DNA from: Macrostomum lignano
Lineage: Eukaryota
Direction: 5' to 3'
DNA: 60,741 bases
Assembly: GCA_002269645.1 (NCBI GenBank)
Contig: NIVC01004099.1
Location: 1 to 60,741, forward strand
Shown here: one piece after another, positions 1-60,741 of the stretch
Layout: every line of letters starts with the position of its first letter
How positions within the stretch are numbered: position 1 is the first letter of the stretch
The notes under the pieces: model-generated
What the model was told of the DNA's origin: nothing
The model's input: the letters and a program-made list of their open reading frames with translations, nothing else
Database searches by the model: none
Position numbers and translations under genes: made by a program

Positions 1-1050
1 ATAACACAGCATTTGAAAATTTTATTTTTTTGTACTCTAAACTTTGTTGAAGATATATAAATGAGCTGCAACAAAGGGACAGGGAAAGGCACATGTACTT
101 GCATTGTTCAACTCTAGAGCCAGAGTACGCACTATTGTGTACATAATGTACATTAAGTCCTTTAATTCATTGTTTTCCTCTTCAAAATCATTTTATTCTC
201 ACCGTCCTCTCTGCCCCGGCTCTTCTGATCTTTCGAAAAAAGGACGTTGGGCAAGTCATACTAGTTTTCTTTGCAAGAAACATTGGCTGGTCCAGACAGG
301 CCTGAATCGGGAAGTATTACTTCATATATAGAGTATTCCCTGTCTGGGCCCCAGCTAGCCAGGCGTGCAGTGACATGGAAGATACACGTACAGATAGTGC
401 ACACATAGCTTGGGGGAGCGTTCAGAGGAGATTGACTCCACAGAGAAAGAAGTAAGACTAGACTGCCCAGCCAACCCCCTCGCGGACGGTACGATCCCTC
501 CGTGAAAAATCCGGTATTTAAAGCTCTTGAAATCTTTTTTCGAGAGATTATTTCCAATCAATCATTTTAAAGCTTGCTTGTACAGTTATAGTATGAGTTA
601 AACTTACTAGGCATCCACTGAAATAGGCTGAACTTCAGGTAGAAAAATATTTCTGTCCTTAGGAGCTTTTGCCTCGTCCCTAATTTGCTTCTTGTGCATG
701 GAAGGTCTTTCGCCACACATTCGAATCCGCATGTAAAGCAGCGCCATGCTGCGAATCAAATGCAGCTCGTGGGATTCAATGCCAATGCTGGCAGCCGCGG
801 AATACAAGTCAAGTTCGGGAAATGCATCAGCTGATATGCATCGGCTACCACATTGCAGTAGTAAAAGGCTGTGCCATCGTCTTAGCTGCGTCGCTGATAT
901 AGTTCTTGTAAAGCTTGATCACAAAATCCAGGAATGCATTTAGCGTTTGAAATCCGCTTTTGAAGTTAAAGAAGGCCTGGTTGGCTGCCCGCAGACGTCT
1001 GGCCGCTCGACAACCGGGCTTTCGGGATAGTGCTAGCTGAAGTATCTCGC

Positions 1051-1857
1051 TCAGGCGCAGGCGGCGGGCTCAGCGGGCGCGCCACCGCCTGTGGTAGAGG
1101 CCTGAGCGGCTCTAGTTTTCCGCCATGGTCGGCAGACCACCGGTCGCCTGGTGGCCTGGCGCAGGACAGGCGGGCCTCCTCCTCGGCCTCGGCCTACTCC
1201 TCCGGCTGCGCCGCCTGGGCCGGGTGGCGGCTGCGGTGCTGCGGCTGGGGCTGCTGGCTGTGCGGCAGGCTGGGCAGCTGGCTGGGCAGCCGCCTGGGCA
1301 GCCGGGCGGGCAGCCGCGGCGGCTCCGCCTTGCGCAGCGAGCTGCGCCTGTACCTGTGCGAGGAGTGGGCCCAACGCAGCCAGGTCCACCTGTGGGGCGG
1401 CGCCTCCTATGGCCTGCGCTAGCCCTTGGCCCTGCGCGGCGGCGCCAGTGGCCAGGACATTATCGACCATGGTGTTATACTCCGCACGGTCCATTGGCTG
1501 AGCTCCGGCAGCCTCGGCAAATGCTGCGTACTCTCCGTATGGCACAGGCCTGATGTTGTCGGCGCTGTCTAGCCACTGCTGGATCGCAGTGCCGGTCCGG
1601 GCCATTGACGTCCTGTAGCTGATCAGTAGGTGCCGCCAATCATCACTGTAGTCTGCAAACTGATTGCAGAGCCAGGTAGCGCCGGACCTGACTATCGGCG
1701 AAGAGCCGAGCGAATGGGTCGGCCGCAGAATTTCGAAAAAGGTGGCCAGATGACCGAGGCAGTTATTCGTGCACTCAAGATCAAGCGGCTCCTGCGGCTC
1801 GCCAGTCAGGTACGCGGCACCGACGTGGTACCGGGCCCGGGCCTTGGTGCTGTGCAC
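1051..1857 (-). CDS. Unidentified ORF (268 aa) with Ala/Gln/Pro/Gly-rich tail; part of a broken minus-strand coding region (~260-5160)
   Basis: The ordered N-terminal ~135 aa is followed by a low-complexity tail. Neighbouring minus-strand frames (607-1080, 2150-2560, 2553-2738, ~4050-4370) read as protein-like but are interrupted by stops and frameshifts. No family recognised. Confidence 0.3.
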   Translation of the reverse strand: MHSTKARARYHVGAAYLTGEPQEPLDLECTNNCLGHLATFFEILRPTHSLGSSPIVRSGATWLCNQFADYSDDWRHLLISYRTSMARTGTAIQQWLDSADNIRPVPYGEYAAFAEAAGAQPMDRAEYNTMVDNVLATGAAAQGQGLAQAIGGAAPQVDLAALGPLLAQVQAQLAAQGGAAAAARPAAQAAAQPAAQPAAQPAAPAAAPQPPPGPGGAAGGVGRGRGGGPPVLRQATRRPVVCRPWRKTRAAQASTTGGGAPAEPAACA

Positions 1858-4800
1858 CGTACCATTCCAGACGACTGGGTCGGCTGGGCATCGTCGCCGA
1901 CCTCGTCTTCATTGCACACTGCGCTGTGGCCCCGCAAGGATTGTGTTGCGGCAGCCAGCACATCCAGAGGGATAGCGAACGCAAGCGATATATAACAACA
2001 TATTCATAGGCTTTAGGACTATAAAGTGCAAGGTGGGTGCAAATTTCACACTTAAGTAAAATGTCGAAAATTTTCTTGTCCACTGATTGCTTTAGAGAAA
2101 AATGCTGCTAATCAAAATATTCCAGGTCAAGAATTCATGCGCAGCTGGTTCATTCAAAATGCATTTTTGTGAATCTCGATATCGCCTTTTTTGGGGTTCT
2201 CACTTTTCCCTTAATTTTCCTGTGCATTGAGCGCATGATAGAGTTTTGTGGTACTTGTTTTGAAGAGAACGTTTGTAAGATTTCAATAGCTTTTGCACCT
2301 TTCTTGGACTGGGCATGGACAGATGGCACGAAGGTCTTGATGATGAAGATAGTGATTAATATCGGTTGCCGAATCAGACTTCGTCTCTCTGCCTTAAGGT
2401 GCCTGAAATGCTTCAAAATCAACTTCTTGAGCGGCCCGTCCTCGAGTGTCACGTCGGGATGGTTCATAAAAACTTCTTGGACCCGCCGTAGTCGATTGGA
2501 GCAGCAGAACCTGGCCAGTAGGCAGACCCTGGCCCGTGGAGGGATCCACAGCTCAGGGCATCACATTGCCTCTAGCCAAGAGAAGGGCTTTCTCAATTGC
2601 AGAGCCATTCCATATCTTGACTTCTTGACTTCTCAATGTAGCCCTCACCTCGGGAGAAACCGATGCATCGTCAACGACTTCCGTGAGCAGGTCGTCTTCG
2701 GCGAATACCACATGGAGCAGCGCCCTGAGCACATACATTGATGAGCACGGTATTTTGCTCTATGTGTGTTTCCACAGCGCACATAAGAGCGGAGTTGTTC
2801 CTGGCCTTAACCTGTAGTATAGCAACAGAAAGGGAAACAAAATGTTCAGAGCTATTATGCAGTAGTAATGTTCAAAGGGAAACACATTAACATTACTATT
2901 GCATGCTCCACTTTCTTGCATTCAACAAATCTAAATAACACACCGGTAACATTAGAACATAAGCCCTCTCCCAACTGTTTCGTTTTTCACCCTTTATAAA
3001 CAGTTGAAGGGACTACATGTATAAGATCTCCCTAACAACTCACAACAGCCTTGTTTATAGTTATATCATCATTTTATTTGTGGAAATACAGTCCTGGAAT
3101 TTCTCGAGCTCTGCATCCGTTCAAACAGAAAGATTCACATGAATCGACATCGAAACTGCAGGGTAAACTCCGGCCAGACTGGCGACTCCACACTGCAGCG
3201 CATCTCAGCTTCAATCACTCTTAGATGGAGCAGTTGCATCCAGTAAATGCCTAGTGAAGCAAACACAGATAATACAATAATTTAATACAGATATAAGTCA
3301 GTTTCCCACTTCTCTTGCTGCTTTAACTAGCTTTAGCAGCCCACCAGGATATGAATCTTAGATTTAAAAAAGCCTGAAAACGTGTCTATTCGGCTTACTT
3401 TACTGATGAACAAAAATCATTACTGTACTCGTATTTTACGTGTACCTTCGATTGATACCCAACGTATTCGCTGAATTCAACCTGCCTCTTGGCATATGCC
3501 CCCAACTAAGTAAGGTACGGCAGAAAGTGCACCCTGAGAAATAAGAAAAATAATTTCGATCTAAAAACGGCCTAATCATTAATTTTCTTTAAAAATCGTA
3601 CTCTGGCTTTAATTAATTAATTAAATCTTTAATTAAATTAAATTATCCAAAATTTAATTTAATTTTAATTCCTCGAGAAGACTTCTAAATATATTGCTAA
3701 AGCTTTTTATTAGCACAAAAGCTTAAAACGTGGGTCTAAATACGAGCGTATGCATTCAAGATAGCTACTACCACTGCTGGCACTCACGCGCTGTCACCAT
3801 TGAAGCACTATATTCGCAGAGCCCAGTTGGCTGCTAAAGCTGGCCAGAGTACGAGTAGCGCACCCATCTTCAAGCTGGTGTTGCGGCTGGATTCCGGTTG
3901 GCACTTTGAGACAGGCTTATGTGAGATGCTGTGAGTTGTAGGATATAGAGAGATAGATGCATCATTTACATGTACAAGATCACGATTGTAAATGGTGCTC
4001 CAATAAAATATGTCAAATGAGTCAAAGAACGAAATTTACTTACCCTTTCATCTTTTGTCGCTTCATCCAAATTATGCTTAGTGGAAGCAGCGATTGCCGA
4101 CCAGTCTTCCTTACTCAATTCGGCAGCACATGTGCAAGTAGATCACTTTGGCTAAGCCGCTTCTCTCGTATGACAGTACGCAACATGTTTACAGTGTCTG
4201 TTGTGTCACATTCGTGTGCTGTGACATGGAGAACAACAGCATCCTCCAGCTTCTCACCATATACTACTTGGATCGGCACTTCAGTTGAGGGTGCCAGTTT
4301 TCTCCACTGCTCCGGTTTCCAGGAAGCATGTGCACATAGTGACTACCTCACTACCTCCGGTAAATCACCGGTTAAGATAGATAAAGTTGATCCACCTGTA
4401 TATATTATTTATATATATATTATGGACACTTCTACAGCTTAGCCTAAGGCGGGTATAGGTCTTGACAGCATGGTCATATAATGCATCGCTACCACTTGGG
4501 CTCCAGCCTTGGGCCGCAGCAGCGGTATTGCCAGAAGTTAATCGTCAATTATGCACAGAACTAAGAAATATTCCTGTGGCTTTGTCTTTGGCGGTTCTTA
4601 CAATGTAACTGATCTTGTTGTCATGGTAGATAGTGTCATATGTAGGCGTCCAGCCTTGGAATGTTCCGTGGTTCTGGATGCCAGACCAGACGACGCCACG
4701 TTTGGTAATGATTAACGTTGTGTCATGTCAAAACTTCTCGATTAACTAAAGTTGAGCGGCAAAGTGGTTTTCTCATTGCAACTAAGTTGGTTTAATTTGA

Positions 4801-5901
4801 ATCGTGTCAGATGGCAGCATTTAGTCACGAAACTCCACTCGAATCCGGCGTAGGTGAACCGAACAGCTGCCTGAGCTTTCATTTAAAGCTGTGGGAGCTG
4901 CTGTTGCTCTCCATGATCTTCTCTTAAACCTTCCAAATGGACCTCAGGTGGCTCTTTCTTCATCAGGTCACATGAAAGAACATAAAAACAGCAAAAAAGC
5001 TGTTGTACAAAGTAACAGTAGCAATCGGGCTGATAAACTTCAGTCACTGTACTAGTTAAATTGATGCTGACACAGTAATATGCAGCTGGATTTACGAGTA
5101 CACATGCAACGAAGCCTTCATAGGACAAAATAAACAACGAAAAAATGACACTGAGCAAGATTTAAAAGAGCATCGACTACTGGCAGTCATAAAATGGTTA
5201 GCAAACGACGCCAAGGAAAGATGGCGAAGGCGACGAAGAAGGGCAGAATAGGCCCCTGTGAAAAAATCGAATTTATTTTGCTGCACTCAATATTTTGATG
5301 GTGATTAAAATAAAACAAGAAATACAGAAAGAAAAAATGCACACAAGGGCGGCTCAATCGCCCTGTTTTAACTGTAGATAGAAAACATTTTTAAGCAAAT
5401 AGCTCCCTCTGTGTTTACGTTTAATTTGTTTTGGAATATGTCTTTAACTTAAAGTCTTTAATGAATACTTTGAAACGCATCCCACGTTGTGTCACAACAA
5501 ACAGCTATGACAATTGCTAACTAGAATGACAATATACGAGGTATTTCGGAAGCCAACAGTAGTCAAAAAAATTTAAACACGCTTTCAAGCATCGGGCAAA
5601 CAGCAGTCACTGAATAGTAGCTGCAGAACATGGCGTTTTAGGACGCAATATAAACAGTCACAGTATAATTTATAATATGCACTCTAATTGCGCTCTAACT
5701 AGCCTACAGAGTTCATTTTCAACGGGTGTCTTACAGATGCGATTCTCATTATACTTTAGAGACGATCCTCAGTATCATCCAATTGCGGTTTAAGAGCCTA
5801 CTTTGAAGATGCCAGTCTTCTTCAGGTGACGGCCATCACCCTGAGGTGATGGTTTTTGAGACAACTATCGGAACACCTCCCCCCCCCCTCGGCAACTGCA
5901 G

Positions 5902-8153
5902 GTGACGGCCGACGGCCGCCGCCTCCAGATGGTGGTCTGCTCGGCCACTCTGCACGCCCAGGAGGTGCGGCGAATGGCCGAACGCCTCATGTACTTTCCT
6001 GTATGGATCGATTTGAAAGGCCAAGACTCTGTGGCCGACACCATTCATCATTGCGTGTGCCCAGTGGACCCCTTGGCTGACCAGTCCTGGAGGCAGTTGC
6101 TGAACAAAAATACCAAATCCAGAATTCAAACTGACGGTGTACATCTCAACGATCGTGTTGGCAGCTCAGACAGTCCGGAGACTCTGTCCGAAGCTGTCAA
6201 ACTGCTCAAAGGCGAATACGTGATTAGAGCAATTGAGAAGCACAACATGGATCGGTGCTTGATCTTCTGTCGCACTAAGTTAGACTGCGACAACCTGGAG
6301 CACCTGTTCATAACAAAGGGTGGCGGACCTCGGGCTAGGAAAGGCGCGCCTTACAGTTGCGTCTGTCTGCACAGCGACCGCAAGCCGCAGGAGCGCAAGG
6401 ACAATTTAGAACGCTTCAAAAATGCTGATGTGAGATTTCTCATCTGCACCGATGTGGCTGCTAGAGGTATTGATATCTCAGGTGAGTGACTGGCGTCATT
6501 TTGCTTATCTGCTTTTGGATCCTGAGCTGAGCACTCTGTCTAATCTCCCCCTGTCTTATTCTGATCTCACCCTGTCTTATTCTGATCTCACCCTGTCTTA
6601 TTCTGATCTCACCCTGTCTTATTCTGATCTCCCCTGTCTTATTCTGATCTCACCCTGTCTTATTCTGATCTCACCCTGTCTTATTCTGATCTCACCCTGT
6701 CTTATTCTGATCTCACCCTGTCTTATTCTGATCTCACCCTGTCTTATTTTGATCCCACCCTGTCTTATTTTGATCTCACCCTGTCTTATTCTGATCTCAC
6801 CCTGTCTTATTCTGATCTCACCCTGTCTTATTCTGATCTCCCCTGTCTTATTCTGATCTCACCCTGTCTTATTCTGATCTCACCCTGTCTTATTCTGATC
6901 TCACCCTGTCTTATTCTGATCTCACCCTGTCTTATTCTGATCTCACCCTGTCTTATTCTGATCCCACCCTGTCTTATTCTGATCCCACCCCTTTTTATTA
7001 ATGATCTCATGCTGTCTTTTCTGATCTCACTTCACTTTTTCTATTTGGCTGTTTCCTGTCTCCTGTTTTCCTGATCAACCCCTCAACACTCACCTTAGTT
7101 CCGTCTTCATTCGGTCTCACCCCTCATCCAATCTCACCTCTCATCCGATCTCATCTCTCATCCAATCTCACCTCTCATCCAATCTCACCTCTCATCCAAT
7201 CTCACCTCTCATCCAATCTCACTCTCACCCAATCTCACCTCTCACCCAATCTCACCTCTCACCCAATCTCACCTCTCACCCAATCTCACCTCTCACCCAA
7301 TCTCACCTCTCATCCAATCTCATCTCTCATCCAATCTCACCTCTCACCCAATCTCACCTCTCACCCAATCTCACTCTCACCCAATCTCACCTCTCACCCA
7401 ATCTCACCTCTCACCCAATCTCACCTCTCACCCAATCTCACCTCTCACCCAATCTCACCTCTCATCCAATCTCACCTCTCATCCAATCTCACTCTCATCC
7501 AATCTCTCTCACACAATCTCACCTTCACCTAATCTCACTCTCACCCAATCTCACTCTCACCCAATCTCACTCTCATCCAATCTCACTCACCCAATCTCAC
7601 TCTCATCCAATCTCTCTCACACAATCTCACCTTCACCTAATCTCACTCTCACCCAATCTCATCTCTCACCCAATTTCACCCAGGCCTGCCCTTCGTGATC
7701 AACGTGACGCTACCAGACGAGAAGCAGAACTACGTGCACCGTATCGGCCGTGTCGGTCGCGCCGAGCGCATGGGCCTGGCCATCTCGCTTGTTGCCAACG
7801 TGAAAGAGAAAGTCTGGTACCATAGCAACTGCCAGACCAAGGGTCGCGGCTGCACCAACACTAACCTAGTTGAAGTGGGCGGCTGCTGTATTTGGTACAA
7901 CGAGCCTCAACTGCTAGCTGATGTCGAAGAGCATCTGGGCGTCACCATCGATCAAATCGACACGGATATGACTGTGCCAGTGAACGAATTCGATGGCAAA
8001 GTTGTGTACGGACAGAAGCAGAGAAAAGGCGGCGCTGGCCTGTACCAGGGTCACGTGAGCGTGATGCAGTCCGCTGTGAAGTCGCTTGCGAGTCTGGAGA
8101 CTCAAGCTCAGGATAGCTATCTGCAGATGCGCTTCGGCCCACCCGTTATGTAG
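5902..8153 (+). CDS. DDX1: ATP-dependent RNA helicase DDX1, last two coding exons (5902-6481, 7684-8153); the 5' exons are not in the window
   Basis: Motifs [33 protein letters not shown]|[38 protein letters not shown] and [10 protein letters not shown] closely match DDX1. Splice sites are ctgcag|GTG at 5902, G|gtgagt at 6481/6482 and cag|GC at 7683/7684, with the phase-1 join preserving the frame. Confidence 0.95.
6543..7030. repeat. 21-bp minisatellite (TCTCACCCTGTCTTATTCTGA)n in DDX1 intron
   Basis: Direct tandem periodicity visible in the sequence. Confidence 0.95.
7125..7680. repeat. 17-bp minisatellite (CCAATCTCACCTCTCAY)n in DDX1 intron, running up to the acceptor
   Basis: Direct tandem periodicity (e.g. 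7162 to 7179). Confidence 0.95.
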
Positions 8154-8216
8154 CTGGCCTCTTTGACTCTTTGTTGCATGCCAAATTATCTGTAATAGTT
8201 CATATTCGACAATATA

Positions 8217-8770
8217 AGAATCGCCCTCAAACCCATCCTAAAAAGCCTGAGGATCTCCCTCAACCCATCCTGAGAAGCCTGAGAATCGCCCTCAGCCCAT
8301 CCTAAGAATCGCCCTCAGCCCAGACTGAGAATCGCCCTCAAGCAACCATCCTGAGAATCGCCCTCAACCCAGCCTGAGAATCGCCTTCAAGCAACCATCC
8401 TGAGAATCGCCCTAAGCCCAGCCTGAGAATCGCCTTCAACCCATCCTGAGAATCGCCCTCAACCCATCCTGAGAATCGCCCTCAAACCCATCCTGAGAAT
8501 CGCCCTCAGCCCATCCTGAGAATCGACCTCAAACCCATCCTGAGAATCACCCTCAAACCCATCCTAAGAATCGCCCTCAAACCCATCCTAAGAATCGCCC
8601 TCAAACCCATCCTAAGAATCGCCCTTAAACCCATCCTGAGAATCGCTCTCAAACCCATCCTGAGAATCGCCCCCAACCCATCCTTGAGAATCACCCTCAA
8701 CCCATCCTTGAGAATCGCCTTCAAACCCATCCTGAGAATCGCCCTCAAACCCATCCTGAAAATCTCCCTA
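8217..8770. repeat. ~24-bp minisatellite (GAGAATCGCCCTCAAACCCATCCT)n
   Basis: Direct tandem periodicity just 3' of the DDX1 stop. Confidence 0.9.
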
Positions 8771-9134
8771 AAAGCCAATTAATACTATCATTGTTATTTG
8801 AAATATTAATATTTGCAAGTTTGGTGTCTGTCTGGTGATTTGGTTGTGTTGGGACTTTTTCTGGTCACTTTTCTTCTAATATTATTCCCAATTTAAAATT
8901 TTGTTTAATGCAATTTTGAATTGCTAAAATACTTCTAGCAAGATGATCTATGATTGGCCAAACCGCATTCACTGCAATCAATTAATGCTGTTTAGAATTA
9001 GAATCAATTAAAGTAGTACGAAAATACAACTTTACTTGCTGTTTGTTTGTTAGAATCATTTTTCATTTTATTTATGATTTTTTTGTTTTTGATTTCACAT
9101 TTTTCAGATTAATAATGATTTCACCACATTCCAC

Positions 9135-10147
9135 TGTGACTGTCACCCTCCTTGATCCCCTGTGACTAACACCTTCCCAGATCCCCTGTGAATGTCACCC
9201 TCTTAGATCCCCTGTGACTGTCACCCTCCCAGATCCCCTGTGACTGTCACCCTCCCAGATCCCCTGTGACTGTCATCCTCCCAGATCCCCTGTGACTGTC
9301 ATCCTCCCAGATCCCCTGTGAATGTCACCCTCCCAGATCCCCTGTGACTGTCATCCTCCCAGATCCCCTGTGAATGTCACCCTCCCAGATCCCCTGTGAC
9401 TGTCACCCTCCCAGATCCCCTGTGAATGTCACCCTCCCAGATCCCCTGTGAATGTCACCCTCCCAGATCCCCTGTGACTGTCACCCTCCCAGATCCCCTG
9501 TGAATGTCACCCTCCCAGATCCCCTGTGACTGTCACCCTCCCAGATCCCCTGTGAATGTCACCCTCCCAGATCCCCTGTGACTGTCACCCTCCCAGATCC
9601 CCTGAGACTGTCACCCTTCGTGATCCCCTGTGACTCACCCTCCCAGATCCCCTGAGACTGTCACCCTCCCAGATCCCCTGAGACTGTCACCCTCCCAGAT
9701 CCCCTGAGACTGTCACCCTCTCAGATCCCCTGTGACTGTCACCCTCCCAGATCCCCTGAGACTGTCACCCTCCCAGATCCCCTGAGACTGTCACCCTCCC
9801 AGATCCCCTGAGCCTGTCACCCTCCCAGATCCCCTGAGACTGTCACCCTCCCAGATCCCCTGTGACTGTCACCCTCCCAGATCCCCTGTGACTGTCACCC
9901 TCCCAGATCCCCTGTGACTGTCACCCTCCCAGATCCCCTGTGAATGTCACCCTCCCAGATCCCCTGTGACTGTCACCCTCCCAGATCCCCTGTGACTGTC
10001 ACCGTCCCAGATCCCCTGTGACTGTCACCCCCCGGCTCCCAGATCCCCTGAGACTGTCACCCTCCCAGATCCGCTGAGACTGTCACCCTCCCAGATCCGC
10101 TGAGACTGTCACCCTCCCAGATCCGCTGAGACTGTCACCCTCCCAGA
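9135..10147. repeat. 26-bp minisatellite (CCAGATCCCCTGTGACTGTCACCCTC)n
   Basis: Direct tandem periodicity, ending ~35 bp upstream of the MYG1 ORF. Confidence 0.95.
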
Positions 10148-10180
10148 TGTCTTTAAAGATTTAACTATCTGGTCAAGGAT

Positions 10181-13129
10181 ATGCATTGTATTGTTAATGC
10201 CAAATTCATGTTAAAATTTTCTCGGCTAACAGAATCACTGTTTGCCAAATTCAATCGGTTAATAAATTTGCAACAGACAGCATCAATGGCGGCTAGTGCA
10301 GATGATGGAGTTCCAACTAAACGGCCGAGGCTAAGCCAGGAGAGTACAGAAAATGGTGACACTCAGCGGACAATCGGAACGCACAATGGCTGTTTTCATT
10401 GCGACGAGGTGGCGGCCTGTTTCATGCTGAAGCAGCTGCCGCAGTACCGCAGTGCCATTGTGAAGCGGTCCAGAGATCCCGCTGTGCTAAAGGACTGCGA
10501 CGTTGTGGTTGATGTTGGCGGCGTGTTCGACCCCAAGATTCTGCGTTTCGACCATCATCAGCGGTGAGAATTGTTCGATCTTATTTAAAGATCCTAAGGG
10601 AATCGCCTTTGAACTATCACGAGAATCGCCCCTGGTCCATCATGAGAATCGCCATTGGTCCATCATGAGAATCGCCCCTGAAGCATCATGAGAATCGCCT
10701 CTGATGCATCATGAGAATCGCCCCTGATGCATCATGAGAATCGCCCCTGATGCATCCTGAGAATCGCCCCTGAACTATCATGAGAATCGCCTCTAAACCT
10801 TCATGAGAATCGCCCCTGATCATGAGAATTGCCCCTGACATGAGAATCGCCCCTGATCCATCCTGAGAATCGTCCCTGATGCATCCTGAGAATCGCCCCT
10901 GATGCATCCTAAGAATCGCCCCTGATCCATCCTGATAATCGCCCCTGAACTATCATGAGAATCGCCTCTAAACCTTCATGAGAATCGCCCCTGATCATGA
11001 GAATTGCCCCTGACATGAGAATCGCCCCTGATCCATCCTGAGAATCGCCCCTGATGCATCCTAAGAATCGCCCCTGATCCATCCTGAGAATCGCCCCTGA
11101 TGCATCCTAAGAATCGCCCCTGATCCATCCTGATAATCGCCCCTGAACTATCATGAGAATCGCCTCTAAACCTTCATGAGAATCGCCTCTAAACCTTCAT
11201 GAGAATCGCCCCTGATCATGAGAATTGCCCCTGACATGAGAATCGCCCCTGATCCATCCTGAGAATCGCCCCTGATCCATCCTGAGAATCGCCCCTGAAC
11301 TATCATGAGAATCGCCTCCGATCCATCATGAGAATCGCCTCTAAACCTTCATGAGAATCGCCTCTGATGCATCATGAGAATTGCCCTGGGCCATCATTAG
11401 AATCGCCCCTGATGCATAATGAGAATCGCCTCTGAACTATCATGAGAATCGCCCTTGAACTATTATAAGAATCTCCCCTGATGCATCATGAGAATCGCCC
11501 CTGAACTATCATGAGAATCGACTCTAAACTATTATGACAATCTCCCCTGAACCATCATGAGAATCGCCCCTGAACTATCATGAGAATCGCCTCTGAACTA
11601 TCATGAGAATCGCCCTTGAACTATTATAAGAATCGCCCTTGAACTGTTATGAGAATCTCCCCTGATGCATCATGAGAATCGCCCCTGAACTATCATGAGA
11701 ATCGACTCTGAACTATTATGAGAATCTCCCTTGAACTATTATAAGAATCGCCCTTGAACTGTTATGAGAATCTCCCCTGATGCATCATGAGAATCGCCCC
11801 TGAACTATCATGAGAATCGACTCTGAACTATTATGAGAATCTCCCTTGAACTATTATAAGAATCGCCCTTGAACTGTTATGAGAATCTCCCCTGATGCAT
11901 CATGAGAATCGCCTCTGAACTATCATGAGAATCGCCCCTGAACTATCATGAGAATCGCCCCTGAACTATCATGAGAATCGACTCTGAACTATTATGAGAA
12001 TCTCCCCTGAACCATCATGAGAATCGCCCCTGAACTATCATGAGAATCGCCCCTGAACTATCATGAGATTCGCCCCTGAACTATCATGAGAATCGCCCCT
12101 GAACTATCATGAGAATCGCCCCTGAACTATCATGAGAATCGCCCCTGAACTATCATGAGAATCGCCCCTGAACTATCATGAGAATCGCCCCTGAACTATC
12201 ATGAAAATCGTCCTTAAATTATTATTAGAATCTCCCCTGAACCATCATGAGAATCGCCCCTGAACTATCATGCGAATCGCCCCTGAACTATCATGAGAAT
12301 CGCCCCTGAACTATCATGAAAATCGTCCTTAAATTATTATTAGAATCTCCGCTGAACCATCATGAGAATCGCCCCTGAACTATCATGAGAATCTCCCCTG
12401 AACTATCATGAGAATCGCCCCTGAACTATCATGAGAATCGCCCCTGAACTATCATGAAAATCGTCCTTAAATTATTATTAGAATCTCCGCTGAACCATCA
12501 TGAGAATCGCCCCTGAACTATCATGATAATCTCCCCTGAACCATCATGAGAATCGCCCCTGAACTATCATGAATCGCCCTTGAATTTTTATTTGAATCTC
12601 CCCTAAACTATCATGAGAATCTCCCCTAAACTGTCATGAGAATCTCCCCTGAACTGTCGTGAGAATCTCCCCTGAAGTATAATGAGAATCCCCTGAACCT
12701 TCATGAGAATCCCCCCTGAACCATCATAAGAATCCCCTGAACCTTCACAGAAAACCCCCTGACTAATGCCAGTCTCTAGACACCTATCTCACCTGTTACT
12801 TGAATCCCCTATTCACCCTCAGGGATTTCAACGAAACCTTCAACAGCCTGATGCCGGAAAAGCCCTGGAAAATCAAGGTCAGTTTGCTTTGCCTGCCGCA
12901 TTTAATCAAATTCAAGTTTAATCTTTGTCTCACCAGCAGTCTCTCGCAACGCTGCTTTAATACGGCCTACGGACCTCATGACTCACCCTTTGACAGCTGA
13001 GCAGTGCTGGCCTAGTCTATTGCCACTTCGGCCTGGAGGTGATCGCCAGCCTGACTGGCCTCGCTACTGATGATGACTTTGTGAAGAAGGCTTTCGATTT
13101 GGTGAGCTGCTTGTCTGTCTGTCTCTGCC

Positions 13130-13182
<53 letters not shown>

Positions 13183-13183
13183 T

Positions 13184-13226
<43 letters not shown>

Positions 13227-13276
13227 TTCTGTCTTTCTGTCTGTCTGTCTGTCTGTCTGTCTCAGTGGCGTCTTAG

Positions 13277-13323
<47 letters not shown>

Positions 13324-13358
13324 GCCTGCCTGCCTGTCTGTCTGTCTGTCTGTCTTAG

Positions 13359-13407
<49 letters not shown>

Positions 13408-13450
13408 TAGTGTCTGTCTGTCTGTCTTAGTGTCTGTCTGTCTGTCTTAG

Positions 13451-13494
<44 letters not shown>

Positions 13495-14585
13495 GGTCTC
13501 ACTAACTAACTAGCCAAATCCTCCCCCAGATGTACGAGAACTTCATCATGGAGATAGACGCCATAGACAACGGCTTGAAGCAGTACCCGAACGCCACTGA
13601 ACAGCCGCTGTACACGGTGCACACGGGACTCAGCGCCCGGGTTGGCCACCTCAATCCGTGGTGGAATGCCACAGACGGCGAGCCAGAGGACACTCTGTTT
13701 GCCAAGGCTATGGAGCTGGTCGGTACAGAGTTCCGGGACCGGTTGAGCTATTACAAGTGAGCAAAATTCGAAGCTCTTATTGCCGCCATAGCTATTTAAT
13801 TGCCAGTGACTATAGCTACTCTGGAACTTCTCTTAAGACTTTTTACGACTCTCAATGCGACGGAGAGGCCACTGTTAAGTCACGAGAACATCAGATGAGT
13901 TGTAGGATCGTCAGAGAGTCGCGAAAAAAGTCATATTAACGCTTCACTTTCTACTCACTCAAGTAGACTAAAGTGACGCTTATACGCTTTAGACGCAACT
14001 CAGTGATTTTACTCTACAGCGACCTTAAACGACCTCTAACGGGATGTCTCGTTGTTTTAGAGCCGTTTAGAGTCACACTTCTTTTCTATTTTACCTGTGT
14101 TACCTGCAAGAACTCTCTGTGACGACGCAATTGACTCTGGGGCGTTTCTCTTCTTCAGAGACTGTTGGTGGCCGGCCCGCAAGCTGGTGGCCTCGGCATT
14201 CGCCAAGTGCACCAGCTACGATCCCAAAGGCCGCATCCTGGTGCTGGACTCGGTGCCCAGCGGCGGCCTGCCCTGGAAGAGCCACCTGTACGAGCTTGAG
14301 CGGCAGGCTGACTGCCTTGGCCAGGTGCTGTTTGCGCTCTACAAGGACAACAACGGCAACTGGCGAGTGCAGGCGGTGCCACCGGACGAGACTCGCGGCT
14401 TCGAGAACCGGCTGGCACTGCTGGCTGATTGGCGCGGTCTGCGCGATGACGAGCTGAACAAAGTCAGCGGCATCGATGGCTGCGTGTTTGTGCACAGCTC
14501 CGGCTTCATCGGCGGCAACCGGAGCTTCGATGGAGCGCTGGAGATGGCGCGCAAGACCATCCAGATGCAGGACGGGGCTGCTTAG
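10181..14585 (+). CDS. MYG1: MYG1 exonuclease (UPF0160); exons 10181(or 10208/10286)-10563, 12823-12877, 12997-13101, 13530-13756, 14159-14585
   Basis: Motifs [77 protein letters not shown] and [28 protein letters not shown]. All four introns are GT-AG and the joins keep the frame. Confidence 0.95.
10598..12760. repeat. ~23-bp minisatellite (GAGAATCGCCCCTGAACTATCAT)n filling MYG1 intron 1
   Basis: Direct tandem periodicity with variant units over ~2.1 kb. Confidence 0.95.
13110..13495. repeat. (CTGT)n microsatellite in MYG1 intron 3
   Basis: Visible tetranucleotide repeat. Confidence 0.97.
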
Positions 14586-14645
14586 TGATGGTTGCTAGGA
14601 AGGGAAGATATTTCGCATTGCCCAGACTTTATTGTGTCCCCAGTT

Positions 14646-14805
<160 letters not shown>

Positions 14806-16453
14806 AGTGTGTCTGTGTCTTTTCATATCATCTAAGTTGGACAACTTGACATTTTTGTTTGCCCATGCTGAACCCAGCTTACAGTAGTCACTGTAATATC
14901 AATCCGTTATTTACTTTCATCTGACGAAATGAGTGAATATAAGTCTAATTTATTATTCATTATTTATGAATTTTATCAATTATTACAACTTGTATTAAAT
15001 AACTACCGTTGCAAAGTTAGCTTTTAAAGTGTTAGTAAAGCTATCCGTGTTGATTGAGTACATTAACCTGAGAGTGGCTGCAAGCAAATCTTGACAATTT
15101 TAGCTACGATTTGTTTGTTTTTTGCTGTAGTTAATTTTTAACTCGAAGTTACCGCATAATTCTGTAATCATCCCAGTTTACTAGTTTTGCTAGTAGGCTT
15201 AGATATTTTTATTATTACTCGTATATTACTAGGTAGGTATGGTCATCAATATGCCAAGTAATCGTGCTATGTTTACGTTTTTTCTTAAATCTCTACTTAA
15301 ACTGTTGCCGAGTGTTGTTGTAATAACAACAAAAAATACAGCAAAAAATAAGTACCGGTGGTCTTATTTTTTAAATAAAATGAGGCAGCTGATAACTTGA
15401 TAAGATAAAAGTTTTACACGTTTTGTTATGTCCTGAAAATTTGGTTGTTGGACGAAGTGCCCGTACATTCACATCACCTAATTATCTCATCGGATCATCC
15501 TAACGAGGTATTAGAGTTCGGATGCGTTTAATTCACAAGCCTAGTAACAATTGTTCGTTTCGGAATTGCAAATGTACTCAGCAACATTGAAAAGTCGCCA
15601 CCGTTTGCCCCAGTAAGCCAGTGTAAATTTCGACCACCGTCTGTGTATCACCTGGCCAACAAATTTAACCGATTTGGCTAACCCGCGTTAAAATCTACTA
15701 CGAGCCAATATAATGGTAGGTTTCATCAATCCACTGTGGCCTAACCTTGACCTGAACTTCATTTTCGTTGTGACATTGTCTTCTGAAAACGGCATGAAAT
15801 TGCTTGCTTGATTGACCTCTCCGAAACTTTGTTTCATTCTTGTCAGTTTTTGTCTAGATTCCCGTAGGATGATAGATAGACAAGGTAAAAAGTTCAAACA
15901 AATTAAAACTTGTTGCGATAAGTGTGCTCAGTAAGTGCTCGCCATTTTCTCATTGTCAGCTGACACTGTGTTCAGTTCTGAGACCTTATAGTAACCCAGT
16001 TCTCATGCATATACATACGCATTATAAGCCATAAGAAAATGCTTATAAGTCACCTGGCCGAGGCTCGACGGCAACGAGAGGACCCAATGTGAGCCTGGAG
16101 CGAGGGGACAAAAGTTAAGAAATAGGCTTCAACTTGCGGACGCTGCAGCCTCTGTCGAAGGCACCCAACGTAGCTCGGCTCACACCAGCAGTACGCACAT
16201 CGACAATCAGCCGCGATCAACCGCGTATCCGCATGTTGCTCGTTCGAGCCTACGAGTAGACGATATTTGTTTTATTGATGTGTTATTCTACGGCTGTACT
16301 TCATCACGAACCCCCTAAGTTTCATTTTTTTTATTTCTCGAAACCAATTTTTAGCGAAGAAATGAACACCGGCTTAAAACAGCATTTCTTTTTTATTTTG
16401 TATATTTTAAGGTTTTTAACGTTCGGTTTGCGTAATATTCAGATATGCTGGAT

Positions 16454-16822
16454 TTAATTTTTTGTTTGATCCTCTGTTTGATGTTCCGTTCCAGTTGAGA
16501 AGTCCTTTAAGTAGAGCACACAATCTCCCGGATCAAAAAGCTCATCCAGGTGGTATCGTGCTCCTAAGGCGTAGCAGATGCCATCAGCCGACTGGAACAT
16601 TCCCAAGCAGTGCTGGTTCCTTGCGCATAGGTACACACATTCTTCAATCGGTCGCTCGCCGTAGGCTTTTAGAACTTGCTGCAGAGACGTTGACGTTTTT
16701 AGACACAAAGATTTTCTGCTCAACTTGATCCGAGTAGTTACTCCCTCTGAGCAGCTGCCTGTTTCAGTTGGTGCCAACAGCACTGAACTCAGTAGTAGGG
16801 TTAGACATACAAGAGCAGGCAT
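16454..16822 (-). CDS. Small secreted Cys-rich protein with a PAN/apple-like domain (122 aa)
   Basis: ATG start, hydrophobic signal peptide (MPALVCLTLLLSSVLLA), and the pattern EECVYLCARNQHCLGMFQSADGICY typical of PAN domains. Confidence 0.6.
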   Translation of the reverse strand: MPALVCLTLLLSSVLLAPTETGSCSEGVTTRIKLSRKSLCLKTSTSLQQVLKAYGERPIEECVYLCARNQHCLGMFQSADGICYALGARYHLDELFDPGDCVLYLKDFSTGTEHQTEDQTKN

Positions 16823-17189
16823 ACTGTGTAGCTAGCTCGTATGCTTTGCAACAAAAGCATACCATCAACCGCGGCTTCCAGGAATCAGCTCGCTTAAAAA
16901 CATCAACCGCGATGACTTAGATATCTAATCTGATTCGTCAGTCGTCTGCATTAGCCAATAGATAGGCTCAAAGTTTTGAGGCTACCTATTGGGTTTGTAC
17001 CTACTGGGTACAGATTAAAGTGGGAAAAAATCCAATGTGAAATCGGTGTTGTCAACATGATTAATTGCGGCTTTTTAACCTAGTTTATAACATAGCATTT
17101 TTCAAGCCAATAGAGCCTAGGAGCCAGCAATTTAATCCTTAGTGGGAGAATCAAGCTATTGAAGATTTGCTTTTCATCGTCTATGACCC

Positions 17190-18698
17190 GAAAGGGGGGT
17201 CTATGGAGTAACTAACTTGATAATTTGGGCGCGCTTTTACTAGTAATCCTTTTGATGGGTTTCGACCTTCCGGCCCCCTTGTGGGGAAGCCTTCGGGCCT
17301 CAGGTCTCAGAAATAAATCAATTAGAGTCCTGGCCCCCCACTCTGTCAGATGGTCAGCCCCATGGTAGCTTGATCGTGTGGCGAGCAGTCTAGGTCCTAT
17401 AGCTAAGAGAGGGACAGCGAGAGACAAGCAGGGAGAATTTTGAAGGTAGAAATTAGTTAACCCGCAGGTTAGCTAACTCGCTGCCACCAGCCCGTGCGTC
17501 CTGGCTCACCACACCGGAACTTTCGAAATCGGGCTTCCGACTAGGAGGGGCTTTGCACTTACCTGCCAACTAGTGTCTTTTTGCTGTCAATCTCGAAGTC
17601 ATAGCCGATGATAAGGGACACTGCTGGGACTAGATCGCATTGGCCATGCAGGTACAGAGGGGACTTGTGCAGGGGATTCTTGCAGTGGCGAATCTATGGG
17701 GTAGCTACATGTACTATTACATTGCTAAATACGAGGAATTGTACTTTTGGCCTTCAACGCGCCAACCAGCCTCTCATAGCGCTGATGATAGACTAACTCG
17801 AACTTCAGAGACCGCATGATTCATCACCCGAGCCGCTTGGCTAACCTAGAGTGCACAGAGTACATCTCTGGAGCCGATTCTGCACTACTGGCAGTTTCGC
17901 TAACTGATTTGATAGATTGATCGACTGAGAACTGCCTTGCCATTGGTCCACTGTGACCGGCGCCTACTAGCTTAGCTACTCATCTGAGCCATCGGCGAAC
18001 AAAGAAATAAAACCAATAAAAATAACTGTCAGATTTAACCTCCTTAAATCACTTCACACCTCAGATTGAATTGGAGTTTCAGACTACTAGCAGTATTATT
18101 GAATGATTTCTGCCTCAGTAACAGCACTACTGAACAAAATGAGCAAAAGTGTGCGCCTAATCCAGCTACTGAAACAGGGGACAGATAAGGGATCACCCAA
18201 TCAAGCAAGTCTAGGTAGCCTCTCACTCAACCAATCAGAAACTCAACAGCCGGAGACCAGGTAATCCACAGTGACCGAATCGGCTTGATGCTTCGCAGCT
18301 GTAGACCCGGGATGATGCTGATGTCACGGTCTTCGCAGATAGCTAGCAGGTGATGATCTTAACTTTGATGTTCGCTGCTGATGACCGGGGGGACTCGTCC
18401 TTGATGATGATGGGGGAAGTTGCAATCCGGGGATCAAGAAATGACGGTCGCGCTCCGGGATGTCTCAAGCTAGGCTAAGGTCCCAGGCGGTCCAGGTCCG
18501 AGCGGGCCAAAAACACCGGTTTAAATAGCCGCCAACTGGACCACAGTTTGTTATAATGGAGCACGTCGATTCTGATTGGCTGAGCCGTTTTGTTAAAATT
18601 GGCTCAGCCGAATTTTCTGATTGGCTAAGCTTGTTGCTACCTAGAATCACGTGACCGGGAGTTCCTATCAGTTCCCACAGGGTCGTAAAAAGATGACA
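17190..18698. mobile_element. Possible LTR remnant
   Basis: TGTCA at 18027 and TGACA at 18694-18698, three ATTGG (CCAAT) boxes at 18560-18630, AATAAA motifs at ~18005-18025 and a purine tract GAAAGGGGGG at ~17190. No TSD or internal ORF found. Confidence 0.3.
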
Positions 18699-19974
18699 GG
18701 TGCAGCCATAAATCAATCAAAATCGCAACAAAATTATTTATGACTTTTCGCGCAGGATTGACAGAAATTAATGGAAAAATATACATTAGAAAGCTCTTAT
18801 TAAATAGAAAGTAATGATAATGAAGAGAAATCGCTAATCGCTAATCCCAAAGTACTTTTAGGGGTAAAACGCATAGCTGTCAAAGCTGTCACACGTTTGA
18901 GTGAACACGAACAATAGGCTCTGACCTCATAAATCTTGATGGCCTGTCAAAATGATGAGAAAAAAGCTACCGCCCGCATCCTCTCAGACCATCTGGCGCC
19001 CGCCTCAACACTGAGTGAGGCGCAGGTGGCTGTCAGACCAGCTTTGAAAGCGATGATTTATGACCCAAAAAGCTGCGCCTACGTTATTATGACTACTAGT
19101 ACGACGAGACATTATATCTAGTATAGATTCTATGACTATTCGCAGGAAAAGGATAAAAATGCCCATTGCCCACTGTTAGTAGTCTAGTAAGTTTAGAGCC
19201 CGTGTGCTAGCGCGGGGTTTGGAAAAAAGTGCGTCCTCATCACTTTCCACAGTTGTGCAAGCCTTAAAACCATAGAAAATAACAGATTTCATTACACAAG
19301 CATAGATATGGCAGACGAAGAATTTAGCGAGCAGAGCAGTGACCAAAGTTTAGCTACAGCCCAAGATGGAGGACAATCCACCGCCAGAGACAACTCTGCT
19401 CGAGTGGCGCGTACTCGTTCTCCATCGGATTGCGGAGGAGGTAATGGCTGAGATCACAGTAGCCAAATGCGGTGGCTGGTTTCGGCAGATGCTTCGTTTC
19501 ATCCGGCGCTGCTTAAACGAGGAAAAAGTTTTCTGAACATTGATCGGGTTTGATTTCAATCTGTCCAACACTGTTTTGAGAGACACGATTGCTTGTTCTC
19601 GGCTTATACTGTATGCCATGATTTTTCCTTTGCCTGTTTTGATTGGTTTCTCTGAAATCAAAGTGTTCATGTGAATCGTTTTTTGGTATGCCATCAGCTA
19701 TTTGCAGACGTTATTTCAGTGAAGTTATTCGTGAAGGATGTACGAGCACTGTGAAAAGGATTAATTGCGCGCCCAGAATTATTTTCGACCGCTGATTTTT
19801 TGCATTGTTTAGCAATTTGACGATCATTATTCACATTTTTAATGCAGAACAACCCATTACTACAAACAATGCATTGTCTGTAGGATCGTCAAACAGAAAA
19901 ACAATAATCAAACAGAAACAACAACAAATAATCAGCGGTCCCAGTGCGTGACAACGATTGTCTAGCGAGCGCCC

Positions 19975-20115
19975 ACCACCTACCTACCTGGTACCTACCT
20001 ACCTACCTACCTACCTACCTACCTACCTACCTACCTACCTACCTACCTACCTACCTACCTACCTACCTACCTACCTACCTACCTACCTACCTACCTACCT
20101 ACCTACCTACCTACC
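19975..20115. repeat. (CTAC)n microsatellite
   Basis: Visible tetranucleotide repeat. Confidence 0.97.
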
Positions 20116-22232
20116 AATCAATAGCTTGATTCTCCCAATAAGCTCAATTAGCTTGAAAAAGGCTATACTAAGTATATGGTAGCGTACTTGCAAAGTGAGT
20201 AGCTCCATGCAGTCGTAGCAGTGGTGAAATTGAGGCTGGTGCATGAAGTTTTTTCTGAGACTGTTGTCCGATTCGTGCATGTATGAGGGCGAACTCCAAT
20301 GCCACACAGTGTGTACAAGTACGTACATGCCTGGAAGATTAAAGTCATGCAGTGCTGCTGTACACCTGTGCGAGCGTGCGTTCTGCGTACACAAAGAGCG
20401 AACAGATCCTGTTGATGTTGAGGAAACCACCGACTGCTTTCATGAAGCGCAACTCCTACATACCAACATGAAGCGTATTCAATTCGGTGCTTCATACCCG
20501 CTCTCTAACAAAAATCCATGCCCTGATCAACTCTACATATTCAAGTTGGTGTTTACCCTCTCTCGCCCCTACAGAATCAATTTGAAATCCGAGCTCGAGA
20601 ATATAAAGAAATGGGAGTCTTGAGCAGGTGGGAAGACATTGGAAAACACGTGTGGGGTGTCGGAAATCGACCGTGCTGCACCCTACCGAATGATATGAAT
20701 TTTCATGGAGAGTTCACGGCTGCTGGAAACGGATCAACACACGCGGCCACGTGCAGGGCGGGGGGGGGGATCGCAGCTGTCTACAGCGGCTCTGAGGCCA
20801 AAAGCTGTGACCCACTCGTTCACAGTCGATGTCCTTAATGGGTGACGCAAGCCTATTTACATGTAGCTGCATATTACTGGCCAACTCTAATCAAATCAAA
20901 TATTTATGTTATTACGAACTTCCTTGCGTTGAATCGAGAAACCTTGTGGGTTTTTCTGTCTGAGCTTGTACATGTAAAAAGCTTCAGTTAAACCTTTACG
21001 AACTTTTATTTTGAACCTTGGTTAGCGAAATTCAGCAGCAGATGTTTGAAGACAGAATCCATCTTAAACATTTTCTTGTGTCTGACAGTGAATTGTTCTA
21101 ATATTCATTCTATGCGAGGTCGCGTCTTTTTGTACTCCGGCTTTCACGCGGAACCAGCTGAGCTGTCTGTCAAACACAACTTTCCCGGCAGCTTTGCAAA
21201 GGTAATCATTACGAAAATAACTTCGTCAACAGGCTTGGGCCCGTGTTATTAGTACATTTCAAATTTACGCCACTCTCAAATGAAATGACGCCACCCTCAA
21301 ATGAAATGGCGCCACCCTTTAATGAAATGGCACCAACCTCAACTGAAATGGCGCCACCCAGCTTTGAATGAAATGACGCCACCCTCAAATGAAATGGCGC
21401 CACCCAGCTTTGAATGAAATGGCGCCACCCTCAAATGAAAAGCACCAAGGACCACGTAAAGAACAATACGCTAGTTACTACCATGGTGCTTACCCTGGAC
21501 TCAATCAAGAGTGATGGAGATTTCACAGCTGAAACCTCCGAAGATTGCCAAGTCTGAGGACTGCTAAATATATGTTCATTAGAATTATGAAACCCAGTTT
21601 AAATGATTTTTTCAATTTATTTTCCATTCGTTTACGCCCCCAAGACTCAAATTAAATTTCCAATTCCGTCTGACTCAAGGCTATATAATAAAACGTGAAC
21701 CCGCATCGCGTTGCATTCTTCACCTGTTAACTGGCTGCAGTCGCCACCTCATCCGTGGCCTCCCTCCCTGCTTGCCAGCTTTCGTCTCTTGCGCGAGTTT
21801 TATTGGCTGACTGAAATGCCTATATAAAATCGGACTTTTCACAGGTTGTTTTATAAATTTCTGTGATACGGGGTGTTTACAGGTGTGCAAGTTTTTATTA
21901 TAGATTCTAAAATAATGAATGAAACCACTTCTCTGGGTAAGTAGTTCATACATTTTATTTGTTATAAAACTGAAATAATCTTTGTTCATAAAGCTACAAC
22001 AATACTTTTGGGATAAAGACGCGTTTACGTACAAGGAGTAACGCAGACTCAAAGTTTTTTGCGACACTTGATCACCTGTTCTCTTGAATTAGCAGATGCA
22101 GCCATGGTATTTTGGTATTGCATCGCAGCACTTTATTATCTTTATTTTTGAGCAATTATGACTCAATTCTAATTACATCTCTTGCAACTGTTATTGGAAA
22201 GAATAACCGGACGTCTTACTGACTTCCCACAG

Positions 22233-24042
22233 AGCCGCCTTCAAGTCAGTCGTCGCTCCTTGAGGCCGCCAAAATTGCCAATCTGATATCAAATAACCTA
22301 AGGATTTACATTGCTCCATCACTGTTTGTTGTGACCACAATTGGTGCAATTTTCGTCATCTACTGCGTGTCTAAGATTCGGTCTCAACTGAAGGGCAGCC
22401 ACTTCATCTTGTGCGCCATCACGGCCTCAGACTTCTCTACCATGCTCTTCTCGTGAGTCCGGTTGGAACTCTTTGTTGCAATTTCAGAATGAAAGCACTG
22501 CTAAGGTAAGGACGCTACAATCGTGGCATATTGGGTGTTTTTCGAGGTAATTGTCAACTTACGAGGATGTCTGGAAAGTTTAGACACTTTTAATTTCAGG
22601 ATACTTTTAATAATTGGATTTAGACATCCAATCTTTGCCATCCGCTCTTCCCTATCCCTCCTGAGCGAAAGTTGCGTCACTCAAAAGTCAATACTGAGCT
22701 AGAATTTACTGCGCACTCTCAAAGGTGACGACTTTTTAATTTGTTGAGTGTAGCTTTGGTGATATTTCAAAGAGGCTTATTTCTTATTTATAGTGCTGTT
22801 CTGATGCAATTGACAGCCGGAGAGTGTGTTGAGAAGGCTGCCTGCATGCCTTGAAAGCAGATGATAACGATTTAATACTCGTACAAACATCGGTGTCTTG
22901 AAAGTGGCTTCTTGTCAGAATTTCAGTGACATTCCGATGCTTTTTCAGGCTTTTAAATGAAACTACCAAAATATACGCGATTAAATTTGTTAAAAAAAAG
23001 AAATGTGTAGCTTCAAAATGACCCTAACGTTACGTTTACAGCTTCCTCCATTTCAGTTTTGGGATTAAAAGTGCCGGAACTATCCGGATAGCCGTTGTAA
23101 AAAGCTGAAAACTTCCTAGCTTAAATAGTTTGCCTATGCAGAGTGTTGCTTCAGTTGCCTATGAATCAGTGAGAGTATTTTGCATTTTACTTACTGTATT
23201 GGTAGATATTGATCGCTGTAGCAATCTATCAAATCCACAGACTGCTAATTGAGGATTTCCTTGCTGGCGGACTTAAGAGCGTTCTGCCTTGGCTGAACAT
23301 GCCGCACCATAACTACAATTGGGCCTGCAAGACCTGGTCATTCTTCTGGATCCTGAGCAACAGCTTGTCCTCGAACCTGCTTTGCCTGATGGCCGCTGAC
23401 CGAGTGTACGCTCTTGTCTGGCCTCTGCAACATCGAGCGAACATGACCAAGGCCCGCTACTGCATCGCTCTCGGGGCGTTCATCTCCGTCTTCGCCATCG
23501 TGTCGGTTCACGGCATTCTGCTGTACGAATCCTACGAATATTACGGAGCTCGGTACTGCTACGTGATCCTGACTGTCGACCCAGCTGTCGGTCTAGCTGT
23601 CCAGCTGTACACCAACCTGGTGATGAATGGTTTCGTACCTGGCATTTTCCTCGCTGTCATCAACGTGTTTCTCTGCTATCGCATCTGGCGAATAAAAAAC
23701 AGCCCGGTTCGCTACGGAGTCACCGACCAGCCGAGCAAAGGTCAGGTTCGAACCAGCGTCACCCTGATCATCATGGCTGCCGTTTACCTGATCGCCTCCG
23801 TACCCAGGGCCATCATCTACTTTATCATGTTTTTACTAAACTATAATTTGATTGATTCCGACAACTCTGTCAACATTCTGTCACTGATATTTCCGTTGGC
23901 AAAGTGTCTGAACTATCTGTTCTACGTCAACTGCGCTCTGAGCTGGGCCGTGTACTGCGTTCGGGTTCCGCTGTTTAAGAAGCAGCTGCCCAGATGCGGA
24001 GGCGGCGGCAATGACAGCAGCACGGGTGGCAACAGCGGTTGA
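22233..24042 (+). CDS. Rhodopsin-like (class A) GPCR, copy 1; exons ~22233-22452 and 23241-24042; start exon not located
   Basis: Seven hydrophobic segments across the two exons. TM3 reads SNLLCLMAADRVYALVWPL (DRY variant), with a conserved Cys in TM3 and ECL2 (WACK; RYCY) and TM7 YVNCALSWAVY..F. Donor TC|gtgagt and acceptor ccacag|A join in frame (S-L-L-I-E). Confidence 0.85.
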
Positions 24043-24779
24043 TAGTGCGAGTCCTGATCTGAAATGGAACTCGTTGACTGTTACAATTCGACTTTAGGTT
24101 CGCGTTCTAACAAATGAAAACGACGGCTGGGATCAATGAGCTGTCAGATATCGTAATAAACGGACAAATATTGTCAGGCATTCCTAAACTCGTTTGTGTC
24201 ATCGTGTCCATATTCCTGTCTTTAATCAGCGTGAGAACATTTTCTGAGCATTCTTATGTTGAGATTAGCAAAGATAAACCTGCTAAATTAAGGAACTTGA
24301 GACGGTGATAGCTGGTAGAACGGTGTAAGTGCCTTTGGAGAACCCGTTTAAGACAGCGGCACTGAAGATTATCGATACCATTGTTCGTTAGAGGTTGGCC
24401 CTCGTGGGTTGGGTTTTTTCTATTGATATTTTCGAGGAAATCTTACACTTGCAATGTTTTCAGATAGGTGGGAATTATAGTTGTACAGTGTATACTCGTA
24501 TAAAGGTTACGAGGTGCTTATAAAAGCCTGACAGGAACGCTACAGGAAGTGTTCAGGATCTGCAACTCAAGCTGTGTGTTTGGCATGGTTTCCGTGACAT
24601 GTTGCTGTTGATATTTCATACGGCTTATGAAATCACGTCAGCTTCCACATCACGTCAGCTTTGACTGCAAAAAATAGCCTTGAGACTCGATACGAGCTGA
24701 TTCAGTATTGAGTTTACGTCGTAGCCATTGACTCAAGGGCGTTGGAGGGGGCCGCAACCCCAAGAGGTCCTGTCTCTTG

Positions 24780-25450
24780 ATGGGGCACCTCCGGCTCTTT
24801 GTGCGCGCCTCTGTCTCTTTTTGTGGGCCTCTGTCTCTTTGTGCGCGCCTCTGTCTCTTTGTGCGCGCCTCTGTCTCTTGGTGAGCGCCCCTGTCTCTTG
24901 GCGGGCGCCCCTGTCTTTTGGTGGACGCCTCTGTCTCTTGGTGGGGCACCTCCGGCTCTTTGTGCGCGCCTCTGTCTCTTTTTGCGGGCCTCTGTCTCTT
25001 GGTGGGCGCCTCTGTCTCTTTCTGGACGCCTGTGTCTCTTGATGGACGCCTCTGTCTCTTTATGGACGCCTCTGTCTCTTGGTGGGCGCCTCTGTTTCTT
25101 GGTGAGCGCCCTGTCTTTTGGTGGACGCCCCTGTCTCTTGGCGGGCGCCCCTGTCTTTTGGTGGACGCCTCTGTCTCTTGGTGGGGCGCCTCTGTCTCTT
25201 TGTGAGGCGCCTCTGTCTCTTGGTGGGCGCCTCTGTTTCTTGGTGAGCGCCCTGTCTTTTGGTGGACGCCCCTGTCTCTTGGCGGGCGCCCCTGTCTTTT
25301 GGTGGACGCCTCTGTCTCTTGGTGGGGCGCCTCTGTCTCTTTGTGAGGCGCCTCTGTCTCTTGGTGGGCGCCTCTATCTCTTGGTGGACGCCCCTGTCTC
25401 CCTGTCTTTTGGTGGGCGCCCCTGTCTCTTGATGGGAGCCCCTGTCTTAA
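24780..25450. repeat. Degenerate ~20-22-bp minisatellite with a GCGCCYCTGTCTCTT core
   Basis: Recurrent CTGTCTCTT units. Confidence 0.85.
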
Positions 25451-25510
25451 CTTCGATAGCTGCTAGTGAATGTCAAGCTGTTATGAAATCTTTCAGCGAT
25501 GCGCATCTAC

Positions 25511-25600
25511 GGGGCCCGTAGCTTAGTGGCTGGGTGCTGGGCGCCGAGCCTGGGAGCTCTCATATGCCAGCTGCCCAGGCTCGATTCCAATCTCGGCTTG
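25511..25600 (+). mobile_element. Degenerate tRNA-like head (tRNA pseudogene or SINE)
   Basis: GGGGCCCGTAGCTTAGTGG (box A-like) and GGCTCGATTCC (box B-like); the cloverleaf is incomplete. Confidence 0.3.
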
Positions 25601-26334
25601 GGTCTGCTCGGGGGGGGGGGGCAATTAACGGTCTTGAAGGCCAACCCCAAAGGCACAGTGAAGTGACATGCCTAACGATAATAAATTTAGGGCCGCTGTA
25701 CACTCCTGTGCGAGTGTGTGCCTGTGCGGATGACTGTGTACGTATCCGCGCGCTTGTGCGCCTGCTCAGGGGAGTCGGCGGAATGGGGAGTAATTCCACT
25801 CGCCGGATGTGTGAAAATGTCGCTTGAAGTCGCTTACATAGCCTCCTTGCGTCTCATAAAAAATACGGTATGAAACAATATGAGTTCAACCTCCTGCTTC
25901 GGCCTATGCTACTGTCGACAATAGGTTTCGCATTTTTTCAATTAAGAACAATACATGTAGCTCAAAGCATGTTTGCAATCAATATGACTCTTTTAAATGT
26001 ATGATATGAGCATTTTTTTCTTGCAAGCCACGGCAAACCTGATGAGAATATGAGCTCTCATCCTCGCTGCATATGGCAGGCTTCGTCAAGCAACTAGTCA
26101 CGAGGTTGGCTAAAGTCCAATGAATTTACTGAAACCCCTTATCTGCAGTCTAAATTTGATATGGCTCTTTGCTGTAGACTTGGGCTCTTAGATATTTGAC
26201 GTGCCTTCTTTCGAGTGAACTGAATTATGGCATTCGTCTGAGCAGGTTCTAAGCAAACAGAAACAGCCTTTTCGACGGGATGATGGACGTGTCAAACCTG
26301 GCTGGTCTTAGCGTCTAGACTACTATACTTTCGT

Positions 26335-27010
26335 ACTACCTTGCAGTAGCTTTGGCGCCCCCATTGCAGTAGCTTTGGCGCCCCCATTGCAGTAGCTTTG
26401 GCGCCCCCATTGCAGTAGCTTTGGCGCCCCCATTGCAGTAGCTTTGGCGCCCCCATTGCAGTAGCTTTGGCGCCCCCATTGCAGTAGCTTTAGCGCCCCC
26501 ATTGCAGTAGCTTTGGCGCCCCCATTGCAGTATTTTTGGCGCCCCCATTGCAGTAGGTTTGGCGCCCCCATTGCAGTAGCTTTGGCGCCCCCATTGCAGT
26601 AGCTTTGGCGCCCCCATTGCAGTAGCTTTAGCGCCCCCATTGCAGTAGCTTTGGCGCCCCCATTGCAGTATTTTTGGCGCCCCCATTGCAGTAGGTTTGG
26701 CGCCCCCATTGCAGTAGCTTTGGCGCCCCCATTGCAGTAGCTTTGGCGCCCCCATTGCAGTAGCTTTGGCGCCCCCATTGCAGTAGCTTTGGCGCCCCCC
26801 ATTGCAGTAGCTTTGGCGCCCCCCATTGCAGTAGCTTTGGCGCCACCTTGCAGTAGCTTTGGTGCCCCCCCCCCATTACAGTGCTTTGGCTCCCCCCCAT
26901 TGCAGTAGCTTTGGCGCCCCCCCCCCATTGCAGTAGCTTTGGCGCCCCCCATTGAGGTAGCTTTGGCACCCCCTGCAGTAGCTTTGGCGCCCCTTGCAGT
27001 AACTTTGGCG
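26335..27010. repeat. 23-bp minisatellite (TTGCAGTAGCTTTGGCGCCCCCA)n
   Basis: Direct tandem periodicity (26341 to 26364). Confidence 0.95.
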
Positions 27011-29463
27011 CAAGCTTTTCCCCCTTTTAGATAAAATGGCGCCACCCTTAAATGAAGTGGCGCCCTCTCAAATGAAATGGCACAACTCTCAAATAAAATG
27101 GCGCCTAAAACACATGCAGCAGCCCCTTTTGAATTGTAAAATCAGAAAGTCAAAAATCTTTTACTGTTTTATTGATCCTTTTTGAGTTCTAGAACGAGTT
27201 CTTTTTTCAAAGCAATTCCAGTTTTACTTCTAGCTAATGTTTTTGTTAGCTTCCTGTTTATTGTCTGGTTTCGGTTTGTTTAAATTGATAATCCATAGTT
27301 TGTAAAGTTAAAGTACCTAATAAGTTTTGCATTGGCTCAAGTGGTTCAACGCGATGTGCAAGTGAGCGAGAATACCTGCCCGCTTGTCAGCTACCCAGGC
27401 CGAACAGAAATCCTCGGCTGACTTTGACAAAAAAAAGTTAAAGCTCAATGTCACACAATGGTGATAAAGAAAAAGGAAGCAGAACGAACCCCGTGGGATA
27501 AACGAAAGTTATTTAGTGCACTTAATAACTATGACAGGTTCGGAAATTAAAAAAAGAAGACTAACAAAGTAGAAAAAGTGAGAAGCCTCGTGTGTGGTTG
27601 CATAAAAACCACTCAAAAGCTTGGGTGGGGCGGCTCAAGCGCCCATCCCAGCAAGACAGAGTGAGAGAGACAAAACATAGCAAACGACACCCAGAAAGGA
27701 AGACAAAAAAGGCCCAAAAAACAACATAGACAGAGTGGATGCGAGAAGAAAGCAGTCGGTTTAGCAAAAAGTTAAACAATTGGGCGTTGGCCGCAAAGGC
27801 TCCCACAACACGCCGAGAGCTGCTCATTAGAGGCAGACAGCGCAGGACGGCGTTGCTGCGCCAGCCGCCAAGCTGTTTCACGTCATCGACCGTCGACCAT
27901 CGACCGTCGACCACGATCCCGGCTGGAGCGGAAGCTGAACAGTGCCATTGGGTGTCTTGGTCGGGCAGATGACATTGCTCTACAGAGCGGATGTTCTATG
28001 GCCAGTATTGGCCGCTGAACATACTCGTACTCATGGTCCCGTTGCCTCAGATGATCGGTTTTTGACACCCGGATCCCGTTGATGCGCCACTTTAGGTCAC
28101 TTGCGTTGAGAACCGGTTTGCGCATCTGAGCAGGCCAGTCCAGCAGTAGGAATGCGCTGAACTGGTAAATGCGCAATAGCTAGGACCTCTTGGACAGCAG
28201 CTCCTCTCCTCAGTAGTAGACCCTGTTGCAACTGGACGCCCAGTCTCTTTCTTCTCTCTCGCTCGTCTCTTCTCTCTCCTATTTTATCTCTTCTCTCTCC
28301 TTTCTACTCTCTTTCATCTCTCCTCTCTTTCCTCTGGCCCGCAGCCATGAGCTGGGATTCTTCGAGGTTAAAGAAGTTTGCCGACCCCAATTTCAAAGAC
28401 TCCAGAGAGTAGCAGGGGTGATACCACCGTTTAGCTGGTTGTGGCTTAATCAAACCTTCGGCCATTCAAAACCGCCTGCTGCAGCTGCTGCAACCGCAAA
28501 CCTGACGAACGCTGCAGAATGTTGATTTGTACATTCGCTTGCATCAAGGACCTGCAGTGGCTATAATCTTGCAATTGGCTACCCCTAACTACATCAAAAG
28601 AGTGACAGAGATTTCACAACAAAGCCAAGTCTGAGGACTGAAAAACCTATGAGCAGTTTAGATGAGCCAAATTACTCCTGCTAATACGAGTATTTTGTTT
28701 TTTGTTAATTAGAATTATAAAACCCTGTTTAACTGGGTTTTTCAATTAGTTTTTTATCTGTTTACGCCCCCTAAACTCAAATTAAATCTAAAACTTTGTC
28801 TCACTCAAGGCTAACAAAATATGAACCCGAATTGAGTTGCATTCTTCACCTCCGTTCACCTCAGTTTCCGTTTCTTGCGCGAGTTTCATTGGCCAACCGA
28901 AACGTCTTCACGTCTATAAAATCGGCCAGCTCAGAATGACTGGGACAAACTTTTCACAGGTTGTTTTATATTCCCGGCAAACTCGGTGTGCTGATATTTT
29001 TCATTATGGAATCTAAAACAATGAACGAAACAACATCTCTGGGTAAGTTGTTCATGCATTTTATTGTAACAAAAACGAAAGTATTCTTGATTACGAGTAA
29101 CAGTATGATACCAACCCATTTTCCGCCTGTCGAACTACCAAAGGAGGGGTTAACATTTGCAGGTTAACATTAACGGGAAAATGTAGGCACACGAAATTCA
29201 AGACCATGGGCTAACTTTTTGTTGCGCACCATCTCTAACAAGAATCAAGTCGACAGCTCTCCGGACCATCGAGATATTCGACGATTCTGCCAGAAGGTCG
29301 GATTTTTTCCATAAGCGCCAGTGTTTCCATAGGCAACCTTCAACGGGTTGCATCAGTGACTATGACTATAGACACTCATATTGCTAGTATTTAAATATTA
29401 AAAATACATTTAAAGGCATTGCCTCTCTCTGGCTATCAATTACAATTTAAATGTAAGTAGTAA

Positions 29464-29777
29464 TTCCTGTGGAGTGATGGGGGTTGTAGCCTAGGGACTC
29501 ACGACCAAAATGTCGGGGGTTCGATTTTCGATCCACTCGGGAAAATCTGTGCCCTTGAGCAAGGCACTTAACTCTGTATTTCCTCAGTTCACCCAGCTGT
29601 AAAATGGGTGCAGCATTACCTGGAGTAATTGAAGGTGTGTGGCGACCCCCACCCCAAGTTCTTGGACTGAACAGCCGTACGCAGGCTTCAGGTGTGCCGC
29701 GCAATAGCTGCGGCTGAGCTGTCGGTTGCACATCTGCCCATTATAGCAGGTGAATTCAATTAAAAACTATTATTATT
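29464..29777 (+). mobile_element. tRNA-derived SINE with a CORE-like central domain
   Basis: Box A-like TGGAGTGATGG and box B-like GGTTCGATT, followed by GTGCCCTTGAGCAAGGCACTTAACTC..CCTCAGTTCACCCAGCTGTAAAATGGG, which resembles the MIR CORE consensus. Ends in a (TAT)n tail. Confidence 0.7.
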
Positions 29778-30475
29778 GAGTGTACGGTACAGTAAATTGT
29801 ACCTTATTATACCGGTACCTTTTAGAGTGTACCTTACAATGAATTCAATGATTTTTTGTGCTTTTTCCAAAGACAAAAGTGAATATTCAACCATCACTCG
29901 GACTCATGAAGGCCAAATCCAAATAAGGATCAGAGAGTGCTTGACGAGGAGATACTTGTAATCAGGGCCGCTGTAGACCGTGTTTGCGAACGCGTGCCTG
30001 TGAACATATTCGTGTTCTCAGGGGTTCGGCAAACGTGCGTCTAGTAAACGTAACTACAAAAAGTATACTTTCAAACTATAGCACAACAGGGTTCGGTTCA
30101 AATTTATATTGCAATTTTTCCAACAGGGCACTTCAGCTACTCAACGATTTCAAGCACTTTACCGTAAATAAAGAGAGCAATCAGAAGAGATAGACAGCAG
30201 ACACTTGTAGTGTAAAAAATAGTTTTAAAGCACAACGCGTCTGGACGATGAGAAGCGTAGCGATTTGTTTGGATTTCAGTTTAACAAAAAACACTCTGTT
30301 TGAGGAGGGAGGCAGCATTCAATCGTTTCTTTTTACTGTGTTTTGCGAGTAAACGTTCTTTCCATCCGCTTAAAAATAAATAGAGTTTTTTTGAGAAACT
30401 ATAACTCAGTTATCATTGCATCGCTTTTAACTGTTATTGGAAAGAATAACCGGATGTCTTACTGACTTCCCACAG

Positions 30476-31740
30476 AGACGCTTTCAAGTCAGTCGTCGCT
30501 CCTTCAGGCTGCCAAAGTCGCCATTCTGATATCAAAGAACCTGAGGATTTACATTGCACCACCGCTGTTTGTTGTGGCCACCATTGGTGCAATTTTCGTC
30601 ATCTACTGCGTGTCTAAGATTCGGTCTCAACTGAAGGGCAGCCACTTCATCTTGTGCGCCATCACGGCCTCAGACTTCTCTACCATGCTCTTCTCGTGAG
30701 TGCGATTGGAACTATTTGTTGCTATTTCCGGAATGAAGTTAAAATCAATGCATGCCTGAAGATCGATGGTTTTTCCTAGAGAGAGGTCTCGCAATGCAGT
30801 TTATAGTTGTAGTTACACTTTTGACAATGCTTTCACAGGGAAAAGTTTGCAAGCAGCGTCCCGCTTCAGTTTTCTGTTGCAGACTTTACTTACAAATTAA
30901 CCTATATTGACTCATGGAGCATTCTATCGAATTTCCAGATTACTAATCGAGGATTACCTGGCTGACGGACTTAAGAGCCTTATACCCAATATAGGCGTGC
31001 CGCACCACAACTACACTTGGGCCTGCAAGACCTGGTCGTTCTTCTGGATCCTGAGCAACAGCTTGTCCTCGAACCTGCTATGCCTGATGGCCGCTGACCG
31101 AGTGTACGCTCTTGTCTGGCCTCTGCAACATCGGGCGAACATGACCAAGGCCCGCTACTGCATCGCTCTCGGGGCGTTCATCTCCGTCTTCGCCATCGTG
31201 TCGGTTCACGGCATTCTGCTGTACGAATCCTACGAATATTACGGAGCTCGGTACTGCTACGTGATTCTGACTGTCGACCCAGCTGTCGGTCTGGCTGTCC
31301 AGCTGTACACCAACCTGGTGATGAATGGTTTCGTACCTGGCATTTTTCTGGCTGTCATCAACGTGTTTCTCTGCTATCGCATCTGGCGAATCCGAACCAG
31401 CCCAGTTCGCTACGGAGTCACCGACCAGCCGAGCAAAGGTCAGGTTCGAACCAGCGTCACCCTGATCATCATGGCTGCTGTTTACCTGATCGCCTCCGTG
31501 CCCAAGGCTGTAATTTACTTTATTGTTTTCCTACTAAACTATAATTTGATTGATTCCGACAACTCTGCCGACATTCTGTCGCTCATATTTCCGTTGGCAA
31601 AGTGTCTGAACTATCTGTTCTACGTCAACTGCGCTCTGAGCTGGGCCGTGTACTGCGTTCGGGTTCCGCTGTTCAAGAAGCAGCTGCCCAGATGCGGAGG
31701 CGACGGCAATGTCAGCAGCACGGGTGGCAACAGCGGTTGA
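30476..31740 (+). CDS. Rhodopsin-like GPCR, copy 2; exons ~30476-30695 and 30939-31740
   Basis: Near-identical paralogue of copy 1 with the same exon boundaries (TC|gtgagt, ttccag|A) but a much shorter intron. Confidence 0.85.
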
Positions 31741-32009
31741 TAGTGCGAGTCCTGATCTGAAATGGAACTCGTTAATTGTTACAGTTCGACTTGATTCTAA
31801 CCACAGATACTAATAAACTCTGAAATATTTTAGTGTCTGTGATTCTAACAAATGAAGAAGACAGTTGAGATCGATGAGTTGTAAGATATCTTAATAAACG
31901 GACAATTTTTGTCAGGCATTCCAAAACTCTGTGTCCATATTTCTGTTTGTAGTCACCATGAAAATAACTCTTGAGCATTCGCATGTTGATATTAGCAAAA
32001 GTAAACCCA

Positions 32010-33320
32010 TGTTCCGGCCGCACAGCAACCTCAGCCTGCGAGACCTGGAAGCAGCGGGAGGCCTACTGACTCTCTGAGACGGAATCCCGTCCACTCTCTG
32101 CAATCCTCTCAAATTTAAAGCCAGCATTCCGCCAACGTCATAAGGCCAGGATAACTGGAAACCCCATGAAATCCACTGCTTCACTGACGGGTCCCCATGA
32201 AATCCACTGCTTCACTGACGGGTCCCCATGAAATCCACTGCTTCACTGACGGGTCCCCATGAAATCCACTGCTTCACTGACGGGTCCCATGAAATCCACT
32301 GCTTCACTGACGGGTCTCCATGAAATCCACTGCTTCACTGACGGGTCCCCATGAAATCCACTGCTTCACTGACGGGTCCCCATGAAATCCACTGCTTCAC
32401 TGACGGGTCCCCATGAAATCCACTGCTTCACTGACGGGTCCCCATGAAATCCACTGCTTCACTGACGGGTCTCCATGAAATCCACTGCTTCACTGACGGG
32501 TCTCCATGAAATCCACTGCTTCACTGACGGGTCCCAAATCAACTCCGCCTTTGGCTATGGCTACTGCATCGTGTCTTGAGGGAGAACTGTGGTGAGGGAG
32601 AATTTCTACCAGCACACCGGCACCTGCTCCACCGTTTTCCAGAACGAAGTTCTCGCCATCAGCTCCTGCGCCATAGAGCTGTACAATCAGCGCGTCTGGG
32701 AGAAGGAGATTACCCTCCACTCGGACAGTCAAACGGCGATTCACGCCCTTGAGCGCACCACCACCTGCTCGCGTACAGTCCTCGACTGTATCCGGCAGCT
32801 CAACCGCTTAGGCGCCTCTAGCAAGGTGTCCCTAAGGTGGATCCTTGGGCACTCGGGCCACCCCGGCAACGAGCTGGCCGATCGCCTGGCCAAGGCTGGC
32901 TCGACCGGTTCTTTCACTGGTCCCCTGCCCGGGGCCCCCACCCCCACCGCCGTTGTCACCACTCATATCAACCAGTGGGTGGCTTCAAAGCACAGGGAGA
33001 GGTGGGCTAACGCCCCCGACTGCCGGCAATCCCACGCGGCTGTCCCCACGCGGCTGCTTGGGCTCAACCGCAGAGACATCAGGGCGGTGACCATGGCTCT
33101 CTCGGGTCATGGCTGCTTTGCCAGGCATCGCCACTTCATTGCAACTTCACTGCGGAAAAATCCGCAGTGAGGAATGCCCATTCTGCCTCTCCCGTATCGA
33201 GAATGCGGAGCACTTTATCTGTGAATGCCCCGCCTTTACTCAGGACAGGCTCACCTATCTCGGCCTAAACCCGGACCTCTCCGACGTTTCCAGGCCTGAG
33301 AACCTCTGCCAGCTGTAATA
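32010..33320 (+). mobile_element. 5'-truncated non-LTR retrotransposon: RNase H domain plus C-terminal CCHC zinc knuckle, degenerate
   Basis: [46 protein letters not shown] and CPFCLSRIENAEHFICECP, with an in-frame stop and a frameshift. Confidence 0.85.
32165..32535. repeat. 30-31-bp minisatellite (CATGAAATCCACTGCTTCACTGACGGGTCCC)n, about 12 copies, inside the LINE
   Basis: Direct periodicity (32165 to 32196); the unit encodes HEIHCFTDGS. Confidence 0.95.
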
Positions 33321-34799
33321 AAATGAATATTGCGATACAGAAAGTAGTTTGGCCCTTGACAAATCTATTAAAGTGATGAAGGTTTCAAAACTATTGATCC
33401 CTATGTGCCTATCGCCGGTCGGTGAGTCCTACCAAACTTTCTCCAATAGTTGCAGGTACGGTAAATGAATAACGCGGATAAAATAATTCCAGATTGATTT
33501 CGATTGAGTGATAGCTCGATTTTGATACTAACTGCTGATGAATAATGGGCTTTTAAATCGTATACTTGCCTCTCGATAAATTCACACAGGATTAGATAAT
33601 TTGATTCGCAGTTTACCGAAATTTGGCAATCAGATTATGACTAACGGAGAAGCTCCTACTTCTGGCCTAATCCCGAGGTCCTACTCTCAGCACAGGACAC
33701 TCACGGCTTGACAGTCCCGCAGATCCCCCGGCCAAATCCTACTAGGTCGAGAGGTCGCGTACCGAGTCAAAACCAAGAGCTCCTATCTAGACCGCGCTTG
33801 CCAGCAACAAACTCAAACGAGGTCGCCGCGAGTGTTACGCTGGCAAAGCTACGAGCGAAGTGCGGTCGGGCAGGGGAAAAGATATGGGCCGGGGTTCGAA
33901 TTTTGATCTCCCTGCGCGACAACACAACACCAGCTGCCCGTAGTCACCAGGGGTTAGCGGAATGGGGGCGGCAACGCCTCCTCGCTGTATCAGGATGCAC
34001 CATAGATCTTATATTCCCTAAATAGACCACTTTGTATGGCGGTAATAGGGAAAGTGCGACCGCTGTTTTTCGTCACTTGTGCGAAAAAGCCGTTATGGGT
34101 TGCTTATAAATTTGAGTTCAGTAGCTTAGGGACATAGACGCTATTTTTGAGAATTTATCAGAACTTCTCATGGATTGAATAAAAAGCTACTCAATCAAAC
34201 TAAAAATGATTCATGCACTGCAGAGACTACTGGCGAAATTGAGTTCAGTAGTTTATTTTTTTGCTGTCGCAAGAAGCAAAATTTTTTACATTATCTTCTA
34301 TGGCCACATAAGTAATTAATGAGTGGCCCATCTTGTGTATATGATCTTTGGGTTGCACGGAGCCCCCTGCAGTGGAGTTGAATCTATTTCCATAGTTGCT
34401 GCAGGTTATTAATTAGTTTATTTAATCATTTTAGTTAGCACGCTTAAATACTCGTAATAAGCTTTGTAAGCGCAAATAACTTAGAGCTCTTTGTGAAAAT
34501 ACGTTGCAAACATTAACTTTTCAAGTTACCACAACGCGGAATTAAGTGAAATGTTTTGAGTTTCAGCAGTCGCATCTCCGAATAATTTTCTCTCACGTTA
34601 GGAGAGCGGCACTAAAGGGTTTCAATGCGATCCCAAGATACTGACAACCAGCCTGAGCATTAGGATTAAAATATTTGACAGCGTCTTGACATTGAGTCAC
34701 AATCGCAAAAACTCTCCAACAGGAAAACTCGAAAATGAAAGGTTTGAAATTCAAAATTTCATTGCAGTCATTGCAAATTGTGACTGAGTCACCACATTC

Positions 34800-35800
34800 C
34801 CAAATCCGTGCTCGTTGATGCGGCAGCAGCTCTTCGGCAGGCTCCACCCCCGCTCCTGCCGACGCCGCGGGTGTCGGAGCCGCTGTGGAGGCAGGCTGTG
34901 GCCACTGCAGCAGCGTTCCTGCCGGCCGCTGCACCCGCACGCAGTTGTCGACGTGACACCGAGAGCCGATTCTCGAGATCTTCAGCGGTTCGGATAACTG
35001 ACTGCTCAGATTGCCACGCGAAAACGGCCGACCCAGTCGCTGATCTTTAACACCTTTGAATGCTTGGTCTCGTCCACGGTGTGCACCAGATCGCCGTCCC
35101 TGTCGGATCTCTGCTCGCGGTAGTTGACCGACAGTACCACCTGTCCCAGCACGTCGATAGCCTTGCCGTTGTACGCGATGAGCTTCCTGTTGGATGCTGC
35201 AGCGGCGCCTTGGTCCCGAGCTTCCGGTAGGTCCTCTCCGATAGAATGCACACTTTCGCGCTCGAGTCGACCAGCAGGCACAGCCAGCAGCCCTGGACTT
35301 TCAGCCGGCACCTGATGTCGGGACTGGCAGTACAGCGCACGGTGAACACCCCACAACTGATCTCGTCTCCGACCTTGGCCATCTTGGTGCCCTGCGACCT
35401 GCATATCCTGCTAAAATGGCTCTGCTTGCCACAGGAATAACAGGACTTGTCTTCAGCAGGACCATCCATCTCATCCATCATGCCGCCGAACTCGCACGAG
35501 CCGGCCATCGCGTACGTCGCTGCCACTAAGTCAGCGGTTTTCTAACCCTCGCAGTCGAAACCTGTAGCGCTCCGGCACCACTTTGATCTTGCCATCAAAC
35601 TGCTCCTTCAGCAGCTTCACGGTCCTCATCAAATCATAGCGGTGTCTGTTCACCATCCAAATTCTGAGGTGGCGGTGTCTGCGTCGCAGCCAAGATCCGC
35701 TGTCCTTCAGCACCCAGGCAGTGCAGAAGCGATTGGCTCGCTTTCTCGCGTCTGGTAGAGTGTCGACGTCCGATGCCGAAAGTTAATTGTCAAACAGGCT
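34800..35800 (-). mobile_element. Ty3/gypsy LTR retrotransposon remnant (gag, CCHC knuckle, aspartic protease), internally deleted
   Basis: Gag-like ERYRFRLR, zinc knuckle CYSCGKQSHFSRIC, protease LLVDSSAKVCIL and LIAYNGKAIDVLGQVVLSVNY, across frameshifts. Confidence 0.75.
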
Positions 35801-36648
35801 TATTCACACCCATTTCACGGCCCGATTTGAGGCAGGAATTGCTCTAGTGGCAAGATGTTGATCGGTGGCTCCTCCGATGTTCCAGAAGCTGTCGTTGACT
35901 GGGAGATTCTGAGCACTGTGTAATTTTGCTATTTGGCGCTTGTTTACTTTGCAGTGGCGGCCTTCCTAGTAGTCTGGGCTGGCACTCGACTTAGTGAAAA
36001 CTCCCGCGCTTAAACTCACCAAGGACTACTAGACTAGACTAGATCTAGTGTTCCTAGTGGTCCTTGACACTCACATCTAAAATGAGTTTCACACGAAGAC
36101 ACGTGAACACACGAAGAAGTAATCTTCCATCTTATTTTTCATTTCTGGTATTTTATCAACAAAGTCGTGAAGCCTCCTGGGAGAAATTCTCGGCTCAGAT
36201 AAAAACCACCATTCGGCGACTTTTTCTGATGTCTTTAAAAATATTCTTCTCTTCGTAACGTTGCCTCCTATTGCGGCTCTTGGGCATTGTTCCCAGAAAG
36301 ACAGTTGCTATGTGATTCAGAGGATGACAACAGAACGGCGCTGTGTGTCAGTTCTTCTATCAGTGTTGCTCATTAAAAAAGCGATGACTTATATACTTTA
36401 TATGCCTTGGTTTCACAATGCTCTGCAGTTTCAAGCAGAAAAACGAGGCTAGTTGAGCCAGTATCAGACTAAAAAATGAGATCTCAAAGATTTTGGCAGT
36501 TTGAAGCCGATAGTCAATAAATCTGTATCTCATTTGAAGTCAATTTTATAACTGCTCGCTAATTTGTGAGTTACAGAATCAAACTTTTCTAAAACCTCGT
36601 CAATGGAAATGAAACTCCAGTTCAGCATTCAAAACTTCATTGGGCACA

Positions 36649-37312
36649 TTAGCGCACATAGTAGTCTCCAGCGATGTCCTTCAGGCTGGCAGGCAGGTAG
36701 GCGACCGTCAGCAAGTGGCACAGCAGCTGCTGTCGAGCGAACAGCACAGCCTGGCAGTCAGCGCTGGCCTGGCACAGCGTGGCGCACTCGATGTCAGACC
36801 TGGCAGCGATGGTCCAGAAGGCCTCGGTAGGCACACCAGCAGTGGCAATCGAATGCGGTCTCTCTAGCCGATGGAACCCGTCAGCTGGAAGGATGAAGGC
36901 TTAAGTGACAATTAACCTCACTAAAGTGACTCAAGGTGTTTTTTCAACGAACTCACAGGTGTAGACCTGGGTGAAAACCGAATTTCGACCGTGGCCACCG
37001 CAAATCTGGCGCGGGTTTCCGGTGCAGGCCATGTTGCAGTCGGACTCATTAGCGACTCCATGCAGTCCGTAGGAGTTCCAGCAGAAACATTGCGAGCGGA
37101 ATTGCAAGCCGAAGTAGCGGTACTTGTCCTGCGAGCAGACGGCGCTGCAGAATTTCCGTGACATGTTTGCAAAACCGCTAACTTCGCGTCCGTTCAGGTC
37201 TCTGGACAACGCACGGTCTACAAAGCAGCCGAAATAGGAGAACCTAATGACCTTTTCGGCCGAAATGGCTATCAGAAAAATTGAAACAGAGTAGGCTATC
37301 GAATATAAACTC
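36649..37312 (-). CDS. Secreted WSC-domain + PAN/apple-like protein; exons ~37312-36957 and 36884-36649; start codon not located
   Basis: WSC pattern YFGCFVD..SRDL..C..VC..KYRYFGLQFRSQCFC..CNMAC.GN..QICGG. A 72-nt GT-AG intron joins in frame to ECATLCQASADCQAVLF..CHL (PAN-like). Confidence 0.75.
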
Positions 37313-37761
37313 CTATTTTGTGTGCTTTTTGGGCTTAATTGAACTGAATTGAGTGCAATATCTATCCATCCTTCCGCTCTTATAAAGATGTTTCAACTCT
37401 CGGAAGAAGAATCCAAATTTCTGGCTGGAAGGCAAGAATTTATTTGATTGGTTGGCAATTTTAAGTATTTACTGGCAATCAGCCCCCCCCCCTCGTTAGG
37501 GAACCAACAAGGAAGGTAAACATTTTTTGAAAAAAACTGTCGCTTCTGACCCCAGGATTTACATCTCAGCAATTCTCTCCAAGACGCTTCTTTTATGTTT
37601 GAAACCGAGTTTTTACATGACACTTTATTTTTTACATGATGCGTCTTTTGTCTGGCTTGATGCTTCTTTCCTCGCGTTTTTTTTGAGCAATTATGACTCA
37701 TTGCATCGCTTGCAATTGGGATTGGAAATAATAACCGGACCTCTTACTGGGCTTCCCACAG

Positions 37762-37984
37762 AGACGCCATCAAGTCAGCCGTCGTCGCTCCTCGAGGCTG
37801 CCAAAATCGCCATTCTGATATCAGAGAACCTGAGGATTTACATTGCTCCACCGATTTTTCTAGTGGCGATAATTGGTGCGGTTTTTGTCATTTACTGTGT
37901 GATTAAGGTTCGATCTCAGCTGAAGGGCAGCCACTTTATCTTGTGCGCCATCACAGCCTCAGACTTCTCTACCATGCTCTTCTC
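37762..37984 (+). CDS. GPCR copy 3: TM1-TM2 exon only; the large second exon is not found in the window
   Basis: Paralogous to exon 1 of copies 1 and 2 (NLRIYIAP..SQLKGSHFILCAITASDFSTMLFS) with the same TC|gtgagt donor. Confidence 0.7.
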
Positions 37985-38085
37985 GTGAGTTTCATTGAGT
38001 TATAATTTTTATGGAACCAGACTGGAGCTAAATAGAATTTGAACTTACTCGATCTGGGCTGAGATTTTTGTTTTATGAGCTTTCC

Positions 38086-38830
38086 TTATTTGGGATTACC
38101 AGCTCCCTCTCGCCTTCTACCTCTCCCTTCCTTCTCCTCCCCTCCTTCTCTTTCCCCTCCTTCTCCCTCCCCTCCTTCTTCCTCCCTCCTTCTTTTTCCC
38201 CTCCTTCTCTCTTCCCTCCTTCTCCCTTTCCTCTTTCTCCCTCCCTTCTCTCCTCCAATCGAGCCTCCAGGGCCGCCCATGCCGTTGGGTGCTGGGCCGC
38301 CGCCGCCGCCAGCCCCAGCGGGACTCTTGGAGGGCTTTGAAGACGCGGCCTGCTGCTGCTTTCCGTGCTGCTGCTGCTGCTGCGGCTTCGGTCCGCTGCC
38401 GCCGCCCATCATGAGTCCCATCATGGGAGCCCAGGGCCCCATGCCACCACCTGACATCATCATAGCGCCGGGAGGGCCGCCCATGTTGGCCTCCATGCCG
38501 TGACTGCTGCTGCTCGCGAAGGTGCGCGCTGGCCAGCTCCTCCTTGGTGAGGCCTTCTTCACGTCCGTGATGCTGACTGAGCCTCCAGCGCGCAGCAGGT
38601 GAGGCTTGTACAGCATCACTTTGTCCACGGGGTCATAGTCATCGAACACGACGAAGCCGAAGCCGCGACTGACTCCCGTGGCGTCGACAATGGTGCCGTA
38701 GGCTGAGAAAGTCCCGCAGCTGCTGGTCGGTGACGTCCTTGCGAAGAGCGCCGACAAGCAGCTTCTTGGTGGTGATGTGCGCCTCCGGGTTGTTGGCTTC
38801 TTCGCGGGGCATCGCGCGCTTCGTCTCGAC
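38086..38830 (-). pseudogene. hnRNP A/B-like exon (inter-RRM linker, RRM2, Gly-rich tail) with a frameshift and internal deletion
   Basis: After acceptor cag|GTC the frame reads VETKRAMPREE..HITTKKLLVGALRKDVTDQQLRD, then shifts (apparent 2-nt loss) to FSAYGTIVDA..RGFGFVVFDDYDPVDKV. This matches the hnRNP A1 linker, RNP2 and RNP1. Confidence 0.7.
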
Positions 38831-38887
38831 CTGGGGCGATTTGGGGGCGATTTTTGTGAGCGATTTCCAGTGACAGTTCAGGCGATT

Positions 38888-39803
38888 CAGTTAACCAGCT
38901 CTGCTCAGCAGGCAGTTGAGCAGCAGATTCTGAGCCAGTTAACCAGCTCTGCTCAGCAGGCAGTTGAGCAGCAGATTCTGAGCCAGTTAACCAGCTCTGC
39001 TCAGCAGGCAGTTGAGCAGCTGATTCTGAGCCAGTTAACCAGCTCTGCTCAGCAGGCAGTTGAGCAGCAGATTCTGAGCCAGTTAACCAGCTCTGCTCAG
39101 CAGGCAGTTGAGCAGCAGATTCTGAGCCAGTTAACCAGCTCTGCTCAGCAGGCAGTTAAGCAGCAGATTCTGAGCCAGTTAACCAGCTCTGCTCAGCAGG
39201 CAGTTAAGCAGCAGATTCTGAGCCAGTTAACCAGCTCTGCTCAGCAGGCAGTTGAGCAGCAGATTCTGAGCCAGTTAACCAGCTCTGCTCAGCAGGCAGT
39301 TGAGCAGCTGATTCTGAGCCAGTTAACCAGCTCTGCTCAGCAGGCAGTTAAGCAGCAGATTCTGAGCCAGCTAACCAGCTCTGCTCAGCAGGCAGTTGAG
39401 CAGCAGATTCTGAGCCAGTTAACCAGCTCTGCTCAGCAGGCAGTTGAGCAGCTGATTCTGAGCCAGTTAACCAGCTCTGCTCAGCAGGCAGTTAAGCAGC
39501 AGATTCTGAGCCAGTTAACCAGCTCTGCTCAGCAGGCAGTTGAGCAGCAGATTCTGAGCCAGTTAACCAGCTCTGCTCAGCAGGCAGTTAAGCAGCAGAT
39601 TCTGAGCCAGCTAACCAGCTCTGCTCAGCAGGCAGTTGAGCAGCAGATTCTGAGCCAGCTAACCAGCTCTGCTCAGCAGGCAGTTGAGCAGCAGATTCTG
39701 AGCCAGTTAACCAGCTCTGCTCAGCAGGCAGTTGAGCAGCTGATTCTGAGCCAGTTAACCAGCTCTGCTCAGCAGGCAGTTAAGCAGCAGATTCTGAGCC
39801 AGC
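38888..39803. repeat. 48-bp minisatellite (CAGTTAACCAGCTCTGCTCAGCAGGCAGTTGAGCAGCAGATTCTGAGC)n
   Basis: About 19 near-identical units. Confidence 0.97.
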
Positions 39804-39817
39804 TCCGGCACCCTGAC

Positions 39818-40212
39818 ATCTAGAGGGTGTCAGATGGGGCTCCAATCTAGAGGGTGTCAGATGGGGCTCCAATCTAGAGGGTGTCAGATGGGACTCCAAT
39901 CTAGAGGGTGTCAGATGGGGCTCCAATCTAGAGGGTGTCAGATGGGGCTCCAATCTAGAGGGTGTCAGATGGGACTCCAATCTAGAGGGTGTCAGATGGG
40001 ACTCCAATCTAGAGGCTGTCAGATGGGGCTCCAATCTAGAGGCTGTCAGATGGGGCTCCAATCTGGAGGGTGTCAGATGGGGCTCCAATCTAGAGGGTGT
40101 CAGATGGGGCTCCAATCTAGAGGGTGTCAGATGGGGCGCCAATCTAGAGGGTGCCAGATGGGGCGCCAATATAGAGGGTGTCAGATGGGGCTCAAATCTA
40201 GAGGGTGTCAGA
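39818..40212. repeat. 27-bp minisatellite (TCTAGAGGGTGTCAGATGGGGCTCCAA)n
   Basis: Direct tandem periodicity. Confidence 0.95.
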
Positions 40213-40320
40213 TAAGAACTACAAGCTAGTCGTTGGTGTCAAGTCGCACCAATCTTCCTTGTCAGAGGACTTCAATCTCAAGTTTCGATGATGCAATTGC
40301 TGACACAAAAGCCAATTTCT

Positions 40321-41475
40321 GATGGTGACTGTAGGGATGGTGACTGTAGGGATGGTGACTGTAGGGATGGTGACTGTAGGGATGGTGACTGTAGGGATGG
40401 TGACTGTAGGGATGGTGACTGTAGGGATGGTGACTGTAGGGATGGTGACTGTAGGGATAGTGACTGTAGGGATGGTGACTGTAGGGATGGTGACTGCAGG
40501 GATGGTGACTGTAGGGATGGTGACTGTATGGATGGTGACTGTAGGGATGGTGACTGTAGGGATGGTGACTGTAGGGATGGTGACTGTAGGGATGGTGACT
40601 GTAGGGATGGTGACTGTAGGGATGGTGACTGTAGGGATGGTGACTGTAGGGATGGTGACTGTAGGGATGGTGACTGCAGGGATGGTGACTGTAGGGATGG
40701 TGACTGTATGGATGGTGACTGTAGGGATGGTGACTGTAGGGATGGTGACTGCAGGGATGGTGACTGTAGGGATGGTGACTGTATGGATGGTGACTGTAGG
40801 GATGGTGACTGTAGGGATGGTGACTGTAGGGATGGTGACTGTAGGGATGGTGACTGTAGGGATGGTGACTGTAGGGATGGTGACTGTAGGGATGGTGACT
40901 GTAGGGATGGTGACTGTAGGGATGGTGACTGTAGGGATGGTGACTGTAGGGATGGTGACTGTAAGGATGGGGACTGTAGGGATGGTGACTGTAGGGATGG
41001 TGACTGTAGGGATGGTGACTGTAGGGATGGTGACTGTAGGGATGGTGACTGTAGGGATGGTGACTGTAGGGTTGGTGACTGTAGGGATGGTGACTGTAGG
41101 GATGGTGACTGTAGGGATGATGACTGTAGGGATGGTGACTGTAAAGATGGTGACTGTAGGGATGGTGACTGTAGGGATGGTGACTGTAGGGATGATGACT
41201 GTAGGGATGATGACTGTAGGGATGGTGACTGTAAAGATGGTGACTGTAGGGATGGTGACTGTAGGGATGGTGACTGTAGGGATGGTGACTGTAGGGATGG
41301 TGACTGTAGGGATGGTGACTGTAGGGATGGTGACTGTAGGGATGGTGACTGTAGGGATGGTGACTGTAGGGATGGTGACTGTAGGGATGGTGACTGTAGG
41401 GATGGTGACTGTAGGGATGGTGACTGTAGGGATGGTGACTGTAGGGATGGTGACTGTAGGGATGGTGACTGTAGA
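40321..41475. repeat. 15-bp minisatellite (GATGGTGACTGTAGG)n, array 1
   Basis: Direct tandem periodicity. Confidence 0.97.
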
Positions 41476-43144
41476 GACTGTCTGATACATGCATCTGATT
41501 TGTCTCCCTGATTCATGTTGTCTAAAATTGATGATGCATCTTCTGTCCCAATGCTTCATTGATTGAAGTTGGCGGAAGCAACTGTACTTCAATCTCTGTG
41601 GCTTCCATAAAAGAAACGTAAGTGACCAATTGGTACAGCTCCACTAACAAAATATCCATTCCATCAGATTTTTATAGCTCTACTAAAAACCAATCCATTC
41701 CACTAGAGAGCCTGAGAAGTGGGCCTTTATGATGGAGAATCGCCTCTGGCCAATCGCACTGAATCGAACCACAGTTCATGCAATTTTTCGCTTTTTTCGA
41801 AGACGCATTTTGGCTGAGCTGCTCAGTCTCTCAACTGCAGTCTCGGGCTTCATCAGTTGTTTATCATTAAAGTGCAGCCGAGCTCTGGCAGCGCATCTCA
41901 ATTCTGTCCAGCTCTCTGCCGCAGCAATGCACTGCATTTTGCATTCCTGCTAACAATGGCTGTTAACAATAGTTATTTATGACAGAATAACGCAGTGTTG
42001 AGGCGTAGGGAGAGGGTGGTTAGAGAGGCCAGCTCAACCTCAAGCAGCAATTATCTCTGCTCGCTCGCTACTCTCAGGACAGCACATCGACCGCTCTGCC
42101 AGCCTCCCTGCGGTTTAAATGCGCGATCTTTCCAGCCTCTGCGGTTTCCGGGGGCAACCAGCAGTGCTGTACTCAGTCTCTTTTGAGTAGGTGAGCTTGA
42201 TGGAGCTGCATTCTAGCTATATTTTTTGTTTATCGTCTCTGAGACAGGGGTTTCGGGGGGTTGGGTGGTTCGAGAGGCCAGTATGAGGTGATTACGAACT
42301 CGAGCAGTTTTCTATTTGCAGCTGCGAGTGCTGAGCTGGGTGGGGCCGTTCCAGATGAAGGTCAGAGACTGCGAGATCATTTTCGGCGCTTTTCTTTTGC
42401 CATTTTGCCTCAGGCGATGCTCTTCTTTGGGTGCAGTGGCTGCAGCGGAGGGTCAGGACAAGAGTTTGGAGCTGTGGATTTTTTAAAAAGCAGAACGCAT
42501 CGAAATCAGAGATCAAGTGTGTAGTAATCGACGCGAGGCCAGTAGAATTTGCTGAATAAGAAGTTAGCCCCCATTTGGGCATTGAATGCGATTTATATAT
42601 TTGAAGTCTAAGGGTTCGCTCCGAGAGCAACGTGCACTTGAGTATTGTGGATGTACATTAGTTTGATGTACATTGCAAATTGACAAGGGCGCAGGGCGCA
42701 AGGTAGAATAGAGTACAACAAAGTGCATCTGCAGGCTCTTAAACTAATCAGTATTCGCAGTAGCGCTGCGGGCTCTCTGGCGCAACACCTTCGACGGCAT
42801 CGTACCGCAACCAGCGCTGACGGCGACTCCTGAGCCATGCAAGCGCGCCAATGCTGTACGCAGGCACAGCAGTCATGCACACGCTCACACAGGGTGTACA
42901 GCGGCTCCGACTTTCTTATCCTGTCAGGCACGTACACTCTGTGCCAGGGGGTTGGCCGGCTGTGAGTCGCACGGAAACTCACTGGGCCAATTTTTCCTGC
43001 TCACACAAGCCCGAGTGATTGCGGCCGCGCTCGAATCGAACCCAGGGTCGAGGCAAGAGAGTCTGACGGGTTTGGCGCTGCTCTGCTCCTGTTTGCAAAC
43101 CCTTTGCTCAGATTTAATTGCGATTCCACTAATCCGACTGGGAC

Positions 43145-43505
43145 GTCCCCTGTCTCTTGCCGGGCACCCCTGTCTCTTGCCGGGCACCCCTGTCTCTTGC
43201 CGGGCACCCCTGTCTCTTGCCGGGCACCCCTGTCTCTTGCCGGGCACCCCTGTCTCTTGCCGGGCGCCCCTGTTTCTTGCCGGGCACCCCTGTCTCTTGC
43301 CGGGCACCCCTGTCTCTTGCCGGGCACCCCTGTTTCTTGCCGGGCACCCCTGTCTCTTGCCGGGCACCCCTGTCTCTTGCCGGGCACCCCTGTCTCTTGC
43401 CGGGCACCCCTGTCTTTTGCCGGGCACCCCTGTCTCTAGCCGGGCACCCCTGTCTCTTGCCGGGCACCCCTGTCTCCTGCCGGGTGCCCCTGTCTCTTGC
43501 CGGGC
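43145..43505. repeat. 20-bp minisatellite (CCCCTGTCTCTTGCCGGGCA)n, array 1
   Basis: Direct tandem periodicity. Confidence 0.95.
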
Positions 43506-43524
43506 GGTTCTGATTCTGAATGTC

Positions 43525-44172
43525 GGGATGGTGACTGTAGGGATAGTGACTGTAGGGATAGTGACTGTCGGGATGGTGACTGTAGGGATAGTGACTGTAG
43601 GGATAGTGACTGTAGGGATGGTGACTGTAGGGATGGTGACTGTAGGGATGATGACTGTAGGGATGGTAACTGTAGGGATGGGCACTGTAGGGATGGTGAC
43701 TGTAGGGATGGTGACTGTAGGGATGGTGACTGTAGGGATGGTGACTGTAGGGGTGGTGACTGTAGGGGTGGTGACTGTAGGGGTGGTGACTGTAGGTGTG
43801 GTGACTGTAGCGGTGGTGACTGTAGGGGTGGTGACTGTAGGGGTGGTGACTGTAGGGGTGGTGACTGTAGGGATGGGCACTGTAGGGATGGTGACTGTAG
43901 GGATGGTGACTGTAGGGATGGTGACTGTAGGGATGGTGACTGTAGGGATGGTGACTGTAGGGATGGTGACTGTAGGGATGGTGACTGTAGGGATGGTGAC
44001 TGTAGGGATGGTGACTGTAGGGATGGTGACTGTAGGGATGGTGACTGTAGGGATGGTGACTGTAGGGATGGTGACTGTAGGGATGGTGACTGTAGGGATG
44101 GTGACTGTAGGGATGGTGACTGTAGGGATGGTGACTGTAGGGATGGTGACTGTAGGGATGGTGACTGTAGAG
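43525..44172. repeat. 15-bp minisatellite (GATGGTGACTGTAGG)n, array 2
   Basis: Direct tandem periodicity. Confidence 0.97.
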
Positions 44173-45639
44173 ACTGTCTGATACATGCATCTGATTTGTC
44201 TCCCTCATTCATGTTGTCTAAAATTGATGATGCATCTTCTGTCCCAATGCTTCATTGATTGAAGTTGGCGAAAGCAACTGTACTTCAATCTCTGTGGCTT
44301 CCATGAAGGAAACGTAAGTGACCAATTGGTACAGCTCCACTAAAAACCAATCCATTCCACCAGATTGGTACAGCTCCACTAAAAACCAATCCATTCCACC
44401 AGATTGTTATCGCCTCAGAGAATCGCCTCAGGCCAATCGCACTGAATTGAACCACAGTTCATGCAATTTTTCGTTTTTTTCGAAGACGCATTTCGGCTGA
44501 GCTGCTCAGCCTCTCAACTGCAGTCTCGGGCTTCATCAGTTGTTTACCATTAAAGTGCAGCCGAGCTCTGGCAGCCTATCTCTCTTCTATCCAGCTCTCG
44601 GCCGCAGCAATGCACTGCATTTTGCAGTCCTGCTAACAATGGCTGTTAACAATAGTTATTTATGACAGAATAACGCAGTCTTGAGGCGTATAGGGAGCGG
44701 GTGGGTAGAGAGGCCAGCTCAAACTCAAGCAGCAATTATCTCTGCTCGCTCGCTATTCTCAGGCCAGCACACGGCTCTGCCAGCCTCCCTGCGGTTTAAA
44801 GGCCAGCTCTGTCCAGGCTTTGCGGTTGCCGGGGCAACCAGCAGTGCTGTACTCAGTCTGTTTTGAGTAGTCAGCTGGGTGAGGCTGCATTCTAGCTGGA
44901 CTTGTTTATTGCATCTGAGACAGGGGTTACGGGGGGTTGGGTGGTTCGAGAGGCCAGTATGGGGTGATTACGAACTCGAAAAGTTTTCTCTTTGCCAGCT
45001 TGTATCACGCCAGACTATCGCACTGCGAGTGCTGAGCTGGGTGGGGCCGTTCCAGATGAAGGTCAGAGACTGCGAGCGCATTTTCAGTGATTTGTTTTTG
45101 CAATGTTGCCTCAGGCGCTGCTCTTCAGCTGCAGTGTCTGGAGCGGCAGGTCAAGACAAGATTTTGGCGCTGCGGTTTCTTAAACAGCAGAACGCATAGA
45201 AATCAGAGATGAAGCGCATCTGCAGGCTCTTAAATAAATCAGTATTCACAGGAGCGCTGCGGGCTCTCTGGCGCAACGCTTTCGGCGGCATCGTGACGCA
45301 ACCAGTGCTGACGGCGACTCCTGAGCCATGCAAGCGCGCCAATGCTGTACGCAGGCACAGCACTCATGCACACGCTCACACAGGGTGTACAGCGGCTCCG
45401 ACTTTCTTATCCTGTCAGGCATGTACACTTTCTGTGCCTTGGGGGCCGGCCGGCTGCGAATCACACTAAAACTCATTGGGCCAAATTTTCCTGCTCACAC
45501 AAGCCCGAGTGAGTGCGGCCGCGCTCGGAATCGAACCCAGGGTCACGGTGGGAGAATCCGGCGAGTTTGGCGCTGCTCTGCCCGTGTTCGCAAACCCTTT
45601 GCTCAAATTCAGTTGCAATTCAACTAATCCGACTGGGAG

Positions 45640-46595
45640 CGCCCCTGTCTCTTGCCGGGCACCCCTGTCTCTTGCCGGGTACCCCTGTCTCTTGCCGGGC
45701 ACCCATGTCTCTTGCCGGGCACCCCTGTCTCTTGCCGGGCACCCCTGTCTCTTGCCGGGCACCCCTGTCTCTTGCCGGGCACCCCTGTCTCTTGCGGGCG
45801 CCCCTGTCTCTTGCCGGGCACCCCTGTCTCTTGCCGGGTACCCCTGTCTCTTGCCGGGCAATCCTGTCTCTTGCCGGGCACCCCTGTCTCTTGCCGGGCG
45901 CCCCTGTCTCTTGCCGGGCACCCCTGTCTCTTGCCGGGCACCCCTGTCTCTTGCCGGGCACCCCTGTCTCTTGCCGGGCGCCCCTGTCTCTTGCCGGGCA
46001 CCCCTGTCTCTTGCCGGGTACCCCTGTCTCTTGCCGGGCAATCCTGTCTCTTGCCGGGCACCCCTGTCTCTTGCCGGGCGCCCCTGTCTCTTGCCGGGCA
46101 CCCCTGTCTCTTGCCGGGCACCCCTGTCTCTTGCCGGGCACCCCTGTCTCTTGCCGGGCGCCCCTGTCTCTTGCCGGGCACCCCTGTCTCTTGCCGGGCG
46201 CCCCTGTCTCTTGCCGGGCACCCCTGTCTCTTGCCGGGTACCCCTGTCTCTTGCCGGGCAATCCTGTCTCTTGCCGGGCACCCCTGTCTCTTGCCGGGCG
46301 CCCCTGTCTCTTGCCGGGCACCCCTGTCTCTTGCCGGGCACCCCTGTCTCTTGCCGGGCACCCCTGTCTCTTGCCGGGCGCCCCTGTCTCTTGCCGGGCA
46401 CCCCTGTCTCTTGCCGGGCGCCCCTGTCTCTTGCCGGGTACCCCTGTCTCTTGCCGGGCACCCCTGTCTCTTGCCGGGCATCCCTGTCTCTTGCCGGGCA
46501 CCCCTGTCTCTTGTCGAGCACCCCTGTCTCTTGCCGGGCACCCCTGTCTCTTGCCGGGCATCCCTGTCTCTTGCCGGGCACCCCTGTCTCTTGCC
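45640..46595. repeat. 20-bp minisatellite (CCCCTGTCTCTTGCCGGGCA)n, array 2
   Basis: Direct tandem periodicity. Confidence 0.97.
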
Positions 46596-47240
46596 ACAGA
46601 GGCCGGTTGCCACCTGTTCAAAACATGAAACAGAAGGAGCGGCAGTGATGAGAGGCTTCTGCAGAAAAGCGAAAGAATTTCAATATTATTGCCGCTAAAT
46701 GCACTCGCCAAACTCAGCCCAGCAGACTCTCAACTGCCTGAGCTGCGCACGAGAGGAACAGGTGAAAGCATAGGAGAGTCGGGAGAGAGCCAGAGCCCTG
46801 TTGCCAGCCAGCCAATGCTCTGCAGCTGCTGCAGTTACGAAGGCCAGTGGGCAGAGTGAGAGAGAAAACTGGCCCAGTTTAGCAATGCATTTTCTGTACA
46901 TTTGACCGCCTCCTCAAACCGATGCACTGCGGGACTGAGCAGCATTTTACACCGCTCAGTGGGCCATTAAATGCATTTAAAGATCTCACACTGCACTCAG
47001 GCACAATGGGTCAGCTCAGCCTCATCAAGTACACCTTGGGGTGGCCGCTGCAGCCGCAGTCTCTCCGTTGCCATGCTGGGTGCACAGAGGCAAAAGCCCT
47101 CACGCTCGGGAGAGAAGTTTCGGTTGCTGAGGCCGGGGTGGTCAAGGGGTGGCCTCGCCAGAGGCTGCAAAAATGTGAGCAGCTGAGGAATGAGGCGTTA
47201 AAAATTTTCTGGCAACCCGCTGCACAAACCTTTGAAACAC

Positions 47241-47762
47241 CTGCCACTCTGACAGCAGCCGTGACTGACATCTGCCACTCTGACAGCAGCCGTGACTGAC
47301 ATCTTCCACTCTGACAGCAGCCGTGACTCACATCTGCCACTCTGACAGCAGCCGTGACTGACATCTGCCACTCTGACAGCAGCCGTGACTGACATCTGCC
47401 ACTCTGACAGCAGCCGTGACTGACATCTGCCACTCTGACAGCAGCCGTGGCTGACATCTGCCACTCTGACAGCAGCCGTGACTGACATCTGCCACTCTGA
47501 CAGCAGCCGTGACTGACATCTGCCACTCTGACAGCAGCCGTGACTGACATCTGCCACTCTGACAGCAGCCGTGACTGACCATCTGCCACTCTGACAGCAG
47601 CCGTGACTGACATCTGCCACTCTGACAGCAGCCGTGACTGACATCTGCCACTGGAACAGCAGCCGTAACTGACATCTGCCAGTCTGACAGCAGCCGTGAC
47701 TGACATCTGCCACTCTGACAGCAGCCGTGACTGACATCTGCCACTCTGACAGCAGCCGTGAC
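47241..47762. repeat. 31-bp minisatellite (CTGCCACTCTGACAGCAGCCGTGACTGACAT)n
   Basis: Direct tandem periodicity (47241 to 47272). Confidence 0.95.
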
Positions 47763-47907
47763 GGTTGAAAAAGCCTCTTCAAATATTGCTTCAAAAAGTA
47801 CAGCCGCAATCTTTCTTCCTCCCTCTTTCTCCCTTCCTCTCTCACCCTTTCTCTCTCTTAGTTTTTCTCCCACTTAACCTTTTTTATCCATACCGCTCTC
47901 CAGAACA

Positions 47908-50900
47908 ATGAGCCAAAATAAAAGCCGACATCAGCAACCGACCACCGAAAACATTACTGCTGCTGCACGTAATGGTCGTTTTCAAGACGTCAAGTTTCTT
48001 ATCCGAAAACTCAATGACCAATCAAACAGGGACACCTGCTGCATCAAAGCTGCCGAAAAAGCTGCATACAATGGTCACATTGGAATCGTCAAGTTTCTCA
48101 TCTCACAAATCAATGACCAATCAAACAGGGACACCTGCTGCATCAAAGCTGCCGAAAATGCTGCACTCTGTGGTCACTTTGAAATCGTCAAGTTTCTCCT
48201 CTCACAAAACAATGACCAATCAAACAGGGACACCTGCTGCATCAAAGCTGCCGAAAATGCTGCAGTCTGTGGTCACTTTGAAATCGTCAAGTTTCTCCTC
48301 TCACAAATCAATGACCAATCGAACAGGGACACCTGCTGCATCAAAGCTGCCGAAAAAGCCGCAAACGATGGTCATTTTGGAGTCGTCAAGTTTCTCGTCC
48401 CACAAATCAATGACCAATCGAACAGGGACACCTGCTGCATCAAAGCTGCCGAAAATGCTGCAAACAATGGTCACTTTGAAGTCGTCAAGTTTCTGCTCTC
48501 ACAAATCAATGGCCTATCGAACAGGGACACCTGCTGCATCAAAGCTTCCGAAAAAGCTGCAATCCGTGGTAACTTTAAATTCGTCAAGTTTCTCCTCTCA
48601 CAAATCAATAACCAATCGAACAGGGACACCTGCTGCATCAAAGCTGCCGAAAATGCTGCAAGTAATGGTTACATTGAAATCGTCAAGTTTCTCGTACCAC
48701 AAATCAATGGCCAATCGAACAGGGACACCTGCTGCATCAAAGCTGCCGAAAAAGCCGCAAACAATGGTCACTTTGAAATCGTCAAGTTTCTCGTACCACA
48801 AATCAATGGCCAATCGAACAGGGACACCTGCTGCATCAAAGCTGCCGAAAAAGCCTCAAACAATGGTCACTTTGAAATCGTCAAGTTTCTCGTACCACAA
48901 ATCAATAACCAATCGAAACGGGACACCTGCTGCATCGAAGCTGCCGAAAAAGCCGCAAACAATGGTCACTTTGAAGTCGTCAAGTTTCTCGTACCAGAAA
49001 TCAATGACCAATCGAACAGGGACACCTGCTGCATCAAAGCTGCCGAAAAAGCCGCAAACAATGGTCACTTTGAAATCGTCAAGTTTGTTGTACCACAAAT
49101 CAATGACCAATCGAACAGGGACACCTGCTGCATCAAAGCTGCCGAAAATGCTGCACTCCGTGGTCACTTTGAAATCGTCAAGTTTCTCCTCTCACAAATC
49201 AATGACCAATCGATCAGGGACACCTGCTGCATCAAAGCTGCCGAAAATGCCTCATACAATGGTCACTTTGAAGTCGTCAAGTTTCTCGTACCAGAAATCA
49301 ATGACCAATCGAACAGGGACACCTGCTGCATCAAAGCTGCCGAAAAAGCTGCAAACAATGGTCACTTTGAAATCGTCAAGTTTGTTGTACCACAAATCAA
49401 TGACCAATCGAACAGGGACACCTGCTGCATCAAAGCTGCCGAAAATGCTGCACTCCGTGGTCACTTTGAAATCGTCAAGTTTCTCCTCTCACAAATCAAT
49501 GACCAATCGATCAGGGACACCTGCTGCATCAAAGCTGCCGAAAATGCCTCATACAATGGTCACTTTGAAGTCGTCAAGTTTCTCGTACCAGAAATCAATG
49601 ACCAATCGAACAGGGACACCTGCTGCATCAAAGCTGCCGAAAAAGCTGCAAACAATGGTCACTTTGAAATCGTCAAGTTTGTTGTACCACAAATCAATGA
49701 CCAATCGAACAGGGACACCTGCTGCATCAAAGCTGCCGAAAATGCTGCAATGTGTGGTAACTTTGAAATCGTCAAGTTTTTCCTCTCACAAATCGATGAC
49801 CAATCGAACAGGGACACCTGCTGCATCAAAGCTGCCGAATATGCTGCACTCCGTGGTCACTTTAAAATCGTCAAGTTTCTCCTCTCACAAATCAATGACC
49901 AATCGAACAGGGACACCTGCTGCATCAAAGCTGCCGAAAAAGCCGCAAACAATGGTCACTTTGAAGTCGTCAAGTTTCTTGTACCACAAATCAATGACCA
50001 ATCAAACAGGGACACCTGCTGCAACAAAGCTGCCGAAAAAGCCGCAAACAATGGTCACTTTGAAGTCGTCAAGTTTCTTGTACCACAAATCAATGGCCTA
50101 TCGAACAGGGACACCTGCTGCATCAAAGCTGCCGAAAATGCTGCACTCCGTGGTCACTTTGAAATCGTCAAGTTTCTCCTCTCACAAATCAATGACCAAT
50201 CGATCAGGGACACCTGCTGCATCAAAGCTGCCGAAAAAGCTGCAATCCGTGGAAACTTTAAATTCGTCAAGTTTCTCCTCTCACAAATCAATGACCAATC
50301 GAACAGGGACACCTGCTGCATCAAAGCTGCCGAAAATGCTGCACTCCGTGGTCACTTTGAAATCGTCAAGTTTCTCCTCTCACAAATCAATGACCAATCG
50401 ATCAGGGACACCTGCTGCATCAAAGCTGCCGAAAATGCTGCAAACAATGGTCACTTTGAAGTCGTCAAGTTTCTCGTACCAGAAATCAATGACCAATCGA
50501 ACAGGGACACCTGCTGCATCAAAGCTGCCGAAAATGCTGCACTCCGTGGTCACTTTAAAATCGTCAAGTTTCTCCTCTCACAAATCAATGACCAATCGAT
50601 CAGGGACACCTGCTGCATCAAAGCTGCCGAAAAAGCCGCAAACAATGGTCACTTTGAAGTCGTCAAGTTTCTTGTACCACAAATCAATGACCAATCAAAC
50701 AGGGACACCTGCTGCAACAAAGCTGCCGAAAAAGCCGCAAACAATGGTCACTTTGAAGTCGTCAAGTTTCTGCTCTCACAAATCAATGGCCTATCGAACA
50801 GGGACACCTGCTGCATCAAAGCTGCCGAAAATGCTGCAGACAATGGTCACTTTGAAAGCGTCAAGTTTGTTGTATCACAAATCAATGACCAATCGAACAG

Positions 50901-52224
50901 GGACACCTGCTGCATCAAAGCTGCCGAAAATGCTGCACTCCGTGGTCACTTTGAAATCGTCAAGTTTCTCCTCTCACAAATCAATGACCAATCGAACAGG
51001 GACACCTGCTGCATCAAAGCTGCCGAAAAAGCTGCATACAATGGTCACATTGGAATCGTCAAGTTTCTCCTCTCACAAATCAATGACCAATCGAACAGGG
51101 ACACCTGCTGCATCAAAGCTGCCGAAAGTGCTGCAAACAATGGTCACTTTGAAGTCGTCAAGTTTCTGCTCTCACAAATCAATGGCCTATCGAACAGGGA
51201 CGCCTGCTGCATCAAAGCTGCCGAATATGCTGCACTCCGTGGTCACTTTGAAATCGTCAAGTTTCTCCTCTCACAATTCAATGACCAATCGAACAGGGAC
51301 ACCTGCTGCATCAAAGCTGCCGAAAATGCTGCAATCGGTGGTCACTTTAAAGTCGTTGATTTTTTTTTTTCGTGTCTCTCAAGTGCCGATCAGAAAGCGA
51401 ATCTCCGTTTCCAATGCGCAGTCGCTGCTTGCTCTCGTCTTCACGAAAATGTCGTTGCCTCCCTCAGCCTGGAGCCCGACTGGCTCTTCCAATCCAGCAG
51501 CACCCTCAACTTCATTGCAGCAATGGCCATCCAAGGCACCAACTCCGTTCTCACCGACACTCTCTCTCGAATGCAAGCAGCTGAAATCACACGCCTGCTC
51601 CGTCTCTCCATCTCTCAAAGACACGTCGCTCTTGCCGCTACACTGCTCAATCATGAGCGATTCAGCACACAGCATGTCGATCTCCCAGACGACAACACCC
51701 GAGCCACCGCTCTCATGCTCGCAGCTGATGCAGGTCATCACGAACTTATTCACAAACTAATCCATCTCGGTGCCTCACTGCACGCTCAAGACACTCACGG
51801 TCGCACTGCTCTGTCACGAGCCTGCCAAGCCGGTCACGTGCGAGCAGCCAAGACTCTCATCGACAATGGAGCCGATGCCAGCCATCAAGACAGTCAGGGC
51901 CTCACATGTGCGCAGCTCGCGCAGCAATTTGAGCAGCGGCAGGTGCTGCGGCTGCTGAATCCTACCGTGTCAGTTCCCTTTACTTACCTTTCCACATCAC
52001 ATCACTTCCCTACCTTACCTCGCTTTCCTTCACACATTCCAGAAATCGACAGCAGCCCAAGCCATCCGCTCACCGCCTCCATCTGTGAGTCTGACCGCTT
52101 TCAATGTCCCCTTCCTTCCTTGGGTTGTGCTTGGGCCACTCTGCAAATCCTACTACATATCGTGCAGATAGAGCCGGGTTTTCAGAATTTTGACGCAAAA
52201 AACGCAAATTATACTACTATCTGA
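47908..52224 (+). CDS. Ankyrin-repeat protein: ~34 near-identical atypical 33-aa repeats plus 2-3 canonical ankyrin repeats; the true 3' end is probably spliced after ~51965
   Basis: ATG-initiated open frame. The 99-bp unit is NDQSNRDTCCIKAAEKAANNGHFEVVKFLVPQI, followed by canonical TALMLAADAGH..LIHLGA..D.HGRTALSRACQAGH..LIDNGAD. Confidence 0.8.
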   Translation: MSQNKSRHQQPTTENITAAARNGRFQDVKFLIRKLNDQSNRDTCCIKAAEKAAYNGHIGIVKFLISQINDQSNRDTCCIKAAENAALCGHFEIVKFLLSQNNDQSNRDTCCIKAAENAAVCGHFEIVKFLLSQINDQSNRDTCCIKAAEKAANDGHFGVVKFLVPQINDQSNRDTCCIKAAENAANNGHFEVVKFLLSQINGLSNRDTCCIKASEKAAIRGNFKFVKFLLSQINNQSNRDTCCIKAAENAASNGYIEIVKFLVPQINGQSNRDTCCIKAAEKAANNGHFEIVKFLVPQINGQSNRDTCCIKAAEKASNNGHFEIVKFLVPQINNQSKRDTCCIEAAEKAANNGHFEVVKFLVPEINDQSNRDTCCIKAAEKAANNGHFEIVKFVVPQINDQSNRDTCCIKAAENAALRGHFEIVKFLLSQINDQSIRDTCCIKAAENASYNGHFEVVKFLVPEINDQSNRDTCCIKAAEKAANNGHFEIVKFVVPQINDQSNRDTCCIKAAENAALRGHFEIVKFLLSQINDQSIRDTCCIKAAENASYNGHFEVVKFLVPEINDQSNRDTCCIKAAEKAANNGHFEIVKFVVPQINDQSNRDTCCIKAAENAAMCGNFEIVKFFLSQIDDQSNRDTCCIKAAEYAALRGHFKIVKFLLSQINDQSNRDTCCIKAAEKAANNGHFEVVKFLVPQINDQSNRDTCCNKAAEKAANNGHFEVVKFLVPQINGLSNRDTCCIKAAENAALRGHFEIVKFLLSQINDQSIRDTCCIKAAEKAAIRGNFKFVKFLLSQINDQSNRDTCCIKAAENAALRGHFEIVKFLLSQINDQSIRDTCCIKAAENAANNGHFEVVKFLVPEINDQSNRDTCCIKAAENAALRGHFKIVKFLLSQINDQSIRDTCCIKAAEKAANNGHFEVVKFLVPQINDQSNRDTCCNKAAEKAANNGHFEVVKFLLSQINGLSNRDTCCIKAAENAADNGHFESVKFVVSQINDQSNRDTCCIKAAENAALRGHFEIVKFLLSQINDQSNRDTCCIKAAEKAAYNGHIGIVKFLLSQINDQSNRDTCCIKAAESAANNGHFEVVKFLLSQINGLSNRDACCIKAAEYAALRGHFEIVKFLLSQFNDQSNRDTCCIKAAENAAIGGHFKVVDFFFSCLSSADQKANLRFQCAVAACSRLHENVVASLSLEPDWLFQSSSTLNFIAAMAIQGTNSVLTDTLSRMQAAEITRLLRLSISQRHVALAATLLNHERFSTQHVDLPDDNTRATALMLAADAGHHELIHKLIHLGASLHAQDTHGRTALSRACQAGHVRAAKTLIDNGADASHQDSQGLTCAQLAQQFEQRQVLRLLNPTVSVPFTYLSTSHHFPTLPRFPSHIPEIDSSPSHPLTASICESDRFQCPLPSLGCAWATLQILLHIVQIEPGFQNFDAKNANYTTI

Positions 52225-52925
52225 AAATGAAGTAAGTAGTATACAAAAACGCTATCCTAAGCGTGATATGGCAATATGTAGTCGTAATAATCCATGTGCT
52301 CATATATGTACATTAATTCCATGTACATTAATCCCTATCTATCTCAAATTGGATATGTACATTAATTCCATGTACATTAATCCATATCTCAAATGTCCAT
52401 GTCTATCCCCAATTCTATATGTACACTTACATTGATCTACAGTGTCATCCCCAGACGTCCCGCGCGCACCAACATTACATGCACAATGCTACATGTACAC
52501 AGAGGTGAGAATTACTAATCTTATCTACTACCAAATGAGTCAACTAACCGTGTAGCGCACATCATGTATAAGTATTTACAATGAAGATATATTTACATTT
52601 AATCAGTAGCATATTACAGGAATCAAGACATGTACACCATCACCAGCAAATAGAATATACAGAAAATTTTACATTGTTTTTCAATAATTTTCTCTTCATA
52701 AATGATTTTAAACAGGTTTGACATGCAAAATATGTACAATAGATTTTTAAATTGGCAATTTCGCCACACGCAATGCAAAAATGTTTTATGTACATTGAAA
52801 TATATACAGCAAATAGATTCTGATAAATACAGCAATACTACAATGAAAATTATGTACAATAAATAGATTTTACTAATTTAATATTGCAAAATGTACATTG
52901 AATCGTCAGTTATAATTGGATTACA

Positions 52926-53170
52926 TTATTTATAGCCATAAGGCCTGCTGCCGGCCCCGTACACACGTTTTGTCAGGACGCGCTGAAACGTCTTGTCCAT
53001 GGTGATCGTGTGTATGGTACAAGACGCCTTGTCGCGCCTGAACTGGAACTGCGGCAGCTGCAGAGAGCCGCCGTGTAGCAGGGCATTGCGCAATTCGTCG
53101 CTGCGCTCCCGAATCTCCGGACCCAAGTCTGCCCCCCAAATGCAGGACTGTGTTGAAGCAGTGCTTTATA
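52926..53170 (-). pseudogene. C-terminal fragment of a Polinton-type protein-primed DNA polymerase B (older, GC-richer element)
   Basis: QFRRDK..IHTITMDKTFQRVLTKRV..SRPYGYK* matches the typical Polinton pPolB terminus (RR.K..I.T..K.Y..V..KR..PYGY). It is cut off at the AGTAGT terminus of the adjacent element. Confidence 0.65.
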
Positions 53171-53182
53171 TTTCTATTGACG

Positions 53183-53456
53183 GTAGTAGTATAGAAAAAG
53201 ACGCTTCTAGACCCAGAGCACTTTTTTAATGACCGTTTTGAGGGTCTGGAGGGGGGACACGGGGGGTAAATAAAAAAACACATCTAAACACCATTAATAC
53301 ATCTAATCACCCATAATCACCCCTAACAATAAAAATCACTTCCCAACACTTCCAAACACTCCCCAACACCCCCTCGCGTCCCCCCTCTTAAGACCTTAAA
53401 AACGGCCATTAAAATAAGGTCTGATCTAGAGGCGTCTTTTTCTATACTACTACTCT
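53183..53456. repeat. Imperfect inverted repeat of the terminal ~85 bp (arms ~53183-53268 and ~53367-53453)
   Basis: GTAGTAGTATAGAAAAAGACGC at 53183 and its exact reverse complement ending at 53453; the similarity continues inward with mismatches. Confidence 0.9.
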
Positions 53457-53508
53457 ATAACCCCTTGCCCGCGCCGCAGGCGCGAAGGGTCTTTTTCTGT
53501 TACTAAAA

Positions 53509-53823
53509 ATGACCCGAGTTTACACCTTTTCTGTTAGTGATACTTTTGAGACTGTTGCTAAAAATGCAGAGATAATAAAACAACATATTTTGAATGGAAT
53601 AATTGATGAAGTTTATTTAAAATATGACGACAAGCACGACCTAAAACTTTATCCATTAGAGCTAGATGAGATGTATGATTTAGAACAAGAGGGTGAGTTA
53701 ATATTTCAACTTGGAGATTATTTAAATTCGGATGATTGGGAGGTTAGATCAACAGATTCCGAATCAACAAATAGTTCATATGAAACCAGTGATTCTGAGA
53801 ATGAAAGTGAAATTTTTATGTGA
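53509..53823 (+). CDS. Viral hypothetical protein, acidic (104 aa)
   Basis: ATG in TAAAAATG context; AT-rich codon style like the other viral ORFs. Confidence 0.6.
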   Translation: MTRVYTFSVSDTFETVAKNAEIIKQHILNGIIDEVYLKYDDKHDLKLYPLELDEMYDLEQEGELIFQLGDYLNSDDWEVRSTDSESTNSSYETSDSENESEIFM

Positions 53824-53839
53824 AAAAAATATTTAAAAA

Positions 53840-54094
53840 ATGAACTATTATTCTATAACAGAAACGACATTTATTGTGAAAAATATATATAAAAAAATGA
53901 AGGTAAATCGAACCCATGGTTCGCGTGCTTTGCACGATTACTCCTACATCGGAAATGTGCCGATTAATGAACTTAATGAAAATTTAAGTCTAATCACCGT
54001 TGAACAAATGTCAATAATAATATTAGTAACAATAATAGTAATAATATTGTTTTTGTTTGTTATAAAAAATTTACTACCATGTTGTCTTAAGTAA
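53840..54094 (+). CDS. Viral small membrane protein (84 aa, C-terminal TM helix)
   Basis: AAAAAATG start; hydrophobic IIILVTIIVIILFLFVI followed by KNLLPCCLK. Confidence 0.55.
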   Translation: MNYYSITETTFIVKNIYKKMKVNRTHGSRALHDYSYIGNVPINELNENLSLITVEQMSIIILVTIIVIILFLFVIKNLLPCCLK

Positions 54095-54104
54095 CTGTTT
54101 GAAC

Positions 54105-55712
54105 TTAGTTCGCAGACATTATCTGGTTCTCATAAAAAGAACCCAATATTTCTTCACCGTCCTTATCAGCAATTATATAGGTTGTAGGATTGGTATTTAA
54201 AACTTTACTGATAGTAAATTTCTCACTTATCTTCCAATATCCTTTTCTTCCTTTTTCAAACTTATCTTTCCATTTATAGATATAAACAGAATCACCAACC
54301 TTAAAAGATTTCTTTTTATTTTTTTCAAATTTTCCAAAAGTAACTTTAACTTTTTCAGGATTGTTATAAGCTTGTTGAGGAGTCATCTTTATAGCTGAAT
54401 GATATGAGTTATTATAATCTTTCACGACGTCTGGTAATATTTTTACCCACTTTTGGTTTCCATTAAGACTAAACTGAATCCACAATTTCTTACCTAAAGT
54501 TCGATTAAATCTTTCTATTAATGCGTTTTTGCTTTCTCCATAAATAGAATAAATTTTATTAATATACTCCCCATTCGCGTCCTTTTTCCTTTCTTGTCCT
54601 TTTTCAAAATGATACAATTTATACATGTGAGGATTGTAAAATTCTTTTCCTTCGTCAACACACAAACGTTCGCTTTTTTCTCCAAGACTTCTAAAAGCAG
54701 CAGCAACATCCTCTCCTTTTTTGGATTTCAAAGGAACAGCCCACGCGTAGCGAGTAAAACCATCTAATATTGTTAAGATATATTTATATCCTCTTTCGTT
54801 CGGCATCGACATTAAATCAGCATACCAAATTTCATTCTTTTTGAAGTTCATGATTTTTCTATAAAATTTAGGTTTTCGGTATTCTTTATGAAGAACCTTA
54901 GCCTTATCATAACTTAGCCCACTACCACTTAATAACAAACATTCGACACAATTATTACCATGTTGGTTGTAATTAATTCCTAAACCAAATTTAACTTTAG
55001 ACTGCAAAATCTTTTTAACCATCCACCTAGTTAATCTTTGCCCTACCGATAATCCCTGCAAGTTATCTAATCCTTGAATCATTTTTTGATCGGCTTCGTG
55101 TTTTAATCTTAACGCTTCCTCGGGCGGGTTCTTGTCAGCATCTCTATATGCTAAGTCGTGATAGTATGCTAACCAATCAATCCCATTTATTGGAATTGAA
55201 TCAGATTTTGGAGTGTCATCAGGATTTAATCTCAAATCTAAGCGAGTGCCGGGTAGTTTACCCTCAATCTTTCGAAAGAGGCTGGAGCACACCTTAAGCG
55301 GCGATAATTACCGCCCATCTCCGTCTGCTCTCTGAACCTTCTCCTTATATTTAAAATACTTAGGAGCTTGGCTGCGCATTGCCACCGTGTCTTCAAGCTT
55401 TTTACCATCGAACCATAGGTTCGCGGACGAAGTCCGATTGGGAAGAGGAGTTACCTCTGTTCCTTCAAAAGATTTCTCAATTGAAGTGGTACTTGAAGCT
55501 GTATGATGGGTTTCACGCAATTTGGAGATGTCGCCACAAATAGTGACTAGCAAGGACATTGCCTTCCTCACTCAGGCCACGGGTTAACCTGTGAAGTTCA
55601 TTGATGGTAGGTGTAGTTCCCCTGTATATTTACCAGTAGTAAAGATTGGTGGCAAGCTTGTTAATCCTTTTTGAACATCTAAAAATCCTCCTTCAAATAC
55701 TATTTGGTTCAT
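54105..55712 (-). CDS. PLA2 (parvovirus VP1u-like) - retroviral-type integrase fusion, 424 aa after splicing; exon 1 55712-55587, exon 2 55253-54105
   Basis: Exon 1 reads MNQIVFEGGFLDV..GELHLPSMNFTG and joins PGTRLDLRL..PINGIDWLAYYHDLAY..HEADQKM (PLA2 GPG loop, HD and D). Integrase follows with WYADL, YILTILDGFTRYAWAVPLKSK, CVDEGKEF, IERFNRTL, YNNSYHSAIKMTP and FKVGDSV..GSFYE (D-D-E triad). Confidence 0.92.
55254..55586 (-). ncRNA. Group I intron, IC1-like, 333 nt, no internal homing-endonuclease ORF
   Basis: P1 exon CAGGU pairs with IGS GCCUG (U.G at the splice site). P3 CAUCUCC/GGAGAUG; P AAAUUGCGUGAAA; Q AAUGCGCAGCC; R GUUCAGAGAGCAGA; S AAGGUGUGCUCC; P7 GAGCA/UGCUC. L5b GAAA loop with receptor CCUAAG..UAAGG in P6; P8 GGCGGU/AUCGCC; P9 with GAAA loop; P9.0 AG/CU. 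Removal restores NFTG-PGT. Confidence 0.93.
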
Positions 55713-56196
55713 TTTTAATGTTTAAAAAACATGTTTCTATCAATTTAATAATTTCTAAATATTGGCCACCATATAAAAAATTTAAAGCAAATTCCCCAGT
55801 TAACAAGGTAACTCCATTATCAAATACTTTTTGTACGGGGTTTTTAGTAGTATTATTAATGCAAATATAATATAAATCAAATTCGGGATTAACATATTTA
55901 AATTCTAATAACTTTTGAATATTTCTAAATCGACTTGATGAATTATCTGTGTTATCAGAAGATTTTAACTCTAACGCAACTTTTCTTTCTGTATGAATTA
56001 AATCAATTTTATTTACTTTTTCAAAACCAAAATGTTTAATAGCTAATAATTCATAAAGAGATCCAAGTCTCATTTGTATTGTTTTAATATGGTTTGCAAT
56101 TATTAATTCATCTTGAAATATTTTATTTAGTATTCTGTCAGAACCAACTTTATCACAAATAGGCTTACAAAGGTGGTCTTTTATTGTTTCATCCAT
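55693..56196 (-). CDS. PD-(D/E)XK restriction-endonuclease-like nuclease (Eco47II-like type as seen in large DNA viruses), 167 aa
   Basis: KTIQMRLG, then IDL..ALELKSSDNTDNSSS..N..KL.EFK..NPE, giving a D..ELK catalytic pattern. The family assignment is from recalled similarity. Confidence 0.65.
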   Translation of the reverse strand: MDETIKDHLCKPICDKVGSDRILNKIFQDELIIANHIKTIQMRLGSLYELLAIKHFGFEKVNKIDLIHTERKVALELKSSDNTDNSSSRFRNIQKLLEFKYVNPEFDLYYICINNTTKNPVQKVFDNGVTLLTGEFALNFLYGGQYLEIIKLIETCFLNIKNEPNSI

Positions 56197-56219
56197 TTTA
56201 TAAAAAATAAATTTAACAA

Positions 56220-56888
56220 TTAAACTCCAGTATGTCCAGCAGCTTTCGCAGCAGCTAAAACAAGTTTTCGCGGTGTTTTAAATCCATCACCAACAGCTGG
56301 TTTGTTATTTATAGAATTAACAATCCATTTATACAAGCTGGTATTTTTAACAGCTCCTCCTAACTCATCATAAAAAATTCTAGCACTTATTAATTCATCC
56401 CTAGTATATAAATCGGGGTTAAATTTTACCCTAGGGTTCGTAATAATATTAAATGCTCCGCCCAATTCTCTATATAGTTCATTTCGATCTTTAACAACGT
56501 TACCAATTCGATAATTATTACCTAAATCTGTCGCAGCAATACTACGTGGCGCATCTCTTGGAAATTGTTCAACTCCACCCCTAATCTCTGCACGTCTAAT
56601 CTCTGCAACTCTCAATAGTGCTTGATCAACATCATAAGCAGGCGGCTCATCCAAAATTTCATCCTCTTTTGGCTCTGTATTCTTAGCAATTTTTTCAAGA
56701 AGGTCTTTATCTATTTTTTCTAGTTCACTAATTTTCCCCGTAATAGGATTAACAAAAGGAGCAGCAAATCTTTCGCCAGCTAATTGTATTCCTAACTTTC
56801 TTTTTTGTAAAGTTCTAACAAAATCAGAATATCTTTGCTTCTCTTTATAAATCGCTAACTCTCCATCAACGTCCATAAATTGACTCAT
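56220..56888 (-). CDS. Viral hypothetical protein (222 aa)
   Basis: Intact ORF with AAAAAATG start; divergent from the MCP gene across a 34-bp gap. Confidence 0.7.
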   Translation of the reverse strand: MSQFMDVDGELAIYKEKQRYSDFVRTLQKRKLGIQLAGERFAAPFVNPITGKISELEKIDKDLLEKIAKNTEPKEDEILDEPPAYDVDQALLRVAEIRRAEIRGGVEQFPRDAPRSIAATDLGNNYRIGNVVKDRNELYRELGGAFNIITNPRVKFNPDLYTRDELISARIFYDELGGAVKNTSLYKWIVNSINNKPAVGDGFKTPRKLVLAAAKAAGHTGV

Positions 56889-56922
56889 TTTTTAACATAA
56901 AAAACTTTTTTAACTTAAAAAA

Positions 56923-58395
56923 ATGGCTGAAACAAAAACTATGTGGAGTGATAAATTTCATTTCAAAAAGCACCGACAGTATATTAATGAGGTCAGAGCA
57001 AGAGATTTAAATTATACCCTACCAACAAGTGATAATTCAAATAACTTTACTACTGGAACGGTAACTTTTGACATCGGCGCAACCAACACTATATTGGATA
57101 TGAAAAATGCGTTTTTCCGCGTTAGATGGTTATATACTAGAAATGATGGAACTGCTCTTGCAGCCGGAGATATCGCAGATCGATCCGGAATAATAATAGA
57201 AAATGATTGGTTTTATAAATGTTTTTCCCAAGCTCAACTAACTGTTAATGGTGCTGAGGTTGAGACATCATCAAACCCCGCAGAGATTAATGGAGTTTTG
57301 AAACATTTAAATTATACTTATTTATCAAAACAAGTTGGTGATAATGTTGGGTGGATGCCGGATAAAGGTAACGGCCAAGCAGTAGTTTTCCCTAATGTAC
57401 AAAACGCAGCCGGTGCAGATACTGCAGCGCTAATTGTTTACCTTAATACAAACATAGTTCCAGTTGTAACCACTATGACTAATACAAAAGATATTAATAC
57501 TGGTTTTATAGATCGTCAGAATAAATTCCCAGTCGCGGTTTTAACCACAGCAACAGCATATGAGCAGGACTTTTCAATCTTTCCACTATTTGGGTTCTTC
57601 TCACCAAATCGGGTATGGAAAGGATTAAAATTTGGGATACAGTTGCAAATATCTGGTGGATATCAGCCTAGGATACTTTATGGAACCTCAATTTCAACCG
57701 ATATAGCAGTTCGTATAGATTCAATTCAATTAGTCGTACCAACTATTGAGGTAACAGCCCCACTTTTAAAACACATCGATAATCAGTTAACGCATGATCA
57801 GGAAATATTTTATTTGAATCGTAGACACTTTATGCGAACCATTAATAACAATCAGGATTCATTCCAGTGGCAAATACTGACATCAAAACGTCGGGTGAGA
57901 TATATTTTTGTTTGGTTTAAGATAACAAATAGAAGGAGTAAAAGAGCAAATGGGGATTTATATTGGCTTCAATCCGGTGCCATAGCAGAACAAGCAGCCA
58001 CCGCAACAGACAATGCGGCTGCAGCTATTAACGAGTTTAATGTTCAGAATATCCGCCTGCAGGTTGATGATCAATATTATCCGGTTAAAGATCCTCTTAA
58101 TCTAAATATTGCAAATAATAATGTTAATGATTTTATAAAATATTATCAAGATTATGCCAAAAATGAAGCATATGCCGTCCCTCAGTACACACCCACAGAG
58201 TTTCTAAACATTCATCCAGTGGTTGTTTATGATCTAACGGCACAGAAAGAAAACGTAGCCAATATTGGACTTAATTATATGTTAGAGATTAATAAAACTG
58301 GTAATCAGGCACTTGACGCCCACGTATTGTTTCTAGAGGAATATATGTCAATTGCTAAAGCTGATGGCACGATTGTTCGGGACGCCCCGCTGTAA
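56923..58395 (+). CDS. Double jelly-roll major capsid protein (Polinton PY/hexon-like), 490 aa
   Basis: Size, beta-rich composition, C-terminal YYP..PLNLNIANN..YYQDY..EFL..HPVVVYDLT.Q pattern, and position next to the ATPase and penton. Confidence 0.82.
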   Translation: MAETKTMWSDKFHFKKHRQYINEVRARDLNYTLPTSDNSNNFTTGTVTFDIGATNTILDMKNAFFRVRWLYTRNDGTALAAGDIADRSGIIIENDWFYKCFSQAQLTVNGAEVETSSNPAEINGVLKHLNYTYLSKQVGDNVGWMPDKGNGQAVVFPNVQNAAGADTAALIVYLNTNIVPVVTTMTNTKDINTGFIDRQNKFPVAVLTTATAYEQDFSIFPLFGFFSPNRVWKGLKFGIQLQISGGYQPRILYGTSISTDIAVRIDSIQLVVPTIEVTAPLLKHIDNQLTHDQEIFYLNRRHFMRTINNNQDSFQWQILTSKRRVRYIFVWFKITNRRSKRANGDLYWLQSGAIAEQAATATDNAAAAINEFNVQNIRLQVDDQYYPVKDPLNLNIANNNVNDFIKYYQDYAKNEAYAVPQYTPTEFLNIHPVVVYDLTAQKENVANIGLNYMLEINKTGNQALDAHVLFLEEYMSIAKADGTIVRDAPL

Positions 58396-58444
58396 GCGGC
58401 GCAGGTCTCCGACCGTCGCGCCTATTTAAATTATTTCTTTAAAA

Positions 58445-59175
58445 ATGGTAAAGGCAAAACACGATAAGATATTTCCAAATGATCCTTTTCTTTGTTTAGT
58501 AATCGGAGGATCAGGTAAAGGAAAAACACACTTTGTTTACGATTTATTAACAACAGATGGAATGTTAGACTATAATAATTTAATAATTTATACTAATAAA
58601 CCTAGAATAAAATATTATGAATTTCTTAAACATGGATTAAAAAACAAATTAAAAAAAGATGTCTTGTTTAGAATGTTAAGAGCATATGAGCAATATGAGG
58701 ATGATGACGAACCGCGATTTACACTCGATGACATTGAGGATTTATGTAAAACAATGGCACAACAGCCAGAAAACATCACCGATCGCGCCCCAACTGTTAG
58801 AGTATCAACCCGATTAGCCTATGATCAAATTCCAAAACATGATAAAACACTAATTATTTTTGATGATTGTATTAATGACGGTGATCAAGAATTGCAAAAG
58901 GAAATTTTTGTTAGTGGTAGAGGAGATGGAATCGGAGCTTTTTATCTAACACAGTCTTTAGAGAATTAGAATCGATTATAAAAAAGAATGCAAGTTGTTG
59001 TGTAATGTTTGATTTAGATAATTATGATTTACAAAATATTCACGCTAGATTTAATCCCGGATTGGATGCAAAACCATTTAAAAGTATGTGTAAAAAAATT
59101 TGGGATGATAGCCAATACAAACATATTTATATCAATCCGAGGTTAGAAAGGAAAATCGAATTTAAAAATTTATAA
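58445..59175 (+). CDS. A32/FtsK-like genome-packaging ATPase, with a -1 frameshift at ~58950
   Basis: Walker A GGSGKGKT, Walker B IIFDD and FYLTQS. The shifted frame continues ELESIIKKNASCCVMF..DLQNIHARF..F..MC..IW to TAA at 59173-59175. Confidence 0.88.
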
Positions 59176-59276
59176 AAGAAGACGATAGGAAGAAGAATGA
59201 TCGCCCCATAGGGTCGCGAACTTCGTTCGATCGTTCCTTCGGAACGCGGACTTCGTCCGATTCTTCCACTATAAAA

Positions 59277-60060
59277 ATGACTACAAATTTAGATACTATA
59301 AAAAATTGGTAGATCGAACTAATTCAAAATTTAGTACAACATTACAGTTTATAATGACAACCAGCGAGCAACGGATTCAATTGCGCGATCCATTACAACT
59401 TGATCAAAGCCTAAGTTATCAAATAGGTTTAATACTATTTTCGGTTTTCAACATGCCTCAATTAATTAATGCAACAAATAATCAATTTAGATATTCTAAA
59501 GATTCCGGAGCCAATTGGACAACATTTAGCGTTAACCCAGGAGCGTATAGCTATACTGATTTGAATGCTTATATAGAAGGAGAATTAACAACTAATGGTG
59601 ATTGGGTAGCAGGAGCAATTGTTATAGGTGTTGATTTACCGTCTGGCAGATTCACACTATCACTAGGATCCGGATATCAGGTTGATTTCACAATTGCAAA
59701 TTCACTCAGAACCATACTTGGATTTAATTCCGAATAGTTACCACATCAAGCACCGGTGATACAGTTGGAAATATAGAGGGTGGAGTAAATACAATTAATA
59801 TAACAACCGACATTTCAAACGGTGGTTATATAACAGACGATAACGGAGTTTTGGTTCAACGTGGAATTATTTATTCAATCCCATTTCTTGTTGTTCCAAT
59901 TGGAGAGAAAATGATTGTATCACCTCAAACCCCAATATATTACCCATTAAATCAATATAATGTTCAATCAATTTATATTAGGATTGTAGATGAAAGCGAT
60001 AGATTAATAAGTTTTGGTGGGCAATCAATAACAATAATTTTACGGATAAAACAGGTTTGA
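59277..60060 (+). CDS. Minor capsid (penton, single jelly-roll), with -1 frameshifts at ~59300 and ~59733
   Basis: Reconstructed MTTNLDTIKKLVDRTNSKFSTTLQF..DPLQLD..YQIGL..F..LRTILGF..GEKMIVSPQTPIYYPL..IYIRIVDESDRLISFGGQSITIILRIK matches the Polinton penton pattern. Confidence 0.8.
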
Positions 60061-60308
60061 TCGAACCTTTGGTTCGCGGACTCCGTACGATCGTCCCGTA
60101 GGGTCGCGTGCTTTGCACGATCGTCCGTTTCCTATAGTAAAAATGTAATAATAATAAAAAAACAATCAGAAAAGTTAAAAAAGCTGAAGATAATTACGAA
60201 CTAGAACTAGCAAAATTAAGGCAGTTACAAGCTGATAAATAAGAAAGGAATTGTTAAAACCCACACCTACGAAACTAACTAAAACCAAGAGTTTTTCAGG
60301 AACATAAA

Positions 60309-60741
60309 ATGACCATGACGTGGGATGATTTTAAACAAGATATGGAACAGACACAACAAGCAATATCGAATTAACAAATTGGGCGAGGCAGTTAAAAATA
60401 AAACCATTCAGATGTGTTATGCGAGATGAGATCAAAGACTTACCACAATATGGATGTTTCATTGTTAATATTGAAACAACAAAAGAAAATGGTGTTCATT
60501 GGTCAGCAGTTTATTCAAAACCAAAACTTGTTTATTTTTTTGATTCATACGCGCTTCCTCCGTTACAGGAATAAAAGATAAATTTAATCATACTAAAAAT
60601 CGTTTATGTGGAGATCATCACGAACAGTTTCAAACCTTTGATAAAAGTTATTGCGGCCAAGCAGCGTTGTATTTTTTATATCGACTTTCGAATGAAGCTC
60701 GTGTAAACCCCGAAGTATTTAAGACTATTTTAGACTCTATA
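60309..60741 (+). CDS. Adenain-like (C5) maturation cysteine protease, frameshifted, runs off the window end
   Basis: SNIEL..A..L.I..FR..MRDE..IVNIE..G.HW..YFFDSY.LPP, then after a shift Q.Q..SYCG..L.FL (His, Asp, Gln, Cys catalytic residues). Confidence 0.85.

Follow-up and report, generated by a model that had tools for sequence, protein, structure and literature searches.

The right end of the Macrostomum lignano contig NIVC01004099.1 (GCA_002269645.1; analysed over its 60,741 nt, hereafter the window) is filled by a Polinton-type provirus in which six copies of a short double-hairpin unit are dispersed. This unit is very probably mobile. Its copies share a fixed grammar, their stems covary, filled and empty alleles occur among copies of the virus, the polarity at the ATPase site is that of an insertion, and the length of the unit keeps reading frames. 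We read the units as a family of 30-base non-coding insertions that spread by copying into AT sites during single-stranded replication, and give this complete reading about an even chance. An earlier note on this DNA had left the choice between a mobile micro-element and a structural cis-signal; mobility is supported here, whereas termination or packaging as the primary role is not.

The provirus leaves about 53 kb of host flank to its left and runs off the end of the window; about 7.5 kb are visible, without the polymerase region or the second terminal repeat. The visible parts include the following.

53183..53453, no strand: left end of the element, an AGTAGT-type terminus present twice, inverted
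54105..55712, minus strand: PLA2X-integrase gene, exon 1 at 55587-55712 and exon 2 at 54105-55253
55254..55586, minus strand: intron of this gene, 333 bases, at G|PGT, last base A
55693..56196, minus strand: Eco47II-like restriction-type nuclease gene (Pfam E 0.002, under the curated cut-off; atlas score 0.94)
56923..58395, plus strand: 490-aa ORF with 3 homologs (41-50%) and no unit inside
58445..59175, plus strand: gene for an A32-like packaging ATPase, which a frame break splits in this copy

The arms of the left end (53183-53211 and 53425-53453) match at 97%, and contig depth climbs from about 53144. The window flank carries 7TM receptor and ankyrin genes and the element an rve integrase and an A32 ATPase; with such nuclear flanks, the element does not reside in a mitochondrion. 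The PLA2X-integrase gene matches rve (PF00665, E 9e-8) and a PLA2-like domain (E 0.027). Its homologs P0005, P0007 and P0008 have both PLA2X and integrase domains, and PF08398 is found on 3 of 4 homologs. Pox_A32 matches the ATPase (E 0.0015) and 9 of its 15 homologs. The Polinton and adintovirus traits of rve integrase, packaging ATPase and PLA2X are all present. Together with the capsid-sized and protease-like ORFs and the animal host, they resemble the Alpha-type adintovirus gene set (rve integrase, A32/FtsK-type ATPase, PLA2X) in the available text of PMC8502044; unlike in adintoviruses, PLA2X and integrase lie in one intron-split reading frame. The 490-aa ORF, which has no informative Pfam match, probably encodes the major capsid protein, to judge by its size and position. 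Frame breaks occur at several places in the window copy and may be assembly errors.

All six copies that had been claimed were found where the earlier note placed them, on the plus strand, in 15-then-13 order and with AT on each side. Also borne out was the description of GC-rich hairpin pairs in AT-rich DNA, the GC content of the element outside the units being 0.33.

53907..53938 with both AT flanks, plus strand: copy 1, from codon 4, in frame, of a 65-codon ORF
55407..55438, plus strand: copy 2, within the intron and antisense to the gene; there is also an empty allele
59200..59231, plus strand: copy 3, between the ATPase and penton genes, with a C.T mismatch at stem position 3
59230..59261, plus strand: copy 4, head-to-tail with copy 3 via a common AT, junction CGATCG
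60060..60091, plus strand: copy 5, its first A being the final base of the penton-region stop codon
60090..60121, plus strand: copy 6, head-to-tail with copy 5; CG follows again

The consensus is ATCG-NN-CC-NNN-GG-NN-CGCG-NN-C-NNN-G-NN-CGAT, with 18 of 32 positions fixed in the six copies (14 of the 28 inner positions and both AT flanks). The claim that shape, not sequence, is conserved is therefore too strong. Of the 24 cells that the four free stem pairs make up in the six copies, 21 are paired, against a permutation mean of 10.7 (P 2e-5). When L093, a distant Polinton-like metagenome contig, is added, both sides have changed in 13 cells versus 4.4 in shuffled sets, a value reached in 0 of 500, and in slid controls the paired share drops to 23-42%. 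Single mismatches are confirmed in three of the twelve stems, all at stem position 3, and 11 of 12 loops are GNA or ANA on one strand, as had been noted. Tandem neighbours are unlike each other, their first hairpins agreeing at 9 and at 10 of 15 positions, and the hairpins assort independently: copies 1 and 6 agree at 13/13 in hairpin 2 and at only 9/15 in hairpin 1. The 30-base length is a multiple of three, so reading frames are kept. Identity around the units extends over 2 to 8 bases and is not a constant duplication; with boundaries this ambiguous, the AT may be part of the unit. A MITE of a DDE transposase was rejected, since the terminal inverted repeat is 4 bases (ATCG/CGAT) where about 10 or more are needed, and the unit is 30 bases long.

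A structure-pattern search, which the earlier note had proposed, found the strict geometry in excess. The sequence-free descriptor (6/3 then 5/3, at most one mismatch) has 7 matches in the element, the six copies and one AT-rich site, versus 2 in 52.9 kb of host flank; 500 shuffles gave 0.17 +/- 0.42 and never more than 3. When stems of 5-7 and loops of 3-5 were allowed, this looser descriptor gave 13 versus 7.0 +/- 2.6 (largest 18 of 100); taken alone, this excess is not significant. The consensus, a post hoc pattern taken from the six copies themselves, matches the window 6 times, also when 3 mismatches are tolerated, versus 0.04 expected, and none in the roughly 53 kb of host flank. Beyond the window, L093 carries a unit of the same grammar adjoining its PLA2X gene, in which the 18 fixed positions and the stem lengths recur; the start of that gene is 35% identical to the homolog profile. 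This constraint, which speaks against the template switching favoured below, exceeds the obvious need of slippage and suggests a protein reader.

The most direct evidence for movement comes from other virus copies, compared through short contigs of four public runs (X1, X2, X7 and X13). As a partial sample, with a further 64 gaps, 11 joints and 284 loose ends beyond the rows listed, these bear on at least the first four of the following sites; the fifth is a hairpin of the window.

58779..58786, plus strand: empty target in the ATPase gene, CCGATCGC, codons T-D-R, with one AT
55696..55708, plus strand: candidate unit site or sites in other copies, where the nuclease 3' end and the first PLA2X codons overlap
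60680..60708, minus strand: candidate reverse-orientation unit site in other copies, in the protease-like gene
58383..58420, plus strand: related double hairpin of a second type, at the capsid/ATPase junction
53470..53484, plus strand: single CG-closed triloop hairpin upstream of the first ORF

At the ATPase site, other copies contain a seventh 30-base unit in frame, with CCGATCGC on both sides and two ATs. By depth, and with one contig per run, the filled allele accounts for 257/257 in X2, 120.5/120.5 in X7, 52.6/52.6 in X13 and 0/35.6 in X1. None of 15 homologs has the extra 10 residues, so the filled allele is the derived insertion; D-R is retained there in several of them, which means that the target was present before the unit. 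Over 8 bases, this target is identical to the junction of two units placed end to end. The window could also have lost a unit here secondarily, between the 8-base repeats. Sibling copies, in which the earlier note had advised looking for empty sites, supplied one at copy 2 as well. Three X1 contigs leave the window after 55406, and their 11 departing letters match the 3' flank (55437-55447) at 10/11, an exact 30-base skip to an allele that is one base off AT.

Further joints point the same way. The joint 55705->59229 is found in X1 (71.8), X2 (40.7) and X13 (11.5) with sides of 25-27 letters, and 55695->59199 and 59230->55704 in X1 (16.8), the site being less well resolved. Opposite-strand joints between 60091/60092/60122 and 60681 occur in all four runs at low depth (5-17.5). 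The protease-like gene has 5 extra codons in the window, possibly a unit remnant, and both of its homologs have a 5-residue gap there. Near copy 1, one X1 contig has a second unit (joint 53937->53907, depth 20). The related hairpins at 53470-53484 and 58387-58420 are present as described, and other copies have an extra 33-base unit of the second type (X1 149, X2 160, X7 27.8); under the covariance model of the unit, however, these hairpins do not score significantly (best E 2.7, hairpin 53470-53484).

These allele differences could be artefacts of short-contig graphs or of the window assembly, and the copies old fixed palindromes. All records are indeed contigs, joint sides measure 25-42 letters, and the window has frame breaks. 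However, the ATPase insert is contained, together with long flanks, in single contigs of 351-425 letters from runs of three studies. It was discovered via contigs, independently of the pattern, and yet matches all 18 fixed positions; no copy in the window shares its combination of loops and hairpins; and all 15 homologs are without it. An artefact is thus scarcely credible.

The location of the copies might suggest a function. The main genes leave 16% of the element outside (91 of 800 AT sites), and all six copies lie there, copy 1 being scored as outside the main genes although it sits in a small ORF (53897-54094; hydrophobic C-terminal stretch). Copies 4 and 6 end 15 and 21 bases upstream of an ATG, one lies within about 25 bases of copies 1, 4 and 6 and of the hairpins at 53470 and 58387, and copy 5 abuts a stop codon. 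These facts, together with stem covariation, could fit a cis-signal (transcript start or end processing, hairpin promoter, packaging, replication pause) gained and lost by recombination. Purifying selection alone suffices for the location bias. Moreover, the unit is optional at several sites, stands in frame within the ATPase gene and inside the intron, is apparently reversed at 60681, and is missing from the divergent gap 56889-56922 and from L160, a related Polinton of 13.6 kb. In the 10 bases 3' of units there are 2-5 T on the plus strand and 1-5 on the minus strand, hence no T-tract, and terminator-like sites number 4 versus 4.4 expected. Some copies are not predicted to fold in context: hairpin 2 of copy 5 has a pairing probability of 0.00-0.01, and copies 3 and 6 fold partly. 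A cis-signal as the primary role, which the earlier note had offered, is accordingly improbable, and a required terminator or packaging signal unlikely.

Copy 2 raises the question of an RNA route. The intron around it is real as gene structure: the intron-less homolog P0005 aligns with both exons at 75%, continuously across G|P. It may be group I-like, to judge by core-like motifs and by U-G pairing at its 5' site, both read by eye. An Rfam search gave no group I match, and the intron ends in A, where group I introns have a terminal G besides a conserved P3-P7 core. No splice joint is among the contig joints listed. In the predicted intron fold, copy 2 forms two branches tipping a long extension, and the unit hairpins are predicted to fold as RNA too. 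Spread by reverse transcription of short structured RNAs, or with the group I-like intron, would fit these features. Nevertheless, the unit lacks a poly(A) tail and a long duplication of variable length, the host flank has no copy, and no G-U pair occurs among 77 cells, where RNA stems usually tolerate G-U. Triloops closed by C-G are a DNA-stable motif. An RNA route, put forward for Allomyces DHEs and yeast GC clusters in the accessible parts of PMC2800124 and PMC4478555, is here very improbable.

Granted mobility, we see slightly better than an even chance for template switching. A protein-primed polymerase with strand-displacement synthesis is established for the Polinton family. Strand displacement by this viral polymerase would expose single strands, and a growing strand ending in (C/T)GAT could pair with a matching unit end elsewhere and copy the unit. 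The C-G-closed triloop hairpins would snap back on synthesis and peel the new strand off the donor, and their end-to-end stacking would place the second AT beside the first. Once synthesis resumed on the original template, the new strand would be longer by exactly 30 bases, the repeat comprising AT or as many as 8 bases. The CGAT thus created on the right would itself be a preferred target and yield head-to-tail pairs of unlike units. Switching within stems may copy a change to the opposite arm, flip loops (GAA/TTC) and exchange hairpins at the central CGCG, while selection would spare only those copies that lie between genes, at gene starts, in surface loops or at the periphery of the intron. 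A (C/T)GAT left flank is found in 6 of 8 directly read cases (the six copies, the ATPase insert and L093) versus 77 of 800 element AT sites, the motif being post hoc and two of the six positives tandem junctions; copies 1 and 2 lack it.

We favour this template-switch copy-in over an HUH-type enzyme. Alternatively, the unit would be a minimal non-autonomous single-stranded DNA transposon, whose two hairpins an HUH/Y1-type or other structure-specific enzyme, encoded in the virus beyond the window, by a helper virus or by a host Helitron, would recognise before cutting after (C/T)GAT and CGAT; a 30-base circle would be released and pasted after the tetranucleotide, and the AT "duplication" would be a common cut motif. 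Such an enzyme would suit the geometry and 18 fixed bases kept as far away as L093, the mismatches always at position 3, the target resembling the unit's right end, and a parse in which the unit begins with 5'-TC and has gone in between A and T. In the available text of PMC10288648, HUH-mobilised elements (IS200/IS605, IS91, Helitrons, Replitrons) have hairpins, one orientation, short orientation-specific targets, target-like ends and a single-stranded stage, Helitrons inserting between A and T; the non-autonomous Replitron-N1 has 910 bases, far above the 30 of the unit. In contrast, Pfam finds no HUH domain in 10 element-region reading frames within the visible 7.5 kb, and the unit appears virus-confined, the host flank having no copies although a host enzyme should act there. 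The 3' end also differs from the CTRR of Helitrons. This explanation is rather unlikely. Among the genes in view, the nuclease is a poor candidate for a mobiliser: it resembles Eco47II, whose target is GGNCC, and among 64 palindromes none is as strongly depleted in the element as this one (0 versus 9.9).

By analogy, the unit is a micro-insertion element comparable to mitochondrial double-hairpin elements (DHEs) and GC clusters. DHEs, known from Allomyces/chytrid and fission-yeast mitochondrial DNA (PMC10085805, PMC2800124, as far as available), are likewise short GC-rich adjacent hairpin pairs in AT-rich DNA, without coding capacity, in intergenic and tolerant gene parts, and their patchy distribution is read as mobility; the unit shares their presence/absence differences (58778, 55406 and the joints). 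However, DHEs are mitochondrial and the unit sits in a nuclear provirus of an animal. The available text reports Allomyces DHEs without flanking duplication (PMC2800124) and fission-yeast DHEs as near-identical across species (PMC10085805), whereas the unit has AT on both sides in 6/6 copies, an 8-base ATPase repeat and stems covarying at four pairs. The chytrid comparison holds as an analogy and does not extend to membership. The yeast GC cluster GC42 (PMC4478555, in part) is also a palindromic micro-element with a 2-base target repeat, a single-dinucleotide empty site, presence/absence polymorphism, and merging and shuffling. It differs in being organellar, 42 bases long, AG-targeted and changed mainly in its loops, its stems being conserved in sequence, whereas the unit targets AT and 4 of its 11 pairs have changed on both sides. 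Sponge mitochondrial repetitive hairpin-forming elements similarly include double hairpins of two types and in-frame gene inserts, but are described in the accessible part of PMC2800124 as mostly AT-rich and without population mobility evidence; the hairpins of our unit always occur together in fixed order. The terminal palindromes of 10.64898/2026.07.28.741278 are end structures and not dispersed inserts. No description of internal mobile hairpin units in Polintons was found in the literature searched, as far as its text was available.

According to the available sources, the movement of fungal DHEs and yeast GC clusters is still debated among DNA transposition, recombination and RNA routes. 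Here the alleles of a multi-copy provirus, some filled and some empty, occur within a single host species, the grammar is strict and simple, and candidate enzymes are few, which makes target choice and mechanism directly testable. With the units, as with the intron, Polintons would themselves carry a layer of parasites; the units would also explain odd 10-residue inserts in Polinton proteins, and may serve as markers for ordering virus copies. It is possible, though doubtful, that the unit is a protein-free mobile DNA folding into a dumbbell, which a replication or HUH-type enzyme reads through its fixed CG positions and stem lengths and not through its sequence, and a parasite of Polintons across hosts that inserts at its own junction and does no harm because it keeps reading frames. 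If so, few mobile elements known from eukaryotic viruses would be as small, and the unit would lend itself well to studying how DHEs and GC clusters move.

The unit, a 30-base AT-flanked double hairpin dispersed through the Polinton-type element, is real, non-random and polymorphic, and it is very probably mobile. The six copies that the earlier note had placed in the window are there at its coordinates, all on the + strand and each reading AT, 15-base hairpin, 13-base hairpin, AT.

Copies of the unit in the window (AT flanks included)
53907-53938, + strand: copy 1
55407-55438, + strand: copy 2
59200-59231, + strand: copy 3
59230-59261, + strand: copy 4
60060-60091, + strand: copy 5
60090-60121, + strand: copy 6

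As that note had also seen, 3 of the 12 stems have a single mismatch; all three mismatches fall at one place, stem position 3. Its statement that shape and not sequence is conserved stands for the shape, but sequence is kept as well: 14 of 28 inner positions are invariant. The common pattern, ATCG-NN-CC-NNN-GG-NN-CGCG-NN-C-NNN-G-NN-CGAT, has 6 matches in the window with up to 3 mismatches allowed, against 0.04 expected in a post hoc test. At the four free stem pairs, 21 of 24 cells are paired (P 2e-5); every free pair has changed on both sides, and none is G-U. Fixed inner positions and paired free positions together indicate that shape and a sequence skeleton are both kept. The structure-pattern search that had been suggested, run with sequence-free geometry, bore out the enrichment: the 7.5-kb element has 7 matches, where 500 shuffles average 0.17, and the 52.9-kb host flank has 2. 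A loose double-hairpin descriptor gave 13 matches against 7.0 +/- 2.6 expected, which is not significant. Folding as DNA in context is predicted to be good for copies 1, 2 and 4 (0.92-0.99) and partial for copies 3 and 6, and hairpin 2 of copy 5 is not predicted to fold. A covariance model, which the training copies match by construction, found no additional copy at E < 0.26 in the window, in a metagenome piece (L093) or in a distant Polinton contig (L160). Rfam returned a single chance microRNA match, and no peptide derived from the unit occurs among 24 proteins examined.

The element begins at about 53185 and continues up to the end of the window; its polymerase gene and right end lie beyond it. 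Its genes encode an rve integrase, a PLA2-like domain, an A32-like ATPase, capsid-sized ORFs and a protease-like ORF, which is the adintovirus set according to PMC8502044. In the window copy, frame breaks interrupt the ATPase, penton and protease genes. PLA2X and integrase form a single reading frame (54105-55712, - strand), as in the homologous proteins P0005, P0007 and P0008 (a 322-429 aa family). The left end has two copies of the AGTAGT-type terminus, inverted to each other (53183-53453) and enclosing a second inverted pair (53224-53266 / 53372-53414); the whole makes up a long, imperfect fold-back. A 65-codon ORF (53897-54094, + strand) has the AAAAATG start usual for the element and is hydrophobic over a stretch near its C terminus. 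Its residue 4 is followed by 10 codons that copy 1 contributes. Genes for 7TM receptors and ankyrin-repeat proteins in the flank mark the host as an animal. They include two similar Srw-like receptor ORFs (23299-24042 and 31087-31740, + strand), apparently a local duplication, and, just left of the virus, an intron-less 1438-aa ORF with 34 near-identical 33-residue ankyrin-like repeats (47908-52224, + strand).

Of the words sampled from the element, 57-63% occur in 20 public sequencing runs among the matches listed, which come from 8 studies and are all of organism A. Alleles were compared in contigs of 4 of the 24 listed runs (X1, X2, X7 and X13), and those reported here are among the matches listed; a further 64 gaps, 11 joints (contigs linking two window positions) and 284 loose ends exist. 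No run among the matches listed is recorded as RNA, though X7 and X13 may be RNA-derived, and the contigs show no ends of molecules. In the ATPase gene, 30 extra bases follow 58778 in X2 (257/257), X7 (120.5/120.5) and X13 (52.6/52.6); they are absent from the window and X1 (0 of 35.6). This insert fits all 18 fixed positions, and its one mismatch, C.T, is once more at stem position 3. It combines loop and hairpin unlike any of the six window copies, and is in frame and stop-free. The target CCGATCGC (58779-58786), single in the window, stands on both sides of the unit in the filled allele and equals the unit's right end, AT and left end. The filled state is derived, because the 10-residue insert is missing from 15 of 15 ATPase homologs, several of which retain D-R; the window site may have been empty from early on, or may have lost its unit secondarily. 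Empty sites in sibling elements, which the earlier note had proposed to look for, were found at copy 2: three X1 contigs exit behind 55406, and their next 11 letters agree with 55437-55447 at 10 places, giving an allele 30 bases shorter and one base off AT. Filled and empty alleles among virus copies, with a derived insertion in the ATPase gene, thus uphold the idea of a mobile micro-element.

Further variable sites (joint sides at the PLA2X and 60681 sites are 25-42 letters)
Joints 55705->59229: unit in the first PLA2X codons; X1, X2, X13; short sides, less well resolved
Joints 55695->59199 and 59230->55704: unit at a neighbouring PLA2X place; X1; short sides, less well resolved
Opposite-strand joints to 60681: unit in reverse orientation within the protease-like gene; all 4 runs, at low depth; short sides, less well resolved
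58383-58420: related hairpin pair; an extra 33-base unit in X1, X2, X7

At 60681 the protease-like gene of the window is 5 residues longer than both of 2 homologs. The pair at 58383-58420, which sits at the capsid stop codon and is 33-34 bases long, is a second double-hairpin type. Its copy number differs from one virus copy to another, and its second hairpin has the unit's G-NN-C-NNN-G-NN-C core. The counts leave out a joint 59232->54333 of low depth (4, in X13) and a loose end near 55544 shared by two contigs (agreement 0.68).

The inserts are optional, 30 bases long and frame-preserving, with AT at both ends. Their boundaries can be drawn in three ways, as 28 bases with AT duplicated, as AT+28 or between A and T. 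Of 8 left flanks that were read directly, 6 are (C/T)GAT, all but those of copies 1 and 2; the background in this post hoc comparison is 77 of 800 AT sites. Identity at the ends covers 2 to 8 bases. Units in tandem differ from each other in sequence, hairpins 1 and 2 assort independently, and GAA/TTC loops are present in both orientations. From these flanks, ends, neighbours, hairpins and loops we propose, giving it an even chance, that the unit is copied in by template switching while replication intermediates are single-stranded. A switch would be primed by short end homology, snap-back of the two stable triloop hairpins would free the strand and stack the ends together, and synthesis would go back to the old template. 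Protein-primed polymerases carry out strand displacement, and C(GNA)G loops are stable. The integrase is an unlikely agent, since integrase target duplications are 5-6 bases. Movement by an HUH-type enzyme is the main rival; it would account for a skeleton that does not vary and for mismatches that always fall at one position, judging from PMC10288648, but the visible element has no such gene and the flank no copies. A eukaryotic MITE was also rejected, the terminal inverted repeat being 4 bases (ATCG/CGAT) in a unit of 30.

The earlier note had alternatively suggested structural cis-signals. All six window copies do lie outside the main genes, several near ATGs, and co-option may occur at some sites; however, the unit is optional, occurs in either orientation, lacks T-tracts and is absent from L160, so that a signal role is not favoured. 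A bacterial terminator is unlikely, given the lack of T-tracts and no surplus of terminator-like sites (4 against 4.4 expected). Stops occur in 3 of 36 frames against 3.3 expected from the grammar, so extra selection against them is not evident.

L160 holds 13.6 kb of a distant Polinton (PLA2X-integrase 38-41%), with neither the unit nor any CG-started triloop hairpin, and the unit is therefore no universal signal. Its Polinton-like block (7599-12113: penton-like gene, ATPase, PLA2X-integrase with a frame change) is filed under a bacterial metagenome-assembled genome and is probably a mis-binned virus. The pattern matched at least 120 metagenome loci. Among the matches listed, 1 of 120 is fully paired, against 1.1 by permutation, so pairing alone lends it no weight; the other 119 were set aside, and 117 of the 120 have GC of 0.5 or more. 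The paired locus, L093, is among the 3 of 120 listed with GC < 0.5. An intron-less PLA2X-like ORF starts 26 bases downstream of its unit (profile probability 96%, E 3e-9) and aligns with both window exons across G|P. The unit occupies codon 4 onwards, in frame, in a divergent ORF of no recognisable family, the same placement as copy 1 in its small ORF. L093, a single 524-base piece itself found via the pattern, supports, without proving, spread of the unit to another Polinton-like virus. At its 270-300 a decayed hairpin pair appears before the intact unit, like the window's tandem pairs, although the covariance model is not significant there. Viral contigs gave no match to the 18-position pattern and no protein related to the capsid or the PLA2X-integrase; a 16-position pattern gave 38 loci, of which one (L147) is fully paired. 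L147 occurs once in a phage-like record of 82.8 kb and was dismissed as chance. L161 is unrelated.

A 333-base intron (55254-55586, - strand) divides the PLA2X-integrase gene at G|PGT; both exons align at 75% with intron-less P0005. Copy 2 lies in the intron periphery, as had been claimed; in the predicted fold it caps a long peripheral extension with two branches. By motifs read by eye the intron is group I-like; Rfam gave no match to it. If P0005 defines the junction, its last base is A, not G, and the P7-like pairing, also read by eye, has unusual letters with pairing retained. Among the matches listed, no run contig holds the splice joint. Divergent X13 and X7 copies leave the window at 55580 (the intron 5' boundary) and 55900 (within the nuclease gene) with exit letters that resemble intron sequence; further intron variants or sites may exist.

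The nuclease gene (55693-56196, - strand) is restriction-type and Eco47II-like, and we take GGNCC to be the Eco47II target. GGNCC occurs 0 times in the element against 9.9 expected (lowest of 64 words; 0/300 shuffles), with 113 occurrences in the host flank and 15 in L160, where tblastn found no nuclease homolog. This suggests that the virus cuts foreign DNA and spares its own by avoiding GGNCC. The unit was rejected as a nuclease target, since Eco47II likeness and GGNCC depletion point to a target other than AT.

Papers on fungal DHEs (PMC10085805, PMC2800124, PMC5910586) and yeast GC42 (PMC4478555) describe elements with a working similar to the unit's. However, fungal DHEs are mitochondrial and the unit is not; Allomyces DHEs are cited, in PMC2800124, as lacking a flanking repeat, which the unit has; and the unit's stems change in pairs, whereas those of GC42 do not, according to PMC4478555. 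The unit thus departs from both groups in some of their defining features, and is analogous to them rather than a member. The Polinton literature covered, largely open-access papers, describes terminal palindromes but no dispersed mobile hairpin unit; an earlier mention elsewhere is possible. Hairpin micro-elements are a known kind, and a Polinton provirus is a new setting for them.

Follow-up and report, generated by a model that had tools for sequence, protein, structure and literature searches.

A group I intron ending in A, shared by most sequenced copies, in the integrase gene of a Maverick/Polinton-like element

We observed that the window (the whole stretch of 60,741 nucleotides that was analysed) contains, from about 53183 to its end, the left part of a Maverick/Polinton-like element. 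The left terminus (53183..53453), with AGTAGTAT as its start at 53185 and with 29-nt inverted arms, is itself a 270-nt inverted repeat. We take the element to be a Maverick/Polinton with a PLA2-fused integrase, adintovirus-like. On the plus strand, an open frame at 56923..58395 encodes a probable double-jelly-roll (DJR) major capsid protein. Its Atlas feature matches (0.98) were to Preplasmiviricota clusters, two of which carry a DJR Pfam on 10-24% of their members, and we treat this as a lead. An A32-like packaging ATPase is found at 58445..59170, also on the plus strand (PF04665, E 0.0015, below the cut-off), and the putative protease and putative minor capsid genes gave no relevant Pfam match. 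Frame breaks were seen in the ATPase (near 58960), the putative minor capsid gene (about 59735) and the putative protease gene (about 60570), and reflect either decay or an assembly error. A family of short G-C-rich palindromes lies between the element genes (53906-53946, 55406-55446, 59199-59269 and 60059-60129). Directly upstream of the first exon of the integrase gene, an ORF on the minus strand (55693-56196) showed a weak match to a restriction endonuclease (PF09553, E 0.002), and could be a free-standing nuclease relevant to the spread of the intron described below.

The flanking DNA contains a rhodopsin-family receptor gene (a weak Srw match), and MYG1 and helicase genes in pieces, which indicates that the element likely sits in the nuclear genome of an invertebrate animal. 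Just outside the element, a single ORF (47908-52224, plus strand) encodes a protein of 1438 aa with many near-identical ankyrin repeats. No tRNA was found in the window.

The integrase gene is on the minus strand, and is split in two. Exon 1 (55712..55587) begins with the ATG at 55712 and has 42 codons ending in MNFTG, which includes the F-T-G of a PLA2-like loop; directly 3' of it, at intron position +1, is an in-frame UAA. Exon 2 (55253..54105) starts with PGTRLDLRL, encodes the PLA2-like domain and the rve integrase, and is open over 382 codons from 55253. The match of the integrase to PF00665 was 32.7 bits, against a cut-off of 32.6, and the acidic residues D146, D200 and E247 of exon 2 were invariant across 18 aligned homologues. 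A methionine at exon-2 residue 58 lies ahead of the integrase core.

Between the exons lies a group I intron of 333 nt (55586..55254, minus strand) without a long ORF or an endonuclease. It matched RF00028 at 55263-55596 over the full model (1-253), with 60.9 bits (cut-off 50) and an E-value of 9.5e-15; the default Rfam scan of the window, run with fast filters, missed it, and it was recovered by an E-value scan. The fold was better than that of 100/100 shuffles (z -3.0). P1, its extension and the guide for P10 (55582-55578) occupy 55565..55596 (minus strand, like all the parts that follow), and P1 consists of the wobble U55587-G55577 at the 5' splice site and four further pairs. P7, the 3' strand of P3 and P8 are found at 55284..55332. 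P7 (55332-55326 with 55289-55284) has six standard pairs, among them, after a bulged A, the guanosine-binding pair G55330-C55285, which the sequence-only reading had correctly described as canonical. The P9 hairpin (55261..55281) has a GAAA loop and contains the in-frame Gs at 55269 and 55263. The 3' strand of P9.0 is the CU at 55255..55256, which pairs with the AG at 55283-55282 in both positions (A55283-U55255 and G55282-C55256). P10 is G-C-rich, and the single mismatch claimed for it was found again, with four of the first five positions paired and C55252 opposite U55579. One copy of the palindrome family (55406-55446) sits in the P5 extension of the intron, and the sibling variants in it, when read by eye against the fold, alter both sides of three pairs.

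In group I introns, no other base is as strongly conserved as the terminal G. Here the last intron nucleotide (55254, minus strand) is an A, the minus strand at 55260-55248 being UAAACUA|CCCGGC. As published exceptions to the terminal G exist, we consider the intron a variant of the group I type. Since the pairing of P7 is complete and its G-C binding pair canonical, there is no visible compensation for the A in the pocket.

The 3' splice site was placed after A55254 because the intron-free homologues read [YF]xG-PGT across the insertion site. The motif PG[TS][RN]L[DE] was present in 68 of 142 proteins, and the residue before it was G in 52, M in 10 and L in 5, with the query as the one other case. 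Among positions 55281-55226, the only one that combined the CU of P9.0, four P10 pairs and the correct frame was 55254. The end in A, which had been placed by the frame and P9.0, is thus borne out by the G-P motif of the homologues and by this pairing scan. If instead the true 3' splice site were an upstream G, the protein would carry a short insertion, of three residues for 55263 or five for 55269. Both positions are in frame, and the Rfam match stops at 55263. However, both lie inside the P9 hairpin without a P9.0 CU and with just 2-3 P10 pairs, and the sister introns end immediately before the Pro codon (as in P0132, discussed below). The spacing of the PLA2 loop from an upstream His was identical in 52 of the 53 matching proteins, and so neither these ends nor the in-frame G at 55233, which deletes seven residues, fit. 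We consider an upstream G very improbable as the true site.

The region was contained in 20 of the 24 listed sequencing runs (seven studies, one organism), and four runs from four studies were compared as assembled contigs. The RNA status of two of these, X3 and X15, was guessed, and none of the 24 is on record as an RNA run containing the region, which is no evidence on expression. In X1, a single contig covered 55219-55386 with 0 differences from the window. The contig feeding it (55095-55248, depth 221) differed from the window at five places (~3%), four of them third codon positions and one a D>N change, as assigned by matching depths. Because of these differences, the A appears to be shared by at least two haplotypes, with the linkage drawn across a 30-nt overlap. 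In X2, X3 and X15, one contig with 0 differences over 55278-55386 carried all the depth. No variant was recorded at 55254 among the best-supported 40 of the 79 variant rows from the four runs.

These comparisons established that most of the element's sequenced copies have the A, which is neither an error nor private to the window's copy. The sequence-only reading had held that a G in sibling copies or reads would mean a sequencing error or a one-copy change; in X1 it was the A that had a depth of 236.1 of 250.3. Its proposal of a single inactivating mutation in this copy is likewise unsupported, since the A is the dominant base in an independent run, and a second haplotype of exon 2 is linked to it. 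An error or private change would fit with the three other places at which the window differs from all compared contigs (55098, 55113 and 55653), and with the frame breaks elsewhere in this copy. Yet the depth in X1 and the absence of 55254 from the best 40 of 79 variant rows across four studies already largely refute it, and we regard it as extremely improbable.

We also looked at where contigs ended. Of 39 distinct ends, 20 were at places predicted by the listed variants, against 4.9 by chance. In X3, a diverged contig with a depth of 20 and 13 differences over 133 nt stopped at 55284. Such an end calls for a branch at 55285 or, alternatively, a variant at 55254; among the unlisted places of X3, there was exactly one T>C and neither a T>A nor a T>G. 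From this contig end and this single T>C place, a minor diverged sibling in the same organism probably ends in G.

Sister introns at the same site were found among related proteins. In P0132, a related intron inserted at this G|P site has been read through; of 25 residues, 16 agree with a reading frame of the window intron. The read-through ends in Met-Pro, and the sister intron must therefore have a terminal G. Met-Pro was present in 10 proteins; as gene callers start at ATG, this class is over-counted, and it indicates that G sisters exist and not how frequent they are. In the sibling read-throughs P0003, P0045, P0125 and P0126, Leu precedes Pro-Gly, where A and G are indistinguishable. A related group I intron occupies this G|P site in other Mavericks too (the P0009 cluster with 34 members, P0012, P0027 and P0036); its P7 is canonical and its last base, from the codons, is a G. 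Intron-free close relatives were P0002, P0122, P0124 and P0005. These could supply integrase in trans, and they may also be spliced products. As intron-bearing members are mixed with others in the P0009 and P0036 clusters, including the intron-free P0141, the intron is an optional one that may occur widely.

Related introns were also observed at a DGD|EMN site in the RPB1 gene of giant viruses. Of 94 loci, 92 ended in G and two in A, with a pattern that permitted only A or G and with 5 of 99 rows left out. A scan blind to the terminal base listed 93 matches, of which 91 ended in G, 2 in A and 0 in C or U, after 27 of 120 rows were left out (16 introns at an upstream site and 11 that were not RPB1). 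The two sets overlap and contain near-duplicates, and the A cases of both are the same two contigs, L073 (= L007, L181) and L115 (= L005, L014, L263). These are different viruses (with 76% identity over one stretch and 74% over another), and RPB1 is open on both sides of the intron. A tree of the introns was built from 58 of 77 tails (48 distinct), the 19 without the anchor motif having been dropped. In it, L073 and L115, whose A is that of the contig sequences, share a small clade with the G-ending L081. The window intron falls outside this clade, on a long branch whose position has no support, and three changes on this tree are needed to account for the three A-ending introns. By its place on the tree and these changes, the A of the window intron is independent; with the sisters and the RPB1 introns ending in G and the A cases apart, G is ancestral and A has arisen more than once. 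L073, L115 and L081 thus make up a close natural A/G trio.

A viral scan with exon 2 found no relative, and one with the alignment gave 29 loci, with a group I intron in 0 of the 12 scanned. A metagenome pattern scan with the intron end and exon 2 gave two matches, both by chance, and further scans gave 0 in prokaryote genomes and 0 in phages.

As to selection, among the best-supported 40 of 79 variant rows, none of the 39 variant places fell within 55254-55425, the 172 nt that span the terminal base and the core, and the core invariance holds for these well-supported variants. The places were in exon 2 (15), the intron periphery (17) and exon 1 (7), and in the same set 18 of the 22 exon places were third codon positions. 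The silent-site bias and the core conservation could predate the A, or stem from recombination. We saw no exon 1-exon 2 joint in the contigs of the four runs, two of which (X3 and X15) were only guessed to be RNA; splicing is therefore unproven.

One reading of these data, missing from the alternatives first offered for the locus, is a family-wide lesion. Here the A would block ligation across the dominant subfamily, and the copies would spread non-autonomously with integrase from intron-free or G-ending relatives. The lack of a spliced contig would agree with it, as would the intron-free relatives at 59-71% identity, the greater depth of exon 2 than of the intron in X1 and X3, the probable G-ending minor sibling, the other broken genes of this copy, and the retention of G in most of the related viral introns. 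On the other side, most differences of the A-linked haplotype are silent, none of the best-supported variants touches the core, the integrase has an open frame and retains its acidic residues, and natural A-ending introns are able to ligate exons (PMC6545197, in the part available to us). We regard a dead intron as possible though somewhat unlikely; if the intron is dead, the finding reduces to a widely copied lesion.

The ribozyme might also be bypassed, by the spliceosome (GU at 55588 and AG at 55238) or by a restart of translation at the exon-2 methionine. The spliceosomal route is in frame with the loss of six PLA2-loop residues, and is the only in-frame GU-AG pair found with its donor at the end of exon 1; the host MYG1 and helicase genes are in pieces, as spliceosomal exons would be. 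A restart, for which the methionine at residue 58 is suitably placed before the core, would give an integrase without the PLA2-like domain. However, G-P is kept in all 52 intron-free homologues, no such joint was present in the contigs of the four runs, and a bypass leaves the conserved ribozyme core unexplained. We consider it improbable.

In the first step of group I splicing, free guanosine binds the G-C pair of P7 and cuts at the P1 wobble; a terminal A is unable to form the normal base triple. A single site in P7 takes the free G first and the terminal G afterwards (PMC3984707 and PMC2588497, as far as accessible). We propose, with a probability of about one in two, that the A-ending intron still splices, with the terminal A tolerated and the second step slow. 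The intact core, the G site, the P1 wobble, P9.0, P10, the multi-copy A and the open integrase frame are in agreement with this. Also in its favour are the variant-free core and the third-position bias among the best-supported variants, the A-ending RPB1 introns in open genes, and the exon ligation of the hexacoral ND5-717 intron. The first step would be normal, with free guanosine on G55330-C55285 and a cut at the P1 wobble. The terminal A would then dock poorly, P9.0 and the G-C-rich P10 would be the main determinants of the 3' splice site, and exon ligation would be accurate but inefficient. Translation of the unspliced RNA would stop after 42 codons at the UAA, so that PLA2-integrase would come from just a fraction of the transcripts and its output would be low. 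It is plausible that slow ligation would throttle the integrase in this manner. In this lineage, a single change from a terminal G may have given rise to the A, which would then have been amplified with the element.

RPB1 is essential to giant viruses, and two of them carry an A-ending intron in this RNA polymerase gene, which suggests that a terminal A may be a recurring viable state of the intron lineage. More tentatively, then, an active A-ending ribozyme may splice a protein-coding transcript in an animal nucleus and act as a built-in brake on the Maverick integrase, a brake that would have evolved from an ancestor ending in G and then come to prevail in this genome.

Group I introns in the nucleus were described as confined to rRNA genes in a 2013 review (PMC3679873), and those of animals as mitochondrial, in a few orders of cnidarians, sponges and placozoans (PMC8146996, accessible in part). 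Our literature search, which took in few subscription journals and main texts without supplements, gave group I introns in protist polinton-like viruses only and in no animal Maverick. RF00028 introns of 309-376 bp have been reported in integrated protist polinton-like viruses (PMC12220804); in the accessible part of that paper they are from few protist groups only, in a short gene preceding the capsid gene, with no mention of the terminal base, the integrase gene or an animal host. The accessible parts of PMC10748475, PMC11296320, PMC11071296, PMC3984707, PMC2588497 and 10.64898/2026.10.13.758929 contain nothing on terminal-A or animal Maverick introns. What is likely to be new is a terminal A that originated independently and is multi-copy, in an intron whose element probably sits in an animal nucleus and whose natural sisters end in G.

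The element resembles other PLA2-integrase Mavericks in its AGTAG-type terminus, A32-like ATPase and probable DJR capsid, and the homologues among these have the PF08398 and PF00665 architecture; it differs from them in having a group I intron within the integrase gene. The intron itself is like the giant-virus RPB1 introns in its core (best matches with 76-80% identity across 65-92 nt), in a P7 variant shared with L002-L006 and in that two of those introns are A-ending, although the host gene is different. The Cbu.L1917 intron in the 23S rRNA of Coxiella burnetii reportedly has a natural terminal A as well, with reduced splicing; unlike the window intron, it is a bacterial rRNA intron.

A close comparison is with the mitochondrial ND5 introns of hexacorals, the precedent cited by the sequence-only reading, and the accessible parts of PMC6545197 and PMC8146996 support it. 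The hexacoral ND5-717 intron ends in A; its exons are correctly ligated in vivo, with >70% of the precursor unspliced (PMC6545197, in the part accessible). It is therefore a precedent for exon ligation that is accurate yet inefficient. Both introns have an A in place of the terminal G with a conserved core, and the A at depth 236 of 250 in X1 is common to more than one copy, as in functional introns of the ND5-717 type. ND5-717 is a mitochondrial intron that is obligatory, passes on by vertical inheritance and carries genes within P8, whereas the window intron is only 333 nt long, optional, and in a mobile element with G-ending sisters at the same site. The hexacoral intron is very large and hard to assay; the window intron, in contrast, is compact and multi-copy, and has same-site G sisters.

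What the first reader, a model, noticed from the sequence alone, without database searches (positions are those of the whole stretch)
55254..55586. Complete IC1-type group I self-splicing intron inside a gene of an animal endogenous Polinton virus
Seen in sequence: the minus-strand PLA2 motif ELHLPSMNFTG (ends 55587) is followed at once by TAA, and resumes as PGTRLDLRL at 55253. The 333 nt between fold into a full group I core: P1 with a U.G pair, P2 (GCAA loop), P2.1, a 7-bp P3, P4, and P5abc with an A-rich bulge and GAAA L5b. It also has P6 with an 11-nt-receptor-like CCUAAG/UAAGG, P7, P8 and P9/P9.0. P7 is GAGCA/UGCUC instead of the usual GACUA/UAGUC, a double compensatory change that keeps the G264-C311 guanosine site, which argues for selection on the ribozyme. 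Established knowledge: IC1 introns are typical of protist, fungal and algal nuclear rDNA and occur in some algal viruses. In animals, group I introns are known essentially from mitochondria of basal lineages. Inference: the virus acquired a self-splicing intron, probably in a non-animal host or by co-infection, and carried it into an animal nuclear genome. Expression of the full PLA2-integrase then depends on ribozyme splicing. I cannot confirm from here whether this has been described before.
Basis: partly seen in the sequence, partly recalled or inferred. Interest (0 to 1): 0.97.

Follow-up and report, generated by a model that had tools for sequence, protein, structure and literature searches.

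The report
Optional group I intron in polinton-type integrase
A real 333-base group I (self-splicing type) intron interrupts the phospholipase-integrase gene of a polinton-type virus-like element that sits next to animal genes; close relatives occur with and without it, but this copy ends in A instead of the usual G, and its splicing and true integration in the animal genome remain unproven.

Summary
Rfam's group I intron model (RF00028) matches the minus strand 55596..55263 at 60.9 bits (threshold 50, E 7.7e-15), but only when under about 1 kb is searched; at 8.7 kb and 60 kb the speed filters lose it. P1-P9 pair as expected, including the U.G at the 5' splice site and P7 GAGCA/UGCUC.

Relatives 88% and 94% identical in protein exist with and without an interruption at this site, so the intron is optional.

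- The inserted unit ends in A, not the canonical terminal G. One natural precedent exists (sea-anemone mitochondrial ND5-717).
- P3 is 5+1 pairs, not 7.
- "P5abc" is a four-hairpin domain that includes a hairpin repeat also found between the element's genes.
- The IC1 subgroup and "Polinton" in the strict sense are untested.

The host side is metazoan (DDX1, rhodopsin-type GPCRs), and the element has a double-jelly-roll capsid gene. Group I introns were reported in polinton-like viruses of protists in 2025, so this is a new member in a new host setting. Splicing and physical integration could not be tested.

The parts
55587..55712 (-). Exon 1 of the PLA2-integrase gene (42 codons, ATG at 55712, last codon GGT ends at 55587)
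   Evidence: Exon 1 aligns to its last residue with the N-terminal region of more than 60 uninterrupted homologues.
55254..55586 (-). Group I intron, the inserted unit of 333 nt. It begins with TAA, which stops translation of unspliced RNA after 42 residues. It ends in A55254.
   Evidence: RF00028 at 60.9 bits, E 7.7e-15. Helices verified. Fold z -3.58. Boundaries come from the uninterrupted homologues.
55263..55596 (-). Extent of the Rfam RF00028 alignment. It ends at G55263, the alternative canonical terminal G, which would leave 9 nt (3 codons) in the mRNA.
54105..55253 (-). Exon 2: the rest of the PLA2-like domain (H-D pair) plus the rve integrase core, 382 codons and the stop. It is an uninterrupted reading frame.
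   Evidence: It shares all 35 columns that are invariant in a 27-member alignment.
55573..55591 (-). P1 hairpin with the splice-site pair U55587.G55577. The guide nucleotides 55582-55578 can form P10 with 55253-55249.
55533..55572 (-). P2 and P2.1 (two hairpins of 8 and 5 pairs; an alternative nested fold is about as good)
55391..55499 (-). P5 extension: a stem with an AAAAA bulge that carries four hairpins, one tipped by GAAA
55406..55446 (.). Copy of the element-wide paired-hairpin repeat (family D1), inside the P5 extension
55336..55372 (-). P6/P6a/P6b with the receptor-like internal loop CCUAAG/UAAGG
55285..55330 (-). Catalytic core: P7 (55330-55326 with 55289-55285), enclosing the 3' strand of P3 and P8
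55254..55284 (-). J7/9, the P9 hairpin (CCUC..GAAA..GAGG, uses G55265-G55262) and the 8-nt tail ending in A55254. P9.0 pairs 55283-55282 with 55256-55255.
55693..56196 (-). 167-aa ORF directly upstream of exon 1, function unknown. It has a sub-threshold match to a restriction-endonuclease family.
   Evidence: E 0.0022, 18.1 bits against a cutoff of 25.9. The single-sequence model is unusable, pLDDT 38.
56220..56888 (-). 222-aa ORF of the element, unassigned
   Evidence: no family match.
56923..58395 (+). Major capsid protein (double jelly roll), 490 aa, uninterrupted
   Evidence: 25 of the 32 sequences in the alignment match PF21738; the window's own protein does not. Model pLDDT 83.7, pTM 0.85. 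Foldseek probability 1.0 to capsid proteins of virophages, MELD/adinto-type viruses and giant viruses.
58445..58969 (+). A32/FtsK-like packaging ATPase candidate (174 aa). It is shorter than the family profile, and its completeness is unresolved.
   Evidence: Pox_A32 E 0.0015, below cutoff.
53906..53946 (.). D1 paired-hairpin repeat between the convergent 3' ends of two ORFs
   Evidence: No RNA family match.
59199..59269 (.). Two tandem D1 paired-hairpin units, intergenic
   Evidence: No intron there.
60059..60129 (.). Two tandem D1 paired-hairpin units, just after an ORF end
   Evidence: No intron there.
47908..52224 (+). Host-side neighbour: ankyrin-repeat ORF (34 tandem 99-nt units). GC falls from about 0.55 to about 0.3 directly after it.
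5902..6489 (+). Host-side DDX1 helicase exon, a marker of a metazoan, non-human host
   Evidence: E 1.1e-80 to PDB 8tbx DDX1, with many differences.

Best explanation
A 333-nt group I intron without an endonuclease gene is inserted between the Gly and Pro codons of the calcium-loop motif of the phospholipase-integrase gene. The gene belongs to a polinton-type virus-like element that lies beside metazoan genes. The proposed mechanism has four steps. First, the gene is transcribed through the intron. Second, the RNA folds into the P1-P9 core. Third, an external guanosine bound in P7 attacks after U55587, which is paired with G55577 in P1. Fourth, exon 1 is joined to C55253, guided by P10 and P9.0, to give a message for a protein of 424 residues. 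Unspliced RNA yields only 42 residues, because the intron starts with a stop codon. The intron is an optional, laterally moving or repeatedly lost passenger of this integrase family. Shown here: the intron core, the helices, the boundaries of the inserted unit, and its presence or absence among near-identical alleles. Inferred: actual splicing, use of the A-terminated 3' site, the means of mobility, and integration in the animal genome.
For: RF00028 scores 60.9 bits against a threshold of 50, E 7.7e-15, full model. Every core helix pairs, and the free fold recovers them with z -3.58. In more than 60 uninterrupted homologues, exon 1 aligns to its last residue and exon 2 from its proline, with contiguous subject coordinates. 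P0002, P0027, P0196 and P0197 begin with a translation of the intron's last 30 nt plus three extra codons, then the exon. P0002 (interrupted) and P0195 (uninterrupted) are 88% identical. P0020 (interrupted at the same site) and P0198 (uninterrupted) are 94% identical. The pattern is patchy in three integrase clades. P10 pairs 4 of 5 positions for the 55253 junction, and 2 or fewer of 6 positions (scattered or wobble pairs only) for the alternative junctions. The ten intron-derived residues are identical between the window and clade B, although the exon protein is only 59% identical. Exon 2 keeps all family-invariant residues. A natural spliced intron ending in A exists (PMC8146996).
Against: The terminal nucleotide at the homology-defined 3' boundary is A, while the guanosine-binding pair in P7 looks standard, so the second splicing step may be poor or absent in this copy. 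There is no RNA evidence. I had no DNA of relatives, so there is no covariation test. The run of 10 identical residues is no longer than the best-conserved protein blocks. The element's nearest relatives come from short contigs of unknown origin. No sequence is shared between the element and the host part of the window, so linkage to the animal DNA rests on the assembly alone.
Confidence: 0.68

Rival explanations
1. The intron is genuine, but this particular copy no longer completes splicing. Its non-canonical terminal nucleotide blocks exon ligation, so the integrase gene of this endogenous copy is silent, and the RNA fold is simply inherited from a recently active ancestor.
For: The terminal nucleotide is A at the boundary defined by homologues. 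The P7 guanosine site is of the standard type. In clade C the called start codon abuts the junction, which hints that the insertion there ends in the canonical nucleotide.
Against: An intron ending in A is spliced in sea-anemone mitochondria (PMC8146996). Exon 2 and the capsid gene are uninterrupted and keep all invariant residues, so the copy is not visibly decayed. P9.0 and P10 are in place.
Confidence: 0.3
2. Splicing uses the canonical terminal G at 55263, where the Rfam alignment ends. That leaves 9 nt in frame, so the protein carries three extra residues (GKL) inside the calcium-loop motif.
For: The Rfam alignment ends at G55263. The 9 nt keep the frame. Relatives keep three codons at the same place, GEL.
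Against: G55263 is paired inside a stable P9. No P10 is possible for that junction. Every uninterrupted homologue lacks the three residues, including those 88% identical to an interrupted one.
Confidence: 0.12
3. The low-GC 7-8 kb at the window's end is not part of the animal genome. It would be a polinton-like virus of a protist, alga or other associate that was joined to an animal contig by mis-assembly, so the 'animal' context is an artefact.
For: GC drops sharply from about 0.55 to about 0.3 at 52.2 kb. No repeats are shared between the two parts. The nearest relatives are on short contigs of unknown origin. The RF00028 introns known so far in such viruses are in protists.
Against: The sequence is continuous, without N. 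A GC-rich island and host-like palindromic units lie inside the transition zone at 52.9-53.5 kb. More distant members of the same integrase family sit in megabase-scale eukaryotic contigs, and one is annotated in a wasp. Recently integrated viruses commonly differ in composition from the host.
Confidence: 0.2
4. The match is a chance resemblance or another kind of structured insertion, not a group I intron.
For: The default-filter scans of the whole window and of 8.7 kb report nothing.
Against: The match is full-length and above the curated threshold with E 7.7e-15. All helices and the P3/P7 arrangement are present. The position is exactly at a codon boundary that restores a conserved motif.
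Confidence: 0.02

Closest known systems
RF00028 group I introns in polinton-like viruses of protists (Paulinella micropora, Desmodesmus armatus, Rhodomonas lacustris; PMC12220804)
   Same: Similar size (309-376 bp there, 333 here). Both lie in a protein-coding gene of a small double-jelly-roll virus-like element. The interrupted gene there is annotated as a 'short protein of about 50 aa', which is what exon 1 (42 aa) would look like to a gene caller. No endonuclease gene is noted in either.
   Different: Here the flanking genes are metazoan. The interrupted gene is identified as the PLA2-integrase. The terminal nucleotide is A. This intron is missed by the scan settings used in that survey. 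I could not test whether the introns are homologous.
Nuclear rDNA group I introns of eukaryotic microorganisms (IC1 and IE types; review PMC3679873)
   Same: Core P1-P9, two hairpins between P1 and P3, an extended P5 with a GAAA loop and an A-rich bulge, a receptor-like loop in P6, and a GAAA loop on P9. This is an IC-like architecture.
   Different: Those introns interrupt rRNA genes only, and in microbes only. This one interrupts a protein-coding gene of a virus-like element. The P5 extension has four hairpins. There is no P9.1/P9.2. Subgroup membership was not tested.
Mitochondrial ND5-717 group I intron of sea anemones and corals (PMC8146996, PMC6545197)
   Same: A group I intron in an animal, with A in place of the terminal G, that is nevertheless removed in vivo.
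   Different: It is mitochondrial, obligatory, vertically inherited and very large, with genes inside P8. Here the intron is nuclear-linked or viral, optional and small.
Group I introns in protein-coding genes of phages and algal viruses
   Same: Self-splicing-type introns placed in conserved motifs of viral protein genes, and optional among close relatives.
   Different: Those often carry or neighbour homing endonuclease genes. DNA similarity to phage records is limited to 48 nt of the conserved core.
PLA2-like genes of adintoviruses (PLA2X) and of PLVs and virophages (PMC8502044, PMC11296320)
   Same: A parvovirus-VP1-type phospholipase domain (PF08398) in polinton-type elements of animals.
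   Different: In adintoviruses PLA2 is fused to a pX-like virion core domain. Here, and in more than 1000 database relatives, it is fused to the N-terminus of an rve integrase.

Membership tests
Group I intron (RF00028) | Conserved core P3-P9 scored by the family covariance model above the curated threshold | tested here: met
   60.9 bits against 50, E 7.7e-15, model 1-253. The match appears only with a search space under about 1 kb.
Group I intron (RF00028) | P1 with a U.G wobble at the 5' splice site | tested here: met
   U55587.G55577 within a 7/7 helix. It aligns with the model's conserved U.
Group I intron (RF00028) | P3/P7 pseudoknot with a G-C guanosine-binding pair in P7 | tested here: met
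   P3 5/5 (+1) and P7 5/5, GAGCA/UGCUC. The positions equivalent to the consensus binding pair are G and C.
Group I intron (RF00028) | [quoted passage not shown] | tested here: not met
   At the boundary defined by uninterrupted homologues the last nucleotide is A55254. A G is available 9 nt upstream (55263), but it is paired in P9 and lacks P10. One natural precedent with a terminal A exists.
Group I intron (RF00028) | P10 and P9.0 pairings that position the 3' splice site | tested here: met
   P10 4/5 and P9.0 2/2 for the 55254|55253 junction. These helices are short, so the support is weak.
Group I intron (RF00028) | Removal from the transcript with exon ligation | not testable with these tools
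   No transcript data are available.
Group I intron (RF00028) | Base-pair covariation across homologues | not tested
   This needs DNA of intron-bearing relatives.
Subgroup IC1 | P2 plus P2.1, a P5abc extension with an A-rich bulge and a GNRA L5b that docks into a receptor in P6, and a subgroup-specific model score | tested here: inconclusive
   Two hairpins lie between P1 and P3. A GAAA-tipped hairpin, an AAAAA bulge and a receptor-like loop are present. But the P5 domain has four hairpins, and no subgroup model is available.
Mobile (homing) group I intron | Intron-encoded homing endonuclease | tested here: not met
   The intron is 333 nt. Its internal ORFs of 87, 56 and 54 aa have no family match. 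The adjacent 167-aa ORF has only a sub-threshold nuclease-family match.
Mobile (homing) group I intron | Presence and absence among closely related alleles at one exact site | tested here: met
   Interrupted and uninterrupted pairs at 88% and 94% protein identity, in three clades.
Polinton/Maverick (strict sense) | rve-family integrase | tested here: met
   PF00665 in exon 2 at 32.8 bits against a cutoff of 32.6. It is strong in homologues.
Polinton/Maverick (strict sense) | Double-jelly-roll major capsid protein | tested here: met
Polinton/Maverick (strict sense) | Protein-primed family B DNA polymerase | not testable with these tools
   Not present in the part of the element that lies inside the window, which ends at 60741.
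Polinton/Maverick (strict sense) | Terminal inverted repeats and target-site duplication | not testable with these tools
   Only one end can lie in the window. The left boundary is somewhere between 52225 and about 53500.
Polinton/Maverick (strict sense) | Packaging ATPase and maturation protease | tested here: inconclusive
   There is a sub-threshold A32-like match in a 174-aa ORF. No protease was found in the window.

The most novel reading that the evidence does not exclude
This is the first group I intron found in a protein-coding gene that resides in a metazoan nuclear genome. It would have been brought there by a recently integrated polinton-type virus. It is optional and still moving among these viruses without an endonuclease of its own, and it uses a terminal A. 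Routine Rfam scans miss it, so such introns may be widespread and overlooked in animal polinton-type elements.
Probability: 0.45. Interest if true: 0.78.

Novelty: new member of a known kind. Interest (0 to 1): 0.6.

Why it matters
The standard view is that nuclear group I introns occur only in rRNA genes of microbial eukaryotes, and that animals have them only in some mitochondria (PMC3679873, PMC8146996). If this locus is truly integrated and transcribed, a viral passenger can place a ribozyme-type intron in a protein-coding gene in an animal nucleus. That raises the question of whether such RNA can splice in competition with the nuclear mRNA machinery.

The presence and absence among near-identical alleles gives a natural system for studying intron gain and loss without an intron-encoded endonuclease.

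There is also a practical point. The usual filtered Rfam scan misses this intron, so surveys of virus-like elements have probably under-counted such introns, and short 'orphan' ORFs next to truncated integrase calls may be their signature.

Tried and rejected
- The whole-window Rfam scan at gathering threshold and an 8.7-kb sensitive scan gave no RF00028 hit. This is filter loss, since the 0.9-kb scan scores 60.9 bits.
- I looked for further introns at the other hairpin-repeat sites and in the gap after the ATPase-like ORF. None was found.
- Host identification failed. The exact look-up of the ankyrin ORF found nothing on record. The GPCR ORF search gave no hit at 1e-10. Cluster metadata carried no names or accessions.
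- The exon 1 search, meant to count interrupted copies, returned no candidates because the query is too short for the word index.
- DNA similarity to phage records is limited to a 48-nt core stretch in Brochothrix phages, which is uninformative.
- The capsid protein had no hit by sequence in PDB or PHROGs. It was resolved only through homologues and structure.
- The 167-aa ORF as a trans-acting nuclease remains a lead only. It has a sub-threshold family hit, no PDB hit, and an unusable single-sequence model with pLDDT 38.
- Shared repeats between element and host as evidence of residence: none found.
- I rejected spliceosomal GT-AG removal on my own reading of the sequence. No GT..AG pair I could find around these boundaries keeps the reading frame.
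- I rejected G55261 and G55262 as terminal nucleotides. They give a stop or need a shifted 5' site, and neither has a P10.
Full report
**Observation**

On the minus strand, a 42-codon reading frame starts at 55712 and ends ...NFTG at 55587. It is followed at once by TAA. The same frame resumes at 55253 with PGTRLD and runs without interruption to the stop at 54105.

The Rfam group I intron model RF00028 matches 55596..55263 over its full length. The score is 60.9 bits against a gathering score of 50, with E 7.7e-15. That match appeared only when 0.9 kb was searched. The whole-window scan at gathering threshold and a sensitive scan of 8.7 kb returned nothing. The speed filters therefore lose this intron, probably because of the roughly 110-nt insertion in P5. 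A negative result from a routine scan would have been misleading.

**Anatomy**

Direct pairing confirms the following:

- P1 is 7/7, with U55587.G55577 at the splice site.
- Two hairpins lie between P1 and P3 (P2 of 8 pairs and P2.1 of 5 pairs; a nested alternative is about as good).
- P3 has 5 contiguous pairs plus one, not 7.
- P4 is 6/6 and P5 is 5/5.
- P6/6a/6b carries the internal loop CCUAAG/UAAGG.
- P7 is GAGCA/UGCUC, 5/5. Compared with the consensus printed by Rfam, it differs on both sides of two adjacent pairs and still pairs.
- P8 is 6/6.
- P9 is closed by a GAAA loop.

The free-energy fold of the 333 nt recovers P2 to P9 without constraints (-106.1 kcal/mol, z -3.58).

It is a stem with an AAAAA bulge that carries four hairpins, one of them tipped by GAAA. 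Two of these hairpins are a copy of a paired-hairpin repeat (family D1). That repeat also lies downstream of ORFs elsewhere in the element, at 53906, 59199, 59229, 60059 and 60089. Those other sites hold no intron.

The intron-internal ORFs have no family match, so there is no endonuclease gene.

**Boundaries**

I searched exon 2 alone and exon 1 alone, by reference.

Exon 2 finds 1151 proteins. Most combine the parvovirus-type PLA2 domain PF08398 with the integrase core PF00665. In more than 60 uninterrupted homologues, exon 1 aligns to its last residue and exon 2 aligns from its proline, with contiguous subject coordinates. The uninterrupted state therefore reads ...G|PG....

The Rfam alignment ends 9 nt earlier, at G55263. 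But G55265-G55262 are paired in a stable P9, followed by an 8-nt tail that ends in A55254. The guide nucleotides next to the splice-site pair can form P10 with 55253-55249 at 4 of 5 positions. For exon starts at 55262, 55261 or 55260 they give only 2, 0 and 2 of 6 positions, scattered or wobble. A 2-pair P9.0 fits the same junction.

The price is that the terminal nucleotide is A, not the guanosine that defines the family. A spliced natural intron with a terminal A is documented in sea-anemone mitochondria (PMC8146996), so the feature does not by itself disprove activity.

**Relatives**

Four proteins (P0002, P0027, P0196, P0197) begin with a translation of the intron's last 30 nt. These are ten residues identical to the window's, followed by three extra codons (GEL against GKL here) and then the exon.

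- P0002 is 88% identical to the uninterrupted P0195.
- P0020 begins with a start codon that abuts the same junction. It is 94% identical to the uninterrupted P0198.
- The window's own nearest relative, P0001/P0193 (71%), is uninterrupted.

The interruption is therefore present or absent within each of three integrase clades, and the three extra codons are present with it and absent without it. This is the pattern of an optional, mobile or repeatedly lost intron, and it fixes the inserted unit at 333 nt.

The ten intron-derived residues are as well conserved as the better protein blocks, although the exon protein is only 59% identical. That is modest support for constraint on the RNA or for recent lateral transfer.

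The proteins cannot show the terminal nucleotide in clade B. In clade C, the start codon at the junction hints at the canonical one.

**Context**

The 490-aa ORF at 56923-58395 belongs to a rare family, with 72 hits among 1.84 billion representatives. Of the 32 sequences in the alignment (the window's protein and 31 homologues), 25 match the double-jelly-roll domain PF21738; the window's own protein does not. A confident model (pLDDT 83.7, pTM 0.85) matches capsid proteins of virophages, MELD/adinto-type viruses and giant viruses at probability 1.0.

A 174-aa ORF has a sub-threshold A32-type ATPase match. The element is therefore of polinton type. The polymerase and the terminal repeats that define Polintons in the strict sense are not in the window.

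Within the window I counted no stops or frameshifts in integrase exon 2 or in the capsid gene. The ATPase-like ORF is shorter than its family profile, and I could not resolve whether it is complete.

The other 52 kb carry these features:
- a DDX1 exon (E 1.1e-80 to PDB 8tbx, with many differences)
- two rhodopsin-family receptor ORFs, an RNase H and a DUF7041 remnant
- a tandem ankyrin array and many minisatellites

This is a metazoan genome and not human. The species could not be named.

GC falls from about 0.55 to about 0.3 at 52.2 kb. Nothing in the window proves or disproves that the two parts are physically joined in the animal.

**Comparison with what is known**

Reviews state that nuclear group I introns occur only in rRNA genes of microbial eukaryotes (PMC3679873). 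However, a 2025 survey found RF00028 introns in polinton-like viruses of three protist groups, inside 'short proteins of about 50 aa' (PMC12220804). That survey used the filtered scan settings that miss the present intron.

The present case is thus a new member of a known kind. What is new is the metazoan setting, the identified host gene, the optional distribution, and the terminal A.

**Verdict**

| Claim | My estimate |
|---|---|
| A genuine group I intron | about 0.97 |
| The inserted unit is 55586..55254 | about 0.9 |
| This copy splices at that 3' site | about 0.5-0.6 |
| The element is truly integrated in an animal genome | about 0.75-0.8 |

I stopped when I noticed it. The corresponding statements above rest only.

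Noticed in passing
window 53906-53946, 55406-55446, 59199-59269, 60059-60129: This is a family of paired 5-6-bp GC-rich hairpins with triloops, in units of about 30 nt and often in tandem. They lie downstream of ORFs in the low-GC element, and one copy lies inside the intron's P5 extension. They could be terminator-like signals or a miniature mobile palindrome.
   Followed up: partly
window 55263-55596 (method): RF00028 scores above its gathering threshold, but the match is reported only when less than about 1 kb is searched. At 8.7 kb and at 60.7 kb the speed filters drop it, so filtered genome-wide scans would miss introns of this build.
   Followed up: yes
window 55693-56196 (minus): A 167-aa ORF overlaps the start of exon 1 by about 20 nt. 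It has a sub-threshold match to the Eco47II restriction-endonuclease family (E 0.0022). A nuclease acting in trans on the intron site is conceivable but unsupported, because the single-sequence model was unusable.
   Followed up: partly
window 47908-52224 and 47972-51760 (plus): Two long overlapping ORFs in different frames run over a tandem array of 34 units of 99 nt, about 90% alike. One frame encodes some 23 ankyrin repeats. The second open frame is probably a by-product of the repeat.
   Followed up: partly
window 23209-24042 and 30907-31740 (plus): Two near-identical 277-aa ORFs lie 7.7 kb apart and match rhodopsin-family receptors (7tm_1, Srw-like) from profile position 56 onwards. They have no database relative at E 1e-10. 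They look like a recent local duplication of a fast-evolving receptor gene or pseudogene.
   Followed up: partly
window 53183-53453, also 52210-52234: A 271-nt unit is bounded by 29-nt inverted repeats that are 97% complementary, and it sits inside a GC-rich island in the host-element transition zone. Its terminal motif recurs at 52210-52234. Its weak microRNA-family match (35.8 bits against a threshold of 135) is not membership. It may be a miniature transposon.
   Followed up: partly
window 6500-13500 and 40300-47800: Dense minisatellite arrays with periods of 15-48 nt and up to 95 copies, with strong GC skew. They create spurious ORFs in all six frames.
   Followed up: no
window 55315-55362 (query positions 225-272 of the minus strand): The P6-J6/7-P7-P3 core stretch is 81% identical over 48 nt to an unannotated or 'hypothetical' place in Brochothrix phage A9-type genomes. 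That place is presumably a phage group I intron.
   Followed up: no
proteins P0020, P0055, P0024 (relatives, protein level only): In a third integrase clade the ORF calls start exactly at the same junction. P0024 starts a few residues before it, with unrelated upstream text. This suggests further, possibly different, insertions at this one site.
   Followed up: partly
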